Shown: one piece after another, positions 1 through 64,000 of the stretch
How the letters are laid out: each line of letters opens with the position of its first letter
Position numbering within the stretch: the first letter of the stretch is position 1
DNA from: Candidatus Omnitrophota bacterium
GTDB lineage: Bacteria; Omnitrophota; Gorgyraeia; Zapsychrales; Zapsychraceae
Reading direction: 5' to 3'
Assembly: GCA_015233405.1 (NCBI GenBank)
Contig: JADFXT010000001.1
Location: 233,386-297,385 of the forward strand
DNA length: 64,000 nucleotides
Notes under the pieces: generated by a model
Told to the model about the DNA's origin: nothing
The model's database searches: none
The model's input: the letters and a program-made list of their open reading frames with translations, nothing else
Made by a program: the position numbers and the translations under genes

Positions 1-1
1 C

Positions 2-385
<384 letters not shown>

Positions 386-748
386 ATGAAATTTCTGACA
401 GCCTTAAAATTCATAGGGTTCATGACCATTTTGGCGTTGATCTATACACGTATGCAGGTGCAGATCATTGACCTGGCTTATCAAGGCAAAGACAAGGAAA
501 AACAATTAAAGAAACTAATTGATCAAAACGGTTATGTCACTTATAACATTTTGACATTAAAATCCGCAAATCATTTGGGTGTAAAGATGTTATCGGAAAA
601 TTCGAACATGCGTTTTGCGGATGCGCATGATGTTACCCAGGAATCGGTTTATAATGTAAAAAATGCCTCACAGCAAGCGGCCCTCACGAGAAAAACGAAT
701 GCGTTTCTTAATATGATGTCGTTAAATACGCGAACAAGAGGTCGTTAA
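386..748 (+). CDS. ftsL: Small bitopic division protein, FtsL-like
   Basis: 120 aa, one N-terminal TM helix then coiled-coil-like stretch; ATG abuts rsmH stop; canonical slot between rsmH and ftsI. Call by position and architecture only. Confidence 0.55.
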   Translation: MKFLTALKFIGFMTILALIYTRMQVQIIDLAYQGKDKEKQLKKLIDQNGYVTYNILTLKSANHLGVKMLSENSNMRFADAHDVTQESVYNVKNASQQAALTRKTNAFLNMMSLNTRTRGR

Positions 749-794
749 CCAAAAAATTTCAACAGTAACCTTTTTCTAACATCCTGATAACAAC

Positions 795-2522
795 GTGCAG
801 ATAAGAAAGCAAGTCCTACGGTTTAGTTTTTTCTTTTTCACCCTAATTCTCTGTCTTCTTTTTTTTTCGGTGAAGTTAGTCCTTATTCAGGTCTTCCGCT
901 CGTCCTTCTTAGGTAGGCTTGCCGACCAGCAGCACAATCATTCCATAGAAATCGAACCGATTCGCGGTACCATTTACGACCGGAACAACCGGCCGCTCGC
1001 GTTTAATGTTTCGGTCTATTCTTTATTTGCTAATCCGCGGATGATGACCGTAGAGGAAAAAAGTTTAGCCAGTGAGCGTTTGTCAGGGTTACTTAAAATA
1101 AATCCTTCTCTTATTAATGGGTTGTTGGACAAGGACAAATATTTTGTCTGGATCAAAAGGAAGCTGCCGTTAGATGTCGCGGATGCGATCAAGCAGGAAA
1201 AAATTCGCGGGATCGGCTTTCAACAGGAAAGCAAACGGTATTATCCTAATGCGTCCTTAGCGGCGCATATTATCGGTTTTGCAAATATTGATAACACAGG
1301 TCTCGAGGGGCTGGAGCTTTCTTATAACAAGCATTTAAAAGGAACGCCCGGGCGCATGAGCGTTTTAAGGGACGCAAAGATGCGCGAATTGATGATCGAG
1401 AACGGTTATATTCCGCCTCAGCACGGCCAGCAGATCGTCTTGACCATTGATGAGACCATTCAATATATCGCCGAGAATGCTCTGGAAAAAGCCTGGAAGA
1501 AACATCATGCCAAGGGCGCGATGATCATCGTTCTCGATGTGAAGACCGGCGAGATATTGGCTTTGGCGAATCGACCGACGTATAATTTAGAGAATGCCAG
1601 CTCAAGCAGCCCCGAAAGCCGGACCAATAGAGCTCTTAACTATGTGTATGAGCCCGGGTCTGTTTTTAAGATTGTGACCGCGTCTGCCGCACTGGAAACA
1701 GGGATTTTTAAAGAAACGGATAAGATTTTTTGTGAGAATGGCAAGTACCACGTCGCTGGGCACATTCTCCATGACCATGTTGGCCACGGACTTTTGACCT
1801 TTCAAGAAGTTTTTGAGGAGTCCAGCAATATTGGCGTTTCCAAGATTGCCCAGAAATTAGGGGCGGATACCGTTTATAAATACGCCAATCTTTTTCGATT
1901 TGGGAAAAAAACAGGTATTGATTTGATGGGAGAAGTCTCTGGAAATTTAAAACCGACAAACCGTTGGTCCAAGACGTCGATCTTTGCTATTCCTATGGGC
2001 CAGGAAGTCACGGTCACCCCATTACAGCTCGTCTGTGCTCTGTCCGCTATCGCTAACGGCGGAACGTACATGAAACCGTTCATCGTCAAATATGTTAAAG
2101 ACAGTAATGACCAGATCTTAAAAACCTTTGAGCCTCAAGTCGTCGACCATGTGATCACGCCGGAGACCGCGAAGCGTGTGACAGAAATTCTGGTGGGCGT
2201 CGTGGAACGGGGAACCGCGACCAAAGCCCAGATCAAAGGGATGCGCGTCGCTGGGAAAACGGGAACCGCGCAAAAGGTCATCAACGGGAAATATTCGCAC
2301 ATGAGTTTTTATGCCACATTTATGGGATTTGCTCCGGCGGATAATCCGCGGCTGGCCGCGATTGTCGTCGTCGATGAACCACATCCGAGCTATTTTGGCG
2401 GAACGGTCTCCGCTCCGGTGTTTAAGGAAGTCATTGAAAATTCATTACGATATCTTGAGAATACCCAGGGGCGACAGTCAACCGAGGAAGCCCCTCAGAA
2501 AACCATTCATGATTTTATGTAA
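795..2522 (+). CDS. ftsI: Peptidoglycan D,D-transpeptidase FtsI (class B PBP)
   Basis: N-terminal TM anchor; SxxK (GSVFK), SxN (SSN) and KTG(T) (KTGTA) penicillin-binding motifs; GTG start; dcw position. Confidence 0.9.
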   Translation: MQIRKQVLRFSFFFFTLILCLLFFSVKLVLIQVFRSSFLGRLADQQHNHSIEIEPIRGTIYDRNNRPLAFNVSVYSLFANPRMMTVEEKSLASERLSGLLKINPSLINGLLDKDKYFVWIKRKLPLDVADAIKQEKIRGIGFQQESKRYYPNASLAAHIIGFANIDNTGLEGLELSYNKHLKGTPGRMSVLRDAKMRELMIENGYIPPQHGQQIVLTIDETIQYIAENALEKAWKKHHAKGAMIIVLDVKTGEILALANRPTYNLENASSSSPESRTNRALNYVYEPGSVFKIVTASAALETGIFKETDKIFCENGKYHVAGHILHDHVGHGLLTFQEVFEESSNIGVSKIAQKLGADTVYKYANLFRFGKKTGIDLMGEVSGNLKPTNRWSKTSIFAIPMGQEVTVTPLQLVCALSAIANGGTYMKPFIVKYVKDSNDQILKTFEPQVVDHVITPETAKRVTEILVGVVERGTATKAQIKGMRVAGKTGTAQKVINGKYSHMSFYATFMGFAPADNPRLAAIVVVDEPHPSYFGGTVSAPVFKEVIENSLRYLENTQGRQSTEEAPQKTIHDFM

Positions 2523-2556
2523 AAAGATGGCTGCTATGCAAGCGAAGCCTAGTTAT

Positions 2557-2708
2557 GTCATTCCCGCCCCCTTTCTGTCATTCCCGCGAAGGCGGGAATC
2601 CAGATATTGGGGTAAGCTCCAGAAGGAATCCAGTAATTTTTTTTAAGATTTTGGTTTCTCAGTATAACTTACTTGGTATCCTGGATCCCCGCCTTCGCGG
2701 GGATGACA
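2557..2708. repeat. MITE/REP-like palindromic element, copy 1 (two inverted hairpin arms)
   Basis: Left arm GTCATTCCCGCGAAGGCGGGAATCCAG at 2577-2603 with partial arm 20 nt upstream; right arm CTGGATCCCCGCCTTCGCGGGGATGACA at 2681-2708; ftsI-murE intergenic. Confidence 0.85.
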
Positions 2709-2747
2709 ATTTTTTGGCAGAAATGATATCCACAAAGTGTATAGAAG

Positions 2748-4226
2748 ATGAAATTAGAGCAACTATTACAAGGAATTTATAAAGGCCACCTAGACGCTTG
2801 TTTTGAGGGGCGGGAGATCTCGTCGATCTCCTGTGACTCTCGGGGGGTGACTGCGGGAACTTTGTTTGTCGCTGTCGATGGGACCCAGCTTAAAGGATCG
2901 GATTTTATCGATTCCGCCATTGAAAAAGGCGCTGGCGTTATTATCTTTGGGTCCGAAGTTCCTAAAAAGAATTTTAAGACGGACGTGTGTTATTTGCGGG
3001 TTGATGATCCAAAAGAATTCTTAAAAAAGATCACCTTGAAATTTTATAGTAATCCGTCTTTGGATGTTCGCGTGATTGGCATTACCGGCACCAATGGAAA
3101 GACCACGACCACGTATTTGATCGAATCGATCTTAAAGACCGTCGGAAAAGCCTCCGGCGTTGTCGGGACCATTAATTACCGCGTGGCCGGCCAAGTCGTC
3201 CCGTCGAAGAATACCACTCCCGGATTTATTGATAATCAGAAAATTTTGGCACAGCTGCGGGAAGAGCATATTCCCTATTGTGTCATGGAAGTCTCGTCGC
3301 ACGGATTAGACCAAGGGCGCGTTGATGCCATAGATTTTAAACAGGCGATTTTTACGAACCTGACCAACGACCACTTGGATTATCACGGGACCATGGAAAA
3401 ATATTTTGAGGCCAAGGCCAAGCTTTTTACTTCCCTGTCTTCGAAGGCGGTAGCGATCATCAACAAAGACGACCCGTTCGCGGATCAATTTATGAAGGCA
3501 TCGTCGGCGAAGGTTTTGACGTATTCCGTGGACACGGAGGCAGATATTTGCGCGAAGAATATTCATTTAGACGTCTCCCGGATGACTTTTGAGTTAAATA
3601 CGCCTAAAGGTAAGATAGTTATTTCGAGCCCTTTCGTCGGGAAACATAATATTTATAACATTTTGGCTGCGGCCAGCTCTGCGTTTGCTGAAGGAATAAG
3701 CCTGGAAGATATTAAAAAAGGCGTGGAAGCGCTTCATTGTGTGCCGGGACGGTTAGAGCCGGTTGTTTGCGGGCAATCTTTTCCGGTCTTGATCGATTAC
3801 GCGCATACGCCCGACGCGCTTGAGAATGTTTTAAAGACGCTACGGCAGTTTAAAAATTTAAAGGTCATTCTCATCTTTGGTTGCGGCGGAGACCGCGACA
3901 AGACCAAGCGCCCGATGATGGGAAAAGTGGCGAGCCGGCTCGCGGATTTTTCTATTATCACGACGGACAATCCCCGCAGCGAAGATCCGGAAGATATTAT
4001 CAAACAAATTGTCGCCGGGGTTGAAGGAAAAAATTATCAGGTGATCGTTGATAGGACCCAGGCGATTTCTGAGGCCTTACGGATAGCTAAACGCGGAGAT
4101 GTGGTCTTGATCGCCGGCAAAGGCCATGAGACGTATCAAATCTTTAAAGATAAAACGATTGATTTTGACGAGAGAAAAGTGATCAAGGATTTTCTTCATC
4201 CGACGAAAAAAGGGGCAACATGCTGA
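2748..4226 (+). CDS. murE: UDP-MurNAc-L-Ala-D-Glu:meso-diaminopimelate ligase MurE
   Basis: Mur ligase P-loop GITGTNGKTTT; DNPR motif (TTDNPRSEDP) typical of DAP-adding MurE; dcw order. Confidence 0.9.
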   Translation: MKLEQLLQGIYKGHLDACFEGREISSISCDSRGVTAGTLFVAVDGTQLKGSDFIDSAIEKGAGVIIFGSEVPKKNFKTDVCYLRVDDPKEFLKKITLKFYSNPSLDVRVIGITGTNGKTTTTYLIESILKTVGKASGVVGTINYRVAGQVVPSKNTTPGFIDNQKILAQLREEHIPYCVMEVSSHGLDQGRVDAIDFKQAIFTNLTNDHLDYHGTMEKYFEAKAKLFTSLSSKAVAIINKDDPFADQFMKASSAKVLTYSVDTEADICAKNIHLDVSRMTFELNTPKGKIVISSPFVGKHNIYNILAAASSAFAEGISLEDIKKGVEALHCVPGRLEPVVCGQSFPVLIDYAHTPDALENVLKTLRQFKNLKVILIFGCGGDRDKTKRPMMGKVASRLADFSIITTDNPRSEDPEDIIKQIVAGVEGKNYQVIVDRTQAISEALRIAKRGDVVLIAGKGHETYQIFKDKTIDFDERKVIKDFLHPTKKGATC

Positions 4227-5593
4227 GATTAAGCGAGATCAAGATCGCCACAAACGGCGTCTTTTTAAATGGCGAACCCAAACAAGTTCGCATTAAAGGT
4301 GTTTCGATTGACTCGCGTTCTGTCAAAAAAGGGGAATTATTTATTGCCATCAAAGGGGAAAAGCTCGACGGGCATGACTATCTAAGAGAGGTCATTCAAA
4401 AAGGCGTTTGTGCCGTTGTTATTTCCCGAAAAGTTGATTTTCCGGACAATGTTCCAGCCATTTTGGTGAAAGATACGACAAAGGCTTTAGGCCAGATCGC
4501 GTCTTTTTACCGCGACCAATTTACGATCCCCGTTATTGCCGTGACCGGAAGCTCCGGCAAAACGACCGCCAAAGAAATGATCGCAAAGGTTTTGTCGGCA
4601 AGATTTAAGGTCCTTAAAAATTATAAATCTTTTAACAATCAATTCGGCGTCCCGCTCACAATTTTGAAATTAAAAAAATCGCATGAGGCGGTTATTTTAG
4701 AGACCGGGACGAATCGTCCCGGCGACATTGAATGGCTGGCGAGTATCGCAAGACCGACGGTGGCGGTCTTCACCAATATCGGAGCATCCCATCTGCAGAG
4801 ACTCAAAAGCAAACAGGGTGTATTTGAGGAGAAAATAAACCTCATTCGGCATATGAAAAAAGACGGGACGATCATTATTAACGATGATGACGCCTATTTA
4901 AGGAAGATCGGGCAGAAAAAATGTTCGCAAAAAATCATCAGCTATAGCATCCGTCAAAAATCTCTGTATCAGGCTAAAAATATTGAGCGTCGCGGGTTAA
5001 AGATCTTATTTGATGTCGGCCAAACTTCTTTTTGCCTTAACTCGCCGGCGCAACACAATATTTACAACGCATTATCTGCAATTTGTTGTGGTCGTCTCTT
5101 TAAACTTAGTTATAATAATATTAGTAATAAATTAAAAAGTTTTAAATTAACGGTTGGCCGGCAGAAAATTTTAAAGATCGGCCGCACAAGGATCATTGAC
5201 GACACGTATAACGCCAATCCTGTCTCGGTCAAGAGTGCCGTCGAGACCGTAAGCGCTTTGTCCGCCAAAGGGAAAAAAATCCTGGTCCTGGCGGATATGC
5301 TGGAACTGGGTACAGCTTCGAAGGCGCTTCATCAGGAAATTGGCGAGCAGATCGCGCAGTCCGCTATTGATGTTGTTATCACGACGGGCCGGTTTGCCAG
5401 GTATATTAACGTCGGCTTAAAAACAAAGAACCCTCGAATCTCGCATTTTTATTGTTCTGATATTGAAGACGTTCACGGATCATTAAAGGACCTGTGCTCA
5501 AAGGACGGCGACCTCATTTTAGTCAAAGGCTCCCGGGGGATGAAGATGGAGCGGACCGTCGAGTTTCTAACCAAGTTATTTCAAACCACATAA
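4220..5593 (+). CDS. murF: UDP-MurNAc-tripeptide:D-Ala-D-Ala ligase MurF
   Basis: Mur ligase P-loop AVTGSSGKTT; overlaps murE stop by 7 nt; dcw order. Confidence 0.9.
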   Translation: MLRLSEIKIATNGVFLNGEPKQVRIKGVSIDSRSVKKGELFIAIKGEKLDGHDYLREVIQKGVCAVVISRKVDFPDNVPAILVKDTTKALGQIASFYRDQFTIPVIAVTGSSGKTTAKEMIAKVLSARFKVLKNYKSFNNQFGVPLTILKLKKSHEAVILETGTNRPGDIEWLASIARPTVAVFTNIGASHLQRLKSKQGVFEEKINLIRHMKKDGTIIINDDDAYLRKIGQKKCSQKIISYSIRQKSLYQAKNIERRGLKILFDVGQTSFCLNSPAQHNIYNALSAICCGRLFKLSYNNISNKLKSFKLTVGRQKILKIGRTRIIDDTYNANPVSVKSAVETVSALSAKGKKILVLADMLELGTASKALHQEIGEQIAQSAIDVVITTGRFARYINVGLKTKNPRISHFYCSDIEDVHGSLKDLCSKDGDLILVKGSRGMKMERTVEFLTKLFQTT

Positions 5594-5608
5594 GGAAATC
5601 ATAAAAGC

Positions 5609-6697
5609 ATGTTTTATTATCTTTCACAATTTAAGGACATTTTTTTTGGATTCAACATTCTTCATTACATCACCTTTCGCGCCGGTATGGCGGGGTTAAC
5701 GACTTTTTTGTTATGCCTTCTTTTAGGGCCATTATTTATCCGCAAGCTTAAAGAACACAAAGTCAAAGAAGTCGCCAAGCGCGGAGATTGCCCTGATCTG
5801 GATAAATTTATGGAATCCAAAGAAGGGACTCCGACGATGGGCGGCGTTTTTATCATCAGCAGCATTCTTTTGTCTGTCCTGTTATGGGCGGACATGTTAA
5901 ATCCGTATGTTCTTTTATCGTGTCTGACCTGTGTGTGGTTGGCGGTCTTAGGGTTTATCGATGATTATTCCAAATTAACACACAAGGGAAAAGGCCGTGG
6001 ACTTTCGAAAAGGACAAAACTGTTGTGGGAAATTCTCTTAGGCTGTCTGATCGGGACTTATGTTTATTTTCATCCTCAAACATCGACGAGAATCGATCTG
6101 CCTTTTTTAAAGAACGTGATCATTAATTTAGGGATTTTTTACATTCCATTTGTTGCGTTCGTTGTGATCGGGACCTCAAATGCGGTTAATCTGACCGACG
6201 GGTTAGATGGTTTGGCCATCGGGTGTGTACTCATGGTCAGTATGGCCCTCGCCGTTCTAAGCTATGTCACCGGGCATGTTAAGATCAGCGAATATCTTTT
6301 TATCCCTTTTATTCCCGGCGCAGGAGAATTAACGGTTTTTTGCGCGGCCATGGTCGGAGCAAGTTTAGGGTTCTTATGGTTTAATTGCCATCCGGCCTCG
6401 GTCTTTATGGGCGATGTCGGCTCGCTTCCGTTGGGTGGGACGCTGGGAATTATTGCCGTCATTATCAAAAAAGAAGTTCTGCTATTCATTTTAGGCGGGG
6501 TGTTCGTCTTTGAATGTGTTTCGGTCATTATCCAGGTGATCTCTTTTAAGACGAGGGGAAAGAGGGTCTTTAAAATGTCGCCTTTTCATCACCATTTGCA
6601 ATTGTCCGGATGGAAAGAATCTAAGATCATTGTTCGTTTCTGGATCATTGCTGCTGTCCTTGCCGTGATAACACTCATGACGCTAAAGATCCGGTAA
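5609..6697 (+). CDS. mraY: Phospho-MurNAc-pentapeptide translocase MraY
   Basis: Polytopic membrane protein with MraY motifs (NAVNLTDGLDGLA, FMGDVGSL, HHHLQ). Confidence 0.95.
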   Translation: MFYYLSQFKDIFFGFNILHYITFRAGMAGLTTFLLCLLLGPLFIRKLKEHKVKEVAKRGDCPDLDKFMESKEGTPTMGGVFIISSILLSVLLWADMLNPYVLLSCLTCVWLAVLGFIDDYSKLTHKGKGRGLSKRTKLLWEILLGCLIGTYVYFHPQTSTRIDLPFLKNVIINLGIFYIPFVAFVVIGTSNAVNLTDGLDGLAIGCVLMVSMALAVLSYVTGHVKISEYLFIPFIPGAGELTVFCAAMVGASLGFLWFNCHPASVFMGDVGSLPLGGTLGIIAVIIKKEVLLFILGGVFVFECVSVIIQVISFKTRGKRVFKMSPFHHHLQLSGWKESKIIVRFWIIAAVLAVITLMTLKIR

Positions 6698-7984
6698 TTG
6701 TCCATGATCAATATTAACAATAAAAAAGTTACGGTCATTGGTGGGCAGAAAAGCGGGATCGCGCTGCTTAAACTTATCGATCAGCTCGGCGGAAAACCGC
6801 GATTGTCCGAGAAGGGTGTTAGTCCTTATTTGACACCAGAGTTGCGCGCGTGGATTTCTAAAGAACAGATTGCCGTCGAAGAAAATGGGCATACACAGAA
6901 GTTTGTTGAGGACAGCGACTTTGTTGTCTTAAGCCCGGGTGTGCGGTTTGATTCGGATGTTGTAACGTGGGCGAAAAATAAAAATATTTGCGTCTTAGGT
7001 GAGATTGAGTTTGCGTATCAATTTTGCTCAAAGCCGGTCATTGCGGTCACGGGCAGTAATGGTAAGACCACGGTCTCGACCTTGATCCATAAAGTTTTGG
7101 AGCGCTCGGGTTTTTCTTCTTGCCTTTGCGGGAACGTCGGGTCGCCTTTTTCTGAGCATGTCTTAGAAAGCGATACGCTTGATTATTTTGTCCTTGAGAT
7201 CAGTTCTTTTCAGCTCGAATCACTTTTTCCCGTCGGAAGTCCGTATGAGCGTGTTGGGCTTAAAGGTTTTAAACCATTTGTTTCCGTTTTTATCAATTTT
7301 AACCAGAACCATCTCGACCGGCATAAAGACCTCGACGAATATTTTGAGGCCAAGACCAAGATCTTTCAGAATCAGGACAAGAATGATTTTGCCGTATTAA
7401 ATTTTAAAGATGAGCGAGTTAAGGCGCTGGCGCCTCGCCTCCCTTCGAAGGTTGTTTTCTTCGACGGGGAAGCTCCTAATCCGAATCATGCGGTTGTCAG
7501 AAAAGTCGCGGAATCGTTTCATATTCCCGATGGCGTGTGCGAGGACGTTTTTAAGAATTTTAAAGGTGTGGAGCACCGCATGGAATTGGTCAGGACGCTT
7601 AATGGCGTGGATTATATCAACGATTCCAAGGCGACCACGGCGCAATCTGGCCGCTGGGCTCTTAATCTCCTCGACAAACCAGTGATCATGATCTGCGGAG
7701 GGTCGAGCAAGAATATCGATTACACGCCTTTAAGAGATTTGGTGCGACGGAAGGTCAAGAAAATGATCGCCATTGGCGTTATCAAGGAACAATTGATGGA
7801 AACGTTTAAAGATGTGATCGCGGTTGAAGCCGCTCAAACGTTTCAAGAGGCTGTCGAGCGAGCGAAAGAAGAAGCCGTAAGCGGCGATTGTGTTCTTCTA
7901 AGCCCGATGACGGCGAGTTTTGATATGTTTAAAAATTTTGAAGAACGGGGACGTGTTTTTAAGGAGATCGTCTTAAGCCTATGA
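6698..7984 (+). CDS. murD: UDP-MurNAc-L-Ala:D-Glu ligase MurD
   Basis: P-loop AVTGSNGKTT; dcw order; TTG at 6698 or ATG at 6704 are both possible starts. Confidence 0.9.
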   Translation: MSMININNKKVTVIGGQKSGIALLKLIDQLGGKPRLSEKGVSPYLTPELRAWISKEQIAVEENGHTQKFVEDSDFVVLSPGVRFDSDVVTWAKNKNICVLGEIEFAYQFCSKPVIAVTGSNGKTTVSTLIHKVLERSGFSSCLCGNVGSPFSEHVLESDTLDYFVLEISSFQLESLFPVGSPYERVGLKGFKPFVSVFINFNQNHLDRHKDLDEYFEAKTKIFQNQDKNDFAVLNFKDERVKALAPRLPSKVVFFDGEAPNPNHAVVRKVAESFHIPDGVCEDVFKNFKGVEHRMELVRTLNGVDYINDSKATTAQSGRWALNLLDKPVIMICGGSSKNIDYTPLRDLVRRKVKKMIAIGVIKEQLMETFKDVIAVEAAQTFQEAVERAKEEAVSGDCVLLSPMTASFDMFKNFEERGRVFKEIVLSL

Positions 7985-9087
7985 AAAATCTAAGGACTTC
8001 ATTAGCCATTATTGTTTTATGCCTCATCAGCTTCGGCATCGTGATGATCTATAGCGCCAGCGGCGTTTATGCGCTTAAGGAATTAAAAGACAGCCAATAT
8101 TTTTTAAATCGTCATTTGATGTTCTTATTGATCGGGCTGGTGTTTACCGTTCTGATCATGTCCATCGATTACCGTGATTTAAGACGATATGCCAAGCCGC
8201 TTTTGGCGGTCGCGATCGTCATGTTGGTGCTTGTTCTTATCCCCGGTATTGGTAAGTCAAGTTCCGGCGCCCGGCGCTGGTTTAAGTTAGGATTTTTTAG
8301 TTTCCAGCCGTCGGAGTTCGCCAAGTTGGCTGTTCTTATTTATATGGCGGACTTTTTGGCGCGCAAACAAGGCCAGATCGAAGATTTTTGGAAAGGATTC
8401 TTGCCGCCACTTTTGGTCTTGGGCACAACTTGCCTATTGATCGTCAAACAACCGGATTTAGGGAATTCCGTTTTAACGGCAAGCGTTATTTTGGTCATGC
8501 TGTTTATCGCAGGGACCAGAAGGTCGTATTTGATGGCGATTGTCCTGATGGCGATCCCTGTTCTATATTTCCTGATTGCAAAAGTGGCGTATCGTATGAA
8601 AAGAATTGTTGCGTTCTTAGACCCTTGGAAAGACAGTCAGGGCGTGGGATTTCAGTTGTCTCAGTCACAGATCGCCTTGGGCTCCGGCGGGATTCTGGGC
8701 GTGGGATTGGGCCACAGCACCCAGAAATTATTTTATCTTCCGGCGGCGCATACGGATTTTATCCTTTCTATCATCGGGGAGGAGTTGGGGCTGGTCGGCA
8801 CGCTGGCCGTCGTTTTTCTTTTTATCGCTTTTATTTGGCAGGGCGCGAGGATCGCTAAACGCACGGTTGATCCGTTCGGATATTTTTTAGCTGTTGGGAT
8901 CATCGCCATGCTGGGGCTTCAATCGGTTGTGAATATTGGTGTTAGTATCGGCGCTCTTCCGACTAAGGGTTTGCCGCTACCGTTCATTAGTTATGGCGGG
9001 TCTGCGTTGATTTTTAATATGATGGCCGTCGGGCTTTTATTAAATATTTCGAGGATTGAAGACCTTTCTAAAGAAAAAAGCGAATAG
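7981..9087 (+). CDS. ftsW: SEDS-family peptidoglycan glycosyltransferase FtsW
   Basis: About 10 TM helices, SEDS motifs (QPSEFAK, HTDFI, PLPFISYGGS); position between murD and murG. Confidence 0.9.
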   Translation: MKNLRTSLAIIVLCLISFGIVMIYSASGVYALKELKDSQYFLNRHLMFLLIGLVFTVLIMSIDYRDLRRYAKPLLAVAIVMLVLVLIPGIGKSSSGARRWFKLGFFSFQPSEFAKLAVLIYMADFLARKQGQIEDFWKGFLPPLLVLGTTCLLIVKQPDLGNSVLTASVILVMLFIAGTRRSYLMAIVLMAIPVLYFLIAKVAYRMKRIVAFLDPWKDSQGVGFQLSQSQIALGSGGILGVGLGHSTQKLFYLPAAHTDFILSIIGEELGLVGTLAVVFLFIAFIWQGARIAKRTVDPFGYFLAVGIIAMLGLQSVVNIGVSIGALPTKGLPLPFISYGGSALIFNMMAVGLLLNISRIEDLSKEKSE

Positions 9088-9134
9088 CTGATATTGAAAT
9101 TCGTTTGTATTGTTTGGAAAACCCGTTAACAATT

Positions 9135-9258
9135 GTCATTCCCAACTTCCTCGTTTTTTTATTTAGAAATGATTGGGAATCCAGGTTCCTAAAGAGACTT
9201 ATTGGATTCTCAATCGAGCTTATCTTATTTCTGGATTCCCGCCTTCGCGGGAATGACA
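9135..9258. repeat. MITE/REP-like palindromic element, copy 2
   Basis: Long-loop arm GTCATTCCCAA..TTGGGAATCCAG 9135-9184; arm CTGGATTCCCGCCTTCGCGGGAATGACA 9231-9258; ftsW-murG intergenic. Confidence 0.85.
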
Positions 9259-9321
9259 AAGAAGTGGAACAGGAATGATAAATTTGTAATTGGGGAGCAA
9301 TGCCGTTTTAGAAAGTATTTT

Positions 9322-10398
9322 ATGAAAATTGTTATTGCCACAGGAGGGACGGGCGGGCATTTATTTCCGGCCTTAAAGGTTGCTGAAGAATTACGAGACC
9401 GCGGCCATGAGGTTATTTTTATCGGCTCTTTTAACGTCGGGCTTGAGAAGATCGCTCAGCGAAAGTTCCCTTATTACAATATTCCTTCCCAAGGTTTTCA
9501 AAAAAAACGTCTCCAGGCCATCTTAAGTTCCGCCGGGTCCATTATCCAAGCGACCAGGACATCGTTAAAAATTTTGAAAGACTTAAAGCCGGATAGAGTT
9601 TTGGGATTCGGCGGGTATTCTTCTTTTTCAGTTGTGATCGCTGCATGGGTTTTAAAAGTCCCGGTGATGATTCATGAACAGAATGCAATTCCTGGTCGAG
9701 CCAATAAAATCCTTTCCAGGCTTGCTAAGAAAGTCGCGATCAGTTTTGAGGATGCGCGGCCTTTTTTTCCGTCAGGCAAAACAGTTTTGACAGGTTGTCC
9801 CAGTCATTTGTCGGCAGGGGGAATAGATAAAGATAAGGCCTATGAATTTTTCGGCTTTAAGAAAGAGAATTCGACCTTGTTTGTTTTCGGCGGAAGCCAG
9901 GGGAGCCGTCGGATTAACGAGGATTTCTTCCAGGCGCTAATTTCTTTAAAACAAGAATTGAGCATACAGGTTATTCATGTCACTGGAACAAAAGATTACG
10001 ATTCTATCAAAGAACAATATCAGAACATCAAAATTCCTTCAGCGGTTTTTCCTTTCTTAGACCGGATGGATTATGCGTATACGATCGCGGATTTGGTCAT
10101 TTCGAGGTCTGGTGCTGCGACCGTCACAGAGATTTGTCTTTTTGAATGCCCGTCGATATTGGTCCCGTTTCCTTATGCCATTGGCGACCATCAGAAATAT
10201 AATGCCCAGGTCCTCACCCGGCGAAATTTAGCCGTGATGATCGAGGAAAAAGATTTATCATCGCTAAAGCTTAAGGAAAAAATTTGTGATATGATTAAAA
10301 ATAAATCAGCTCAGCAAAAAATAAAACAACATTTTCAGGAAATTGCGTTTCCGGACGCGGCGAAACGTTTAGCTGAAGAAGTCTTGAATTTGAAATGA
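9322..10398 (+). CDS. murG: Lipid II synthase MurG (UDP-GlcNAc transferase)
   Basis: MKIVIATGGTGGHLFPAL N-terminus typical of MurG. The ORF-track start 9202 adds 40 codons that read through repeat copy 2, so ATG 9322 is preferred. Confidence 0.9.
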   Translation: MKIVIATGGTGGHLFPALKVAEELRDRGHEVIFIGSFNVGLEKIAQRKFPYYNIPSQGFQKKRLQAILSSAGSIIQATRTSLKILKDLKPDRVLGFGGYSSFSVVIAAWVLKVPVMIHEQNAIPGRANKILSRLAKKVAISFEDARPFFPSGKTVLTGCPSHLSAGGIDKDKAYEFFGFKKENSTLFVFGGSQGSRRINEDFFQALISLKQELSIQVIHVTGTKDYDSIKEQYQNIKIPSAVFPFLDRMDYAYTIADLVISRSGAATVTEICLFECPSILVPFPYAIGDHQKYNAQVLTRRNLAVMIEEKDLSSLKLKEKICDMIKNKSAQQKIKQHFQEIAFPDAAKRLAEEVLNLK

Positions 10399-11186
10399 AA
10401 AAAATATTGTTCCTCATCATTGTGAGTCTAGCCGTTTGGCCAAAGCCGTTGGCCTTCGCCGCTGAACCGTCTAAATGGAAAGAAGACAAGCAGGAACATT
10501 TTATTATTTATTACAAAAATGCGCCGGAGGATTTTATCCGGGAAGTCGAGAAGGCCTCGGAAGAATATTATCAGGAAATTTGTGAGAATTTAGGATTTCA
10601 CCGCTATAAAGGATGGACCTGGGACGAACGCGCGAAGATTTACATTTACGATGATGATGAGGATTATAAAAAAGAGTCCAGCAATATCCCCTGGGCGCAT
10701 GGTGTAGCATTTGCTGAGCAAAAAATCATCCGGACTTTCCCGTCGGCGTCCGGGTTCTTTGATTCGGTCTTGCCGCATGAGATGGGACATATTATCTTGC
10801 GGGAATTTATCGGTCACGAAGCCAAGGTCCCTTTGTGGTTTGAAGAAGGGGTCGCGATGTATCAGGAAAAGGCCAAACGCTGGGGCGCGCACAAGATTGT
10901 TCAGAAGGCCATCGCCGATAAATCATTTGTTCCGTTAAAAGATCTGACGAGCTTTGCGTTAAATCATAATGCATCTAATGAGGCCTTTATCAATCTCTTT
11001 TATGCGGAAGCGGCTAGCGTCGTGAATTATTTGATCAATGAGCTCGGATATCAGCGGTTTGTCCGTTTTTGCCGGGAATTGAAAGAAGGGCAACCGTTTG
11101 ACTGGGCGTTAAAATCTGTTTATCTTCGTTTCGACGACATCAACGGCTTAAATAAGGCGTGGATGAGCTATTTGGAGACCCAATGA
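10395..11186 (+). CDS. Secreted MA-clan zinc metallopeptidase-like protein
   Basis: Signal peptide; HEMGH (HExxH) and downstream WFEEGVAMYQE. Unusual insertion between murG and murC; ATGA overlaps at both ends imply co-translation with the cluster. Confidence 0.6.
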   Translation: MKKILFLIIVSLAVWPKPLAFAAEPSKWKEDKQEHFIIYYKNAPEDFIREVEKASEEYYQEICENLGFHRYKGWTWDERAKIYIYDDDEDYKKESSNIPWAHGVAFAEQKIIRTFPSASGFFDSVLPHEMGHIILREFIGHEAKVPLWFEEGVAMYQEKAKRWGAHKIVQKAIADKSFVPLKDLTSFALNHNASNEAFINLFYAEAASVVNYLINELGYQRFVRFCRELKEGQPFDWALKSVYLRFDDINGLNKAWMSYLETQ

Positions 11187-12559
11187 AACAACAACATTAT
11201 CATTTTATAGGCATTGGCGGGATCGGCATGGGGGCGTTGGCGTCCTTGCTTTTGGATAAAGGTTGCCGCGTCAGCGGTTCGGACCTTCGGGAGAATTATG
11301 TCACGGCGCAGCTTAAAGAGAAAGGCGCCCAGGTTTTCGTCGGGCATAAAGCAGAAAATGTCGAGGGTGCAGATTACATCATTTTTTCTTCTGCTGTTAA
11401 AGATGACAATCCCGAAATGCAGGAAGCGAAAAAAAGAAATATCCCTATTATCCGGCGCGCGGAATTGTTGGCCGGCCTTATGAAAGATTATACGGAAATC
11501 ACCATCGCCGGGGCGCACGGGAAGACCACGACGACCTCGATGGTGGCCAATTTATTGCAGGTCGCTGCTTTTGACCCGACCATTGCCGTCGGAGGGATCG
11601 TCAATCAGACTAAAAAGAACGCTCAATTAGGAAAAAGTAAATATTTTGTCGCGGAAGTGGATGAGAGCGATGGGTCGTTCTTGAATTTCTCGCCGGATTT
11701 TTCTATCATCACCAACATCGACTTTGAGCACGCGGATTATTACAAGGATCTGGCAGAGATCACGGCGACGTATGAGAAATTTATTTTAAAGACGAAGCCG
11801 CACGGTGTTTTGATCGGCTGCGGCGAGGACCCGCGTCTTTTGGCTCTTTTACAAAAGAATAAGAAAAAGTTTATGACATATGGTTTTTCCAAGGACTGTG
11901 ACGTCTTCGCCCAGAATGTGCTCTTGGGCGCGTTCGTCTGCCGGTATGAGTGTTACTTTAAAAATAAAAAATTGGGCGAGATCGTTTTAAACGTGCCCGG
12001 AGAGCACAATGTCCTAAATTCTTTGGCTTGTGTTTGTTTAGGATTAAGTTTAGATATTCCGTTTGATACGATCAAAGAAAGTTTGCGGCAGTTTAAAGGT
12101 GTTCAACGGCGCCTGGAGTTGATCGGAGAGCTGGATGGTGTCAGAGTGATGGACGATTACGGCCATCATCCGACGGAGATCGTGGCGACGCTTAAGGCAG
12201 CCAGCCGTTTTGGCCAAAAGCGTTTGGTCGTGGCTTTTCAACCGCACCGGTATTCCCGCGTTCAGGCCCTTTTCAAAGAGTTCAGCGAATGTTTTGCCCT
12301 TGCGGATTATTTGATCATCACGGACATTTATGCCGCCAGCGAGAAACCTATCGACGGTGTTCATTCGGAAATCTTAGTAGAGAACGTCAGGCAAAAGACA
12401 AAAAAAGAAGTGCTGTACTTAAAGAAAGATGATATTCTAAAACATTTATTGGAAATCGTCAGACAAGGCGACTGCATTCTCACTTTAGGGGCTGGGGACA
12501 TCACGCAAATTTCCAAACAGCTCGTGCAGGCCTTAAAAGAAAAACCCGTAGGAGTTTAA
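11183..12559 (+). CDS. murC: UDP-MurNAc:L-alanine ligase MurC
   Basis: HFIGIGGIGMGALA N-terminus and AGAHGKTTTT P-loop; ATG 11183 forms an ATGA overlap with the upstream stop (ORF-track start 11159 less likely). Confidence 0.9.
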   Translation: MKQQHYHFIGIGGIGMGALASLLLDKGCRVSGSDLRENYVTAQLKEKGAQVFVGHKAENVEGADYIIFSSAVKDDNPEMQEAKKRNIPIIRRAELLAGLMKDYTEITIAGAHGKTTTTSMVANLLQVAAFDPTIAVGGIVNQTKKNAQLGKSKYFVAEVDESDGSFLNFSPDFSIITNIDFEHADYYKDLAEITATYEKFILKTKPHGVLIGCGEDPRLLALLQKNKKKFMTYGFSKDCDVFAQNVLLGAFVCRYECYFKNKKLGEIVLNVPGEHNVLNSLACVCLGLSLDIPFDTIKESLRQFKGVQRRLELIGELDGVRVMDDYGHHPTEIVATLKAASRFGQKRLVVAFQPHRYSRVQALFKEFSECFALADYLIITDIYAASEKPIDGVHSEILVENVRQKTKKEVLYLKKDDILKHLLEIVRQGDCILTLGAGDITQISKQLVQALKEKPVGV

Positions 12560-12561
12560 CG

Positions 12562-13530
12562 ATGACTATGCCACAACCTTTGGGCCGTATCGGTGTTTTG
12601 ATGGGAGGATATTCTTCAGAGCGGGCGATATCCTTAAAATCCGGGACCGCGATCTATCAAGCGCTTTGTGAAGAAGGATGTGATGTTGTTGCCATCGATA
12701 TCGTCGACAAAGATATTGCTAAAATCAAAGAGACGATCTTAAGCGCCGCCATTGATGTGGCCTTTGTTGCTTTGCACGGCCGGTTAGGAGAAGACGGAGA
12801 GATCCAATCGCTTTTGGAAGACCTGCAGCTTCCCTACGTCGGGTCGAATGCGAAAGCCAGCCGGTTGGCGTTTGACAAAGAGCTTTCTCATCAGGTGTTC
12901 GCCCAGAGCAGTTTGGCGATTCCGGATTATTGCGTCGTCTGGAAAAAAGACAACGCGCAAAGAGCTATTTCCGAGTGGAAAAATTTTCCGGTGGTGGTCA
13001 AACCGACCTGTGAAGGGTCCAGCATCGGCGTCAGCATTATTGAAAATGCCGACGAGATGATGGCCGCCATGGAATCAGCCTGGGAATATGGGGATAGAAT
13101 TCTCCTCGAGCAATATATCAAAGGCCGGGAAATGACCGTCGGCATTCTCGATAAGGACGCTTTGCCGGTCATTGAGATCCATTCCACACGCGGATTTTTT
13201 GATTATACGGCCAAATATCAAAAAGGTCTTACGGATTATCTGGTGCCGGCACCTATCGACGAGCCGACGACCAAGATTTTACAAAAGCTGGCGCTTAAAG
13301 CCCATCAGGCTTTAGGTTGTGCGAATTTTTCCAGAGTGGATTTTATTTTGTCCGAGGACGGGACGCCGTATATCTTGGAAGTGAACACCATTCCCGGATT
13401 TACAGCGACGAGCCTTTTGCCTAAGGCGGCCAAAGAAAAAGGCATCACCTTTAACCAACTGTGTTTAACCCTTGTGCAATTAGCGTATGGTAAAAAGAAA
13501 ACAAAAACCAATATCCCTGTCCGCTGTTAA
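12562..13530 (+). CDS. ddl: D-alanine--D-alanine ligase
   Basis: ATP-grasp Ddl pattern (GVLMGGYSSEREISLKSG, HGRLGEDG, EVNTIPGFT). Confidence 0.9.
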   Translation: MTMPQPLGRIGVLMGGYSSERAISLKSGTAIYQALCEEGCDVVAIDIVDKDIAKIKETILSAAIDVAFVALHGRLGEDGEIQSLLEDLQLPYVGSNAKASRLAFDKELSHQVFAQSSLAIPDYCVVWKKDNAQRAISEWKNFPVVVKPTCEGSSIGVSIIENADEMMAAMESAWEYGDRILLEQYIKGREMTVGILDKDALPVIEIHSTRGFFDYTAKYQKGLTDYLVPAPIDEPTTKILQKLALKAHQALGCANFSRVDFILSEDGTPYILEVNTIPGFTATSLLPKAAKEKGITFNQLCLTLVQLAYGKKKTKTNIPVRC

Positions 13531-14251
13531 GTGGCCGGCGATCCTTATTATCACCCTGGTCCTTTTGGTGTGGGGCGTGATTTTTATCTGCCAAAGCATC
13601 AAGCAATGCCTGGTGCAGTCGGATTATTTTAAAGTTAAAGTGATCACCATTGACCCGTCGCTGCAATCGATCACCAAGCGGGATCTAAGAAATGTTCTAG
13701 GAAAGAGCATTGTCTTTGTTAATCTTCAAGAGGTGGAAAGTGACCTGTTAAAGAAATATCCGGCGGTGTCTGCCTTACAGGTTGAAAAACATTTTCCCAA
13801 CCAGATCTCGATCAAAGCCAAAAGAAGGTTCCCCTTGGTCCAAGTGAGGACCGGACGCGGATCTTTTCTTTTGGATAATAGCGGTGTGGTGATGGGGATT
13901 GCACCTGTCCCCAATAAAGGGCTTCCCGTTTTATTAGGTTGGGATTTTAACGGGCGGCTCGTTTTAGGTAAGGCCGTGAACACGGCGAAAACACAGCTGG
14001 CGCTGCGAATTGCCGGAGCGTTCACGTTGCATAAGAGCCTTGCGTCGTATAAGATGGACAGTATTTCCGTCGAGAATCCGGCAAGGATCTGCCTTAATCT
14101 GACCAATGGTCTTCAGGTGATTGTTGACGAAGATAAGTTAGAGGAAAAGATAGAACTCTTAGGCCTCATGTTATCTCAGGGAAATCTTAACTTAAACCGG
14201 ATCAAATATATCGATTTACGTTTCAAAGAACCCGTTCTCGGGACAAAATAG
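13487..14251 (+). CDS. ftsQ: Division protein FtsQ (POTRA domain)
   Basis: N-terminal TM anchor, POTRA-like segment; slot between ddl and ftsA. Confidence 0.7.
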   Translation: MVKRKQKPISLSAVKWPAILIITLVLLVWGVIFICQSIKQCLVQSDYFKVKVITIDPSLQSITKRDLRNVLGKSIVFVNLQEVESDLLKKYPAVSALQVEKHFPNQISIKAKRRFPLVQVRTGRGSFLLDNSGVVMGIAPVPNKGLPVLLGWDFNGRLVLGKAVNTAKTQLALRIAGAFTLHKSLASYKMDSISVENPARICLNLTNGLQVIVDEDKLEEKIELLGLMLSQGNLNLNRIKYIDLRFKEPVLGTK

Positions 14252-14259
14252 GACAACAT

Positions 14260-15486
14260 ATGAAGGAACAATTTTTTTGCGGTCTTGATTTGGGGGCCCA
14301 CAGGCTCAAAGCAGGTGTTTTAAAAGTGAATAATCCTGAAAGCGCACAGCTCATCGAGATTCACGAAGGGGCGACCGCGGGATTTAAAGACGGGGTTGTT
14401 CATGACCTCGGGGAATTTTCCGAGTGCATTTATAACGCGGTGAGTTCTGTTTTAAAGAATGCTAAAGTAAAACTAAAAGGAATTCAGCTAGGGCTCAACG
14501 GAGAATTTGTCCAAGCGCGTCAAGCGTCCGCAATGATCCCGTTGACGGACAAGGGAAGCAAAGTTATTACGACTTATGATTTAAAGAGAGTCAATAAACA
14601 TAATCGGTTGTTGAGTTTGAAGATGGAGGAAGAGACGCTCCATGAAATTTTGCAGTCTTATCAGGTCAATGAGGAAAACCCGACGATCAATCCGGTTGGC
14701 CTTTATGGGCGGAAGCTCGGCGTGAGCGCGGTCTTGATTTTGACGGAAGTTAATCGTATCCGCAATTTGACGCGCGCAGTGCATGAGGCCGGATATGATG
14801 TCAGCAATATTCTTTTTAGCAGTTATGTCGCTACGAAAGCGGTCTTGAGTGATAGGGAAATAAAGGAAGGCTGCGTTTTTATTGATATGGGTGCGGCGGT
14901 GACAAGTATTTTGATTTTTCACGGTGGGGTTTTAAAATATCTAGAGAGAATTCCCGTCGCTGGTCGGCATTTGACCCAAAGCATTGCGGATAAATTGAAT
15001 CTGCCGTTTGAGTTGGCGCAGCAGATCAAGGAATCTTATGCCGTGGCGTTAAAAAGTCATCAGCATCTTGATGAAGAAATTTTGATTAAAAGAGAAAATG
15101 CCTATATTCCTATTAAACGCGCGCTGATTTATGAGGCGATAGAACCGGACATTAACCAATTGATCAAGAAAATTCAGTCGGCGATCGAGTCTTCCGGGTA
15201 TGCGGATAAAATTAAGAATAGGATCATTCTCGTCGGTGGCACAACATTGTTGACCGGGCTTATCGAACGCATAGGTCAGGATACTGGTTATCAAGCAGAG
15301 TTAGGAAAAATTCATATTCCTATCCAGAAAAATATGGGGGATTTAACGGTGTTCGCGGGCGTGGCCGGTTTGGCTTGGAACGGGTATGAACGAAGTATTA
15401 AAGATAAAATTATCTTAAAAGGAAAGATCAGCTTAAAGCAGCAACTTTCCCATAAGTTAAAAGAATTATACGAAGATTATTTTTAA
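14260..15486 (+). CDS. ftsA: Actin-like division protein FtsA
   Basis: Actin/HSP70-fold pattern (GLDLG..RLKA, IDMGAAVTS, LVGGTTLLTG); follows ftsQ. Confidence 0.85.
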   Translation: MKEQFFCGLDLGAHRLKAGVLKVNNPESAQLIEIHEGATAGFKDGVVHDLGEFSECIYNAVSSVLKNAKVKLKGIQLGLNGEFVQARQASAMIPLTDKGSKVITTYDLKRVNKHNRLLSLKMEEETLHEILQSYQVNEENPTINPVGLYGRKLGVSAVLILTEVNRIRNLTRAVHEAGYDVSNILFSSYVATKAVLSDREIKEGCVFIDMGAAVTSILIFHGGVLKYLERIPVAGRHLTQSIADKLNLPFELAQQIKESYAVALKSHQHLDEEILIKRENAYIPIKRALIYEAIEPDINQLIKKIQSAIESSGYADKIKNRIILVGGTTLLTGLIERIGQDTGYQAELGKIHIPIQKNMGDLTVFAGVAGLAWNGYERSIKDKIILKGKISLKQQLSHKLKELYEDYF

Positions 15487-15488
15487 GT

Positions 15489-15839
15489 TTAGTTTTTGCA
15501 ACGCATCTTGCTTAAATGATACGTGATGTCGCGCAAGATGGTCCGAAGCCTTTGAATACCGCCGAAGATATACAAAAGCCAGAACGAATTAAGGAGTAGT
15601 AAAAGAACGATAATCGTGGTATTAATGGTTTGAGCAAGAAGGACTTTTTCCAGAAGGCTTGCTTTCGCGGTCTGAAAGTTCAAGTCAATGACGTGAATGG
15701 TATTGGACAGCCAGAAAATAGAAATAATGACCAAAATAACTTGAAAGAACATAAAATAGAAGTGCCGCATGACCCATTTTGCGATGAGATTGTCCCAATA
15801 GCGCACTTTATTCATAAATTGTTCAAGCATCATAGTCAC
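15489..15839 (-). CDS. Small membrane protein, unknown function
   Basis: 116 aa with 2-3 hydrophobic helices; AAGGAG 7 nt upstream of ATG; occupies the slot where ftsZ would be expected, on the opposite strand. Confidence 0.5.
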   Translation of the reverse strand: MTMMLEQFMNKVRYWDNLIAKWVMRHFYFMFFQVILVIISIFWLSNTIHVIDLNFQTAKASLLEKVLLAQTINTTIIVLLLLLNSFWLLYIFGGIQRLRTILRDITYHLSKMRCKN

Positions 15840-15909
15840 TCTCCTTTTTTGGTTAAAATTATTCTATCGAATCCATATAAAAAAGCAATCTCTTTAAAAG
15901 GAGTTTTCC

Positions 15910-16281
15910 ATGGCCCATAAAGTCTTAATTGTTGATGACGAGAGAGTCAGTTTATCCTTGGTCAAATTTGGTTTAGCGGGGCAGCATTATGATGTGATCA
16001 TGGCCCATGATGGAGACGAGGCTCTTAGCAAGGTGAAGGAAGAGAAGCCGGATTTGATCATCCTCGACGTTCAAATGCCCAATATGAACGGTTATGAATT
16101 TATGCAGGAGCTCAAAGTCCTTCAAGGGGTGCGGACGACGCCGGTGATCATGGTCACGGCCAATGAAACCATGGCGGATATGTTCAAGCTCGAAGGTGTT
16201 AAGGCCTATTTTGTCAAACCCGTTAAATTGACCGATCTCCTTAAAAAAGTCCAACAGTGTTTAGGTCCTAACCCTGTTTAA
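15910..16281 (+). CDS. Stand-alone response-regulator receiver (CheY-like)
   Basis: VLIVDDE, DLIILDVQMPNMNGYE, KP motifs; no output domain. Confidence 0.9.
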   Translation: MAHKVLIVDDERVSLSLVKFGLAGQHYDVIMAHDGDEALSKVKEEKPDLIILDVQMPNMNGYEFMQELKVLQGVRTTPVIMVTANETMADMFKLEGVKAYFVKPVKLTDLLKKVQQCLGPNPV

Positions 16282-16319
16282 GAAATTCTAAATCCAAAAT
16301 CCGATTCTTTTATATTGTT

Positions 16320-16429
16320 GTCATTCTCGTTATTTTTTTGTCATTCCCGCGAAAGCGGGAATCCAGAGTCTTCTAACAGACCCTTCGTTTTTTTTGAAAT
16401 CCTGGATCCCCGCTTTCGCGGGGATGACA
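16320..16429. repeat. MITE/REP-like palindromic element, copy 3
   Basis: GTCATTCCCGCGAAAGCGGGAATCCAG 16340-16366 with partial arm 20 nt upstream; CTGGATCCCCGCTTTCGCGGGGATGACA 16402-16429. Confidence 0.85.
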
Positions 16430-16458
16430 GCGAAGTAGACGGATGACAAAAAGAAAAC

Positions 16459-17796
16459 ATGCCATCCATTTCTAAACCAGAACTCTTATCTCCCGCCGGG
16501 GATTGGCCTTCCCTTTTATCCGCCATTCATAACGGCGCAGACAGTGTTTATTTTGGCGTCAAGGGTATCAACATGCGTCATCAGGCCACAAATTTTGATA
16601 TTTTAGAAATCAAAAAAGTCATGGCGCTTCTTCACGAGCACCATAAAAAAGGATATTTGGCGCTCAACACGGTCTTGATGAACGAAGATCTTCCGCTCGC
16701 CGAGAAAATCCTTAAGGAAGCGAAGAAATCTCAAGTTGACGCGGTTATCCTTTGGGACTTTGCCGCGCTAAAACTTGCGCAAAAATATGGTTTAAGAATT
16801 CATCTCTCGACGCAAGCCAACGTCTCGAATATTGACGCACTGAAGGCGTATGTCCAATTAGGTGTAAGCCGTGTGGTTTTAGCGCGGGAGTGTGAGCTTA
16901 AAGATATTCAGAAGATCATTAAAGCGATCCGTAAAGAGAAAATCAATTGCGAGGTCGAAACTTTTATCCACGGAGCGATGTGCGTGAGCATTTCTGGGCG
17001 CTGTTTTATGTCGCTGTATTCTTACGGCAAATCCGCGAATGAAGGCAAATGTATCCAGCCCTGCCGACGGGAATTTTCTTTTCAGTTACATGACCGGTCA
17101 GCCGGAAAGAGAGTAAGACATGGCACTGGCGGCGTTCGCTTGGAAGGGCTCCAGAAAAATGAAGCTGCCACAGATTTATCAGAAGAGCTCTATGATATTC
17201 AGGATACGGATAAGGAAACTGATTTTATCCTAGGCAAGGATTATGTCTTAAGCCCGAAGGACCTGTGCACCATTGATTTTATCGACGAGCTCATCAAAGC
17301 CGGCATTCATTCGTTTAAGATTGAAGGCCGTATGCGCTCGCCGGAATATATCAAAGTCGTGACCGCCTGTTATCGTCAAGCGATCGATGCTTATCTGGAC
17401 GGCAAGTTAACGAATTCCTTAAAGACCCATCTCAAAGAAGAGCTGGAATCTGTTTATAACCGCGGATTTTCTTCCGGGTTTTATTTCGGCCAGCCCAAGG
17501 AGGCGTGGAGTAAGGGGCTCGAGAACCGTTATGAACGCATTTTTGTCGGCGAGGTGACACGATTTTTTAAGAAAATTAGCGTTGCCGAAGTGCGCTTGCT
17601 GACCGGCACCATCAAAATTAAGGACAGCATTTTATTCGTGGGCAAAACCACCCCGTCGGAGATTACCAAAGTCAAAGACATCCGCCTAAACGATGCTTCG
17701 GTTACAGAGGCTAAGAAGGGCGACATCGTAGGGATTCAACTGCCATTTATCGTCAAGCCAAGGGATAAAGTATTTATTTGGAAAAAGAAGAGCTGA
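16459..17796 (+). CDS. Peptidase U32 family protein
   Basis: ELLSPAGD..GADSVYFG N-terminus and ETFIHGAMCVSISGRC signature. Confidence 0.85.
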   Translation: MPSISKPELLSPAGDWPSLLSAIHNGADSVYFGVKGINMRHQATNFDILEIKKVMALLHEHHKKGYLALNTVLMNEDLPLAEKILKEAKKSQVDAVILWDFAALKLAQKYGLRIHLSTQANVSNIDALKAYVQLGVSRVVLARECELKDIQKIIKAIRKEKINCEVETFIHGAMCVSISGRCFMSLYSYGKSANEGKCIQPCRREFSFQLHDRSAGKRVRHGTGGVRLEGLQKNEAATDLSEELYDIQDTDKETDFILGKDYVLSPKDLCTIDFIDELIKAGIHSFKIEGRMRSPEYIKVVTACYRQAIDAYLDGKLTNSLKTHLKEELESVYNRGFSSGFYFGQPKEAWSKGLENRYERIFVGEVTRFFKKISVAEVRLLTGTIKIKDSILFVGKTTPSEITKVKDIRLNDASVTEAKKGDIVGIQLPFIVKPRDKVFIWKKKS

Positions 17797-17913
17797 GGCT
17801 CAGAAATTTCATTTGCGCTTTTAAAGATTTATATTAGAATAAATGTCTTCTTTAATAAATATTCTTTTCAAAAGAGATCAGTTAAATATATCTAGTCAAT
17901 AAGGAGATCTGGT

Positions 17914-20238
17914 ATGGCCCGTAAAATTTCCGAGAATGCCCTAAAGGTCCTCGAGCGCAGGTATCTTAAAAAAGATGCTGAAGGCAAAGTCATTGAAACC
18001 CCCGAACAGATGTTTCGCCGTGTCGCAACCACCATTGCCGCCATTGATAAAAAATATGGCGCCAGCAAAAAACAAATAGACAAGACCGAACAAGATTTTT
18101 TTCAGATCATGAGCGATTTGGAGTTCATCCCAAATTCTCCGACGCTGATGAACGCGGGGCGCGCCTTAGGCCAGTTGAGCGCCTGTTTTGTCCTTCCCAT
18201 TGAAGACTCCATGGAATCCATTTTTGAGACGCTGAAGACGACCGCGCTTATCCATAAATCCGGCGGCGGCACAGGGTTTTCTTTTTCACGGTTACGCGAG
18301 AAAAATAGTTACGTCCAGAAGACCGGCGGTGTGGCCTCCGGCCCGATTTCGTTCATGAAGGTCTTTGACGGCGCAACGCAGGCGGTCAAACAGGGGGGAA
18401 CTCGTCGGGGAGCGAACATGGCGATCTTACGCGTCGACCATCCGGACATCGTGGAATTCATCACCTGTAAACAACACGATAAAGAGATCACCAATTTTAA
18501 TATTTCCGTCGCAGTGACTGAAAAATTCTGGCAGGCGTTGGAAGCGGGCGAGGATTATGATTTGGTATCTCCGTACACGGGCAATGTCGTCCAGAGGATC
18601 AGCAGCCAGTATGTGTTTGACCTTATCGTCGAGAATGCGCATAAAAATGGCGAGCCGGGATTGATCTTTATCGATTACATGAACGAACAAAATCCCACGC
18701 CGGCGTTAGGAGCCTATGAGGCCACTAATCCGTGCGGCGAACAGGTGTTGCTTCCTTATGAAAGCTGTAATTTAGGGTCCATTAATTTGCTTAATATCGT
18801 CAAGAAAATCGATCATAAATATGAAGTGGATTGGGACCGGCTACAAACCGTGGTCCGGACCGCGGTCCATTTCCTGGACAATGTCATCGACGCTAACCGG
18901 CATCCGGTTAAGCAAATTGAGCAGCAGACAAAGTTCACGCGCAAAGTCGGTTTGGGTGTCATGGGCTGGGCATCGCTCTTGGCCCGTCTAGGCATCGGGT
19001 ATGATTCTCAGGAAGGGGTCGATTTAGCTCGTCAGGTCATGTCATTTATCTTGACGGAAGCACGCATTAAATCCTTGGAATTAGGAAAACACAAAGGTGT
19101 CTTTCCGGCGTTTGATAAAAGTATTTTCGCCAGCGGAGAACAAAAGAAGCGCTTTAGAAACGCGACCTTAACGACCATTGCACCGACAGGAACGATCAGC
19201 ATTATCGGCGGGCCCTGTTCTTCAGGCATTGAGCCGATTTTTTCCATTTGTTATTATCGTAATGTCATGGACAATACCAAACTGGTCGAGGTTGACCCTG
19301 TGTTTAAAGAAATCGCCGAGGAGCGAGGGTTTTATAGCGAGGAGCTTATGCAAAAGATCGCCGAGCGCGGTTCGATCAAAGACCTCGAAGAAATCCCGTC
19401 GGATATCAAGCGCTCTTTCGTCACGTCCCACGATATTTCCCCGGAATGGCATATTAAAATGCAGGCGGCTTTTCAGGAATTCACCGACAATGCGGTATCG
19501 AAGACCATTAATTTTTCTCATGGCGCGACCAAAGATGACGTCAAGAAGGCCTATCTTTTGGCCTATCAATTAAAGTGCAAAGGCATCACGGTCTATCGCG
19601 ACGGAAGCCGGGAAGACCAAGTGCTCAATATTACTAAGAAGGAAGATTCTTCGCTGGTGGCTCAAGCGCCTTTACCATCTACGCCGCAAGCGTCAGGTTC
19701 TATTGAACCAAAACCTCGCCCGGAAGTAATTTTAGGACACACCTCCAAGGCGTCGACCGGCTGCGGCAATTTGTATGTTACGATCAATTACGACGAGGAT
19801 GGAAATCCGTTTGAGGCATTTACCCAAATGGGAAAAGCCGGCGGATGCGCGTCCAGCCAGCTCGAGGCGATTGGCCGTTTGATCTCACTGGCCATGCGCT
19901 CAGGGATCGATCCAAAGGTGATCCATGAACAATTAAGGGGGATTCGCTGTCCTGTTCCGTCGTGGAACAAGGGCACGCGGGTGCTTTCATGTTCGGATGC
20001 GATTTCTCAGGTGATTGAAAAACGTATGAAAGAAGAGCCTCCGGTTGCTCACAGAAAAGAAGAGGCGTTTGTTACGAGAGATTCGGTCACAAGCCAGACG
20101 ACAGAAGCCTTTGCTTTGACGGCAACCAAACGGAAATCCAAAGGAAATATCGTCGGAGTTTGCCCGGATTGCGGAAATCCTTTGCATCATGAAGAAGGAT
20201 GCCTAAAGTGTTATGGTTGCGGATATTCGAAGTGCTAG
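17914..20238 (+). CDS. nrdJ: Class II (adenosylcobalamin-dependent) ribonucleotide reductase
   Basis: NPCGEQ..ESCNLGSINL active-site region, TVYRDGSR, C-terminal Cys-rich zinc ribbon (CPDCG..CLKCYGCG); AAGGAG RBS. Confidence 0.9.
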   Translation: MARKISENALKVLERRYLKKDAEGKVIETPEQMFRRVATTIAAIDKKYGASKKQIDKTEQDFFQIMSDLEFIPNSPTLMNAGRALGQLSACFVLPIEDSMESIFETLKTTALIHKSGGGTGFSFSRLREKNSYVQKTGGVASGPISFMKVFDGATQAVKQGGTRRGANMAILRVDHPDIVEFITCKQHDKEITNFNISVAVTEKFWQALEAGEDYDLVSPYTGNVVQRISSQYVFDLIVENAHKNGEPGLIFIDYMNEQNPTPALGAYEATNPCGEQVLLPYESCNLGSINLLNIVKKIDHKYEVDWDRLQTVVRTAVHFLDNVIDANRHPVKQIEQQTKFTRKVGLGVMGWASLLARLGIGYDSQEGVDLARQVMSFILTEARIKSLELGKHKGVFPAFDKSIFASGEQKKRFRNATLTTIAPTGTISIIGGPCSSGIEPIFSICYYRNVMDNTKLVEVDPVFKEIAEERGFYSEELMQKIAERGSIKDLEEIPSDIKRSFVTSHDISPEWHIKMQAAFQEFTDNAVSKTINFSHGATKDDVKKAYLLAYQLKCKGITVYRDGSREDQVLNITKKEDSSLVAQAPLPSTPQASGSIEPKPRPEVILGHTSKASTGCGNLYVTINYDEDGNPFEAFTQMGKAGGCASSQLEAIGRLISLAMRSGIDPKVIHEQLRGIRCPVPSWNKGTRVLSCSDAISQVIEKRMKEEPPVAHRKEEAFVTRDSVTSQTTEAFALTATKRKSKGNIVGVCPDCGNPLHHEEGCLKCYGCGYSKC

Positions 20239-20243
20239 ATAAA

Positions 20244-20352
20244 AATTCGAAATCCGAAGCACGAAATCCGAAACACATTTTAAATTCTTAAGAAGCAAAC
20301 AACAAGCATTCTTGGTTTCGGATTTTAGATTTGTTTCGAGTTTCGAATTTAG
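20244..20352. repeat. Imperfect long inverted repeat built from CGAAATCCGAA / TTCGGATTT units; possible nrdJ terminator
   Basis: Direct repeats cgaaatccgaa at 20248-20274 face ggtttcggatttt and tttcgagtttcgaattt at 20314-20350. Confidence 0.4.
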
Positions 20353-20384
20353 GATTTTTAACTTTTTTATGAGGAGATGTCCTT

Positions 20385-21734
20385 TTGAAAGAACAGCTTG
20401 CGATTCATAGTTATGTGGCTGACCGTCTTGGGATAGGATTGTTTAGATATGCCATGGCGCCGCAAGAACAGTTCGTCAGTTTTAACAAGACGTTCGTTCG
20501 TATTTTAGGCTTTTCTTCCTCTCAAAATTTAAATGGTAGAAAGATCGCCCACCTTTTCGCTAATACGAAATCCTACGAAGATTTTTTAAAAACGATCCAA
20601 GAAGAAGGAAAAGTCAAATTTTTCCAGACCTCTTATAAAAATAAGAACGGGAAATTCATTTGGATCTCTATCTCGGCGTGTTTTGTCTCCGATGGTAATA
20701 AAGGCCATTTCCTCGAGGGATTCGTCGAGGATGTCACGCAACAGATCAAAGACCGTGAGCGTTTAACGCAGGAGACAGATTTCTTGCAAGGGTTCTTGGA
20801 CCAGATGCCGGACGCCATTTATTTTAAGGACCGGAAAAACCGCCTTATCAAGGTCAATAAATTTTACTCCAAAGGGTTTAAGCTGACGCCAGAGGAGATT
20901 ATCGGCAAGACCGATTTTGATTTCTTCCCTCAGGAACAGGCCCAGGCCATGGCGGATGATGATAACCAGGTCATGAAAACTGGTGCGCCGATCATCGGGA
21001 AGATCGAGCGGACCCTTTTGCCGAACGGAACCTGGAACCAGGTCATCACGACCAAGGTCCCGATGTATGACCGTAAAGGCCGAATCACCGGTACCATGGG
21101 TATTACGCGCGACATGACCGAGCATGCCAATTTGGAACAAGACAGGCTTTCGATGTTGATGAACGCTTTGGCTGTTTTGGGAAAAGCGCTTGAGATGCGC
21201 GACCCGTACACCTTTCAGCACACGTGTAACGTGGCGATTATCGCCGAGAAGATTGGCCAGGAGATGGGATTTGATAAAAATAGGCTTATCGGTCTTAAGT
21301 TGGCCGCAGAGCTGCATGACTTGGGCAAAATCACTCTTCCGCTGGACCTTTTGATCAAGCCTGGAAAATTGACCAAGCTTGAATTTACGCTCATCAAAGA
21401 ACACGTCGAGAAATGTTATGATTTGATCAAGGACATTCGGTTTCCCTTTCCGCTTGCGGATATTATTTATCAGCATCATGAAAGGCTTGATGGTTCCGGA
21501 TATCCCCAAGGGATTAAAGGAAGCAAAATCCTTTCGGAGTCCCGCATTCTGGCAGTGAGCGATGTCCTGGAAGCCATGACCAACCATCGTCCTTACAGGG
21601 CCGCATTAGGATTTAAAAAAGCGGTTGATGAGCTTAAAGATGGAGCTGGAAAAATATATGACAGCGAAGTTGTTGAGGTCGTTCTCAAGATCGCCAAACG
21701 CAATGGCAACAAACCTTTCTGGGCTGAAGACTGA
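20385..21734 (+). CDS. PAS-domain HD-GYP phosphohydrolase (putative c-di-GMP phosphodiesterase)
   Basis: PAS-like segments; ELHDLGK and HHERLDGSGYPQG signatures; TTG start with GAGGAG RBS. Confidence 0.85.
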   Translation: MKEQLAIHSYVADRLGIGLFRYAMAPQEQFVSFNKTFVRILGFSSSQNLNGRKIAHLFANTKSYEDFLKTIQEEGKVKFFQTSYKNKNGKFIWISISACFVSDGNKGHFLEGFVEDVTQQIKDRERLTQETDFLQGFLDQMPDAIYFKDRKNRLIKVNKFYSKGFKLTPEEIIGKTDFDFFPQEQAQAMADDDNQVMKTGAPIIGKIERTLLPNGTWNQVITTKVPMYDRKGRITGTMGITRDMTEHANLEQDRLSMLMNALAVLGKALEMRDPYTFQHTCNVAIIAEKIGQEMGFDKNRLIGLKLAAELHDLGKITLPLDLLIKPGKLTKLEFTLIKEHVEKCYDLIKDIRFPFPLADIIYQHHERLDGSGYPQGIKGSKILSESRILAVSDVLEAMTNHRPYRAALGFKKAVDELKDGAGKIYDSEVVEVVLKIAKRNGNKPFWAED

Positions 21735-21846
21735 TTTTAATCCCTCACAGAAATTCCCTGGGCTTTAGCCCGCTGAGCTTCATTCCAATATTTGCCGTAT
21801 CTTCCTTTAAATTTCAGGATTTTTAAAATTTTTTTGCCTCCCTGAT

Positions 21847-21874
21847 TTGCATTTTCCAGAAAGTGTGTTATATT
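21847..21874 (+). promoter_or_regulatory. Candidate sigma70-type promoter for giant ORF1
   Basis: TTGCAT - 16 nt - TGtTATATT (extended -10); followed by palindrome GAAATTTTCAAAA..TTTTGAAAATTT at 21882-21914. Confidence 0.4.
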
Positions 21875-21982
21875 TTAATAAGAAATTTTCAAAACGAGTA
21901 ATTTTGAAAATTTTTAAATTATCCAGCCACGACATCTTCGAAAATAAAATGTTTCTTATAAAAACAGGAGGATTTTATAAAA

Positions 21983-24900
21983 ATGATGAATTTTATTCGA
22001 GAATCTAAGCGTGGAACAATGTACCGTATTTTTTCAGCATTCATAGCTTTTTCGTTCATGTTAAGCTCGATTATTCCTGCTTCTTATGGACAAATAGCTC
22101 CACTTCAAGCAATAAATCTTCCAATTCCTGGGCAAATTGTGACACAAAGCAGTGCTTATGCCCCTGCAATTGTGAAAGGGATAACTATTAACCCCAAAAA
22201 CCCTCTTCAGTTTGATTTTTTGGTCGATTCTGGAGAAAATAATCTTCAAGGCCAAGCATTAAAAGAAGAATCGCAAAGGCTTGTTAAATATTTCCTTACA
22301 TCTCTGACTGTTTCAGAAAAAGACCTTTGGGTCAACCTTTCTCCTTATGAAAAAGACCGGATCATTCCGGAAAATTTCAGCCAGACCGAAATGGGCCGCG
22401 ACCTTCTAGCGCAAGACTATATTTTAAAGCAACTCACTTCTTCGTTAATGTATCCCGAAAAACAAATTGGCAAGGATTTTTGGGCCAGGGTTTATGAAAA
22501 GGCGCAAAAAGAGTTTCATACGACCGATATTCCTACAGATACCTTTCATAAAATTTGGATTGTGCCGAATAAGGCCGTCGTTTATGAGAAAGATAATTCC
22601 GCATTTGTCTTAGAAGCGCATTTAAAAGTCATGTTAGAAGAGGATTATGAAGCGCTTAAGGCCAATTCGAACAAAGCCAACGCTCAAACGTCAGAAAAGA
22701 ATTTAGTGACGACGCAAATCATCAAAGATATTCTCGTCCCTGAAATTGAAAAAGAAATCAATACGGGTAAAAATTTTGCCAGCCTTCGTCAGATTTATAA
22801 TTCCATGATTTTAGCGGCATGGTTTAAGCGCACGCTAAAAGAATCTTTATTAAGTAAAGTTTATGTCAACCAAAGCAAGATGAAAGGGATTGATGGAGTC
22901 ACTCCGCAAATTAAGGAAGGAATCTACAACCAATATTTAGCGGCTTTCAAGAAAGGCGTCTACAACTACATTAGAGAAGAATACAATTCCGAAACCCAGG
23001 AAGTCATTCCACGAAAATATTTCTCGGGCGGGTTTGATCCTAAAAGTATTTTTATTGAAACAGATCCGACGCTTACTGTCGCAACGCCCAAGACTGTTGA
23101 TTCGACGATGTTAAAAGAGGCAAGGAAAATAGCTGGAATCATCAGTGATGTGAAGGTCAATTTAGCCGATGCGGGGCCTGCCGCCAATGTGGGTTTGGCT
23201 ACAGCCAAGAAAGACAAGGCCATGACAACTGCGAATGCGGCGTTGATCGAAGCCGATAAGAATTCCGGATTATTTTCTGACGCGCAAAAGAAGGCGTTCG
23301 ATGTCCTTTCTCAAATCGGAGAAAGTGAGCTTGTTGATGCTTTTTATGCTTTAAATCCTACGCCGGAACAGAAGAAGGCATTTTTAGATACGGTCCTTAA
23401 ATTGAACCGTCTTTATCCGGGCGGATTGGATGAATATCTACGGAAAGGCAAGGACCTTCTAACTAAGGCGGAAAAAAACATCAATCCTATGGAAGGATAT
23501 ACAGATCCCACCCAGCCTCCCGTCGAAGATTTTACAGATATGAATAGCCCATATTTTAAAGACATGACAGCCGTTGGTCTTAAGACTGTTAATAAAACTA
23601 TTTTCGCCATGCCGGCCGGCGGGTTAGGAACGCGGTTAGGTTTTAATGGCCCGACGAAATTGGCCATTATTTTAGATTTGTTAGTGATGAAAATGTACAT
23701 CGAAGATTACGCGGAAAAGATCTTAGCTTTACAGAAAAGGTCGAATGCCATAAATGGTGAAAAACAGGAAATCCCTCTTGTCCTTATGACTTCTGATTCT
23801 AATCATACGGGAACGATAAAACTGTTAACGGAAAAAAATAATTTAGGCATGAACGGATTGACAGTTCTTGACGCTGCTAAAGGAGACCATGTCATTTTTG
23901 ATAACGTCAGACAAAAACTGATTGTTTATGACGGTAATAATCAGGAGAAGGGAGAGCTTAAGCAAATCGTTATCTTTAAGCAGGAAGACGTGGCATCCAT
24001 GAAAGGTTACGATGGAAGGCTTTATATCGACGCAAAAAAGAAAAATATTGCCACAGCTCCGCATAACCACGGCGACATTCATCTTTTGATGTATCAGACG
24101 GGCTTAGCGCAAGCTTATAAAGATGCGGGGAAAAAAGAGACGATGTTTTTTCAGGACACTAATGGAGAAGTTTTTAACGGGGTTTTGCCGATTTTGGGAG
24201 CTGTTGTAACCAAGAAATACAAAATGGGTTTTAGCGTATTTGGTTTGAAAGCCGGCGATAAAGTCGGCGTGATGGCTAGAATGAAGAATCCGCAAGGCAA
24301 GGATGTTGTTTTAAATGTTGAATATAATCAACAAGAAGCGGTCTTAACGCCGTTTGGAAAAAAGATAGAGGATTTTAAAGGGAACATTAATAATTTTGTG
24401 ATTGATCAAGAGGAATATGCCAAGATTCTTGACCGCATTAAAGGAGTTGTTTTGAATTCAGAGCTGGTGAATCCTAAGCCGGATACTAAAGTCAGCCGTC
24501 TGGAAACGCCGATGCAGGATATCTCTAGGGAAGTTGACGGCGCAGATGTCGGCCTCATGTTATTTGCTCCCCAGTTTAACTTTGCGGCCACAAAAAATGA
24601 TTTGTCTAATGCAATTCTTGCTACAGCTAAAGGGTTGTTCTCGGAATATATGGCTTCCACAGAAGGTGTCCATGCTTTGAACGCAAGAAAGTTATTTTCC
24701 GCAGCGGGAGTTGATATTGATGTCAATGGGGAAGTCAAGTATGCGTATGAACGGGCAGAAGGTTATAAGGCTCAGTTTGGCGAGAAAGGGACAAGGATTT
24801 TAGGGCTTCCTGGTGAAGAGAAAAAGGATATTGGCCCAATTAAAAAAGAGGCGATTGTCAGAGGTGTCCCTTATTTAAGTGCTGCCAAGATTGCTTTTGC

Positions 24901-27900
24901 TTCAGGATTCGCCGTGACTCCGGAAGAATTAAAGAAGAAAGTTCATGGAGGTAAAATTTCTAATCACTCCATGCTGTATGTCAATGGTGAGAATATTTAT
25001 TTAAATAATCTGGACCTTGACGGGACTTTGATCATCAAAGCGAGAGACGACCAAGAATTAACTATTAATAATTTGAAAGTCGTCAATGAAGGCTATGCCA
25101 TTGTGCCGGTTACGATGGCAGATCAAGGGCTTGAAGAATATATCTCCATGCGAGGATATCAGCTAGACCAGCATGGAAAGATCAAAATGATCGATATTAC
25201 CGACCGTCCTGCCGGGTCTTATGTGATCAATAGTGACGGGGAAATTAAAAAGGCTGATCAGGCGATGATGACAGAGCAAGAAGCGATGACTGAATTATCG
25301 GCGATTGAGCAAGCTGTAACGAATGGAAAATTAGAGGATATGACTCAAAGAATCATGGATTTAGGTGACGCGCTCAATGATTCTCCGAAGAGTTTTAAGG
25401 ACTATGACAATTTTAAAGATTTTATGATCCGTAAACTGGAAGCCGCGGAAAAAATAGCTGCAGCAGCTTTAGGAAATGAGGCTCTCAAAAATCAGATTGT
25501 TCAGGACACACTCGAGAAAATCAAGAGAAAATTGGGAGCTGACAAGCCGGGGAATATTGAAGGACAGGCAGATTTTAATAAGATAAAGAAAAATTTAAGT
25601 GTATGGCTTGATGCGGCCAATAATATTCCGGCGTATATCCGTCAGGGGATCATCAAAGCCATGTTGGAAGGTCGCATAGCGGATATTATGGATTCTTATA
25701 TTTCTCAAATTGAATTTGGAACGGCGGGTGTTCGAGGTACCGTGCTTAATTCCAAATATGATTTCATCGTCAAACATGAAATGCGAAAATTCCAGAAAGA
25801 TCCTCGGGCCGTCGTCTTAACCGGTCCGGCGAATTACAATATTGTCACGACCATCGAACAAACACTGGCTTTGGTCAAACTGACGAAATCTTTACAGGAT
25901 CTTCTTACCAAAAATCCTAATGATGAAAGAATAAAGAAATTAGATCCCGAATACATTCAGGCGTTAAAAAACAATCGCTTTACGATTTCCTATGACAGCC
26001 GTATTAATGGGGAATACTTTGGAAAAATCATTGCTGCCGTCGGGATTCTAAATGGAATTAATATCGATATGTTTGACAGTCCTTCTGGGGTTCCTGCTCT
26101 TGTCTGGGCGGCGAATGGCGAAGGATTTGGCATATTGGATGACGGAGGTTCCATTTTCGGGATCCTGAATTCCGCATCTCACAGCGAATATAACTATAAC
26201 GGATTTAAATCTTTTCTGGCGTATCTTATGGCGCAGGTCGACGCCTATTCCAAAAAACTGATTAAAGAGGCGCGTAAAGGTGTTGTTTTGTCTGAGATGC
26301 CTTTTCATTTATTAGAAGGAAATTGGCGGGCTAATGTGGAAGATGTCTTTAAATCCGCCAACAAATATAATGCCGAATTGCGATGGCTCGGTCATAAAGA
26401 TGCTCAGGCCGGTCTGGAATATTTAGACAAACATCTCGTGGATTTTTATACGACGTATTTTCAATTAGTCCGTTCCAAGGCTATCTCGGAAAAATATCTT
26501 TCTGCTGAAGAAAGAGCAAAAGCCTTGGCAGCTAGAGGTGATGTTACTATAAGATTTAGCGCGTTTTCAGGTGTTGGCGCGGAATTCGCCAGGACCCTCG
26601 ATAAAGATGGTCAAGACATTCTTGTTGAAGCAGGGAATTTTCCTAAATTTTTCAGAGACTCCGGCTTTACGAATTTACGGACTGTCGCGAAATACACCAA
26701 AATCATGGACGGTATGTTTGATGGATTCGAGGCCCCGGACCCAGGCATTCCGAAAGGATGGTATGCGGTCGCGCTCGCTTCCTTATTAGAGGAAGCCGGT
26801 GAGGATTTTGAAAATATCGAAGCCGCCGTCAACAAATTTAATGAAGAGGACCTTTGGGAAGGCGTTGATCCCGACGTCGATCGTTACGGCGGGGCCATTA
26901 AACTGCCTGCGGGAGTGAAAGGAAACATTAAAGCTGGTTTTATCAAGATCGTTGAGAATTATATTAATTCCTTAAAGATTGATGACGCCGCTAAGGCCGC
27001 AATGAAGCAAAGGGTCTTCGCTGCGTTGGAAAAAATGAACGATAAGCTGTTATTAACGGCCAACGAAGCTTGGACCATGTTGATTTTTTATTCGCTATCG
27101 ATAGCGCATCAAAATGGCAAATTGGACAAAAACACCCTTTATACCATTGAAAAATCCCATGTCACCACCGACGGACTTCAGCGTGTCGCCAAATATTTCC
27201 GCGCTTTGGGATATAAAATCTATGTCATCGACACCTGGGTTGGATTTACCGAGCTAGGTGCTACGGCTCGGTTGGCTTTCGATCTTGCCAAAGGTGGGGT
27301 TCAGAAGAATGCCGTTGCGATGAAGGAAGCCTTAGCCAAATTAAAAGCCATGAATCCGGAGGAATATGTTGATCCCAGCAATCCGGAAGATACGTTTTAT
27401 AAATTTGTCCAAAGGACCATTGACCTTCTGGAGAAATCTTTAGCGAGGACGCTTTCTTCAGATGAGAACGCAACCTTACTGAGTAATTTAGAGGCGTTAT
27501 CAAAGATTGAGAACATCGCCGGCGTTGAAGAAAGTAACGGCTATGGAGAAATGGGCAAGCTGGATGCGAAGACATTAAAGATCGTCGACAAACATATCAG
27601 CGACAAAGACGGCGGGCTTGCTGGATTTAAATTTGCCGACCTTTTGGCTATTGGTAAGTCCAGGGGCAAAGATCCTTACGATATGTATCAGGACGTCATT
27701 CGGGAGCTCGGACAAGTCAGTACCTTTAATAATCAAATTCGCTATGCGGGTTTTGAAGGTACCAAACAGAAATTCGGTACCATGGAAACCCTGGAAAAAT
27801 ATTTCTTGTTGGCGATCCAGCAGCGGTTGGACAAAGGAGAGGATGTTTATCTCTTTAATGGACGCTATAAAGTTAAGAGTTTAGTCACTTATCGGGCGTT

Positions 27901-29059
27901 TAAATATGACAAATTTTATCGGGGTCTTCCTGAAGAAGGAACCCGGTTATACGTGGAAGTCCGTGATGCTAGTGGCAAAAATTTAGGTGATGCTATTATT
28001 ACTTACAGGCCGTCAGGAACCGGCGACAGCAATCGTGTTTACAACTGGTTTCTGGGTGTTAAACCAAAGGCCGATGAAAACTTTGACGATTATTTTAGAC
28101 GGAATAATGATATTGTGGCGAATTTAAACAAGGATTTCTTTGGGGTGGACGCGGATATCGAGCAAGATTTTAAAACCGGAGACGTTTCTGGTTATGTGGA
28201 CCGCCCAGTCAATGAGTTTTATGGATTGGCGTTCGCTATTAAAGAGGCGTTCCGTCGAGGTTATACGCGAGCGCAGTCTGCGGGGGCTTTTGAGGAAATC
28301 CGAATCCCGTTGGCCAAGGCGTTGGGAGAAAGCACTCCGATCACTTTTAGTCCGGGCTTGGAAAATTTGATCGCGGCTGTCAAAGCTTATACGTTCGCGG
28401 ATCGCCTGGAACAGAATTGGGACAGGATGAGCTCGACTGAACGAAAAGAAAATTTGGATATTTTTGAAAATGCCAGAGCGAGAAATTTCCAGGAATGGCA
28501 GACGTATCTGGACAGTCCTGAGTTTAAAGAATATTTAGCTCAGACGAAAGATACGAATAAAATTACCATTACTTTCGGGCTGGAAGGAAAAACGCAGACC
28601 ATTCAAATCCCCAAAGCCGTTGTCATGGGATTAAAAACTGGACTGGCGGATTATCTTATTCAAGCGTTGGAAAAAGCAGGAGTAGATCTTCCGGCAGTTG
28701 TTAAGGAGGATAGTTATCTTCAGTCCAATGACGGAGAAATCGTGCGCATGGTCAGAAGCCGCATTGAGGAAGGCTGGCCAGCTGACAATGCTCTTATGGT
28801 ACAAACGAATGATTCAGCTAACCGTGACAAGGCCATGGCGATCGATCCAGTCGGTGGTATTGACCTTAATTCCAGTTATTTGGATATGCAGATCAAGCGG
28901 GATAATAATGGTGTGCCGCTGCCTTTAAAGATGCAGCCGCTACAAAATATGCATATTGAAGGGTTTGTTCCGGTCATTATCAACATTACGCCGGTCGAGA
29001 ATTTCCCGGCGCTGTTGGGGGTTAATGAAGAAAAGGAAAAGCCTGAAAAGCTCAGTTAA
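21983..29059 (+). CDS. Giant modular protein 1 (2358 aa): signal/anchor + shared N-domain + UDP-sugar pyrophosphorylase module + phosphohexomutase module + shared C-module
   Basis: Uninterrupted 7.1-kb ORF; AGGAGG RBS; enzyme motifs listed in the sub-features; paralogous ends with ORF 42302-50158. Confidence 0.9.
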   Translation: MMNFIRESKRGTMYRIFSAFIAFSFMLSSIIPASYGQIAPLQAINLPIPGQIVTQSSAYAPAIVKGITINPKNPLQFDFLVDSGENNLQGQALKEESQRLVKYFLTSLTVSEKDLWVNLSPYEKDRIIPENFSQTEMGRDLLAQDYILKQLTSSLMYPEKQIGKDFWARVYEKAQKEFHTTDIPTDTFHKIWIVPNKAVVYEKDNSAFVLEAHLKVMLEEDYEALKANSNKANAQTSEKNLVTTQIIKDILVPEIEKEINTGKNFASLRQIYNSMILAAWFKRTLKESLLSKVYVNQSKMKGIDGVTPQIKEGIYNQYLAAFKKGVYNYIREEYNSETQEVIPRKYFSGGFDPKSIFIETDPTLTVATPKTVDSTMLKEARKIAGIISDVKVNLADAGPAANVGLATAKKDKAMTTANAALIEADKNSGLFSDAQKKAFDVLSQIGESELVDAFYALNPTPEQKKAFLDTVLKLNRLYPGGLDEYLRKGKDLLTKAEKNINPMEGYTDPTQPPVEDFTDMNSPYFKDMTAVGLKTVNKTIFAMPAGGLGTRLGFNGPTKLAIILDLLVMKMYIEDYAEKILALQKRSNAINGEKQEIPLVLMTSDSNHTGTIKLLTEKNNLGMNGLTVLDAAKGDHVIFDNVRQKLIVYDGNNQEKGELKQIVIFKQEDVASMKGYDGRLYIDAKKKNIATAPHNHGDIHLLMYQTGLAQAYKDAGKKETMFFQDTNGEVFNGVLPILGAVVTKKYKMGFSVFGLKAGDKVGVMARMKNPQGKDVVLNVEYNQQEAVLTPFGKKIEDFKGNINNFVIDQEEYAKILDRIKGVVLNSELVNPKPDTKVSRLETPMQDISREVDGADVGLMLFAPQFNFAATKNDLSNAILATAKGLFSEYMASTEGVHALNARKLFSAAGVDIDVNGEVKYAYERAEGYKAQFGEKGTRILGLPGEEKKDIGPIKKEAIVRGVPYLSAAKIAFASGFAVTPEELKKKVHGGKISNHSMLYVNGENIYLNNLDLDGTLIIKARDDQELTINNLKVVNEGYAIVPVTMADQGLEEYISMRGYQLDQHGKIKMIDITDRPAGSYVINSDGEIKKADQAMMTEQEAMTELSAIEQAVTNGKLEDMTQRIMDLGDALNDSPKSFKDYDNFKDFMIRKLEAAEKIAAAALGNEALKNQIVQDTLEKIKRKLGADKPGNIEGQADFNKIKKNLSVWLDAANNIPAYIRQGIIKAMLEGRIADIMDSYISQIEFGTAGVRGTVLNSKYDFIVKHEMRKFQKDPRAVVLTGPANYNIVTTIEQTLALVKLTKSLQDLLTKNPNDERIKKLDPEYIQALKNNRFTISYDSRINGEYFGKIIAAVGILNGINIDMFDSPSGVPALVWAANGEGFGILDDGGSIFGILNSASHSEYNYNGFKSFLAYLMAQVDAYSKKLIKEARKGVVLSEMPFHLLEGNWRANVEDVFKSANKYNAELRWLGHKDAQAGLEYLDKHLVDFYTTYFQLVRSKAISEKYLSAEERAKALAARGDVTIRFSAFSGVGAEFARTLDKDGQDILVEAGNFPKFFRDSGFTNLRTVAKYTKIMDGMFDGFEAPDPGIPKGWYAVALASLLEEAGEDFENIEAAVNKFNEEDLWEGVDPDVDRYGGAIKLPAGVKGNIKAGFIKIVENYINSLKIDDAAKAAMKQRVFAALEKMNDKLLLTANEAWTMLIFYSLSIAHQNGKLDKNTLYTIEKSHVTTDGLQRVAKYFRALGYKIYVIDTWVGFTELGATARLAFDLAKGGVQKNAVAMKEALAKLKAMNPEEYVDPSNPEDTFYKFVQRTIDLLEKSLARTLSSDENATLLSNLEALSKIENIAGVEESNGYGEMGKLDAKTLKIVDKHISDKDGGLAGFKFADLLAIGKSRGKDPYDMYQDVIRELGQVSTFNNQIRYAGFEGTKQKFGTMETLEKYFLLAIQQRLDKGEDVYLFNGRYKVKSLVTYRAFKYDKFYRGLPEEGTRLYVEVRDASGKNLGDAIITYRPSGTGDSNRVYNWFLGVKPKADENFDDYFRRNNDIVANLNKDFFGVDADIEQDFKTGDVSGYVDRPVNEFYGLAFAIKEAFRRGYTRAQSAGAFEEIRIPLAKALGESTPITFSPGLENLIAAVKAYTFADRLEQNWDRMSSTERKENLDIFENARARNFQEWQTYLDSPEFKEYLAQTKDTNKITITFGLEGKTQTIQIPKAVVMGLKTGLADYLIQALEKAGVDLPAVVKEDSYLQSNDGEIVRMVRSRIEEGWPADNALMVQTNDSANRDKAMAIDPVGGIDLNSSYLDMQIKRDNNGVPLPLKMQPLQNMHIEGFVPVIINITPVENFPALLGVNEEKEKPEKLS
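22100..23063 (+). other. Shared N-domain of giant ORF1 (unknown function)
   Basis: Aligns by eye with ORF2 N-domain (DLWVNLSPYEK, AQDYILKQLT.SLMYPEK.IGKDFW, TTDIPTDTF, AHLKVMLEEDY, KYFSGG). Confidence 0.8.
23290..25200 (+). other. UDP-sugar pyrophosphorylase (USP, UDPGP family) module in giant ORF1
   Basis: End-to-end resemblance to plant/trypanosomatid USP as I recall it: LNRLYPGGL..Y..GK.LL, AGGLGTRLGFNG, APHNHGDIH, FFQDTNG, LNVEYNQ, C-terminal beta-helix-like NIYLNNLDLDGTLII. Confidence 0.8.
25600..28150 (+). other. alpha-D-phosphohexomutase (PGM/PMM-like) module in giant ORF1, with large insertions
   Basis: All four family loops present: FGTAGVRG and active-site SASHSEYNYNGFK; metal loop DPDVDR; sugar loop GVEESNG; phosphate loop RPSGTGDSNRVY. 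Confidence 0.75.
28826..29056 (+). other. Shared C-terminal module of giant ORF1
   Basis: DKAM..GGIDLN ... GFVPVIINITP..FPALLG; aligns with the ORF2 C-terminus. Confidence 0.8.
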
Positions 29060-29080
29060 AAGTTTAAATAAGCAATAAAT

Positions 29081-29114
29081 AAAAAGGGACAGGTAAATTT
29101 ACCTGTCCCTTTTT
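29081..29114. terminator. Bidirectional rho-independent terminator
   Basis: AAAAA-GGGACAGGTAAA/TTTACCTGTCCC-TTTTT between convergent giant ORF1 and the Cys-rich gene. Confidence 0.85.
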
Positions 29115-29138
29115 AGGTGACGATCACCTTTTTTATCT

Positions 29139-29543
29139 TTATTTGCAACATAAATACTCAGCTATCATAAACCAATCATCATCATTTGCTTTGCAGTCTT
29201 GTGCATCATCGCTACAATGCCATCCGTGTGTATCTTTTGCTTGAGCAGAGGTGCCACTAACTCCAACGAAACCGTCTGCCATATATAACACTCCTGGGCT
29301 TTCATCATATATTGATATGCTTTGTATTCTTGTTTTTGCTGTAAAACCACGGAAACATCCGCCAGAGCTACTATCTGCTATGACGCAAAAATGTGCGCCG
29401 GGATCATTAATGCCTGGATCAACAGCTAAACACTGTTGGGCGGAGGCTTCTTTTGAATTTGTAATAAAGAAATTCGCAGCAAGAATCGAGATGTTTGCGG
29501 TAAGAAAAAGGATTAATAAAAATTTCATATTTTTGACGGCCAT
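29139..29543 (-). CDS. Small secreted cysteine-rich protein, unknown function
   Basis: 134 aa; signal peptide; 7 Cys in mature part ending LCCK; AGGAGA RBS 7 nt upstream of ATG. Confidence 0.6.
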   Translation of the reverse strand: MAVKNMKFLLILFLTANISILAANFFITNSKEASAQQCLAVDPGINDPGAHFCVIADSSSGGCFRGFTAKTRIQSISIYDESPGVLYMADGFVGVSGTSAQAKDTHGWHCSDDAQDCKANDDDWFMIAEYLCCK

Positions 29544-29650
29544 AAGATGTTCTCCTTTTTTAAAGTTGTTAATAAAAATATAACATTTATAGTGCTAGTT
29601 TACAAAGTATTTTTCCAGGAGTTATGCTTTTACTCTTTTCAAGAAACCAT

Positions 29651-29678
29651 TTGATAATCCCAAATTTTGCATTACAAT
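29651..29678 (+). promoter_or_regulatory. Candidate promoter for the structured leader / CBS gene
   Basis: TTGATA - 16 nt - TACAAT. Confidence 0.3.
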
Positions 29679-29882
29679 TAATTGCGCGACGGGTAGAATA
29701 AGATAAATGCAAAATTTGCCTTCGGTGGCGGTTTGCCGCCAGGATATATCCTCGCAAGTCTCGGTAAAGCCGAGATCTTGCGACCCTTTGGGCGAGTTTT
29801 GCGTAGACTGCCAAGAGGCAGTCTACTGCAAAATTCGGGATAATTTAGTCTACGCAAGATAATATTATAGAGAAAATTTTCT
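29660..29882 (+). ncRNA. Candidate structured RNA or leader (class unknown; strand uncertain)
   Basis: Hairpins at 29726-29741, 29752-29783 (13 bp) and 29797-29833 (16 bp); possible closing helix 29660-29672 with 29824-29836; alternative pairings with 29849-29858. Confidence 0.35.
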
Positions 29883-29903
29883 AACTCTTAAAGAGGTTCC
29901 GCC

Positions 29904-30407
29904 ATGGGTTATAAAGACGATGTTGCCCAGATAAAAAAGTTTTTTGAGAATATCAAGCTCGAAGAAGTGATGGACAAACAAGTCGTCACAATTCGGGAAG
30001 ATGCCGACGGCAGCGAAGCGCAGGTCAAGTTTATCAATAATAAAATCAATCATCTGATTGTGATAGACGCCGATAAGAAAGTTGTCGGATTGATCAGCCG
30101 TAAATACCTTTATAAAACTCAGTCTCCCCGGAAGATCATGCAAGAGGAAATGGATTATGAACCGGGTATCGTGATTGATGGGGATAGCTTTTACGAGAAA
30201 GAAACCTTAGATAATATCATTCTTTCTAATATTATGTTCCGCAATCCTTTCACGTTAGGCCCTCAGGATAAACTGGCGAAAGCGGTCAAGGCCATGGGGG
30301 AGCGTTTTATTGCTTGTATCCCGATCGTCGACGCGAACCAAAAAGTCATTGGCGTGATAACGGACTTGGAAGTGATCCGGTTTATCGCCAAAATTTTATC
30401 GTTGTAA
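29904..30407 (+). CDS. CBS-domain pair protein
   Basis: Two CBS-like repeats (NHLIVIDADKKVVGLISRKYL; CIPIVDANQKVIGVITDLEVI); AAGAGG RBS. Confidence 0.8.
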   Translation: MGYKDDVAQIKKFFENIKLEEVMDKQVVTIREDADGSEAQVKFINNKINHLIVIDADKKVVGLISRKYLYKTQSPRKIMQEEMDYEPGIVIDGDSFYEKETLDNIILSNIMFRNPFTLGPQDKLAKAVKAMGERFIACIPIVDANQKVIGVITDLEVIRFIAKILSL

Positions 30408-30507
30408 AAATAATGAATATTATTGTTTTTCATCCCGTGTGTCATCTCTCAAGAAATCAGGATTTTGAATTTCAAAGAAAGATTGCCACGTCGCTTCGCT
30501 CCTCGCA

Positions 30508-31812
30508 ATGACACAAAAAATCATGAAATTTTACGCAGATTTTCATATTCACTCGAGGTTTTCCCGTGCGACCAGTAAAAGTCTGTCCTTGGAAACGCTC
30601 GCGTTCTGGGCGAGGCTCAAAGGCCTTACGGTCGTCGCAACCGGCGATTGCATTCATCCCAAATGGCTTGAAGAGATCAAGAAAAAACTTGAACCCGCCG
30701 AAGAAGGATTATTTAAGCTAAAGAAAGAATATGACGCGGCAAGCCGCAAAGACCTTCCAGCTTCTTGCAATCAGGGAGAAGTCCGGTTTATCTTGACGTC
30801 GGAAATCTCTAATATTTACAAGAAGTCAGAGAAGGTCAGAAAAGTCCATAATCTTATTTTTCTGCCTGATTTTAAAGCCGCCGAGGACCTTCAACAAAAA
30901 CTTTCCGCTATTGGAAACATTGCCTCCGACGGTCGTCCGATCCTGGGGTTGGATTCCCGGGATCTGTTAGAGCTTGTCTTAGAAACGAATCATTTAAGTT
31001 TTCTTGTCCCCGCGCATATCTGGACGCCGTGGTTTTCTATTCTTGGGTCTAAAAGCGGGTTTGATTCCGTTGAGGAATGCTACGGTGACTTATCGAAACA
31101 CATTTTTGCTTTGGAGACGGGATTGTCATCAGATCCTTTGATGAACTGGCGCTTGAGCCGTTTAGACCCGTACGTTCTGATCTCCAATTCCGACGCGCAT
31201 TCCGCTGAGAAATTGGGAAGAGAATCGAATATTTTTGATACGGAATTATCCTACCCGGCCATCTATAAAGGTTTATCCGATTCAAAGAATAAAGGATTTT
31301 TGGGCACGGTGGAATTCTTCCCCGAGGAGGGGAAGTATCATTATGACGGACACAGGGATTGTAAGACGCGTTTGCATCCTAAGGAGACAAAGAAAAATAA
31401 AGGGCTGTGCCCGGTCTGCGGCAAGCCGGTTACCGTCGGGGTTATGGCGCGCGTGGAAGAATTGGCAGATTTCCCTGAGGGGCGTAAATCACCGCGATCT
31501 CGACCGTATCATAGCCTTGTGACTCTTCCGCAAATTATTGCCGATGCCAGAGGCGTTGGCGTGGCGAGTAAAGCGGTCGATGCTATTTATAAAGAAATGC
31601 TTTCTAAATTCGGTAATGAGATGTTTATCTTGTTGGATGCGCCTTTAAAAGATATCGAAAAAAAAGCAGGCACGCTGTTGGCCGACGGTATTGGCCGTGT
31701 CCGGGAAGGCAAGGTTCAAATTGCCGCCGGCTACGACGGAGAATACGGCCAAATCAATATCTTTTCCCCGCAAGAGCGGGAAACAAACAAAGAACAGTTA
31801 ACTCTTTTTTAG
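30508..31812 (+). CDS. PHP-domain endonuclease Q-like protein
   Basis: YADFHIHSRFSRATS PHP N-terminus, later NSDAHS, and zinc finger HYDGHRDC..CPVCGKPVTVGV; ATG 30523 is an alternative start. Confidence 0.65.
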   Translation: MTQKIMKFYADFHIHSRFSRATSKSLSLETLAFWARLKGLTVVATGDCIHPKWLEEIKKKLEPAEEGLFKLKKEYDAASRKDLPASCNQGEVRFILTSEISNIYKKSEKVRKVHNLIFLPDFKAAEDLQQKLSAIGNIASDGRPILGLDSRDLLELVLETNHLSFLVPAHIWTPWFSILGSKSGFDSVEECYGDLSKHIFALETGLSSDPLMNWRLSRLDPYVLISNSDAHSAEKLGRESNIFDTELSYPAIYKGLSDSKNKGFLGTVEFFPEEGKYHYDGHRDCKTRLHPKETKKNKGLCPVCGKPVTVGVMARVEELADFPEGRKSPRSRPYHSLVTLPQIIADARGVGVASKAVDAIYKEMLSKFGNEMFILLDAPLKDIEKKAGTLLADGIGRVREGKVQIAAGYDGEYGQINIFSPQERETNKEQLTLF

Positions 31813-31822
31813 AATCCTTTCT

Positions 31823-31944
31823 GTCATCCCAGCCCTGTCTTTGTCATTCCCGCGAAAGCGGGAATCTAGGATATGAGGTTGATTTTAGTGGGAATTCAGA
31901 ATTATAAAAACATTTACTGGATTCCCGCTTTCGCGGGAATGACA
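31823..31944. repeat. MITE/REP-like palindromic element, copy 4
   Basis: GTCATTCCCGCGAAAGCGGGAATCTAG 31843-31869 with partial arm 20 nt upstream; CTGGATTCCCGCTTTCGCGGGAATGACA 31917-31944. Confidence 0.85.
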
Positions 31945-31981
31945 TCCATCATTAGGGAATGGTGGGTTATAGCTTCTCATT

Positions 31982-33499
31982 ATGAATTCCATCCTCAATT
32001 CTTCCCAACTTAAAGCTGTCGAATATCAAGGTGGGCATTTGCTTATTGTCGCTGGGCCGGGGACCGGGAAAACACATACGCTGACCTATCGAATAGCGCA
32101 AACGGCCAAAGGCCTTCAGGCATCTGAAAAGATATTGGCGATCACATTTACGAATAAAGCGGCAGAGGAAATGCGCAGCCGGCTCCTTAATATCGTCGAG
32201 AATATTGATCAGGTTTTGATGGTCGGAACGTTTCACCAATTTTGTTTGTATTTGTTAAAAGGAAATATTTCTCAGACGACGTTATCGCCGCAATTTCAGA
32301 TCGCGACGGAGGAGGATATTAAGGCGCTTAGTAAGGATATTTGGCCTGAGTTAAAGTCTAGAGAAATTAAAAATAAGCTTGAGGCGATATCCCGACGGAA
32401 AGCGCAAGGGCCGTCGGTAGAAGAAGGCAAAGACACGATTCTTTATAATAATTGTCTTCGGAAAAAAGGATTTTTGGATTTTGACGATCTTCTGTGCGAA
32501 ACGGTAAAATTGCTTCAAGAAAAACTGGCTATTTTAACGCAGATCCAAAAGTTTTTTCCGTATATCTTCGTCGATGAATATCAGGACATCAATCCCTGCC
32601 AGCATGAACTTTTAAAGCTTTTGGTTGGCGAAGGAGTTTCTATCACGGCCATCGGTGACCCGAACCAGGCGATCTATGGCTTTCGCGGCGCGGATGTTAG
32701 ATTTTTTCAAAGTTTCGCTGATGATTTTCAAGGGGCGACCACAATATATTTGTCTGAGAATTACCGCTCGGCCCAAAATTTGCTTTCAGCGTCGGGTCAA
32801 GTGATGGCGCAGCTTAAAGATTTTCCGGTCCCGGAATTAACCACACGAATATATTCCGAAGGCCAGTTGATCATTCATGAAAGCCCGACGGAAAAAGCGG
32901 AAAGTGAGTTTGTCGTTCATCAAATCGAGAAAATGGTCGGCGGGACGAGCATGTTTTCCAAAGATTCAGGCCGGGTGGAGACTCATGAAGCGGAGAATAG
33001 AAGTTTTGGCGATATTGCGGTCTTGTGCCGGCTAAAAGTCCAATTAAACGCTCTAAAAGAAGCGTTCGAGCGAAGCGGCATTCCTTATGAAATGCCGAAA
33101 AGTCGGGAGGAAGAATTTATCGACCATCCTGACATGGCGCGTGTGCGAGAGTTGTATGAAAAAAGCGAACGGGTGCAATTGATGACGCTTCACGCGGCCA
33201 AGGGGCTGGAGTTCCCGGTTGTCTTTATCGTCGGATGTGAGGAAAACCTCTTGCCGCTTCATCTCGATGGATTAGATTGCGACGATAACGAAGAGCGCCG
33301 GCTTTCTTATGTCGGGATGACGCGGGCTAAAGAAAAACTTTATTGTATATATGCAAAACAACGGTTTCTGTTCGGAAAAAGTATGCGTAATGCCATTTCA
33401 CCATTCGTTTTGGATATCGAAGAAAAGCTAAAACAGTACGAAAAAACAGAATTTAAATTTAAGAAAGAGAAGGAAGAGAAACAATTGGATTTGTTTTAA
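31982..33499 (+). CDS. UvrD/PcrA-family SF1 DNA helicase (short form)
   Basis: AGPGTGKT, TFTNKAAEEM, VDEYQD, GDPNQAIYGFRGA, LHAAKGLEFPVVF, VGMTRAK. Confidence 0.85.
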   Translation: MNSILNSSQLKAVEYQGGHLLIVAGPGTGKTHTLTYRIAQTAKGLQASEKILAITFTNKAAEEMRSRLLNIVENIDQVLMVGTFHQFCLYLLKGNISQTTLSPQFQIATEEDIKALSKDIWPELKSREIKNKLEAISRRKAQGPSVEEGKDTILYNNCLRKKGFLDFDDLLCETVKLLQEKLAILTQIQKFFPYIFVDEYQDINPCQHELLKLLVGEGVSITAIGDPNQAIYGFRGADVRFFQSFADDFQGATTIYLSENYRSAQNLLSASGQVMAQLKDFPVPELTTRIYSEGQLIIHESPTEKAESEFVVHQIEKMVGGTSMFSKDSGRVETHEAENRSFGDIAVLCRLKVQLNALKEAFERSGIPYEMPKSREEEFIDHPDMARVRELYEKSERVQLMTLHAAKGLEFPVVFIVGCEENLLPLHLDGLDCDDNEERRLSYVGMTRAKEKLYCIYAKQRFLFGKSMRNAISPFVLDIEEKLKQYEKTEFKFKKEKEEKQLDLF

Positions 33500-33523
33500 A
33501 AGTGTCGTCTTGTTTCCATTTTT

Positions 33524-33657
33524 GTCATTCCCGCGCAGGCGGGAATCCAGGGTAGAAGTCGCTTGAGCAAGCGGTCAAAAATTTGAAAAGCATTTACTGG
33601 ATTCCCAATCATTTCTAGATAAAAAATCGAGGTAATTGGGAATGACAGTAAAAAACT
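33524..33657. repeat. MITE/REP-like palindromic element, copy 5
   Basis: GTCATTCCCGCGCAGGCGGGAATCCAG 33524-33550; long-loop arm CTGGATTCCCAA..TTGGGAATGACA 33597-33657. Confidence 0.85.
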
Positions 33658-33664
33658 AAGGATT

Positions 33665-33746
33665 GTCATTCCCGCGTAGGCGGGAATCCAGGTAATAGTT
33701 TTATCGTTAAACCATGGATCCCCGCTAAAGGATTGCGGGGATGACA
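33665..33746. repeat. MITE/REP-like palindromic element, copy 6 (tandem to copy 5)
   Basis: GTCATTCCCGCGTAGGCGGGAATCCAG 33665-33691; ATGGATCCCCGCTAAAGGATTGCGGGGATGACA 33714-33746. Confidence 0.85.
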
Positions 33747-33813
33747 ATGTGTGGTTGGTGCGCGGATGATAATGTAAGGTTAGCACAGGAGACGGAAGGG
33801 GAAGGAAACGTTT

Positions 33814-35145
33814 ATGCAAATGCCCGACGAAGTCAAAAGCCAATACGATATTGATTTTAATCAAAAGTTTACGCAGGCCTATGACCTATTGGAAAACACG
33901 AACAAGAATGTTTTCATTACGGGTAAGGCCGGCACGGGCAAATCGACTCTTTTGAAATATTTTCGCGATCATACGCTGAAAAATGTCGTGGTCCTTGCTC
34001 CGACGGGAGTTGCGGCCGTCAATGTCCAGGGCCAAACCATTCATTCGTTCTTCCGTTTTAAGCCGGACATCACTCCCAAGACCGTCGATACGATCAAGAT
34101 GCGCCGAAACCAGAAAGTGTTGTATGAGAAAATAAATACCCTTATTATCGACGAGATTTCTATGGTCCGTGCGGACCTTTTAGATTGCGTGGATGCCTTC
34201 TTAAGGCTTCACGGGCCTTATCCCGAGGAGCCGTTTGGCGGCGTCCAGATGGTCTTCTTCGGCGATTTGTACCAATTGCCGCCGGTCGTCACCATGGAAG
34301 ATAAAAAGATTTTTGAAGGCCTTTATGCAAGCCCGTATTTTTTTGACGCCAAGGCTTATCAGGGTTTGAACCTTGAATTTATCGAGTTCGACAAGATCTA
34401 CCGTCAGAAAGAAGAGGATTTTATTAGGCTGTTGGGTGCAATTCGTAACCGTCATGCGACCGAAGCCCATTTAAAAGAGCTCAATAGCCGGGTCAATCCG
34501 TCGTTTCAGCCCAATGAGAATGAGTTCTATATTTATCTGACGACGACGAATGCCATTGCCGAGCGTATTAATCAGCAGCACCTGTTACAGTTAAAGACGC
34601 GAAGCTATCATTATGATGGTGAAGTAATGGGCAAGTTTGATGAGAAAAGTTTGCCGACGTATTCCTCTCTGGATTTAAAGTGGGGGGCGCAGGTCATGCT
34701 TTTAAATAATGACCCTCAAGGGCGATGGGTCAATGGCAGCATCGGGAAGGTCATTTCTGCGGATGAAAGTTCCTCCATGATCCAAGTCCAGCTTTCCGGC
34801 GGAAAGGTCGTGGATGTGGAGCCTTTTACGTGGGAGATGTTCCGTTTCTTTTACGATGAGGAAACGGAGCGGGTCGAATCAGAATCCGTCGGATCATTCC
34901 GGCAGTATCCGCTTAAACTGGCATGGGCGGTGACGATCCATAAAAGTCAGGGGCAGTCATTCTCGAAAGTGGTCGTCGATATCGGATACGGCACGTTCGC
35001 CCACGGTCAGGCGTATGTGGCATTAAGCCGCTGTACGAGTTTCGACGGGTTGGTGCTTCTTCGGCCTATCCGCAAAGAGCATATACTTTTAGATAATCGT
35101 GTGGTAGAATTCATGGAAAAAATTAATCAAAATCCTATCCGGTAG
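33814..35145 (+). CDS. Pif1/RecD-like SF1B helicase (AAA_30-type)
   Basis: GKAGTGKST, IIDEISMV, GDLYQLPPV, WAVTIHKSQG, ALSRCTS. Confidence 0.8.
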   Translation: MQMPDEVKSQYDIDFNQKFTQAYDLLENTNKNVFITGKAGTGKSTLLKYFRDHTLKNVVVLAPTGVAAVNVQGQTIHSFFRFKPDITPKTVDTIKMRRNQKVLYEKINTLIIDEISMVRADLLDCVDAFLRLHGPYPEEPFGGVQMVFFGDLYQLPPVVTMEDKKIFEGLYASPYFFDAKAYQGLNLEFIEFDKIYRQKEEDFIRLLGAIRNRHATEAHLKELNSRVNPSFQPNENEFYIYLTTTNAIAERINQQHLLQLKTRSYHYDGEVMGKFDEKSLPTYSSLDLKWGAQVMLLNNDPQGRWVNGSIGKVISADESSSMIQVQLSGGKVVDVEPFTWEMFRFFYDEETERVESESVGSFRQYPLKLAWAVTIHKSQGQSFSKVVVDIGYGTFAHGQAYVALSRCTSFDGLVLLRPIRKEHILLDNRVVEFMEKINQNPIR

Positions 35146-35153
35146 ATATCATC

Positions 35154-37475
35154 ATGCGCCGTTTTTCCCAAATAATCTTTATTTTGATTTTAATCCTCGT
35201 CGGAATTCTGATCTATTCCAACAGCCTTAAATCCGAATTTCAGTTTGACGACCACGGGTACATTGTCCATAACCCCAGCATCCGGCATTTTTCAACGGTT
35301 TGGGGCAAGGACAATACGTTCAATGTCCGGTTCGTCGGATTGTTGTCCTTTGCCCTTAATTATCATTTCAATCAGCTGGATGTTTTTGGCTATCACGTCG
35401 TTAATTTATTGATCCATCTATTGACCGGCTTATTGGTATTTCAATTCATCCGGCTTTTATTATCCGCACCAAAACTTCAAGATCATCCTGCTGTTTCTTC
35501 AAAAGACGGGCTGGCGTTTCTGGTTGCGCTTGTATTTATTGCCCATCCGATTCAGACACAGGCTGTCACGTATATCACGCAGCGGTTTGCATCTCTAGCG
35601 ACGATGTTCTATATGGCGACGTTATGTTGTTATTTGAAAGGCCGGTTTGCGGATTCCAAAACCCAACGGAGTATTTTTTATTATCTCTTGGCGATGGCCA
35701 CGGCATTATTGGCGCTTTTTACAAAACAGATCGCATTTACACTTCCTTTTACGATTTTTCTGTTGGAAATACTTTTCTTTGAAAATCATTTCAAAGTTTT
35801 TAAGAAATCCGTCATGGTTTATCTTGCGGGCGTCGCGGGGTTTTTGCTCATTGTCCCTTTGATGTACAAGCTGAACAAGGCTGCGCTTATTTTTCCCTCA
35901 AACCCTTCGGAATCGCATGTGGGGGACATCATCACGCCGGGGAATTATTTTTTAACACAATTTAAGGTCATTGCCACCTATATCAGGCTCTTGGTCGTTC
36001 CGGTTGGCCTTAATCTCGACTATGATTTTCCGCTGTCGCATCATTTTTTTGACTCCGCGACGTTGGGGTGCTTTTTGTTTCTTTTGGCGATCTTTTTCGT
36101 CGGGATAAAATGTTTAAAGCGTCATCGCCTGCTAGCATTCGGGATTTTCTGGTTTTTCCTAACGTTGTCCGTGGAATCGAGTTTTATTCCCATCCAGCAT
36201 GTGATTTTTGAACACAGGGTTTATCTGCCGTCGGTAGGATTTTGTATGGTCTTGTGTTTTAGCTTATTTGCTTTCTTTAAAGATTTTAAACGCACCGCTA
36301 TTGTGGTTATTATCATTTCTGCTATTTTCTCGTTTCTGACCTATCAGCGAAACAAGGACTGGCAGACCCAGCTAACGTTGTGGGAAGATATCGTCAAGAA
36401 GTCCCCAGCCAAGCCCCGCGTTTATGTGAATCTGTGCAGCGCTTATTATCGACGAGGTGAGGATGAAAAAGCCCTTCGCTATTGCCATAAAGCGCTTGAA
36501 CTGAACCCATATTCTTTTCAAGGGTATAATAATTTAGGCCTTATTTATTCCGTCGAAAAGAAATATGACCTGGCCCTGGAGAGTTTTAATAAATCTTTGA
36601 CGTTTGATAAGAAGGCTGAAGAGGTTTATAACAATCGGGGCAATGTTTACGCCAAACTTGGGCGTTATGACCTCGCCGTCGAGGATTTCACAAAAGCGGT
36701 TAAGCTTAATCCTTTATTGGATACGGGATTTAATAATCGGGGATTCACGTATCTCTTGATGAATAAGCTTGATCTGGCGCTTAAGGATATCACTCACACG
36801 ATAGAACTTAATCCTGCGATCCCGGAAGCATTCTATAATCGAGCGCTTATTTATGTGAGGGAAAAATCTTATGATTCGGCGCTGAAGGACCTTGATCAAG
36901 CTCTAAAATTAAGGCCCCAATATGCTGACGTTTTGTATCTGCGAGGAGATATTTACAATACTTTAAAGCAGGACGACCTGGCGCTGGAAGCTTTTAGCCA
37001 AACGCTCAAGGCCGATCCGCAATATGCTAAAGCCTATATCAATCGAGGGAATTTGTATTTTGCCGACAGGCAATATCAGCTTGCCCTCGATGATTTTGAT
37101 AAGGCTGTTATGCTTATGCCCGACGAGGCGGATATTTATTATAACCGGGCGAACGTGTATTCCGCGTTAGGAAATCCGGACAAGGCCTTGGAAAATTATT
37201 CGGAGGCTATCCTAAAAAATCCGGGGCATTTTCAAGCGCTGAATAACCGGGGCAATCTTTACCGCGAGAGAAAGGATTATGATTTGGCCGTTGCTGACTT
37301 TACGCAGGCGTTAAAGGCCAATAATCGATTTGGCGTTATTTATTACAATCGCGCCATGGCGTTCGGAGCTAAGAAAGCCTATAACGAAGCTTATCAGGAT
37401 CTGCAGAAGGCCAGGGCTTTAGGATACCCCGTGACCGATAAGATGATGGAGGATGTTAAGACGCATGTTCCGTAA
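35154..37475 (+). CDS. TMTC/PMT-like GT-C membrane glycosyltransferase with C-terminal TPR array (paralog 1)
   Basis: N-terminal polytopic domain with first-loop YSNSLKSEFQFDD motif; C-terminal half is tandem 34-aa TPRs (YNNRG..Y....A..D..KA..L.P). Confidence 0.7.
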   Translation: MRRFSQIIFILILILVGILIYSNSLKSEFQFDDHGYIVHNPSIRHFSTVWGKDNTFNVRFVGLLSFALNYHFNQLDVFGYHVVNLLIHLLTGLLVFQFIRLLLSAPKLQDHPAVSSKDGLAFLVALVFIAHPIQTQAVTYITQRFASLATMFYMATLCCYLKGRFADSKTQRSIFYYLLAMATALLALFTKQIAFTLPFTIFLLEILFFENHFKVFKKSVMVYLAGVAGFLLIVPLMYKLNKAALIFPSNPSESHVGDIITPGNYFLTQFKVIATYIRLLVVPVGLNLDYDFPLSHHFFDSATLGCFLFLLAIFFVGIKCLKRHRLLAFGIFWFFLTLSVESSFIPIQHVIFEHRVYLPSVGFCMVLCFSLFAFFKDFKRTAIVVIIISAIFSFLTYQRNKDWQTQLTLWEDIVKKSPAKPRVYVNLCSAYYRRGEDEKALRYCHKALELNPYSFQGYNNLGLIYSVEKKYDLALESFNKSLTFDKKAEEVYNNRGNVYAKLGRYDLAVEDFTKAVKLNPLLDTGFNNRGFTYLLMNKLDLALKDITHTIELNPAIPEAFYNRALIYVREKSYDSALKDLDQALKLRPQYADVLYLRGDIYNTLKQDDLALEAFSQTLKADPQYAKAYINRGNLYFADRQYQLALDDFDKAVMLMPDEADIYYNRANVYSALGNPDKALENYSEAILKNPGHFQALNNRGNLYRERKDYDLAVADFTQALKANNRFGVIYYNRAMAFGAKKAYNEAYQDLQKARALGYPVTDKMMEDVKTHVP

Positions 37476-39273
37476 GAAAATGTTCACCTTTAGTTCATGG
37501 GTGATGCCGTTTTCCCTTTTATTATTGCTCGGCGTGGCCTGTTATAGTAATGCGCTTCATAACGGCTTTATGATGGATGATTATAATTATTTTTTCGATC
37601 ATCCGACGGTGTCCGATGTTTCCTTTAAAGAAATTTTTGCCCAAGGATTTAAACATTTTTATCGTCCTTTGGCCGTTGTTCTTTCCAAAGCAGAGTGGGC
37701 GCTGTTTGGTGCGAGCCCTGCCGGGTATCATATTTTTAACCTTTCCATTTTAGTTCTGATTTCTTTCTTTTTCTTTATCTTGTTTCGGCGGTTATTACAG
37801 AAGCCGCTGCTTGCTTTCTTAGCCGCATGCCTTTATCTGGCGCATCCGATCAATAATTTTCTGGTTAATTATAAAACAGCCTGTCACTTGGGCGTGTCCA
37901 CCTTGATGCTACAGATCAGCATGCTTTTGTTCCTGGAATACTTAGACTTCCGTCGGGTGAGGGATTATATTCTAAGTTTGCTTTTGTTTTCTTGCGCGTT
38001 GTTCTTTCATGAGATCAACTTTTTTCTTCCGGTCTATCTTTTTTTGGTCCTGTATTTCTTAAAAGACTATTCGCCCAAGAAAGCCTTTGGCTTATGCTGG
38101 CCGTATGGCGTGCCGTTTGTTATTTATAGCTTACTTCGTCTTAATATCCAAGAGGCCGTCGAGATCCACAATGTTTTTCAGATCGGGATCCCAGTTTATA
38201 AATATTTTTTTACTTTGATTTATCTGACGAAGTGGTATTTGTCCAGGCTTGTAATACCGGTCGATATTCTTTTTCTGTGGAGCGAGACCATAAAGGATTA
38301 CCTAACCCCGATGGTCTGGGTTGGTTTTATCGGGGCTGTTTTAGTGGTCGTTATGCTTTTTCTTCGCTGGAAGAAAGACAAGAAGTCTTTTTTTCTTGTC
38401 ACATTTCTCGTCGGATTTCTTCCGACCTATCTTGCCAGCTTCACCTATACCGCGGCTAGCCGCACAAGTATTATTGAGCCGCATTGGTTTTTATTTTCAT
38501 CCATAGGATTTTTTCTGCTGGTCGCCAGCGGGCTTGCGGTTTTAAAAGAACGAGTTTCTAAGACTATTTGGTTTGTCTTTGTGATCTTTCTCGTCGTAAC
38601 GCTTGGGTTTTTGACCCGACAGACCAATCGGGCTTGGAAAAATCAGATAACATATTCGGATTATTGGATACATCTTAATCCCATTAATGAAACACCATGG
38701 GATGAATTAGCCCGAGTCACTTTTGATGCTCAGAAAGCAGGAAAGCCGGTTTTTATCCTTCAGAAATTCGATGGCTTTCTTAAAGAGCAGAATAGTTATC
38801 TGGCTTATGCGAAACGCGCTCGAGGGTATTTTATCAGCAACCAATATGATTTGGCATTGGCGGATTATAGCAATTCGTTGGCGCTTAATCCCGATTACGA
38901 TATCGCTTATAATAATCGGGGCATGATCTATAAGGCGCAGGGCAAGCTGGACTTGGCCCTAAAGGATTTTGATGCCGTTTTAAAAATCAATCCTTTGGCG
39001 GCAAAGGTTTATAATAACCGGGGGATGATTTACTATCAGCAAGGTAAAATGGATCTGGCCTTGGCGGATTATTCTCACGCTATTAAGCTTAAGAAAGATT
39101 TAGGTCCGGCGTATCAAAACCGGGCGATCCTCTTTGCGCTTATGAAAGATTTTCGTCGGGCATTACAAGATGCCTTGGACGCGAAAAAGCATGGGGTGCA
39201 AGGAAATGAAAAATTTATTCAGAATTTAAAACAGTCTATGAGTATTACAGCCATGCCAGAGTCGGTAAGATGA
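37453..39273 (+). CDS. TMTC/PMT-like GT-C membrane protein with TPR array (paralog 2)
   Basis: YSNALHNGFMMDD first-loop motif, polytopic domain, C-terminal TPRs; start may be 37465 or 37480. Confidence 0.7.
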   Translation: MLRRMFRKKMFTFSSWVMPFSLLLLLGVACYSNALHNGFMMDDYNYFFDHPTVSDVSFKEIFAQGFKHFYRPLAVVLSKAEWALFGASPAGYHIFNLSILVLISFFFFILFRRLLQKPLLAFLAACLYLAHPINNFLVNYKTACHLGVSTLMLQISMLLFLEYLDFRRVRDYILSLLLFSCALFFHEINFFLPVYLFLVLYFLKDYSPKKAFGLCWPYGVPFVIYSLLRLNIQEAVEIHNVFQIGIPVYKYFFTLIYLTKWYLSRLVIPVDILFLWSETIKDYLTPMVWVGFIGAVLVVVMLFLRWKKDKKSFFLVTFLVGFLPTYLASFTYTAASRTSIIEPHWFLFSSIGFFLLVASGLAVLKERVSKTIWFVFVIFLVVTLGFLTRQTNRAWKNQITYSDYWIHLNPINETPWDELARVTFDAQKAGKPVFILQKFDGFLKEQNSYLAYAKRARGYFISNQYDLALADYSNSLALNPDYDIAYNNRGMIYKAQGKLDLALKDFDAVLKINPLAAKVYNNRGMIYYQQGKMDLALADYSHAIKLKKDLGPAYQNRAILFALMKDFRRALQDALDAKKHGVQGNEKFIQNLKQSMSITAMPESVR

Positions 39274-39290
39274 GTTGGATATTTTTTAAT

Positions 39291-39359
39291 GTGGATTCCC
39301 GCCTGCGCGGGAATGATAGAAAGGGGTGTCATCCCCGCAATCTTTAAGCGGGGATCCAG
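39291..39359. repeat. MITE/REP-like palindromic element, copy 7 (arms in swapped order)
   Basis: GTGGATTCCCGCCTGCGCGGGAATGATA 39291-39318; GTCATCCCCGCAATCTTTAAGCGGGGATCCAG 39328-39359. Confidence 0.85.
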
Positions 39360-39392
39360 TATTTTGTCTGGATCGTAGATGACAAGGTTTGT

Positions 39393-41294
39393 ATGTTAAA
39401 TCAGCAGCATTATAAAACTATTTTCTGGCTTATTATTGTCATCAGCACATTTCTTGTTTATTCTTCGTCGCTGGGAAATAAGTTTACGAATTGGGATGAT
39501 GAGAAATTCCTGACGGATAATAACTTGGTCCGGTCGTTAAGTCTTGCTAATATTGAGAAAATTTGGACAACGCCCGTCCAGCATGTATATGTGCCGCTCA
39601 GTATTTTATCTGCGGCCGTCGAATATCATTTTGCCGGGCTTAATCCATTTGTATATCATCTGGACAATCTTTTGCTTCATCTGGCAGTGACGAGCTTGGT
39701 GTTCTTTTTTGTTTTGCGTTTGGGGCTATCTTTACCGGCCGCCGGGTTTGCGGCGCTTTTGTTTGGGCTTCATCCGATGCACGTCGAGTCGGTGGCTTGG
39801 GTGACGGAGCGAAAGGATGTGCTTTATGCGTTGTTTTATATGCTGGCGTTGTCGTCATATGTAAAATATCTCGACCAGAAGAATAGGAAAGACTATTTTT
39901 TTAGCATTTTATTTGGGATCTTAAGCATTCTTTCAAAGCCCATGGCCTTAAGCCTTCCGCTGGTTTTATTTCTTCTCGACTGGTTTAAGAAAAGAAAGGT
40001 GTGCCGGGATTCTTTCTTAGATAAACTTCCGCATGTTGCTTATATCATCCCCATCACGTGGATAACCTATGCGCTTCATACGCGCGTTCCGGGCAAAGCC
40101 TTGGGGCAGGGAATTCTTATCTGGAGCTGGACGCTGATTTTTTATTTTAAGAAATTCTTTTTCCCGTCGCAGTTGATTCCTGTTTATGCTTTGCCGCAAC
40201 CGGTGGCGCTAACCAATCCGGAATATCTCTTTGCCGCCGGACTTCTCATCGTGCTGGTCGGCTCTATCATGATCTTTCGCAAGAACCGCTGGTTTCTTTT
40301 TGGCTTGGCGTATTTTTTTGTGTCGATCTTTTTCCTTTTGCGATTTGATTCTAGCGTCGATAAGAATATCGTCGCGGACCGGTTTATCTATCTGCCGAGC
40401 TTAGGTTTTTGTGTTTTCTTAGGATATGCCGCCCAGGAATCTTTCCGGTTTTTAAGGGTGAAAAATGTTAAAGCCGCGCAAGTGTTTAGCACCGTTCTCG
40501 TCGGTATTCTGTGTATGTTGGGTGCAAAAACAGTTTTTCAGGTGAATGTTTGGAAAGATAGCCTCGCCTTGTGGAATCATGAGCTTCGTTATTCGCCTTT
40601 GGAATATATGGCCTACGCTAACCGGGGAGAGTTCTTCGTCCATCAAAAAAAGTTTGATTTGGCGCTTAAGGATTATAACGAGGCCCTTCGGATCAAGCCG
40701 GATTATACCAAGGCGCTTAATAATCGAGGGATGTTATATAAAACATTTGGCAAGAACGGCCTTGCCGAGGAGGATTTTAAACGCGCTATTTTTGCGGAAA
40801 CCAAAAGCCCTTCCGGTACGGCGGATGTTCTTGCCCGGGCGTATAATAATTTGGGGTTGATTTATTTCGAGGAACAGAAATTGGACGTGGCGCTTCAGTG
40901 TTTTAATGAATCTTTAAAATTAGACACAACCATTGAACAGACCTATAACAACCGTGCGCTGGTCTATGACGCGCAAGGAAAGCCGGACTTGGCGTTCGCG
41001 GATTATAATAAAGCCATTATGGTCAATCCAAAATTCGCAGAAGGGTATAATAACCGGGCGATCTTTTATAAAAATAAAAATGAGTTTACAAAGGCCTTGA
41101 ATGATTTTAATATAGCCATCTATTTGAATCCGACTTCAGCGGATTTTTATTATAACCGCGGGAATTTTTTCAGAATTATGAACCGTCAGGATTTGGCGTT
41201 AAAAGATTATGACAAGGCTTTGGAGCTTAATCCTCGTCATAAATTAGCAGCACAGAACCGGCAGGTTGTCACAGGAGGGACTCAAACCCCATGA
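39393..41294 (+). CDS. TMTC/PMT-like GT-C membrane protein with TPR array (paralog 3)
   Basis: YSSSLGNKFTNWDD first-loop motif, polytopic domain, C-terminal TPRs. Confidence 0.7.
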   Translation: MLNQQHYKTIFWLIIVISTFLVYSSSLGNKFTNWDDEKFLTDNNLVRSLSLANIEKIWTTPVQHVYVPLSILSAAVEYHFAGLNPFVYHLDNLLLHLAVTSLVFFFVLRLGLSLPAAGFAALLFGLHPMHVESVAWVTERKDVLYALFYMLALSSYVKYLDQKNRKDYFFSILFGILSILSKPMALSLPLVLFLLDWFKKRKVCRDSFLDKLPHVAYIIPITWITYALHTRVPGKALGQGILIWSWTLIFYFKKFFFPSQLIPVYALPQPVALTNPEYLFAAGLLIVLVGSIMIFRKNRWFLFGLAYFFVSIFFLLRFDSSVDKNIVADRFIYLPSLGFCVFLGYAAQESFRFLRVKNVKAAQVFSTVLVGILCMLGAKTVFQVNVWKDSLALWNHELRYSPLEYMAYANRGEFFVHQKKFDLALKDYNEALRIKPDYTKALNNRGMLYKTFGKNGLAEEDFKRAIFAETKSPSGTADVLARAYNNLGLIYFEEQKLDVALQCFNESLKLDTTIEQTYNNRALVYDAQGKPDLAFADYNKAIMVNPKFAEGYNNRAIFYKNKNEFTKALNDFNIAIYLNPTSADFYYNRGNFFRIMNRQDLALKDYDKALELNPRHKLAAQNRQVVTGGTQTP

Positions 41295-42001
41295 ACGATG
41301 AGATGAATGAAAAGCCGCCGCTAGGCTTGGGCGAGGTTTTTAAAACTTCATTTAATGTTTATAAAGAACATTTTCAAAGTTTTGTTTCTTTGAGCTTGAT
41401 TTATGCCCTTTTAACGCTTCTCATCAGGATCGCCATTAAGAAAATTTTAGGCGAGGCGGAAGCGGAATCGTTTCGGGCTTTGGGGATTATCGTCATGTTA
41501 AGCACGCTGGTCCTTTGCCGCATGGGTTGTGTGATGATTGATATGGCTTCTAAAAATTATCGTAAGGAGCCGCTTGATATCCGTAAGTCATTTCTCGAGA
41601 CCAAAGATAGGTATGTGACATATCTTTTGGTTTATATCGGCGTTTTCTTTATGATGGCGGCCGGTCTTCTTTTCTTCGTCCTACCGGGATTATATTTCGG
41701 TGCGATCTTTTTCTTCGCCGATACGCTCGTTATCCTTGAGAAAAAAAGTTTCGGCGAAGCTTTTAGGCGAAGCCGGGAACTGGTGAGAAAACAGTTTGGC
41801 ATGGTATTTTTATTTTTCTTGACCATTATATTGGTTTCTTTATTCCCGGTCATTTGTCTTCAGATCGTTGGAGTTCAATACATTAATCTTATAAAAAGTC
41901 TCAGTGAGGTTTTTTCCACGCTTTTTATCCCTTTCTATATGATCGCGCAAGTCCAACTCTACCATGGACTTATCGAGAACGAATCCGGCGATTTTATCTA
42001 A
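41291..42001 (+). CDS. Polytopic membrane protein, unknown function
   Basis: 236 aa, about 5-6 hydrophobic helices; ATGA overlap with the upstream TMTC-like gene indicates translational coupling. Confidence 0.55.
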   Translation: MNDEMNEKPPLGLGEVFKTSFNVYKEHFQSFVSLSLIYALLTLLIRIAIKKILGEAEAESFRALGIIVMLSTLVLCRMGCVMIDMASKNYRKEPLDIRKSFLETKDRYVTYLLVYIGVFFMMAAGLLFFVLPGLYFGAIFFFADTLVILEKKSFGEAFRRSRELVRKQFGMVFLFFLTIILVSLFPVICLQIVGVQYINLIKSLSEVFSTLFIPFYMIAQVQLYHGLIENESGDFI

Positions 42002-42104
42002 GAATCCTCGCTAAAAAATTTCTCGCCTGGTGCCCTTGTTTTTTCCAAATTATATGCTATCTTTTCTCTAATCTTTGTATATACCCCTTTTGGGGCATTA
42101 TAAG

Positions 42105-42211
42105 ATTATCCAGCCACGACCGAGGGCGTAATGCCCGAGGAAGTAGTTGAGCACGACCGAAGACGAAATGTCTGAGGGAGTGGTTGAGCATCAGCGAAAC
42201 CATCAGCGAAA
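42105..42211 (+). repeat. 37-nt hairpin-repeat family: two tandem units plus tail, upstream of giant ORF2
   Basis: Units 42115-42151 and 42152-42188 (CACGACCGA-stem-loop-stem-GAGGRAGTRGTTGAG); tail CATCAGCGAAAC x2; same family as 57436-57686. Confidence 0.8.
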
Positions 42212-42301
42212 TTAAAAAAATAAAGTTTTTAAACATTACGAGCATCCAACTTTTGATTCTTCTTTCTTTTTAAGCTCAAAAAATTAAGGAGTTAATTTCT
42301 A

Positions 42302-45300
42302 ATGGAATTTGTTCTACCCAAAAGACAAAAGAATATGTTCATTAAGATCGTGTCGACAATTCTCTCGATCACGTTCATTTCCACAACGGCCGTACCGCCG
42401 AGCTATGCACAAGTTATGAACTTGCCGCAGCCGGGCAGCATGGTGGGCCTCACGCCAGCATTTATGCCTACGCTGATCAAGGGGCTAAAAGTCCATCCGG
42501 AGAATCCGCTTTTATTCGATTTTATCCTCGATACTGGAAAATCTGGCATTGCGGTCAATACTCCTGAATTTAAAGCCGAATCCGAAAAACTCATCAAATA
42601 TTTCCTAGCGTCCATGACGATCAAAGAATCCGACCTTTGGGTTAACTTATCTCCGTACGAAAAGAACAGAATTGCAACTGATGAATTAGGTAAAACAGAG
42701 CTTGGCCGTGACATGCTCGCGCAAGATTATATTCTCAAACAGCTCACGGCCTCGCTTATGTATCCAGAAAAGGAAATCGGGAAAGATTTTTGGAATAAAG
42801 TTTACGCTGAAGCGAAACAGAAATTTGGAACTACTGATATTCCTACGGACACGTTTAATAAAGTCTGGATCGTCGCTGATAAGGCAACGGTATTTGAGCG
42901 GGAAGTCGCTGTCCCGACGCCAGGAGGGTCGGGACTCCGGGCTCTCAAGGAGCCCGTCGCGTACGTCGTCGGAGCTCATTTAAAAGTAATGTTGGAAGAG
43001 GATTATGTGGCAGCCAGTAAAGCTTCTTCCGGTCATTCCACAATCTCCCCATTGTCATCCCCGCAATCTTTAAGCGGGGATCCAGCAGTGGATTCCCGCC
43101 TTCGCGGGAATGACAGAATTTCTTCTGTTATCCGTCAAATCATCCTCCCGGCAATCGAAAAAGAAGTCAACGAAGGAAAGAACTTCGCGACGTTAAGACA
43201 GATGTTCTATTCGATGATTCTAGCTACTTGGTATAAACAAGCCTTGAAAGATGCACTTTTAAATCAGGTCTACAGCGATAAAGCCAAAATTGGCGGAGTT
43301 ACAAATAACGACCCAGCTATTAAAGAGAAGATTTACGCCCAGTATTTGGAAGCATTCAAGAAAGGTGCTTACAACTATATTAAGGAAGAATATGATCCCG
43401 CGACGCAGCAGGTAACTCCTAAGAAATATTTCTCCGGCGGTCTTGAAATTGGCGTCGGAAAAGTCCTTGCCCGTCAAGCTATTCAAACTCCGGAAACTGA
43501 TAGCGCTATGGCTCCCAACGGCGACATGGCCATGGTTTCGACGAGATTAGCAACGACCTTGGCGGCCATTGGCCTTGGGGCAACTCTTTTAGTTGGCGGT
43601 TTTTATTATCACGGCGCTACTCAAAGCCAGATTTGGGAAAAATCCAAGAGCAAAGCAGACATTGTTTCTATCGAAAAATATCATCAGCAAAGAGACCGTA
43701 TGGGTTTAAAGGTCATATCGAAAAAGGCTGAGGCGCGTTATCAAAAGATCATACGCGAGATTCAAAGAGCAAGAGAACAAAAGGCCAAAACTGTCGGAAA
43801 TGAAACCAATGACAAGATCGCCTTGGCAGAGAAATATTCTGTCTTTGATCAATTTACTGAAACTTATGCCGATCTTGCGGAGAATGATGTGGATGATAAT
43901 CCGGCGCAACGTATGGGTGGAAATGTGCCGTCGGCTTGGAAAACCCGTCTGGGTTCTCAGGAGCGGGACGCGGTCGAGACGGGAAGAGAAGGAATATTAG
44001 CGTTGACGTTAAATAATCTATCGAATGAAATTGGGATACAGCTGCGTTTAATTAATGTTGAGAAAAAACATATTAATCAATTTAAAAAAGTGGCGCCGAC
44101 TTTCTTTAAAGGAGAAATGGGCACGGATATTGGGAAGGTTGATTCATCGCTTACGAATTATTTCGTCAATGAAAACACTACAGAAACCCAAATGCTCAAT
44201 GATTACACCTTTCGCCAGCGTGATCGCGTCAATAAGATGCTTTATAAAACAAACGCCTCTTATCATTGGCATTCAGATCATTTTAGCGGCCTGTCAAATT
44301 TTCATCAGAAAAAATTATCTCCGGCCATCCAGAGCGCGGATAAAATTGTAAAGTATATTAAATCCATGCAGAGCAATAAAAGTTTGGAAACGATGAATCT
44401 GGGATTAGCAACCATGCACATGGCTGATGTTGAAATGGAGACGGACCAGGACGGGCATATGACAACGAAAATTGTGAATAATAGCGGGCCTTATCTGGCC
44501 TTAGCAGCTACATTTGCCGCCGCGGCCTCCGTTGATGCTCATAATGCAAATAAAGAAGCTGCAAGATTAAAGAATTTGCTTCCATTGTTCATGAATGACC
44601 CGCTGTTTCAGCAAGAGAATTTGCAAGGACCATTTGCCAATTTAAACTGGAAGGACCAAGCCTCGGGAATCTTGCATCCCATTTTGGATTTCGTTTTGCC
44701 GCCGACCTTTAGTTTGATAGGAAATATATTTAGTGATAATGGAAGCACCGGACTTCAAACTATTGAACCGGTTCGCCAAGCGCTTCATACTTCCGAAGCG
44801 TCAATCACCCCGCGGATTAATGTGGAACATAAATGGATAGATGGTCAGATTGACACGGAAATATCCCGTCAGATAGAGGAAGAAAAAGCCGTTTCTTTAT
44901 TCGGTAATGACTACGCCATGACGACAAGTGATTTAGAAACGTTTGTTGGTACCGTTAATAATCTTCCGGACTCTGTCAAGCAGAAAATAGGCACGAATAT
45001 AAATATTTTTCTTAAAGGCAAATCCGGAGTGAGAACGGATAAAGCCATGATGAGTGCTATTAAGGAAACGATCGATGACCTTCAAAAGAGGCTCCCTTCT
45101 GAGGAACAATTAAATATCCTTGTTCAACAGCACCAAATTACTGAAAGCCAGAGAGCAGATTATAAGAAGTTAATACAATTGATTGAACAGCTTTCTAAGG
45201 TAGACGAGGAAAAAATTTGGGAATCGATAGAATCCAAGGGATATACACGCGCTGATTTTGAGGCCCTTGTTAAAGATTTAGGTTCCGTGATTGCAAATTA

Positions 45301-48300
45301 TGAACCGAAGGGATTAGGTATAAAAGACATTCGCAAGTACAAAACACAATTGAGCAACAACATGTTATTCAGCCTTACCGTGATTTTAATCATGTATGTG
45401 TCTTTGGTGTCTCCTGCCATTCAGTATGATTTTAAGGGCTTTTGGATGATATCCGGAAGTTTAGGTTTGGTTGTGACCTTAATAAACGCCGGTTTAGTAA
45501 TAAAAAATGTGAGGAAATGGTTTTTCATCGACAAGCTTTCTTCCGACGACCAAGCCATGACAACGGTATTATCTCCTGACATGGATTTTACGACGGCGCG
45601 GCAGGAATTTTTTACAGCCTTAGAAAAGAAATTTGTTCCGGAATTAAATCGGAAAGCGGCGTATGAGTTGCTGACGGATTTGCGTAGCTATCTTTTGGAG
45701 CATCAGGCTTCGCCAAGTTTAATTCCGTTGATGGACGGCATTCATGCTGATTTGACCAAAAGATACACGGACATTAATGAGGGCCGCTTTGGAAAATTTG
45801 ACACGGATATTCAGCACACAAAAAGCGCAGATATGGTCATGCAGATGGTCGGGGAACTCATAGGGATGCAAGTTGTCCTGGCTCATAATAGAGAACGCTT
45901 AAGCTCTAACCGTGGTCTCGCCGAGCAAATCGGACAGGAACTTATTAAAGAGCTTCCCGCCGAGAATCCGCTTAAAAGTGCTATTGATAACAAAGAATTT
46001 ACCGAAGAAGAGGCAGTAAGCGCGCTACGAGATGTGTTCATAAGCCGGGCGCGTTTGGTTGATCAAACAGCGTCTATCAAAGAGTTACCGGCATCTGTCC
46101 AAGCGCTTGCGTGGCTTAAGAATCCGGATTCTCGTCCAGATACCATTCGTTTGAATACTTTAAAAGGGAAAACCATTTTGGTTACTGGCGGATCTGGTTA
46201 TGTCTCTGCGGGCGTTATCCATGATATTTTAGCGCAAGGCGCGAAAGCGATCATTTATGACAACTCTATCCGCGACCGTGAAGAAATGGGAAAACTCCCG
46301 GGAGTGACTGTTATCGACGGAGGAATTGACAATCAGGCGAAAATGGAACAGATCATGCGCGACAATAAAGTCGACGCGGTCGTCCATTTAGGCGGATATA
46401 TCGCTGCGGGTGAATCCATGAAATTCCCGGCAAAATATTTCAACAATAACATTCGAAATACCGTCACATTACTGGCGGCCATGAGCAATACGAACGTCAA
46501 GAATTTGGTGTTCGCATCCAGCGCCGGAGTTTATAGCGGAAAAGAATTTAACAAAGACGGGGTTTTGGACGAGACCATGAGACCCGACCCCCAGAACGCT
46601 TATGGGACGACGAAGTATGGGATGGAAATGATGATGAGGGAATATAGCGAGAAGTTAGGAATTAAAATGGTGGCCTTACGATTCTTTAATGTGGCCGGCG
46701 CGTTTAAATGGGGCAATACCTGGTATGGGGAAAATCACGAAGGCCCGGAAACGCATCTGATCCCGCGCGTCATGAAGGCGTTTTTGTATCCGGATAAAAT
46801 TCAGTTTAAGATCTTTGGAACGGATTATGATACTGTCGACGGGACCGCAGTCCGCGATTATATTCAAGTCCAGGATCTGGCTGACGCCCATATGCGGGCC
46901 TTGGCGCATTTATTCGACAACGGAACAAATAAAATTTTAAATCTTGGAACAGGCGAAGGCTATTCGGTCAAGGAAGTTGTAACGCAAATACAGGCCTTGA
47001 TCAAGAAGGAAACCGGCAAGGACTTTCAGGTCGGGGTCGCTGGCCGACGGGCAGGTGACCCGGCGGAGCTGAAGGCGAGCGGCAAAAAGGCTTTTGGTGA
47101 GTTGCATTGGAAGGCCGCGCATGGTTTGGAATCCACTATCGCAAGCGCATGGGCTTTTCATATTCAGGAAAAGGCCTTGGGGCGTCTGAACCATGATGCT
47201 CTGGCGCCGGAAAGCAAACTGCCGCAGAGTGAAGTGGAATTTATGGACGGGTTCCTTAAGGAGCTTTCTTCTAATACTGTTATTTCTTCCGATATCAAAT
47301 TGGAATTTTTCTTCCGTCTGTTCGCCTATTCGCTGAACGCGGAATTTAAAGGCGGCGAAAGAAAGTATATTTCCGACGAAGACGCTATTTATCAGCGTGC
47401 TGGCGAAATTCAATCGGATAAAAGAGGCGTTGTGCCAACGCTCGCGGTGGACCAGGATTTTCGTAATCAGCTTGCGGCGTATCAAGAGAAGATCAAAAGT
47501 GAACAATCCCCAATTTATCAACAGCGCTCGGCATATCTCTCGACGATCTTTGAGCTGTTAAAGAATACAGACAAGGCGATGGCGACAGCACAAACCAAAG
47601 ATGTTTCAGATGCCACAATCGAAACAGCAGTGGAAACCATAAAAAAAGATTTCTTTGCTAAGGCCAATCTGACGCCGAAGGAAAAAGATTTCTTTAAAAT
47701 ATATTTTATATCCGAATTTACAACAGCGCTCAAAGTTGCCGTTAAAAAGGGGATCTTTACTAGCAATTTTGTCAATGTCTCCGTAGGAAAATATTATACC
47801 GCCGATTTAAGTTATGCGGACGCTGCAAAAATCATAGCCATTAAATTGCGCGAAGGCTTTGGCGAACATAATATCAACAAAGAAATTTTTGTTTCGACCT
47901 ATCAGCTTTTGTCTGATATTGACAAAGCTATGACGACGGGTATGTCGGACGAGATGAAGAAACAGGTGGATGCCTTAGATGACCCAAGGGCCAAGAAAGC
48001 TTTAACGCTAGTGTTTACCAACGCCATAGAATGGGCAGATGCTTTTAAAAGACATGCTTTGACAGAAATGAGAAATCGGAAGATTAACCTTGAATGGGTT
48101 TATGGTCCTTATGTCAATTATGTAAATTTAGTCCAGACTCCGCTGTCGATCAGCGAGATCGAGGACATGGCAACGAATTATGTCTATAGAAAAGACAAGG
48201 CGATGATGTCCGATGATGATCCGTGGTATTACGGACCGGAAGCGGATTCTTCTAACTATCTTTCCAATGACGAGTTTTATGGAGATAAACCTCCAGACAC

Positions 48301-50158
48301 GTTGTATCATTCAACTGAATCTTTAGATGATTTCTTCCAGAAGCCTTTTGAAGTAGAGAGGAAAAGAGCCGCAAGATTGATCGCGGTCAAGGAAATGGAA
48401 CAGAAACGGTCGCTCATTCCGATATTGGGATACGCGGCCATTGATCTTTATAATCAGGCGACTGAGTCCAATGTCTCGAGCCAGGAATTCTCGACGGAAC
48501 CGAACGTTCAGTTTAAAGTCTTAGCTTGGGTGAAAGAAAAATATAATCTTAAGAGCCTTCCGATGGCGATGGACCTGACCTTAGAGCATGAATCCATCAT
48601 CTTAAATAATGTGACGGACGAAGGCCGTGTAACGCTACAGAAAGATGAGGAGAAGAACATCCGGTTCATCAATGGAAAAGAGACCTTGATTGATTTTAAA
48701 GGATCCGGACGACCAGAGTTGAACTTGACGCTTAAACGCGCGGGCATTGATTGGAACAAGCTAAAACCATTTGATCCTAAGCAAGCGGCTCGCTTTCAGG
48801 TCGCTGCGGCAGCTCTGGCTAAGTTTAAGGAAAAATTCCCCACATCGCCGACCATGGCGTTTGCCATTTCTCCGTATACGCTGGTGTCTCATCTTTTAGG
48901 CGATGAGGCATTTGTGGGACTTTTGAGCGATACCGACGAGTTTAAGGCGGTCTTTGCATACGCCAAACAATATATTAAAGATTATGTGAAATATATGGCT
49001 GAAGTCGGTAAGGCGGATTCCGTCATGTTTCTCGACCCTGTCCCGACGGGAACGATGTCTCCGGATATGTTTGAGTCCTATGCGGTCGAGCCTATTAATG
49101 AGATTGCGGATTATGCCCGTTCGCTTGGGCTTGTGGTGGGCGCGCATCCGTGCCGTCCTCAGAATGATGCGATGGCTAAGCAACTTTTGCCTAAGTTTGC
49201 TCAATATAAGGTCGACCTTTTAAGCATCGACAGTATCTATAATCTGCGCGAGGTTTATGATTATATTCAAGCAAACGTTCCGGAAAAAGATCGGCCGGTT
49301 TTAATAGGGAATGTGGATACGATCGAGACGTTGCCTCAAGGCTCGCCGGAAAAAGTAACGAGCGAGGTTTCGCAGATCTTTAAGACCATGGGCAATGCGC
49401 CTTTTATTCTTTGCTCGAGCTGTGATATTTTGTCCATTACCAAAGAGAATATGACCGCACTTTATCAGACGGCAAAGAAAGAAGCCGAACCGTTTGACAA
49501 GGCGATGAGTGTGGCGACAAGCGAAACACGGGAAATTAAACTAGAAAATGATTTAGGAATGCATTTTAAACCTGCCAATGCGATTTCGCGAGCAGCGGAA
49601 ACATTTTACAAGCAAGGCATCGTCGTCATAATTGAAAAAGATGATGACATGGTTCGTTTGGACAATTCTAATATGAATGTCATGAGATTATTGTCTTTGG
49701 GAATATCACAAATAAAACCGGTGAAAGTGACCATAGAAAGTGAAGACTTTTTATCTTCCGAGGAAATTGATTTCGTATTCGCCATGTTAAAAGAATTGTT
49801 CCAAAGTAAACAATTACTGGAAGCCCCGGAACATGGGAATGACGCTTCGGCTGCTTATTCAGCAAAGATAAATAGGTTTTTTGAACAGCAGAAAAGAAAC
49901 GAACTTGATGAGGCGATGACGACAAAAGCCCCCGGCGGTATTGACTTAAACGCCAAGAATTTGAAGATGGACGTGTCGAAGGACGGGAAAGGCGTTGAAT
50001 TTAAATTCGACCCGGCCATGGTCGCGGAATTCCAGAAAGGGAATTTTACCGGTGTCGTGCCGGTCATTATCCGTATCACACCGATTGAAAGCCCGTTTCC
50101 GTTGTTGGGATTAGAAGTTCCGACGGAACAAGCGATAGAGATAACGAAAAAATCGTAA
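42302..50158 (+). CDS. Giant modular protein 2 (2618 aa): signal/anchor + shared N-domain + TM-containing modules + UDP-glucose 4-epimerase + URO-D-like + HPr-like + shared C-module
   Basis: Uninterrupted 7.9-kb ORF; AAGGAG RBS; enzyme motifs in sub-features; ends paralogous to ORF 21983-29059. Confidence 0.9.
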   Translation: MEFVLPKRQKNMFIKIVSTILSITFISTTAVPPSYAQVMNLPQPGSMVGLTPAFMPTLIKGLKVHPENPLLFDFILDTGKSGIAVNTPEFKAESEKLIKYFLASMTIKESDLWVNLSPYEKNRIATDELGKTELGRDMLAQDYILKQLTASLMYPEKEIGKDFWNKVYAEAKQKFGTTDIPTDTFNKVWIVADKATVFEREVAVPTPGGSGLRALKEPVAYVVGAHLKVMLEEDYVAASKASSGHSTISPLSSPQSLSGDPAVDSRLRGNDRISSVIRQIILPAIEKEVNEGKNFATLRQMFYSMILATWYKQALKDALLNQVYSDKAKIGGVTNNDPAIKEKIYAQYLEAFKKGAYNYIKEEYDPATQQVTPKKYFSGGLEIGVGKVLARQAIQTPETDSAMAPNGDMAMVSTRLATTLAAIGLGATLLVGGFYYHGATQSQIWEKSKSKADIVSIEKYHQQRDRMGLKVISKKAEARYQKIIREIQRAREQKAKTVGNETNDKIALAEKYSVFDQFTETYADLAENDVDDNPAQRMGGNVPSAWKTRLGSQERDAVETGREGILALTLNNLSNEIGIQLRLINVEKKHINQFKKVAPTFFKGEMGTDIGKVDSSLTNYFVNENTTETQMLNDYTFRQRDRVNKMLYKTNASYHWHSDHFSGLSNFHQKKLSPAIQSADKIVKYIKSMQSNKSLETMNLGLATMHMADVEMETDQDGHMTTKIVNNSGPYLALAATFAAAASVDAHNANKEAARLKNLLPLFMNDPLFQQENLQGPFANLNWKDQASGILHPILDFVLPPTFSLIGNIFSDNGSTGLQTIEPVRQALHTSEASITPRINVEHKWIDGQIDTEISRQIEEEKAVSLFGNDYAMTTSDLETFVGTVNNLPDSVKQKIGTNINIFLKGKSGVRTDKAMMSAIKETIDDLQKRLPSEEQLNILVQQHQITESQRADYKKLIQLIEQLSKVDEEKIWESIESKGYTRADFEALVKDLGSVIANYEPKGLGIKDIRKYKTQLSNNMLFSLTVILIMYVSLVSPAIQYDFKGFWMISGSLGLVVTLINAGLVIKNVRKWFFIDKLSSDDQAMTTVLSPDMDFTTARQEFFTALEKKFVPELNRKAAYELLTDLRSYLLEHQASPSLIPLMDGIHADLTKRYTDINEGRFGKFDTDIQHTKSADMVMQMVGELIGMQVVLAHNRERLSSNRGLAEQIGQELIKELPAENPLKSAIDNKEFTEEEAVSALRDVFISRARLVDQTASIKELPASVQALAWLKNPDSRPDTIRLNTLKGKTILVTGGSGYVSAGVIHDILAQGAKAIIYDNSIRDREEMGKLPGVTVIDGGIDNQAKMEQIMRDNKVDAVVHLGGYIAAGESMKFPAKYFNNNIRNTVTLLAAMSNTNVKNLVFASSAGVYSGKEFNKDGVLDETMRPDPQNAYGTTKYGMEMMMREYSEKLGIKMVALRFFNVAGAFKWGNTWYGENHEGPETHLIPRVMKAFLYPDKIQFKIFGTDYDTVDGTAVRDYIQVQDLADAHMRALAHLFDNGTNKILNLGTGEGYSVKEVVTQIQALIKKETGKDFQVGVAGRRAGDPAELKASGKKAFGELHWKAAHGLESTIASAWAFHIQEKALGRLNHDALAPESKLPQSEVEFMDGFLKELSSNTVISSDIKLEFFFRLFAYSLNAEFKGGERKYISDEDAIYQRAGEIQSDKRGVVPTLAVDQDFRNQLAAYQEKIKSEQSPIYQQRSAYLSTIFELLKNTDKAMATAQTKDVSDATIETAVETIKKDFFAKANLTPKEKDFFKIYFISEFTTALKVAVKKGIFTSNFVNVSVGKYYTADLSYADAAKIIAIKLREGFGEHNINKEIFVSTYQLLSDIDKAMTTGMSDEMKKQVDALDDPRAKKALTLVFTNAIEWADAFKRHALTEMRNRKINLEWVYGPYVNYVNLVQTPLSISEIEDMATNYVYRKDKAMMSDDDPWYYGPEADSSNYLSNDEFYGDKPPDTLYHSTESLDDFFQKPFEVERKRAARLIAVKEMEQKRSLIPILGYAAIDLYNQATESNVSSQEFSTEPNVQFKVLAWVKEKYNLKSLPMAMDLTLEHESIILNNVTDEGRVTLQKDEEKNIRFINGKETLIDFKGSGRPELNLTLKRAGIDWNKLKPFDPKQAARFQVAAAALAKFKEKFPTSPTMAFAISPYTLVSHLLGDEAFVGLLSDTDEFKAVFAYAKQYIKDYVKYMAEVGKADSVMFLDPVPTGTMSPDMFESYAVEPINEIADYARSLGLVVGAHPCRPQNDAMAKQLLPKFAQYKVDLLSIDSIYNLREVYDYIQANVPEKDRPVLIGNVDTIETLPQGSPEKVTSEVSQIFKTMGNAPFILCSSCDILSITKENMTALYQTAKKEAEPFDKAMSVATSETREIKLENDLGMHFKPANAISRAAETFYKQGIVVIIEKDDDMVRLDNSNMNVMRLLSLGISQIKPVKVTIESEDFLSSEEIDFVFAMLKELFQSKQLLEAPEHGNDASAAYSAKINRFFEQQKRNELDEAMTTKAPGGIDLNAKNLKMDVSKDGKGVEFKFDPAMVAEFQKGNFTGVVPVIIRITPIESPFPLLGLEVPTEQAIEITKKS
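42413..43450 (+). other. Shared N-domain of giant ORF2 (contains two in-frame palindromic insertions)
   Basis: Aligns by eye with ORF1 N-domain; extra segments at 42905-42956 and 43032-43115. Confidence 0.8.
43032..43115. repeat. MITE/REP-like palindromic element, copy 8, in frame inside giant ORF2
   Basis: GTCATCCCCGCAATCTTTAAGCGGGGATCCAG 43054-43085 and GTGGATTCCCGCCTTCGCGGGAATGACA 43088-43115, partial arm at 43032; 84 nt = 28 codons, translated as ..SPLSSPQSLSGDPAVDSRLRGNDR.. Confidence 0.85.
46166..47170 (+). other. UDP-glucose 4-epimerase (GalE-type SDR) module in giant ORF2
   Basis: ILVTGGSGYVS Rossmann motif, catalytic YGTTKYGME (YxxxK), LRFFNVAGA, DGTAVRDYIQVQDLADAH, RRAGDPAEL. Confidence 0.85.
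48299..49487 (+). other. URO-D / MtaA-like TIM-barrel module in giant ORF2
   Basis: Family-like pattern: FAISPYTLVSHLLGDE, AGKADSVMFLDPV..MSPDMFE, VGAHPC, LIGNVDTIETLPQGSPEKV..EV, ILCSSCDI. Fold-level call only. Confidence 0.5.
49532..49805 (+). other. HPr-like (PTS phosphocarrier fold) module in giant ORF2
   Basis: EIKLENDLGMHFKPANAISRAAETF aligns with the HPr His15 region (GLHxRPA); His codon at 49562-49564; RLLSLGISQIKPVKVTIESED resembles the HPr C-terminal half. Confidence 0.55.
49907..50155 (+). other. Shared C-terminal module of giant ORF2
   Basis: DEAMTT..GGIDLN ... GVVPVIIRITP..FPLLG. Confidence 0.8.
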
Positions 50159-50190
50159 GATAGTTTTTTCCCCTCCCACAAAATATTTTT

Positions 50191-50286
50191 GTCATCCCGG
50201 GCGAAGACCCGGGATCCAGGATCTTAAAGTATTTCCTGGATTCCCAATCATTTCTAGATAAAAAATCAAGGTAGTTGGGAATGACA
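50191..50286. repeat. MITE/REP-like palindromic element, copy 9
   Basis: GTCATCCCGGGCGAAGACCCGGGATCCAG 50191-50219; long-loop arm CTGGATTCCCAA..TTGGGAATGACA 50236-50286. Confidence 0.85.
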
Positions 50287-50425
50287 GCAAAAAGAGATGA
50301 CCAGTAGGATAAATTTTTCCAAAATTCTGAAGTAGTACACTGCCGGCAGGCTGACCTCCCCCATCAAATGTAAGGGGGAGGGAAAACATTTAATGCAATA
50401 GAAATAACGCAAAAATCTTCATTTC

Positions 50426-50454
50426 TTGTTTTCTTCTTCATCATTGGATATACT
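50426..50454 (+). promoter_or_regulatory. Candidate promoter; would give a leaderless or near-leaderless mRNA for ORF 50461
   Basis: TTGTTT - 17 nt - TATACT, ending 6 nt before the ATG; no SD sequence before the ATG. Confidence 0.35.
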
Positions 50455-50460
50455 TACTCT

Positions 50461-50811
50461 ATGAAAAATGGACGACGTTTTATCAGTATTTTGATTGCGA
50501 TAAGTTTTCTTTTTGTTTTTTATCCCAGCCATGCCAAGGCGGATGACCTCACATCCAACATTCAACAGAAAATCCAACAAGGCATTGCCTATTTTAGGTC
50601 CGCGGCGAAAAATTTCCGGAAGGCGTTAAACGATTTAAATCAGAAACGCAAAGAAGCTATGCAAAATATAGACGACCAGCGGCGGAAAGCTAGGGAAGAT
50701 TCGGAGGAATATAAGAGAAAGACCCAGGAAACAAAGAGATCCTTGGAGGCCGCCAGGATCGCCCAGAAGCAACACATGAAAGATCTTCAAGACCAGCTTA
50801 GAACACCTTGA
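50461..50811 (+). CDS. Small secreted coiled-coil protein (paralog A)
   Basis: 116 aa; signal peptide ending SHAKA; K/E/Q-rich heptad-like remainder; paralogous to ORF 50914. Confidence 0.55.
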   Translation: MKNGRRFISILIAISFLFVFYPSHAKADDLTSNIQQKIQQGIAYFRSAAKNFRKALNDLNQKRKEAMQNIDDQRRKAREDSEEYKRKTQETKRSLEAARIAQKQHMKDLQDQLRTP

Positions 50812-50842
50812 TCCCGCCAGCACACCATAAATTAATCTTTTC

Positions 50843-50871
50843 TTGCTTTTTTTTTAATCGTTGGATATAAT
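50843..50871 (+). promoter_or_regulatory. Candidate promoter for ORF 50914
   Basis: TTGCTT - 17 nt - TATAAT; surrounding TCTTG.TTT..T...ATC.TTGGATATA is shared with the region upstream of ORF 50461. Confidence 0.4.
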
Positions 50872-50913
50872 CTCCCTGTCAGTAAAACATTCCTGCCAAA
50901 AAGGGGGTTCCAC

Positions 50914-51306
50914 ATGAAAAACTTCAAACAGTTTAGAATCATGCTGATCGCAGCCAGTTTTCTTTTTATATCGACTCTAAGTTATGCCCAGCTCGATGGA
51001 AATAACGTCGAGATCCTTAAAATCCAGCAACGTATGTATGATGGATTAAAACAAGTCACGGCCACGATTGTTTCGGTCAAGGGGCATCTTAAGGACTTGG
51101 TCAGAGAGATGGCTCAAAAAAGAGCAGAGGTGGCGGAACTTCTTAGACAGCAAAAACAAAAGATGATTGACTATAAGATTAAAATGGCTGGAATCAAGCA
51201 AGAAATCCAAGCAAAAAATGCTGCCGTGAAGATGGCTCTTCAAGACGCCAGGGCTGCCCAGAAACAGAAAATGATAGACCTGAAGCAAAGATGCAAGGGG
51301 TTATAA
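50914..51306 (+). CDS. Small secreted coiled-coil protein (paralog B)
   Basis: 130 aa; signal peptide ending SYAQ; shares AAQKQKMIDLKQ / IAQKQHMKDLQDQ-type C-terminus with paralog A. Confidence 0.55.
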   Translation: MKNFKQFRIMLIAASFLFISTLSYAQLDGNNVEILKIQQRMYDGLKQVTATIVSVKGHLKDLVREMAQKRAEVAELLRQQKQKMIDYKIKMAGIKQEIQAKNAAVKMALQDARAAQKQKMIDLKQRCKGL

Positions 51307-51337
51307 GCTCTCGACCTTAAATTCATCTTCTTTTTTC

Positions 51338-51366
51338 TTGTCCCACATACAAGTTCAAGATAGAAT
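51338..51366 (+). promoter_or_regulatory. Candidate promoter for xseA
   Basis: TTGTCC - 17 nt - TAGAAT. Confidence 0.3.
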
Positions 51367-51413
51367 ACCTTCCTAAAAAGTTTCCCTAACCTGTTTGTCC
51401 GTATGCCATATCT

Positions 51414-52781
51414 ATGAGCAAAGAATTTCTAACAGTCTCGCAGCTGAATGTTCTCATCAAAGATGTCCTTAATATGGGATTTCCCCAGGCCCTTTGGGTC
51501 TGCGGGGAAGTCCAGCAATATAACCGCAGCAAAGGAAAGAAACACGTTTTCTTTCAGCTCGTCGAGAAAGACCCCGTGACGCACGATGTCAAGGCCTGCA
51601 TTGATCTGGTCATCTGGGAAGGCCGGCGAAGTTATATCGAAAGTGTCCTTAAAAAAAGCGAGAATGCCTTTGAGCTCAAGGATGATATTGAAGTCAAATT
51701 TGCCTGCCGGGTTGATTTCTATCCGCCGCATGGAAAAGTCCGTTTGACCGTCGAGGACATTGATCCCACCTATACTTTAGGAAAGATTGCCCAGGAAAAA
51801 CAGCGGCTCATTGCTCTTTTAAAAGAGAAGGGAATCTTAGATAAAAATAAACAGCTTGCTTTGCCATTGGTACCGCTAAACGTCGGGCTTATTACTTCCG
51901 ACGATTCCGCGGCGTATAATGATTTCTGTTCGGAGCTTAAGAAAAGCGGTTTTGCCTTTGAGGTTTCGCTACGCAATACCATTATGCAGGGAAAAAGCTG
52001 CGAGGCGGATGTTTGCCGTGGGCTTGATATCTTAAGTCGCAAAAAAGATTTGGATGTGATTGTCATCACGCGCGGTGGCGGTTCTATTTCGGACTTAAGC
52101 TGTTTTGACAGCCGGTTGATAGCGGAAAAAATTGCTGCCATGGCTCTGCCTGTTCTAAGCGGTATCGGCCATGAGATCGATGTATCGGTGACCGACTTGG
52201 CCGCGCACACGTTTGCCAAGACCCCGACGGCTATCGCGCAGTTTATCGTCAATCAAGTTGCCGAATTTCTTCAATCCTTAGACGAAAAACGGGAAAGGAT
52301 CGTCAGCACTTCGCAGGATATGATTGCCGACGAAAAACAGACATTGAAAGATAGGGCGGTCGATCTGCAAAGCGGGACAACGCGATTTTTAAAGGACCAT
52401 AACGCGAAAATGATCCGTCTGATGGAATTTATCAAGCAGCGTCCGGCGCTGATGATGAAAACTTTTAGCCAAAGGATAGAAGAACAAAGAAAAATTTTTC
52501 AAAAGACGGTCCACCAAAGATTTCAGAAAGATAAGACGAATCTTGAAGGACTGGAAAAGCTGATCGGCGCGTTTCATCCCGCGAGCACATTAAAACGGGG
52601 ATTTTCAATCACCCGACGGGAAGATGGAAAGATATTAAAAGATTTTACGCAAATTAAACTTAATGACACAATCCTGACGGAAGTATTCCGCGGCGAAATT
52701 CAAAGCCGGGTCACAAGCATGACTGACTCACCTAAGGTTGTCATTCCCGGCGGTCCCGCCCAAAAGCGGGATGGTAAGTGA
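51414..52781 (+). CDS. xseA: Exodeoxyribonuclease VII large subunit
   Basis: OB-fold N-terminus (LTVSQLN..IK..L), ITRGGGS and GIGHEID motifs; the last 14 codons lie inside repeat copy 10. Confidence 0.9.
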   Translation: MSKEFLTVSQLNVLIKDVLNMGFPQALWVCGEVQQYNRSKGKKHVFFQLVEKDPVTHDVKACIDLVIWEGRRSYIESVLKKSENAFELKDDIEVKFACRVDFYPPHGKVRLTVEDIDPTYTLGKIAQEKQRLIALLKEKGILDKNKQLALPLVPLNVGLITSDDSAAYNDFCSELKKSGFAFEVSLRNTIMQGKSCEADVCRGLDILSRKKDLDVIVITRGGGSISDLSCFDSRLIAEKIAAMALPVLSGIGHEIDVSVTDLAAHTFAKTPTAIAQFIVNQVAEFLQSLDEKRERIVSTSQDMIADEKQTLKDRAVDLQSGTTRFLKDHNAKMIRLMEFIKQRPALMMKTFSQRIEEQRKIFQKTVHQRFQKDKTNLEGLEKLIGAFHPASTLKRGFSITRREDGKILKDFTQIKLNDTILTEVFRGEIQSRVTSMTDSPKVVIPGGPAQKRDGK

Positions 52782-52884
52782 AGGGCGAACCAAGGCGGGA
52801 ATCCAGGGGCCGCGGGGAAAATCCTAGCAGGAATCAAAATCTTAAAAGCAAATACTGGATCCCGGGTCTGCGCCCGGGATGACA
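52740..52884. repeat. MITE/REP-like palindromic element, copy 10 (overlaps xseA 3' end)
   Basis: Arm GTCATTCCCGG..GGCGGGAATCCAG 52740-52806; arm CTGGATCCCGGGTCTGCGCCCGGGATGACA 52855-52884. Confidence 0.8.
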
Positions 52885-52943
52885 GCAAAAGAACTAAGCT
52901 GTGGTATAAATTTGAGAGACAGAAACTAAGAAGGGAGAGTCTT

Positions 52944-53147
52944 ATGCCGGAAGTTAAATACAGTAAAGCCATGAAAAGGCTGGAGGAGATTGTCGCGAAA
53001 ATCGAGTCGGAAGAAATTGACGTCGATGAGTTGTCCGCACAGGTCAAAGAAGCGGTCACGCTTATTAAAACCTGTAAGGATAAAATTGAAAAGGCTGAAT
53101 TGGATATTAAAAAAGTTGTGGATAATCTCGACGCTGCGGCACAATAA
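52944..53147 (+). CDS. xseB: Exodeoxyribonuclease VII small subunit
   Basis: 67 aa; A.KRLEEIV.K.E..E.D.DE pattern; follows xseA. Confidence 0.85.
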   Translation: MPEVKYSKAMKRLEEIVAKIESEEIDVDELSAQVKEAVTLIKTCKDKIEKAELDIKKVVDNLDAAAQ

Positions 53148-53149
53148 CC

Positions 53150-53173
53150 AATTCTGCCGACGTCGGCAGAATT
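53150..53173. terminator. Perfect palindrome after xseB; possible terminator, no clear T-run
   Basis: AATTCTGCCGACGTCGGCAGAATT. Confidence 0.35.
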
Positions 53174-53192
53174 CAATTGGTCAAAATCAATT

Positions 53193-54098
53193 ATGTTAGC
53201 TATCTCGACGACATGGAATTATAATCCCGATGGAGACATCAAGGCATGGCTCAAGCAAGTCAAAGCGCTGGGGCTAAATGTCATTGAGCTTAATTATTCT
53301 CTGACCCGGGAGCATTTGGCGCAACTGCCTGCACTCATTAAAGAGATGGATTTACAGGTTGTCAGCGTCCATAATTTTTGTCCTCTTCCTGATGTCCAAG
53401 GCCCTTCATCGCGGCATGCGTCGAATTATTTCCGGCTGTCTTCGTTAGATGAACAAGAACGGCAAAATGCGGTAAAATGGACCAAGAATACGATTGATAC
53501 GGCGAAGTCGTTTGGCGCCAGCGTCGTTGTTGTCCACGCCGGAACCGTAGAAATGGGCGAAGATGACCGAATCCCGTCGCTGTTTGATTTATTTAAAGCC
53601 GGAAAGGCTGGTACGCCGGAATATGTGGCAGAGCTAAAACGAATTTTGGATAAGAGGCAGAAATACGCGCCGGTGCATTTAAAGGCATTGGATAAAAGTT
53701 TCGATGAGATCATGCCCTACGCAAAAAAACTTGGTATTAAGATTGGGCTCGAATCGCGGTATTATCCGTCGGAAATCCCAAATTTGGAAGAGGTCGGTCA
53801 TTTCCTTAATCAATTTTATGCCCAAGGGTTGTGGTATTGGCACGACGTCGGTCACGCGGAAATGAATGAACGGCTAGGGATTTATTCTCACGAAGGAATT
53901 TTGAAAGCTTATCGGGAAAAAATGATCGGCGCCCATCTTCACGGGATGGACGGACGTAAAGACCACAAAGCGCCGTTTGTGGGTGATATGGATCTTTTAA
54001 AAGTTTTGAAATATTGTACATCAGATATTCTAAAGGTCATTGAAACCCACCAATCCTCGGCGGAAGAAATGGAATCCGCTGTCAGGCGGTTGATGTAA
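53193..54098 (+). CDS. Xylose-isomerase-like TIM-barrel protein (sugar phosphate isomerase/epimerase family)
   Basis: Family pattern VVVHAG, GLESRY, WHDVGHAE, HLHGMDGRKDHKAP. Confidence 0.7.
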   Translation: MLAISTTWNYNPDGDIKAWLKQVKALGLNVIELNYSLTREHLAQLPALIKEMDLQVVSVHNFCPLPDVQGPSSRHASNYFRLSSLDEQERQNAVKWTKNTIDTAKSFGASVVVVHAGTVEMGEDDRIPSLFDLFKAGKAGTPEYVAELKRILDKRQKYAPVHLKALDKSFDEIMPYAKKLGIKIGLESRYYPSEIPNLEEVGHFLNQFYAQGLWYWHDVGHAEMNERLGIYSHEGILKAYREKMIGAHLHGMDGRKDHKAPFVGDMDLLKVLKYCTSDILKVIETHQSSAEEMESAVRRLM

Positions 54099-54169
54099 TT
54101 AATGAGGGAAGTTTTTTCTTTTCAGTCGTTATAAAGAATGTTATAGTTTAAATTCAAAATTTAGAAAAA

Positions 54170-54340
54170 TTTTATTTGCGCCCATCCGGTTTTATCTAGG
54201 ATAAAATTTAAGGAAACGGGATTGGTTGCAAATTGATCTTGAAAATATTTAGTTGAAATTTGCACCCACCCTGTTTCCTCTGAAATATTTAAGGAAAACG
54301 GGGTAAGGGCACAAATCTCTGGAAAAAATTTAGTGGTATA
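54170..54340 (+). repeat. Two ~83-bp imperfect direct repeats, each an imperfect hairpin, upstream of tRNA-Arg
   Basis: TTTGCGCCCATCCGG..TTTAAGGAAACGGGATTGGTTGCA (from 54174) and TTTGCACCCACCCTG..TTTAAGGAAAACGGGGTAAGGGCACA (from 54258); each starts with TGCRCCCA like the tRNA 5' end at 54341. Confidence 0.6.
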
Positions 54341-54341
54341 T

Positions 54342-54415
54342 GCGCCCATAGCTCAACTGGATAGAGCATCAGCCTTCGGAGCTGAGTGTTGGGGGTTCGA
54401 CTCCCTCTGGGCGCG
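54342..54415 (+). tRNA. tRNA-Arg (anticodon TCG)
   Basis: 74 nt cloverleaf folded by hand: acceptor GCGCCCA/TGGGCGC, D arm GCTC..GAGC, anticodon stem TCAGC/GCTGA with loop CTTCGGA, T arm GGGGG-TTCGACT-CCCTC; CCA not encoded. Confidence 0.9.
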
Positions 54416-54442
54416 TTGATTTTTAAGTAAATATATAGGAGC

Positions 54443-55549
54443 ATGTCCATGATCAGCGATCAAAATCTTCAAAAAACTCCACTCTATGAAAAGCATGTAT
54501 CTCTTAAGGCGCGGATGGTTCCTTTTGGCGGATGGGATATGCCGGTTCAATATGAGGGAATCTTGGCTGAATATCAACAGACGAGAACTCTAGCTTCGCT
54601 TTTTGACACCTGTCATATGGGGGAATTTTTTGTCGAGGGAGATTGTGTTAAAAGCGGGCTGGACCATTTGGTTTCCATGACAATTGCGGATATGCCGCTT
54701 AAGACCTGCCGCTATGGATTTCTCTTAAATGAACAAGGCGGTGTTATTGATGATCTGATCGTCTTTCGCCAAGCTTTCGAGAAATGGTTTATTGTGGTCA
54801 ATGCTTCGACAATTTCCAAAGATGCGCAACAGTTTAAAAAACATCTGACATCTGCGAGCTCTTTTAAAGACCTTTCTCCGTCGACAGGAAAGCTTGACCT
54901 GCAAGGGCCGCTGGCGCGAAATATTTTAAGTTCTTTGGTTGAAGATATTAAAAAATTAGATTATTATACATTTGACTTTTTTGATTTGTTTGGACAAAAT
55001 GTCCTTATCAGTCGCACCGGTTATACCGGTGAATTAGGATATGAGATTTATTATCCAGCGGAAAAAATAGGCCAGGTCTGGGATGCTCTTTTAAAATTTA
55101 AGGAAGTAAAGCCTGCCGGTTTAGGTGCTCGCGATGTTTTACGGCTTGAAGTTGGATACAGTTTATATGGGCATGAATTGAGTGATGACATCACTCCTCT
55201 TGAAGCCGGGCTGGAACGATTCATTGATTTTAACAAAGATTTTATCGGCAAGACCGCTCTGTTAAAACAGAAGCAGGAAGGGCTTAAACGAAAAAGTGTT
55301 GGATTAATTTCCGAAAGCCGTCGCTCGCCGAGGGCTGAGCAGAAACTTTATGACGCGTCAGGCAAAGAAATTGGCGTTATGACCAGCGGAACATTTTCGC
55401 CCAGTCTGCAAAAAGGAATTGGTTTAGGAATGGTTGAGCCTTCCTTAGCGGAAAAAGGAAAAACAATTTATTTCGGGAATGACACAAATAAAGAACCAGC
55501 TGTTGTTTCGGGAAAATTATTCTATAAAAAAGGTTCATTAAAGAATTAG
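54443..55549 (+). CDS. gcvT: Glycine cleavage system aminomethyltransferase (T protein)
   Basis: TPLYEKH..GARMVPFGGWDMPVQY N-terminus and RTGYTGELGYEI motif. Confidence 0.9.
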   Translation: MSMISDQNLQKTPLYEKHVSLKARMVPFGGWDMPVQYEGILAEYQQTRTLASLFDTCHMGEFFVEGDCVKSGLDHLVSMTIADMPLKTCRYGFLLNEQGGVIDDLIVFRQAFEKWFIVVNASTISKDAQQFKKHLTSASSFKDLSPSTGKLDLQGPLARNILSSLVEDIKKLDYYTFDFFDLFGQNVLISRTGYTGELGYEIYYPAEKIGQVWDALLKFKEVKPAGLGARDVLRLEVGYSLYGHELSDDITPLEAGLERFIDFNKDFIGKTALLKQKQEGLKRKSVGLISESRRSPRAEQKLYDASGKEIGVMTSGTFSPSLQKGIGLGMVEPSLAEKGKTIYFGNDTNKEPAVVSGKLFYKKGSLKN

Positions 55550-55563
55550 AGGAGAAAAGACAT

Positions 55564-55950
55564 ATGGATATTGAAAACGATTTGTTATACACCAAAGAAC
55601 ACGAATGGGTCAGCCTCGAAGATAATATCGCGACCGTCGGCATTTCGGATTATGCCCAGGAAGCCTTAGGTGATATCACGTTTATTGAGCTGCCTAGCGT
55701 TGATGATGAGATCGATCAATTCGGGCAATTAGCCTCGGTGGAATCCGTTAAGGCCGCGAGCGATATTTTTTCGCCGATTTCCGGAAAGATTATCGAGGTC
55801 AATGCCGACCTAGAATCAGAACCAGGCTTGATCAATAAATCCCCTTACGATAAAGGGTGGATCGCCAAAATTGAGATTTCCGACCCCGAAGAGGCATCCA
55901 ATCTGATGACTGCGGAAGAATACCAGAATTTTCTCGAGGCCGAAGGTTAA
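55564..55950 (+). CDS. gcvH: Glycine cleavage system H protein
   Basis: YTKEHEWV and lipoyl-lysine motif VESVKAASD. Confidence 0.95.
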   Translation: MDIENDLLYTKEHEWVSLEDNIATVGISDYAQEALGDITFIELPSVDDEIDQFGQLASVESVKAASDIFSPISGKIIEVNADLESEPGLINKSPYDKGWIAKIEISDPEEASNLMTAEEYQNFLEAEG

Positions 55951-56002
55951 GCCGTAACCCCATTTCCTTTTAGTAATCTTACGTTATAAATTGGAGTTTT
56001 TT

Positions 56003-57343
56003 TTGATCCCGTATATCCCCAATACAAATAATGATGTAGCCCAGATGCTGAAGGTCATCGGAGTTAAGTCTGTCGATGCTCTTTTTGAAGACATTAAGCC
56101 TCAGCACGCTCCTAAATCTTTTAATTTGCCGGAAGGAAAATCTGAGTTTGAAGTCGTCGAGCATTTAAAGGCCGTGGCCTCCAAGAATGCCGCGCATTTG
56201 ATTCCTTTTATCGGCGGCGGGTATTATGACCATTATATTCCTTCAGCCGTCGGGGCGCTCATTTCCCGTAGCGAATTTTATACCGCGTATACGCCGTACC
56301 AGCCGGAATGTTCCCAAGGTGTTTTGCAGGCATTGTATGAATTTCAAAGTTCTATCTGTACGTTGACCGGCATGGAAGTGGCGAACGCCTCGGTTTATGA
56401 GGGTGGAACAGCTCTTTATGAAGCGGCGATGATGGCCTTTCGTTTGACCAAACGTTCGAAGATCGTGATGGACGGCGGAGTAAGCCCGATTTACCGTAAA
56501 ATTATCAAATCCTATACGAGCAATTTGCGGTTTGAGTTTCAGGAATCCGCAGTGGTTCATGGCCACAGCGACCGGGAGCAGATCTATAAATTATTGGATA
56601 AAGACACAGCGGCGATCATTTTGCAGAACCCGAATTTTTTTGGCACGATTGACGACCATAGCGATATCGTTGAAGAAGCGCATAAGAAGGGGATCCTCGT
56701 CATTCAAAGTGTTTATCCGGTGGCGTTGGGAGTTCTTAAAACTCCCGGGGAGATGGGCGTAGATATTGTAACCGGCGACGGACAGAGCTTAGGGCTATCG
56801 CTTAATTTTGGTGGGCCTTATTTTGGTTTTATGGCCACACGCAAGAAATATATCCGTAGCATGCCGGGACGTATCGTCGGACAAACCGTGGATAATCAAG
56901 GCCGGCGATGTTTCGTCAACACGCTTCAGGCCCGTGAACAGCATATCCGTCGGGAAAAAGCCACATCGAATATTTGTACCAACGCCGCCCTTTGCGCGAT
57001 TCAGGGACTGATCTATATGTCTTTGTTGGGCAAAGAAGGCCTCAAGGAATTGGCAGAGCTTAATTTTAAGAAAGCGGAATTCGCCCGGCAGACTTTGGAA
57101 AAGATCAAAGGCGTTCAGGTCAAGAGAAGTTCGCCGACATTTAATGAATTTACGGTCTGTTTGCCGAAGGACGCGTCATTGGTCATAGAACAAATGGTGG
57201 ACAAAGGCTTTGCCGCCGGTTTTCCGCTCGGCCGTTATTATCCGGGCATGGAAAATTATATGAGCATTGCGGTGACGGAAAAGCGTACGAAACAGGAAAT
57301 TTTAAATTACGCCAAAGCGCTGGATGAAGTTTTAAACGGATAA
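56003..57343 (+). CDS. gcvPA: Glycine dehydrogenase (decarboxylating) subunit 1
   Basis: IPYIPNT..ML N-terminus, YTPYQPE.SQG motif. ORF track starts at TTG 55991; TTG 56003 is preferred because GGAG lies about 7 nt upstream. Confidence 0.85.
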   Translation: MIPYIPNTNNDVAQMLKVIGVKSVDALFEDIKPQHAPKSFNLPEGKSEFEVVEHLKAVASKNAAHLIPFIGGGYYDHYIPSAVGALISRSEFYTAYTPYQPECSQGVLQALYEFQSSICTLTGMEVANASVYEGGTALYEAAMMAFRLTKRSKIVMDGGVSPIYRKIIKSYTSNLRFEFQESAVVHGHSDREQIYKLLDKDTAAIILQNPNFFGTIDDHSDIVEEAHKKGILVIQSVYPVALGVLKTPGEMGVDIVTGDGQSLGLSLNFGGPYFGFMATRKKYIRSMPGRIVGQTVDNQGRRCFVNTLQAREQHIRREKATSNICTNAALCAIQGLIYMSLLGKEGLKELAELNFKKAEFARQTLEKIKGVQVKRSSPTFNEFTVCLPKDASLVIEQMVDKGFAAGFPLGRYYPGMENYMSIAVTEKRTKQEILNYAKALDEVLNG

Positions 57344-57355
57344 AATCCTAAGGTT

Positions 57356-57433
57356 GTCATCCCCGAATGCATTAGTCGGGGAACCACAAGGCGTGAAGGT
57401 CTGGATTCCCGATAAAAACTTTCGGGAATGACA
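57356..57433. repeat. MITE/REP-like palindromic element, copy 11 (divergent)
   Basis: GTCATCCCCGAATGCATTAGTCGGGGAACCA 57356-57386; CTGGATTCCCGATAAAAACTTTCGGGAATGACA 57401-57433. Confidence 0.7.
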
Positions 57434-57435
57434 GA

Positions 57436-57686
57436 AAAAGAAGAACATAGGCGAAAGAATCACGACTGAGGACGCAACCTGCCTGCCGGCAGGCAGGTGT
57501 CCGAAGAAGTGGTTGAATATAAGGGAAAAAATCACGACTGAGGACGTAATGTCCGAAGAAGTGGTTGAATATAAGGGAAAAAATCACGACTGAGGACGTA
57601 ATGTCCGAAGAAGTGGTTGAATATAAGGGAAAAAATCACGACTGAGGACGTAATGTCCGAAGAAGTGGTTGAGCATAGGCGAAACC
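57436..57686 (+). repeat. Tandem array of the hairpin-repeat family (partial unit, one 72-nt unit, two 52-nt units, one terminal unit) ending at the gcvPB start codon
   Basis: Units start with CACGAC at 57461, 57533, 57585, 57637; the unit at 57461 carries the 22-nt perfect palindrome ACCTGCCTGCCGGCAGGCAGGT (57477-57498) in place of the hairpin loop. Confidence 0.9.
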
Positions 57687-59156
57687 ATGGATCTCATTTT
57701 TGAAAAAAGTATTAAAGGCGTTCGCGGGTATTTGAACCCGAAGCCGGATGTCGATATCAAGGTAGAATTTCCGTCGAAGTATCGAAGAAAAGAGGATACT
57801 AATCTTCCGGAATTGTCCGAGCTTGATGTGGTCCGTCATTTCTTGAAGCTGTCCCAGAGAAACGTCGGCGTCGATACGACGTTTTATCCCTTGGGTTCCT
57901 GCACGATGAAATATAATCCCAAATTTACCGAGCGCATTGCTCAAATGCCGGCGTTTACAGACATTCATCCGTTGTTACCTCAATTGAAGAAAGCTGACAA
58001 GCTCACGCAAGGGTCGTTGGAAGTTCTTTATGAAATGGAAAAGTGGCTTTGCGAAATCACGGGTATGGACGCTTTTACGATGCAGCCGTTGGCCGGTGCT
58101 CACGGAGAACTGACCGGGGTCATGATGATCGCGGCCTATCACAAGGCCAAAGGAAATAAGAAAAAATATATTATCGTCCCGGATTCTTCCCACGGAACCA
58201 ATCCGGCGACTGCCGCTATTGCAGGGTATGAACTTATTTCTATTCCCTCCGATGAGAACGGTGTGATGGACCTTGAGGCGGCTAAGAAACATATTAATCA
58301 AGACGTGGCGGGCATGATGCTCACGTGTCCTGACACGCATGGCGTTTTTAATCCGCATATTGACGAGATTGCCGAGCTTATTCATAAGGTCGACGGACTA
58401 ATGTATTACGATGGCGCGAATTTAAACGCAACGTTAGGTCGCTGCCGTCCTGGAGACATTGGGTTCGATGTGATCCATATCAATATTCATAAAACATTTT
58501 CCACGCCTCACGGCGGCGGCGGTCCGGGTGCCGGGCCGGTCGGTGTTAAAGAAAAATTGATCCCGTATTTACCGATATCCCGCGTTGTCAAAAAAGACGA
58601 CGGGACGTTCCGGCTTAATTATGATTATCCTAAATCCATCGGTTATATTTCTTCGTTTTATGGAAATTTCGGGATTCTCTTGAGGGCTTACGCGTATGTG
58701 CTTTTGTTGGGGAAAGAGGGTCTCAAAGAAGTCAGCAATAACGCGGTTTTAAACGCCAACTATATTAAAGAGCGCCTCAAAGGGCATTACCAGATCGCTT
58801 TTGACCGCATTTGCATGCATGAATGCGTTTTTTCCGCCTCTCAACAGGCCGAGCGCGGGGTTCATGCGATTGATATCGCGAAATATTTGATTGACCAGGG
58901 GATCCATCCTCCGACGGTGTATTTCCCGTTGACCGTTAAAGAGGCGATCATGATCGAACCGACCGAAACAGAATCAAAAGCCACGATTGATAATTTTATC
59001 GATGTCATGATCCAGGCGGATGAGCTCAGTAAAACCAATCCAGATCTCTTTCATTCTTTTCCGCAGACGACCCCGGTGAGCCGGCCGGATGAAGTCAAGG
59101 CCGCTATGGACATTGACACAAGTTACTTCTTAAAAAAGTCATCAACTGACGAATGA
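57687..59156 (+). CDS. gcvPB: Glycine dehydrogenase (decarboxylating) subunit 2
   Basis: MDLIFEKS N-terminus typical of GcvPB; PLP region HINIHKTFSTPHGGGGPG. ORF-track TTG 57669 lies inside the repeat array, so ATG 57687 is preferred. Confidence 0.9.
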   Translation: MDLIFEKSIKGVRGYLNPKPDVDIKVEFPSKYRRKEDTNLPELSELDVVRHFLKLSQRNVGVDTTFYPLGSCTMKYNPKFTERIAQMPAFTDIHPLLPQLKKADKLTQGSLEVLYEMEKWLCEITGMDAFTMQPLAGAHGELTGVMMIAAYHKAKGNKKKYIIVPDSSHGTNPATAAIAGYELISIPSDENGVMDLEAAKKHINQDVAGMMLTCPDTHGVFNPHIDEIAELIHKVDGLMYYDGANLNATLGRCRPGDIGFDVIHINIHKTFSTPHGGGGPGAGPVGVKEKLIPYLPISRVVKKDDGTFRLNYDYPKSIGYISSFYGNFGILLRAYAYVLLLGKEGLKEVSNNAVLNANYIKERLKGHYQIAFDRICMHECVFSASQQAERGVHAIDIAKYLIDQGIHPPTVYFPLTVKEAIMIEPTETESKATIDNFIDVMIQADELSKTNPDLFHSFPQTTPVSRPDEVKAAMDIDTSYFLKKSSTDE

Positions 59157-59893
59157 TCCTAAAAGACATTTCCTTTCAAACGCCCGAAGAGAATATCATA
59201 TTCGACGAGGTTCTTTTGTCTCTGGCGGAAAATGGTTTTAGTGGCGAAGTTTTGCGTTTTTGGGAACCACAGGAACCGTTTATCGTTTTGGGAAAAATTT
59301 GCCGGGAAGAGGACGACCTGTTTGTCGAGAATATTCAAAAGGATGGGCTTAAAGTCCTTCGGCGCGCTTCCGGCGGCGGAACAGTGCTTGAGCACGCAGG
59401 GTGCTTGAATTATTCTTTAGTCCTTTCGAAAGAGCAGAATCCTTCTTTAGTCAATTTGAACCAATCTTACAAATTCATTTTAAGTAAAATCATCGACGGG
59501 CTCAATACCTTTGGCGTGGAAACAGTTTTTATGCCGATCTGCGATATTGCTCTTTTCTCGAGCCATAAAAAAATATCCGGAAACGCGCAAAAACGGGGAA
59601 AGAAATTCATTTTGCATCACGGAACCATTCTTTATGATTTTGATATTGAAAAGATCGGGCGATATTTACGTATGCCTAAACAAGTGCCGGAATATCGAAA
59701 GGGCCGTTCTCATCGGGATTTTGTTGCGAATGTTCCTGTCGCCGTCGGAGATTTAAAACTTTCGATAAAGAATGTTTTTGCCATTCAACAAGAAGAATCC
59801 TTTTTGAAAAAAATCGAAGCCGAAACCCTACGCGAATATTTAAGGACCAAAAGTCCTGTTGTTCATCTGGAAAAATTTGCCTATGCCTCTTAA
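59153..59893 (+). CDS. Lipoate-protein ligase A-like (BPL/LplA/LipB catalytic domain)
   Basis: [28 protein letters not shown] motifs; directly follows gcvPB with ATGA overlap. Confidence 0.75.
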
Positions 59894-61433
59894 TCCTTCA
59901 AAGAATCCCGATGTCCTTTTGCTCTATCCTAAGACGGGTATGGATTTTGGGTCGACCATTGCCCCGCCGCACGCGCTTTTGACCGTGGCGGCCCCACTCG
60001 TTAAATCCGGATATCAGGTTAAAATATTAGATCAGCGCACTCAGGTCATTAATAAAGAGATATTGGATAAGTATTTATCTAAAGACACTCTTTGCGTCGG
60101 GATTTCCTCCATGACGGGAACGCAGGTCGCTTACGCTCTTATGCTGGCCAAAATGGTCCGTGAGTTAACCGGCGGGAAAGTTCCTCTTGTTTGGGGAGGA
60201 TGCCACCCTTCCGTCGAGCCTGAGCAGACCTTAGCCAGCGATTATGTAGATATTGTTGTTATCGGAGAAGGCGACCAAACATTGTTGGAATTGGTTTGTG
60301 CGTTAGAGAACAAAAAAAATTTAAACGACATTCAGGGAATTGTTTATAAAGACGGTGCTAAGGTCATTAAGACCAGCCCGCGGCCGTTGTTGGATGTGGA
60401 AACTCTTTTGCCGACGCCGTGGGAATTGGTGGATGTTGAGAAATATATTCACCGGGATATGTATCTTCAGCAAAGTTCGCGGGTTTTAGACGTCGGGCAA
60501 ACGTCTCGCGGGTGTCCGTTTAGCTGTGGGTTTTGTAGTAGCGCAGCGCTTCGTCAACGGCGCTGGCGGGCTATGTCCGTCGAGAAAAGTTTGAACTTGA
60601 TCGTAGAGACGGTCAAACGGTTTAATCTTAATGGGATTTGGCTTCGGGATGACGAGTTTTATATTGACCGTAAACGAGCCACGGATATTTGTGAAGGGAT
60701 TATCAAAAGCGGCATAAAGATTTCTTTTTATACGTCGGGAACACGGGCGGATGTTTTTATGAAGGCCTCGGATTATGATATCGAGGTCTTAAAGAAAGCC
60801 GGCGCGTATACGCTGAAATTTGGCGCGGAGTCCGGGTCCCAGCGAATACTGGATCTAATGCATAAAGGGATTACCGTCGAACAAATATTGGCGGCCAATC
60901 AGCGCTGCAAGAAATACGGGATCATCCCGGCATTTAGCTTGATCATTGGGTACCCGACGGAGACTTTTGAAGAAATTAATCAGACGATCGATCTGGCTTT
61001 TCGGTTAAAGAGAGAAAATCCGTCGGCGCAACTGGAAACCATGGCGATTTATACGCCGCTTCCCGGAACGCCGGATTTCGGCCTATCGTTAGCACATGGG
61101 CTTAAAACCCCGCAATCTTTGGAAGGATGGGCGGATTGGATCTTTGATGATTATGATATCGACGGAAAAAGAAATCCCTGGTTTAATCGAGAAGAGCGGA
61201 TTTATTTAGGAAATATTTCTTATATGAGCATTTTGGCGCATGCGCTCGGCAATGCCATGGGCAGTTTAAGCCATCAACCGTTACGGTGGATAGCGCAGTC
61301 TTTGGCCAGACCTGTAAGTTTTTATTATGCACAGAAGCTTAAGAATAAAATGTATCAATGGGCGCCGGATTTAGCGCTCGTGCGGCATATCCGCAAGGAA
61401 TTATTTTATAAAAGCGACTTTACCATTTCATAA
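59883..61433 (+). CDS. B12-binding-domain radical SAM protein
   Basis: N-terminal B12-binding-like region (VLLLYPKTG.., [12 protein letters not shown]) and [13 protein letters not shown] CxxxCxxC cluster; ATG 59883 preferred over 59859. Confidence 0.8.
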
Positions 61434-61446
61434 ATGGACTTTTAAG

Positions 61447-61629
61447 ATGAAAAAAATTATAATAAAAATATGTATCCTTATCGGGACCGTTTTTATTTGT
61501 TTAAGTGCGGCCTTGCTGATTGTCCTGATTCATGTCCTAAAATTTTTCAGAAGCGTCAAGATCGGAAAAGACGCCTTCGGGGATTCTAGGCGGCATCCTT
61601 TAAATTCTCCTGAAGCTCTTCGGGGATAA
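61447..61629 (+). CDS. Small membrane protein (hypothetical)
   Basis: 60 aa with one strongly hydrophobic helix; no other support. Confidence 0.3.
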   Translation: MKKIIIKICILIGTVFICLSAALLIVLIHVLKFFRSVKIGKDAFGDSRRHPLNSPEALRG

Positions 61630-61653
61630 CCAAGAAATTTAAAAGAGGATTTC

Positions 61654-62073
61654 ATGAATAAAAGACTGGTTTTTGTCCTATTTTTTATCATATGGGGAAC
61701 AACGCAGGCGTTGGCTCAAGTTGTCGACAATTCCGTTACACAAGAGCCAGCCAAGCCGCAAGAAGAGGTTTTGCCCCGGCGGACAAAGTCATCATATAAT
61801 TTAATTAGCCCGCAGGAATTACAAAAACAGGCTGAGGCTTTATTGGCATCAGAGCCGGCAGTTTCTAATTTTGTGGAAGGCCGCTATGATGTAAATCAAG
61901 ATGGGAAGCTTCAAAAAGATGAGATCAAGGCTTTTTTTAGTGACATCGTCTTTGCCGTCGAGCGAAGAGGATGGATCAAAATCAATTCTCCGCTTTTAAA
62001 AATTTTTGACCTTGACCAAGACGGCCGAATTAACCGCCTCGAATCATTTGAAATCAAAAAAAGTCTTCGTTAA
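61654..62073 (+). CDS. Secreted EF-hand calcium-binding protein
   Basis: Signal peptide ending ALAQ; two EF-hand loops DVNQDGKLQKDE and DLDQDGRINRLE. Confidence 0.7.
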   Translation: MNKRLVFVLFFIIWGTTQALAQVVDNSVTQEPAKPQEEVLPRRTKSSYNLISPQELQKQAEALLASEPAVSNFVEGRYDVNQDGKLQKDEIKAFFSDIVFAVERRGWIKINSPLLKIFDLDQDGRINRLESFEIKKSLR

Positions 62074-62090
62074 AGGCAGTAAAGTCTTCT

Positions 62091-63362
62091 ATGAAAATAC
62101 ACAAACAGGGTTCACTGATATTTTTTCTGTTTTTCTTTTTTATTTTTTTGTCGAATAGCCCAGCCGTTTCTGGCGCTCAAAGGCCAAAGGAAGATAACGT
62201 GCGTAAAGAGTACATTGATTTTTTCGAGGATGTCTATAAAACCATGCAGGATAATTATTATAAGCCTGTTTCTCGGGAGGCTTTCGACCAGTTTATCAAG
62301 GATTTCGATGCGAAAATATATCAGCAGCTAAAAAGTGAAAAGAAATCCGATGATTATACCCGTTGGCGAAGCGCGGATTTTCTGGTCAAGCGCCTTAAGA
62401 CCAAAGAAGATATTTTTTCTGCCTTTTATCCGCCGGAGCCAGCTAAGGAATATAAACAAAGCGCTTTAGGCCAGAGGATTGATTTAGGGATTGAAGGCGA
62501 ATTGACAGCGTCGGGTTATCGGACAACCCAGGTTGAACCGCGGTCGGACGCCTATGAAAAGGGCTTACGGATCGCAGATGTCTTGGTTCAAATCGATCAG
62601 CAGGATGTTTTATCCATAACTCAAGAAAAGATCGCCGAGCTGTTGAACCCTTTGCAGGGCTCGACGGTAAAGATCGCGTTTTTAGCCGCGGCCAATCAAG
62701 CCCGCCACGAGATCGATGTGGTGAGCAAGGAATATTTTAAGCAGACGGTTTTTGCCATTCCGACGAAGGCCCCAGGGATTTATGGCTTAAATATCCAACA
62801 TTTTAACCGCGTGACCGCGGAGGATATTTTCCGGTTTATGAAGTTTTTTAAAACACAAGGCCCGATCAAAGGGTTGATTCTCGATTTGCGGGGAAATCCT
62901 GGAGGCCCGCCTTTAGCGGCTCGGGAACTCGCATCGTTCTTCCTTCCCGCCGGAGAAGAGTTCGCCTATTTTCAAAAACGTCAGGAAGAAAAGGCTGTGC
63001 TCGACGTGCCAGCATTGCCTAAAGAATATACATATGACGGTCCGATGGTGATTTTAGTCAATGAAAAAAGCGGAAGCGCTTCAGAATTATTTTCAGGCGT
63101 GATGCAGAAACGTGGGCGGGCTGTGCTGATGGGTGTCAATACGGCCGGCCAGGTGATGCTGAAAAGTATGTTTCCTTTTGATGATAAATCGATGGTGCTC
63201 CTTATTACGGGAAGAGGCTATCATCCCGACGGGACCGTGTTTAGTTTTAGCGGTATTGTTCCGGACAGATATTTTGGACCCGACGAGAAAAAAGATATCA
63301 TTGATTATGCGACGCTGTATCTGGTATATGCCCTTCAAAAAGGTTCGTCTCAGAATAAGTAA
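62091..63362 (+). CDS. S41-family C-terminal processing peptidase with PDZ-like segment
   Basis: Signal peptide; LILDLRGNPGG and NEKSGSASELF (catalytic Ser region). Confidence 0.85.
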   Translation: MKIHKQGSLIFFLFFFFIFLSNSPAVSGAQRPKEDNVRKEYIDFFEDVYKTMQDNYYKPVSREAFDQFIKDFDAKIYQQLKSEKKSDDYTRWRSADFLVKRLKTKEDIFSAFYPPEPAKEYKQSALGQRIDLGIEGELTASGYRTTQVEPRSDAYEKGLRIADVLVQIDQQDVLSITQEKIAELLNPLQGSTVKIAFLAAANQARHEIDVVSKEYFKQTVFAIPTKAPGIYGLNIQHFNRVTAEDIFRFMKFFKTQGPIKGLILDLRGNPGGPPLAARELASFFLPAGEEFAYFQKRQEEKAVLDVPALPKEYTYDGPMVILVNEKSGSASELFSGVMQKRGRAVLMGVNTAGQVMLKSMFPFDDKSMVLLITGRGYHPDGTVFSFSGIVPDRYFGPDEKKDIIDYATLYLVYALQKGSSQNK

Positions 63363-63374
63363 AAATTATTGCCT

Positions 63375-64000
63375 ATGAAAAAGAAAATCCTGATCGCCAT
63401 TCCGGCTTATAATGAAGAGTTCAATATCGTTAAGACGATCGATGATGTTGCCTCGTCCGGCGTGGAGGCGGATATTCTTGTCATTAATGACGGGTCTCAG
63501 GACCAGACGGCGAAAGCGGCGGTCGCTAAAGGGGTTTTGGTCGTGAGTTTGCCATATAATTTGGGGATCGGCGGGGCGGTGCAGACAGGTTTTTGTTATG
63601 CATTTAGGAATCAATATGATATTGTTGTTCAGGTCGACGGAGATTATCAACATGATGCGGCTTATTTAAAAGATTTGCTCGCGCCGGTTCACAATGATGA
63701 AGCGGACATGACCATCGGCAGCCGATTCTTGCCGCCATTTTTAGGATATCAATCGTCGTTCTTCCGCCGGATCGGCATTAATTTTTTCGCGACGCTCATT
63801 AGCGTCTTAACCGGGCAGACCGTCACCGACCCGACTTCGGGATTCCGCGCGTTTAATCGAAAGCTGATCAAAGTTTTTGCCCGATATTATCCGCATGATT
63901 TTCCGGAGCCGGAAGCCATCATGGAGGCGAAACGATATCAGGCTCGGATCAAAGAAGTTCCTGTTCAAATGAGAGAGCGGCTGTCGGGGCACAGTTCTAT
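63375..64000 (+). CDS. Family 2 glycosyltransferase (DPM1-like), 3' end outside window
   Basis: Not in the ORF track because it lacks a stop within the window. My translation from ATG 63375: MKKKILIAIPAYNEE..ILVINDGSQD..VQVDGDYQHD..DPTSGFRAFNRK. Confidence 0.85.
   Translation, partial: MKKKILIAIPAYNEEFNIVKTIDDVASSGVEADILVINDGSQDQTAKAAVAKGVLVVSLPYNLGIGGAVQTGFCYAFRNQYDIVVQVDGDYQHDAAYLKDLLAPVHNDEADMTIGSRFLPPFLGYQSSFFRRIGINFFATLISVLTGQTVTDPTSGFRAFNRKLIKVFARYYPHDFPEPEAIMEAKRYQARIKEVPVQMRERLSGHSS

Follow-up and report, generated by a model that had tools for sequence, protein, structure and literature searches.

An in-frame REP pair in the N-domain linker of a giant Omnitrophota protein

The host gene and its two inserts

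The window, which is the whole 64-kb stretch of Omnitrophota DNA that was analysed, contains a giant gene, ORF2, and its paralogue ORF1 (Table 1). The ORF2 protein combines a helix of signal or anchor type with a conserved N-domain of ~380 aa, followed by enzyme modules that were assigned by Pfam as epimerase, URO-D-like, and HPr-like. The N-domain family comprises at least 1568 Omnitrophota proteins, and a Foldseek search of the N-domain against the PDB gave no significant match. The initial annotation regarded ORF1 and ORF2 as a built-in before/after comparison, however, the two are 48% identical and their linkers cannot be aligned, so ORF1 is best taken as a distant paralogue that offers no real "before" state. 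As judged from the alignments, the "before" state of the ORF2 linker is supplied by the wider N-domain family instead.

Table 1. Features of the ORF2 locus, the ORF1 counterpart, and the intergenic repeats most closely related to the insert
Feature	Position	Strand	Description
ORF2, host gene	42302-50158	+	2618 codons, uninterrupted (ORF list, translation)
Second insert	42905-42956	+	about 16 extra codons vs ORF1; hairpins 42911-42935 and 42938-42956
Leader	43032-43053	+	GTCATTCC, then 14-nt pyrimidine-rich stretch
REP unit A, GTCATCCCCGCAATCTTTAAGCGGGGATCCAG	43054-43085	+	TGTC tag, 8-bp stem ATCCCCGC, 9-nt loop, CCA tail
REP unit B, GTGGATTCCCGCCTTCGCGGGAATGACA	43088-43115	-	TGTC, ATTCCCGC, GAAG, GCGGGAAT, CCA
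ORF1 linker, counterpart of the ORF2 insert site	22649-22753	+	35 aa, REP sequence absent
Head-to-head REP dimer, intergenic	39291-39359	+	unit B variant, then unit A; nearest relative of ORF2 unit A
Composite, intergenic	2557-2708	+	leader, unit(+), spacer, unit(-); holds nearest relative of ORF2 unit B

The main insert is an 84-nt block at 43032-43115 that consists of a 22-nt leader, REP unit A (+), 2 nt, and REP unit B (-), and its right edge may reach about 43118. The insert is flanked by AHLKVMLEEDY and the I.P.IEKE block, and the ORF1/ORF2 alignment agrees with the earlier observation that the ORF1 linker at this position is shorter and unrelated. The sequences and coordinates initially given are all present, and the block reads through without a stop as GHSTISPLSSPQSLSGDPAVDSRLRGNDR, encoding ORF2 residues 244-272. 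Unit A is translated as SSPQSLSGDP (residues 251-262) and unit B as VDSRLRGND (residues 263-272). The frame in use is the only one of the three forward frames without stops. The leader looks like a half-unit, and the same layout of leader plus unit is found in the intergenic copies at 2557, 16320, and 31823 as well as in the linker of a homologous gene (L001).

Unit A forms a hairpin in the RNA fold, and the two hairpins of the insert are stable in the mRNA (dG -39 kcal/mol, z -5.5), where they could conceivably have an effect. A tRNA was the sole Rfam match across the window, with no RNA family at the insert, and neither terminator-like nor promoter-like sites were mapped there.

Structure prediction, which had been proposed as a check, places both ORF2 inserts in connecting loops. 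The AlphaFold models of ORF2 and ORF1 share an identical order of secondary-structure elements. In the ORF2 model, helices 232-242 and 264-291 are connected by a coil of residues 243-263, whose pLDDT drops below 50 over residues 246-260; in ORF1 the equivalent two helices are joined by an 11-residue coil. The second insert is modelled at the tip of the beta-hairpin E188-203/E216-231, where ORF1 has a 2-residue turn.

The second insert has a G+C content of 72% compared with 42.5% in the remaining N-domain. Its two hairpins are built from the arms GTCCCGAC at 42911 and GTCGGGAC at 42928, and CGGGCTC at 42938 and GAGCCCG at 42950. No insert of any kind is present at this position in 80 of 82 family members, so the sequence comparison identifies the second insert as a derived GC-rich double hairpin. 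These results bear out the hairpins, the 16 extra residues, and the derived state, however, the status of this segment as a mobile palindromic element is weakly supported by its distribution. Its stem-plus-tail pattern has no further copy in the window, and only two further copies occur in 683 kb, both within N-domain genes. In a metagenome collection the pattern gave nine matches, five of which are in low-GC contigs without a long open frame across the match; the other four, three in contigs of 68-73% G+C and one in a 60% G+C contig, may be due to chance. The matches are suggestive of a repeat family, but do not suffice for one to be named.

Intergenic relatives and class of the repeat

The window contains 24 matches to the REP pattern, which correspond to about 21 distinct units. 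Besides the copy in ORF2, the units are either intergenic or located at ORF ends, and several form unit(+)/unit(-) pairs; one unit supplies the 3' end (13 codons plus the stop) of an ORF at 51414-52781. Unit A recurs exactly at 39328-39359, where the identity is 33/33 with the T in front of it included, and with three mismatches at 33714-33745; the number of matches expected in shuffles is 0. Unit B has nine other copies in the window with three or fewer mismatches, all of them intergenic or at doubtful ORF edges, and its best match is at 2573-2602 (30/30).

The block had been described as a copy of the element at 39291-39359. This holds for unit A, which is exact, however, the order and orientation of the units are reversed relative to ORF2 and the unit B copy at 39291 has two differences. 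The spacing also differs, being 9 nt head to head at 39291-39359 and 2 nt tail to tail in ORF2. Because of the reversed order and orientation, and because the best match to unit B lies at 2573-2602, the ORF2 block is no straight copy of the dimer.

CGTC-1 repeats are defined by the tag CGTC, with TGTC or CCTC allowed, an 8-bp stem with A-T pairs at positions 1 and 2, a 4-nt loop (stated range 4-5 nt), and a short unpaired 3' tail fitting CCA (PMC3733652). In all full units of the window, the two in ORF2 among them, a T is followed by GTC, giving the tag TGTC. The 8-bp stem with A-T pairs at positions 1 and 2 is present in unit B (ATTCCCGC/GCGGGAAT) and in unit A (ATCCCCGC/GCGGGGAT), and both units end in AT followed by CCA. 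The unit B loop, GAAG, is 4 nt, whereas the unit A loop, AATCTTTAA, is 9 nt and exceeds the stated range; other loop lengths do occur in some families (PMC3733652). The many dispersed, mostly intergenic, and often dimeric copies that characterize CGTC-1 repeats are seen in the 64-kb window. The repeat unit differs from the Neisseria NTS consensus at a single position, and eight window copies lie within two mismatches of CGTCATTCCCGCGMAVGCGGGAATCYRG where 0 are expected; ORF2 unit B has two mismatches. On these sequence features, the ORF2 element is best classed with the CGTC-1 REPs of the NTS/dRS3 type, as a heterodimer whose units stand tail to tail behind a leader.

The initial label "MITE/REP-like" is thus upheld in its REP part through the CGTC-1 features. 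The MITE part, for which 15-30-bp terminal inverted repeats and a target-site duplication were required, was ruled out, since the block is made of separate hairpin units, lacks terminal inverted repeats, and has no clear target-site duplication. The flanks carry only a low-complexity 7/8 direct repeat, CTTCTTCCG at 43023-43031 and TTTCTTCTG at 43119-43127. Assignment to the REPIN/RAYT system also failed, as the tag is TGTC and none of the 22 Pfam-scanned ORFs matched Y1_Tnp.

Recurrence at the linker and origin of the insert

Comparison with homologues, also proposed at the outset, covered about 200 family members, which are collinear with ORF2 on both flanks of the 84-nt insert and whose alignment shows both ORF2 inserts to be derived. 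Linker length is hypervariable across the family, and the nearest relatives of ORF2 (61-62% identity) have a linker without REP sequence. No close orthologue or strain variant of ORF2 was found, the best candidates having 59-62% identity in local alignments from the protein search, 62% in the genome scan, and no more than 66% in the multiple alignment; therefore, no empty-site comparison is available and the exact boundaries of the insert are uncertain.

REP units are present at the equivalent linker in eight other Omnitrophota genes (L001, L002, L010, L047, L048, L057, L070, and L077). These linkers use at least two reading frames and different unit types and spacers, and they fall into about five separate clades in a neighbour-joining tree without support values. 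In other homologues the repeat at the equivalent site is read as VIPAKAGIQ. With kinship ignored and crude gene calls, the linker is denser in REPs than the remainder of these genes (OR 74, p = 2e-14) and denser than non-coding DNA (OR 3.5, p = 0.002). An origin of most linkers from decayed REPs was unsupported as a general rule, with 11 of 80 linkers and 2 of 79 controls scoring above shuffles.

The central claim of the initial annotation, that an intergenic palindrome is located in frame within the N-domain of ORF2, is supported by nucleotide-identical intergenic copies, an unbroken frame, collinear homologues, and the loop position in the model. The explanation that is very probably correct is the in-frame capture of a REP pair of the genome's own in the ORF2 linker, where the pair is a tolerated passenger and the linker a recurrent sink. 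A tail-to-tail CGTC-1/NTS-type pair with its usual leader would have joined the ORF2 coding sequence from the intergenic REP pool, either through insertion or as a copy of another repeat, and would have come to lie in the unstructured stretch that connects two N-domain helices. In-frame REP dimers of 20-30 aa are a documented precedent (PMC3733652). The insert would have survived because its length kept the frame and the landing phase was the only stop-free one on the strand, and its product would now be roughly 28 residues of disordered loop. Such an insert is most likely a selfish or neutral passenger that is tolerated, not a functional module, and the linker would act as a permissive sink at which related Omnitrophota genes acquired REP units independently. 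Since a dedicated transposase for CGTC REPs is not known (PMC3733652), the mechanism of movement is inferred, as are the direction and the age of the event, and this mechanism is unsupported by the gene content of the window because none of the 22 Pfam-scanned ORFs encodes a transposase or a GIY-YIG nuclease.

Selection for the peptide SSP..SGDP..RGND could in principle have produced REP-like DNA by convergence at the protein level, as might be suggested by the identical peptide frame in five genes, however, that recurring frame is accounted for by the stops in the other frames. Every nucleotide, including synonymous positions, is identical to the intergenic copies, and this identity together with the use of a second frame, VIPAKAGIQ, at the equivalent site effectively refutes convergence. 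It is also very improbable that an assembler joined repeat-containing metagenome reads into ORF2. Dispersed repeats such as REPs can mislead assemblers, however, the protein alignment is complete and collinear on both flanks of the insert, the insert length keeps the 2618-codon frame, and like inserts occur at the equivalent site in five independent assemblies (loci L001, L002, L010, L048, L057, and L070).

A different question is whether the linker is targeted or exploited, with NTS-type hairpins kept in N-domain genes for a function. The hairpins might serve as Ssn-type nuclease or recombination boundaries for the swapping of N-terminal modules among paralogues, or as fresh surface-loop sequence for the anchor domain. 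This proposal draws on the REP density above that of non-coding DNA, on the location of 17-18 of ~20 intragenic units (683 kb) in N-domain genes (OR 10.5 versus other genes), on the two to three in-frame units in several genes, and on the cleavage of single-stranded NTS hairpins by SsnA, an activity that shapes the recombination tracts of Neisseria (PMC11893778). However, recognisable REP sequence is found in only about 11% of linkers, and a motif search of all six frames of the window and of the fetched loci detected no GIY-YIG/Ssn-like ORF. The tolerance of long disordered loops accounts for the pattern equally well, and a targeted or exploited linker is quite unlikely. The related proposal that NTS-type REPs are drawn to or retained in N-domain loops, either as a main source of new loop sequence or as nuclease and recombination boundaries for module exchange, is unlikely, if slightly less so.

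With in-frame capture and tolerance as the preferred explanation, in-frame colonisation by palindromes, previously described in Rickettsia and a small number of other bacteria, now extends to Omnitrophota and to an anchor domain common to their multi-enzyme giant proteins. The linker provides a natural replicate series, with one loop of one family occupied by a single class of repeat in several genomes and in two frames, which allows one to ask whether inserts are tolerated or targeted and at what pace repeat DNA becomes ordinary loop sequence. The closeness of the unit to the Neisseria NTS, the target of the single-strand nuclease SsnA, raises the question of the role of such sites within genes. 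For annotation, VIPAKAGIQ, SFPRKRES, and DSRLRGND are markers of such an insertion in conserved proteins.

Relation to known palindromic elements

The ORF2 doublet resembles the REPINs mobilised by RAYT in having two inverted REP units close together that could fold as one larger hairpin. It differs from them in its tag (TGTC/CGTC versus GTAG) and in the different stems and loops of the two units, and no RAYT (Y1 transposase) gene was seen among the 22 scanned ORFs. The unit is nearly identical to the Neisseria dRS3/NTS unit, with TGTCATTCCCGCGAAGGCGGGAATCCAG here and CGTCATTCCCGCGMAVGCGGGAATCYRG in NTS (Nat Commun 2025;16:2388, PMC11893778). In Neisseria the NTS repeats flank genes, and SsnA cuts their hairpins as ssDNA during transformation; the Ssn nuclease is a small GIY-YIG protein (cd10448) whose gene is usually flanked by the repeats. 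A text search of PMC11893778 gave no mention of intragenic NTS copies.

The initial comparison with Rickettsia palindromic elements is apt. These elements (Ogata et al. 2000 Science 290:347; summaries in PMC10969869 and PMC3733652) are reported to lie in frame in functional genes and to be translated. Like them, the ORF2 insert is a palindrome in frame inside an intact ORF that is missing from homologues, and it is predicted by the AlphaFold models to fit the fold as a loop. RPE-6 and RPE-4 have been classed as CGTC REPs and RPE-6 has been equated with CGTC-1 (PMC3733652), which makes a class-level relation to the ORF2 units likely. The ORF2 block of 84 nt, with units of 26-32 nt, is unlike the classic RPE-1, which those summaries give as about 150 bp with a conserved ~45-aa peptide. 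The hosts also differ, since Rickettsia is obligate intracellular with a reduced genome and the host of ORF2 belongs to a free-living or episymbiotic environmental lineage.

A further close comparison is with the intragenic CGTC and GTAG REPs surveyed by Di Nocera, De Gregorio & Rocco (2013, BMC Genomics 14:522, PMC3733652). The ORF2 insert belongs to the same class with the TGTC variant of the tag, and, as in those cases, an in-frame dimer of 20-30 aa leaves the gene open and two inserts can occur at different sites in one gene. However, Omnitrophota and this host protein family are outside the coverage of that survey, and the ORF2 pair is unlike the usual CGTC dimers in its tail-to-tail arrangement, rarely seen in CGTC repeats, and in being a heterodimer with a partner of 9-nt loop and a leader. 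In-frame REP insertion as such is already known from the Rickettsia elements and from the 2013 survey, in which insertion at the same site was found only in Xanthomonas recB. The added point here is a recurrent permissive site, a single loop with repeated colonisation among the members of a large family of paralogues.

The REP block of ORF2 and its repeat class

The N-domain of ORF2, one of two paralogous giant ORFs, contains an 84-nt palindromic repeat block, and its reported in-frame insertion was confirmed by nucleotide identity to intergenic copies and by the open frame. The coordinates, sequences and translation in the initial annotation were rechecked on the window sequence and are all correct. 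The block features a leader and two REP units. Unit A, GTCATCCCCGCAATCTTTAAGCGGGGATCCAG, is identical over 32 nt to an intergenic copy, and unit B, GTGGATTCCCGCCTTCGCGGGAATGACA, has nine more copies in the window with ≤3 mismatches and none in shuffled sequence. The leader, GTCATTCC plus a pyrimidine-rich stretch, lies directly 5' of unit A and resembles the leader 5' of full units at 2557, 16320, and 31823; it is also present in the linker (the stretch after KVMLEEDY) of one homologue. The 84-nt block is a sensible unit because a similar leader precedes full units elsewhere, with a right edge of ± ~4 nt. The same two arms had been noted at 39291-39359; there, however, the order of the units is reversed and they face head to head with a 9-nt gap, whereas the ORF2 pair is arranged tail to tail with a 2-nt gap. 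A blastn search of the ORF2 linker against all fetched DNA gave its best matches in the same genome, 33/33 to 39327-39359 and 30/30 to 2573-2602.

A wider pattern search gave 24 matches in the window (~21 distinct units), all of the form TGTC, AT(T/C)CC-stem, loop, stem-GG(A/G)AT, CCA(G). The units outside ORF2 are intergenic, within a questionable 5' extension of MurG, or at the 3' end of the ORF for the exonuclease VII large subunit. In the latter, a REP-like unit forms the final 13 codons and the stop codon (..VVIPGGPAQKRDGK*), a second instance in this window of a REP read as protein. The MurG ORF starts with TTG; with its Pfam domain starting at residue 43 and an ATG located near 9323, the true start probably lies downstream of the REP. 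A four-unit cluster, with two 4-nt loops, one 9-nt loop and one long-stem variant, is flanked by UvrD-like and PIF1-like helicase genes. The sole Rfam match in the window is a tRNA gene.

CGTC-1 REPs are defined by a CGTC tag (TGTC allowed), an 8-bp stem opening with A-T pairs, a 4-nt loop and a CCA tail, and are equated with Neisseria dRS3 and Rickettsia RPE-6 (Di Nocera et al. 2013, PMC3733652). Unit B has all four features and unit A has all but the loop length (9 nt). Eight window copies, including unit B, are within 2 mismatches of the Neisseria NTS consensus, CGTCATTCCCGCGMAVGCGGGAATCYRG (PMC11893778). Of the earlier label "MITE/REP-like", the REP part is retained on these features and MITE was rejected, as there are no terminal inverted repeats and the flanking direct repeat is only a low-complexity 7/8 match. 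This imperfect repeat could be a target-site duplication or a chance match in pyrimidine-rich sequence. A GTAG/RAYT REPIN was also rejected for the ORF2 element. Neither a transposase nor a GIY-YIG nuclease gene was found by Pfam scans of 22 window ORFs or by a six-frame motif search, and no dedicated transposase is known for CGTC REPs (Di Nocera et al. 2013, PMC3733652).

Positions of features in the window, in homologous loci (L prefix) and in the predicted N-domain models (residues)
Feature	Position	Strand	Remark
ORF2	42302-50158	+	2618 codons, stop-free
ORF1	21983-29059		2358 codons
Leader	43032-43053		22 nt
Unit A	43054-43085	+	intergenic copy, 39328-39359
Unit B	43088-43115	-	
Flanking direct repeat	43023-43031; 43119-43127		CTTCTTCCG; TTTCTTCTG
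Second insert	42905-42956		residues 202-219
C-terminal domain	28853-29059; 49934-50158		ORF1; ORF2
D[KQE]AM[TM][TS], ORF1	23213-23230, 25256-25273, 28826-28843		
D[KQE]AM[TM][TS], ORF2	43499-43540, 44909-44926, 45038-45055, 45548-45565, 47570-47587, 47921-47938, 48194-48211, 49496-49513, 49907-49924		
Beta-hairpin	strands 188-203 + 216-231 (ORF2); 191-203 + 206-218 (ORF1)		12-residue loop; 2-residue turn
First helix	232-242 (ORF2); 219-227 (ORF1)		
Coil	243-263 (ORF2); 228-238 (ORF1)		pLDDT <50 at 246-260 (ORF2)
Second helix	264-291 (ORF2); 239-261 (ORF1)		
REP in MurG ORF	9231-9258		ORF 9202..10398
REP cluster	33523-33745		UvrD-like 31982..33499; PIF1-like 33814..35145
REP-like unit, exonuclease VII	52740-52805		ORF 51414..52781
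tRNA gene	54342-54415		
In-frame REP units	L001:6232-6254, 6706-6728; L077:4202-4224, 4927-4954; L070:4673-4695, 8031-8053; L009:3944-3966; L059:3484-3506		
PTRGHVPEGAVSPSRLP/VSPSTLPSELGLN peptide	L009:3542-3706, L044:4640-4834, L053:4628-4810		also proteins P0012, P0031, P0072, P0102
SHQSSDVSHQ...TTEDRRLTT palindrome	L019:4214-4336, L064:4658-4789, L075:4637-4756, L082:4660-4745		

Host proteins and location of the two inserts

ORF1 and ORF2 share an N-domain of ~380 aa with a signal or anchor helix (48% identity), followed by different enzyme modules according to Pfam. Their middle regions are unrelated, yet the C-terminal ~70-aa domain (GGIDLN...FxGxVPVIIxITP) is homologous. In both, a D[KQE]AM[TM][TS] motif is repeated at the enzyme-module borders, the final copy always 9 residues ahead of this domain; it resembles a junction or processing motif. 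The N-domain, of uncharacterised fold, is very abundant in Omnitrophota (at least 1568 matches), and its model (42302-43489) gave no significant solved-structure match in Foldseek (best E = 0.05).

Predicted, rather than solved, structures of the ORF2 and ORF1 N-domains (mean pLDDT 77 and 76) feature secondary-structure elements in identical order. The REP block, residues 244-272, is placed in the interhelix coil of the ORF2 model, and the beta-hairpin that carries the second insert is longer than in ORF1. Both inserts are predicted to map to connecting loops, the location expected of tolerated insertions.

The second insert is GC-rich (72% G+C in 42905-42962, which spans it, versus 42.5% in the rest of the N-domain) and folds as two hairpins (42895-42970: dG -38.7 kcal/mol, z -2.4). 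This position has 21 or 23 residues in 80 of the 82 gene copies and is longer only in ORF2 (37) and L036 (34). The P0080/L082 homologue features a nested double hairpin here that begins EV.VPT as in ORF2, with a GTTCCGAC stem, and P0039/L083 has a further insert. Within the window, the stem-plus-tail motif GTCCCGAC..GTCGGGAC-T(C/G)CGGGC is present at this site alone. Outside it, the motif was found in the main linker of L046 and in 9 metagenome contigs: five at 39-42% G+C, none of which has a long open frame across the match, three at 68-73% and one at 60% G+C. The second insert is derived and palindromic, and is a candidate member of a dispersed repeat family.

Origin and recurrence of linker REPs

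The protein-family search revealed no closer orthologue or strain variant of ORF2 (best matches 59-62% identical by local alignment, up to 66% in multiple alignment), so a family alignment, comprising 120 proteins plus 80 gene copies compared at the DNA level, was used in place of a direct empty-site comparison. In this alignment, both the length and the sequence between KVMLEEDY and IIREIIIPEIEKEVN vary freely, and the linkers of the nearest relatives of ORF2 are without REP sequence, in line with insertion rather than an ancestral segment. The REP matches intergenic copies exactly at every codon position, whereas the surrounding domain has ~50-60% protein identity among homologues, a contrast that argues for an origin within the genome. 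Either the insertion was recent or exchange among repeats has kept it uniform.

REP units of the same class are found at the same linker in other Omnitrophota assemblies. A single forward unit read as VIPAKAGIQ is present in L001 (with leader), L047, L070, and L077 (decayed), and a forward unit, spacer and reverse unit read as SSP..GND, as in ORF2, are present in L002, L010, L048, and L057, with varying unit types and spacers of ~10 to 26 nt. The recurrence of this frame across genes is explained by stop codons: on the coding strand of the ORF2 block, only the frame in use is stop-free. In a neighbour-joining tree of the linker-free domain, calculated without support values, the dimer-bearing genes fall in at least 4 separate clades and the single-unit genes group together in one clade except for L077, which is placed apart.

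A rough census of 683 kb with greedy ORF calls, uncorrected for shared ancestry, gave 11 unique units in N-domain linkers (~6.9 kb), 6-7 in loops elsewhere in N-domain genes (around codons 72-77, 313-317, 345, and 1344), 2 in all other genes and 19-24 in non-coding or doubtful sequence (~52 kb). Also uncorrected for ancestry, linkers have more units than the rest of the N-domain genes (OR 74, p = 2e-14) and than non-coding DNA (OR 3.5, p = 0.002). REPs are a recurrent, not general, source of linker sequence because only 11 of 80 linkers scored above shuffles against REP consensus sequences (controls, 2/79).

Homologous giant genes of other Omnitrophota carry two or three in-frame units each, in the linker and in N-domain loops at ~codons 72-77, 313-317, and 345. 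Scattered family members share a different linker peptide (PTRGHVPEGAVSPSRLP / ..VSPSTLPSELGLN..), which suggests that another repeat family also uses this site. A further linker peptide, SHQSSDVSHQ...TTEDRRLTT, is common to several genes, and its coding DNA is a long imperfect palindrome (GTCATCAGACGTCAG...CTGACGACTGATGAC).

Interpretation and comparison with known repeats

The interpretation of an in-frame REP insertion is supported, with refinements. It is very probable that the dimer was supplied by the genome's own repeat pool, that frame and stop codons would filter which insertions survive, and that the dimer is tolerated in frame in a disordered loop with no required function. Peptide-level convergence is excluded: the match to intergenic copies is exact at the nucleotide level, and the repeat is read in two different frames among homologues. 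An assembly artefact is unlikely, since both flanks are collinear with homologues, the frame is intact over the whole ORF and the same kind of insert is found in independent assemblies.

A functional or targeted linker REP would fit the excess REP density in the linker and the targeting of NTS by a nuclease in Neisseria, however, neither a nuclease gene in the window nor evidence of recombination was found, and this reading is improbable. Two strong hairpins are predicted in the mRNA at the insert (dG -39.1 kcal/mol, z -5.5); Rfam, terminator and promoter scans gave nothing there.

The multi-enzyme giant proteins are described in recent Omnitrophota papers, one of which gave no mention of palindromic elements in a term search. 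In-frame REP/RPE insertion is established, including dimers that encode 20-30 aa and genes with two inserts (PMC3733652). A repeat unit of the window differs from the Neisseria NTS consensus at only one position. The ORF2 block resembles the intragenic REPs of Di Nocera et al. 2013 in being an in-frame dimer and differs in the phylum, Omnitrophota, and in the host protein family; the window adds a single loop that has been colonised repeatedly across a paralogous family.

Follow-up and report, generated by a model that had tools for sequence, protein, structure and literature searches.

The gcv operon that we analysed lies in a 64-kb stretch of DNA (the window) in which gcvPA and gcvPB, the genes for subunits 1 and 2 of glycine dehydrogenase, are separated by a spacer of 343 nt. 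The gcvPA product ends in ...LNG*, matching its counterpart in the closest relative, while the gcvPB product shares the MDL start seen in the relatives and matches the protein P0001 from a Candidatus Omnitrophica MAG at 100% identity. An SD of its own is not evident ahead of gcvPB. The spacer opens with a diverged MITE-like copy (57355-57433) and continues with an array of hairpin repeats. A tRNA gene (54342-54415; Rfam 65.9 bits) stands directly upstream of gcvT, and Rfam detected no glycine riboswitch ahead of the operon.

The array (57461-57686) contains four direct units, each of which opens with CACGAC (starts at 57461, 57533, 57585 and 57637), and it runs to the gcvPB ATG at 57687, as the original prediction had stated. 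The plan of the repeat is a core followed by a linker or tail of 12-15 nt (CAT..GCGAAA). An extra linker copy, GAACATAGGCGAAAGAAT, lies ahead of unit 1, so the array starts slightly earlier than its first CACGAC and repeats with a period made up of a 37-nt core and a 15-nt linker. The two flanking sequences, GAACATAGGCGAAAGAAT and GAGCATAGGCGAAACC, repeat one another in direct orientation. Three of the copies are 100% identical, and Tandem Repeats Finder reports a period of 52 with 3.4 copies and 100% matches over 57498-57672, an identical stretch of 175 nt; a 29-nt core occurs exactly three times in the window and in none of 100 shuffles. Because three units are 100% identical, the sequence indicates that the tandem expansion was probably recent and local. 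The array closes with a tail (GAGCAT..GCGAAAC) that is also present at a second locus in the window, at 42 kb; the tail of unit 4, CATAGGCGAAACC, abuts the gcvPB ATG, and GAGCATNNGCGAAA is the tail in common with the 42-kb locus.

Unit 1 differs from the others in its loop, which had been described as replaced by a perfect 22-nt palindrome (57477-57498) that extends the hairpin. A perfect palindrome is indeed present, but it is better described as a 20-nt loop insertion (57478-57497) plus a T>C change. The inserted sequence, CCTGCCTGCCGGCAGGCAGG, is unique within the window, occupies a block of insertion columns in the unit alignment, and may have arisen as a micro-insertion nested in the unit, by templated repair or through misassembly. 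A related 10-mer, CTGCCGGCAG, is found at 50340-50349 in the spacer after the giant gene described below.

Table 1. Positions of the genes, repeat units and neighbouring elements in the window.
Feature	Position	Strand	Evidence or remark
gcvPA, glycine dehydrogenase subunit 1, upstream gene	55991..57343	+	Pfam GDC-P, E = 1.8e-127
Diverged MITE-like copy (TGTCATCCCCGA...TCGGGAATGACA)	57355..57433	.	opens the 343-nt insertion; long hairpin fold
Linker copy before unit 1, GAACATAGGCGAAAGAAT	57443..57460	+	86% identical to internal linkers; resembles 3' tail GAGCATAGGCGAAAC
Unit 1, 72 nt	57461..57532	+	covariance model 61.5 bits; rod hairpin 57458-57514
Perfect GC-rich palindrome CCTGCCTGCCGGCAGGCAGG, 20 nt	57478..57497	.	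loop of unit 1; 100% complementary inverted repeat
Unit 2, core 37 nt + linker 15 nt	57533..57584	+	covariance model 71.5 bits; hairpin 57530-57566
Unit 3, 100% identical to unit 2	57585..57636	+	covariance model 71.5 bits; hairpin 57582-57618
Unit 4	57637..57686	+	covariance model 72.7 bits; core 57637-57673, hairpin 57634-57670
gcvPB, glycine dehydrogenase subunit 2, downstream gene	57687..59156	+	Pfam GcvP2_C and GDC-P
Unit v1, stem GGGC/GCCC, inner pair CC/GG	42115..42151	+	covariance model 66 bits; hairpin 42112-42148
Unit v2, stem AGAC/GUCU, loop GAAAU	42152..42188	+	covariance model 36.4 bits; hairpin 42149-42185
Tail CATCAGCGAAAC, ~2 copies	42189..42211	+	Tandem Repeats Finder: period 12, 1.9 copies, 100% matches
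MITE-like copies	2553-2708, 9135-9258, 16316-16429, 31819-31944, 33516-33746, 39283-39359, 50190-50293, 57355-57433

At the 42-kb locus, two 37-nt units (v1 and v2) abut directly at 42115-42188, and the 12-nt tail CATCAGCGAAAC comes after them twice; Tandem Repeats Finder reports a period of 37 and 2.1 copies over 42115-42190. Pattern matching revealed that this tail is homologous to the tail plus linker of the 57-kb locus. The 42-kb units sit upstream of a giant gene of 2618 aa that is unrelated to gcv (42302-50158). NAD-dependent epimerase, URO-D and HPr-like domains are combined in this giant ORF, which has no counterpart at the syntenic position of the closest relative (L006); the other giant ORF in the window, of 2358 aa, lies at 21983-29059. 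The left flank of the 42-kb units (42084-42114, ACCCCTTTTGGGGCATTATAAGATTATCCAGC) has the look of a degenerate hairpin end from the MITE-like family (CCCC..GGGG...ATCCAG), which suggests that both arrays may adjoin MITE hairpins.

The original prediction centred on a small hairpin, GGAC-GTAAT-GTCC, with a stem that covaries to GGGC/GCCC and AGAC/GTCT at the 42-kb locus. All of these variants are present, but the predicted structure is not just this 4-bp tip: the unit folds as a 12-bp rod, AAUCAC-GA-CU-GA-GGAC-GUAAU-GUCC-GA-AG-AA-GUGGUU, interrupted by two symmetric and conserved 2x2 purine internal loops of the tandem G.A type. As + strand RNA, the three sequence variants adopt one common predicted fold, with free energies of -14.3 kcal/mol for unit 2 (z = -3.6), -14.3 kcal/mol for v1 (z = -3.0) and -14.7 kcal/mol for v2 (z = -4.1), and none of 200 shuffles was as stable. 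Unit 1 reaches -30.9 kcal/mol (z = -6.0). Antisense RNA folds were weaker (-7.5 to -13.7 kcal/mol), and folds computed with DNA parameters (-2.9 to -5.2 kcal/mol) were no better than those of shuffles.

We found that 96.7% of paired cells in an alignment of five distinct rows were complementary, compared with 18-48% when the partners were slid by 1-3 columns. Three of the 12 stem pairs have changed on both sides (U-A to C-G, G-C to A-U and A-U to G-C), and these three compensatory pairs, each found in a different variant, account for six of the nine variable core positions; the pair CU/AG versus CC/GG had not been listed in the original prediction. When the same numbers of substitutions were placed at random in a Monte Carlo simulation, three compensatory events arose with P = 7e-6 to 4e-5 (about 1e-5) for a sample of only three independent sequences. 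Together, the slid controls and the simulation demonstrate that the covariation stands and is stronger than first proposed, and the compensatory changes show that selection has kept the hairpin.

Comparison with seven related Omnitrophota loci revealed how unusual the spacer is. In the closest relative (gcvPB 82% identical; 5 contigs) the junction reads TAA-ATC-ATG, a gap of 3 nt, and in L019, L020 and L022 gcvPA and gcvPB overlap by 10 nt; altogether, the two genes are 3 nt apart or overlapping in five of the seven loci. The 343-nt spacer is thus a lineage-specific insertion, and with it this genome has lost the ancestral stop-start coupling of gcvPA and gcvPB. The remaining two loci have unrelated AT-rich inverted-repeat spacers of 134 nt (L011, 9867-10000) and 163 nt (L021, 9838-10000), which suggests that the junction has been colonised repeatedly and independently in the Omnitrophota. 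The gene upstream of the 42-kb units also has an ortholog in the closest relative (48% identity, 1e-76), where it is followed by 15 nt and then the next gene, with no counterpart of the 42-kb site. Judged by this comparison, the 42-kb insertion is lineage-specific too.

Both nhmmer and a covariance model run with filters off found exactly six units at two loci in the whole 64-kb window, all of them intergenic, direct and on the + strand. The covariance model found no unit in the seven related gcv loci, and nhmmer found no further units in related loci. Scans with the pattern CACGANNGANNNNGNAATNNNNGANNNAGTNGTT recovered no true copy from GTDB (one genome per species) or JGI metagenome contigs, and scans with a 16-base variant of it recovered none from viral contigs; the 12 matches obtained in the genome, metagenome and viral scans all lacked a complementary stem and are attributable to chance. 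BLAST against phage and plasmid records gave no match. The lack of true copies in these collections means that the family is very narrow, or that the source genome is absent from them or masked there.

The window is also rich in the MITE-like family whose diverged copy opens the spacer. Its end motif, GTCATYCCCGA, matches 24 times in the window versus 2.3 expected. The ends of the family are hairpins (TGTCATTCCCGCGAAAGCGGGAATCCAG ... CTGGATTCCCGCCTTCGCGGGAATGACA), several subtypes can be distinguished, and copies occupy many intergenic gaps. One copy lies inside the uninterrupted 2618-aa ORF (43053-43116) as an apparent frame-keeping insertion of ~63 nt, and its first 33 nt are 100% identical to an intergenic copy at 39327-39359.

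A structured RNA or attenuator had been among the roles originally suggested. Like leader-peptide attenuators and other cis-regulatory leaders, the units have a hairpin that lies ahead of a gene and takes in an SD-like motif and an AUG. They differ, however, from a regulator of gcv in several ways: no terminator/antiterminator alternative was found at the gcvPA-gcvPB spacer, no terminator-like or promoter-like site was found in either spacer (57 kb or 42 kb), there are no regulatory codons, and the position is not conserved, given the 3-nt gap or overlap in five of the seven related loci. The same repeat unit also precedes the unrelated giant gene. An attenuator or gcv cis-regulator is thus not supported, while the three compensatory pairs bear out the more general proposal that the element is structured and its stem covaries. 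Rfam at gathering thresholds over the whole window matched no family to the units, and at E up to 10 over 57300-57760 again gave no match to them, glycine riboswitch included; these scans returned only a tRNA and two junk matches (miRNA and snoRNA).

Several other known elements were considered by eye and rejected. For a hammerhead (CUGAGGA ... GAA), the register of helix II does not close and CUGA is CCGA at the 42-kb locus. Box C/D and k-turn motifs do not fit symmetric 2x2 loops without a 3-nt bulge, and the D-box-like CUGA is not conserved. The sequence GTTGAGC fits the GTTRRRY core of an integron attC site, but an inverse core (RYYYAAC) is missing from the 5' side. A CRISPR array needs unique spacers of ~30 nt, whereas the 'spacers' here measure 0 or 15 nt and do not differ in sequence.

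The closest parallels are found among small intergenic repeats. REP/BIME and REPIN elements, which occur in Proteobacteria and are mobilised by RAYT proteins, are likewise short imperfect palindromes confined to extragenic space; compensatory changes that keep their stems are common, and tandem arrays of near-identical REPINs including their flanks have been described (PMC3116915), just as in the array here. They can also lie within operons, and repeats inserted in operons affect expression (PMC3049150). By contrast, the units here have no sequence similarity to REP/REPIN, no GTAG head (GTAG occurs only in the 3' arm of v1) and no inverted doublets, but do have a strong sense-strand asymmetry and conserved tandem purine loops. 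A RAYT gene would be expected, and none was found among 38 of the larger ORFs of the window, scanned with Pfam; REP/REPIN elements also reach tens to hundreds of copies per genome, compared with six units at two loci in the 64-kb window here. BOX elements of Streptococcus (boxA-boxB(n)-boxC) resemble the array in having an internal module in a tandem array of variable length, the module here being 52 or 37 nt: the 57-kb locus holds four of the 52-nt units, one of which measures 72 nt, and the 42-kb locus holds two of 37 nt. The internal module of BOX folds on its own, as the units here do, and BOX elements cluster with repeats of other families and are co-transcribed with genes (PMC3049150). 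BOX elements differ in that their inverted boxA and boxC ends pair, whereas the flanks here are direct linker copies with no outer inverted repeat found; their sequence is unrelated and they belong to another phylum. Like MITEs, including the GTCATTCCCGC family of the window, the array is small, non-coding, intergenic and lineage-specific, and one such element directly adjoins it. Unlike MITEs, neither locus yielded terminal inverted repeats or target-site duplications in a repeat search and by inspection. The element is not a member of the REPIN, BIME or BOX families.

We favour, with moderate confidence, the reading that the element is a structured intergenic repeat, new and narrow in distribution and of the same kind as REP/BIME or BOX elements, which was locally amplified by tandem duplication and is tolerated in the operon. 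A second mobile repeat family had been one of the roles proposed at the outset, and it is the role that fits best: the units occupy two unrelated intergenic sites, both without a unit in the closest relative, and the genome is rich in small palindromic repeats, one of them directly beside the array. Under this model, the hairpin would form as sense-strand RNA or as + strand single-stranded DNA, and copies would have arrived in at least two intergenic gaps of an Omnitrophota genome. At the gcvPA-gcvPB junction the element may have landed beside, or together with, the MITE-like element, and slippage or unequal recombination would then have given four units, three of them still identical. Selection would act on whatever propagates or retains the element and not on glycine-cleavage regulation. 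The lack of a U-tract terminator suggests that the element is tolerated inside the operon and that the array is co-transcribed with it. Four stable stem-loops may have the generic effect of uncoupling gcvPB translation from gcvPA, and they may buffer mRNA decay or processing. Against this reading stand the small count visible in the 64-kb window, six units at two loci where a mobile family would be expected to have many copies in its genome, the chance-only matches in the genome, metagenome and viral collections, the failure to find terminal inverted repeats or target-site duplications, and the fact that all units are direct and co-oriented with transcription, unlike the inverted doublets of REPINs. 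Pfam also detected no transposase domain in 38 of the larger ORFs of the window, a set that left out the 2358-aa ORF at 21983-29059 and several small ORFs.

The sense bias, the conserved purine loops and the near-equal free energies of the three variants could mean that the units are a functional RNA module. As a cis-acting module, the rod hairpins with their tandem G.A loops would serve as a protein-binding or nuclease-resistant platform for the downstream mRNA, controlling the processing, stability or translation of gcvPB or giant-gene mRNA at a dosage set by tandem copy number; we regard this as possible but unlikely. It would account for significantly stable folding of the sense RNA and not of the antisense RNA or DNA, for purine loops that are invariant or conservatively changed while the stems covary, and for the abutment of unit 4 on a gcvPB start with no evident SD. 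Both loci also lie upstream of, and co-oriented with, a + strand gene, but co-orientation at two sites is uninformative in a window whose genes lie almost all on the + strand. The module is absent from all seven related gcv loci examined, five of which have a 3-nt gap or overlap, no Rfam family matches it, and the three 100% identical units point to recent duplication rather than to a maintained dosage. Alternatively, the units may act as DNA, as hairpin or duplex sites for a DNA-binding protein or a single-strand transposase-type protein (RAYT or IS200/IS605-like), with the covariation reflecting recognition of single-stranded DNA hairpins during mobilisation. Compensatory stem changes typify REP/REPIN elements that Y1 transposases mobilise (PMC3116915), the tail 3' of the hairpin is conserved at both loci as a guide or cleavage region would be, and the units cluster with another palindromic family. 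The predicted DNA hairpins are nevertheless weak and no better than those of shuffles, a conserved GTAG head and inverted doublets are missing, and Pfam found no Y1 transposase in 38 of the larger ORFs of the 64-kb window, so we consider a DNA-level element decidedly unlikely. A role at the RNA level accounts for the sense-strand asymmetry and strict purine-loop conservation at least as well as recognition at the DNA level.

The units also contain mini-ORFs, which read exactly as originally described and which had been proposed as reiterated leader peptides. If translated, they would form an SD-AUG relay of mini-cistrons (13-16 codons each) from the gcvPA stop to the gcvPB start, or a set of leader peptides. 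In keeping with this, a gap-poor chain of small ORFs extends from 57354 to 57703; a stop and a start overlap as ATGA at 57428-57431, the last ORF of the chain overlaps the gcvPB ATG, and each AUG has a GAGGA 4 nt ahead of it. The peptides, however, have no more than their first 8 codons in common, coinciding with conserved nucleotides, and their tails, lengths and stops vary between copies and loci; periods of 37 and 52 nt put each successive unit in another frame, and unit 1 has lost its ATG. The claim that the TGA stop of each mini-ORF overlaps the next GAGGA holds at the 57-kb locus and not at 42 kb, where CCGA replaces the stop-bearing CTGA and the ORFs end at other positions. Both the SD-like GAGGA and the AUG lie buried in the hairpin of about -14 kcal/mol, and in v2 the SD-like sequence has decayed to GAAGA while the stem was compensated. 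Synonymous differences between copies had also been noted, and four of the six differences within the ORFs are indeed synonymous versus two non-synonymous; this excess is not significant (binomial P about 0.1), most of the synonymous changes are 3' halves of compensatory pairs, and three of the six differences are explained in this way. Structure alone thus accounts for the pattern, and coding adds nothing. The peptides are not enriched for glycine codons and so offer no regulatory logic. A conserved small protein is not supported, with no peptide conservation beyond that of the nucleotides and no conserved stop or length, and translated mini-ORFs of either kind are very improbable. We also think it highly improbable that misassembly produced the unit number or the loop palindrome. 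An artefact would be in keeping with the MAG origin of the sequence, with 175 nt of perfect 52-nt repeats, a length above typical assembly k-mers, and with a perfect 20-nt palindrome that is unique in the window, but the end units of the array differ from the internal ones, and the diverged units at the independent 42-kb locus demonstrate that the family itself is real. A bolder proposal, which we judge quite improbable, is that the 37-nt rod hairpin is a previously undescribed Omnitrophota sense-strand RNA module that spreads between intergenic regions and is kept by acting on mRNA, as a protein-binding or nuclease-blocking platform, or that it gates a mini-ORF chain that re-establishes ribosome delivery to gcvPB, the ancestral stop-start coupling having been broken by the insertion.

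Together, these data confirm the observation made in the original prediction, while its interpretation is partly supported. If the element is a structured intergenic repeat, as we favour, it would be a further small family of structured repeats, from a phylum represented almost entirely by MAGs, and it would explain the odd 343-nt gap in the normally tightly coupled gcvPA-gcvPB pair, which would be useful for annotation. If instead the sense bias and G.A loops reflect an RNA function, the unit would be a compact, undescribed RNA module with compensatory substitutions at three stem pairs, and the gcvPA-gcvPB junction would be a natural example of how a repeat can re-wire an operon.
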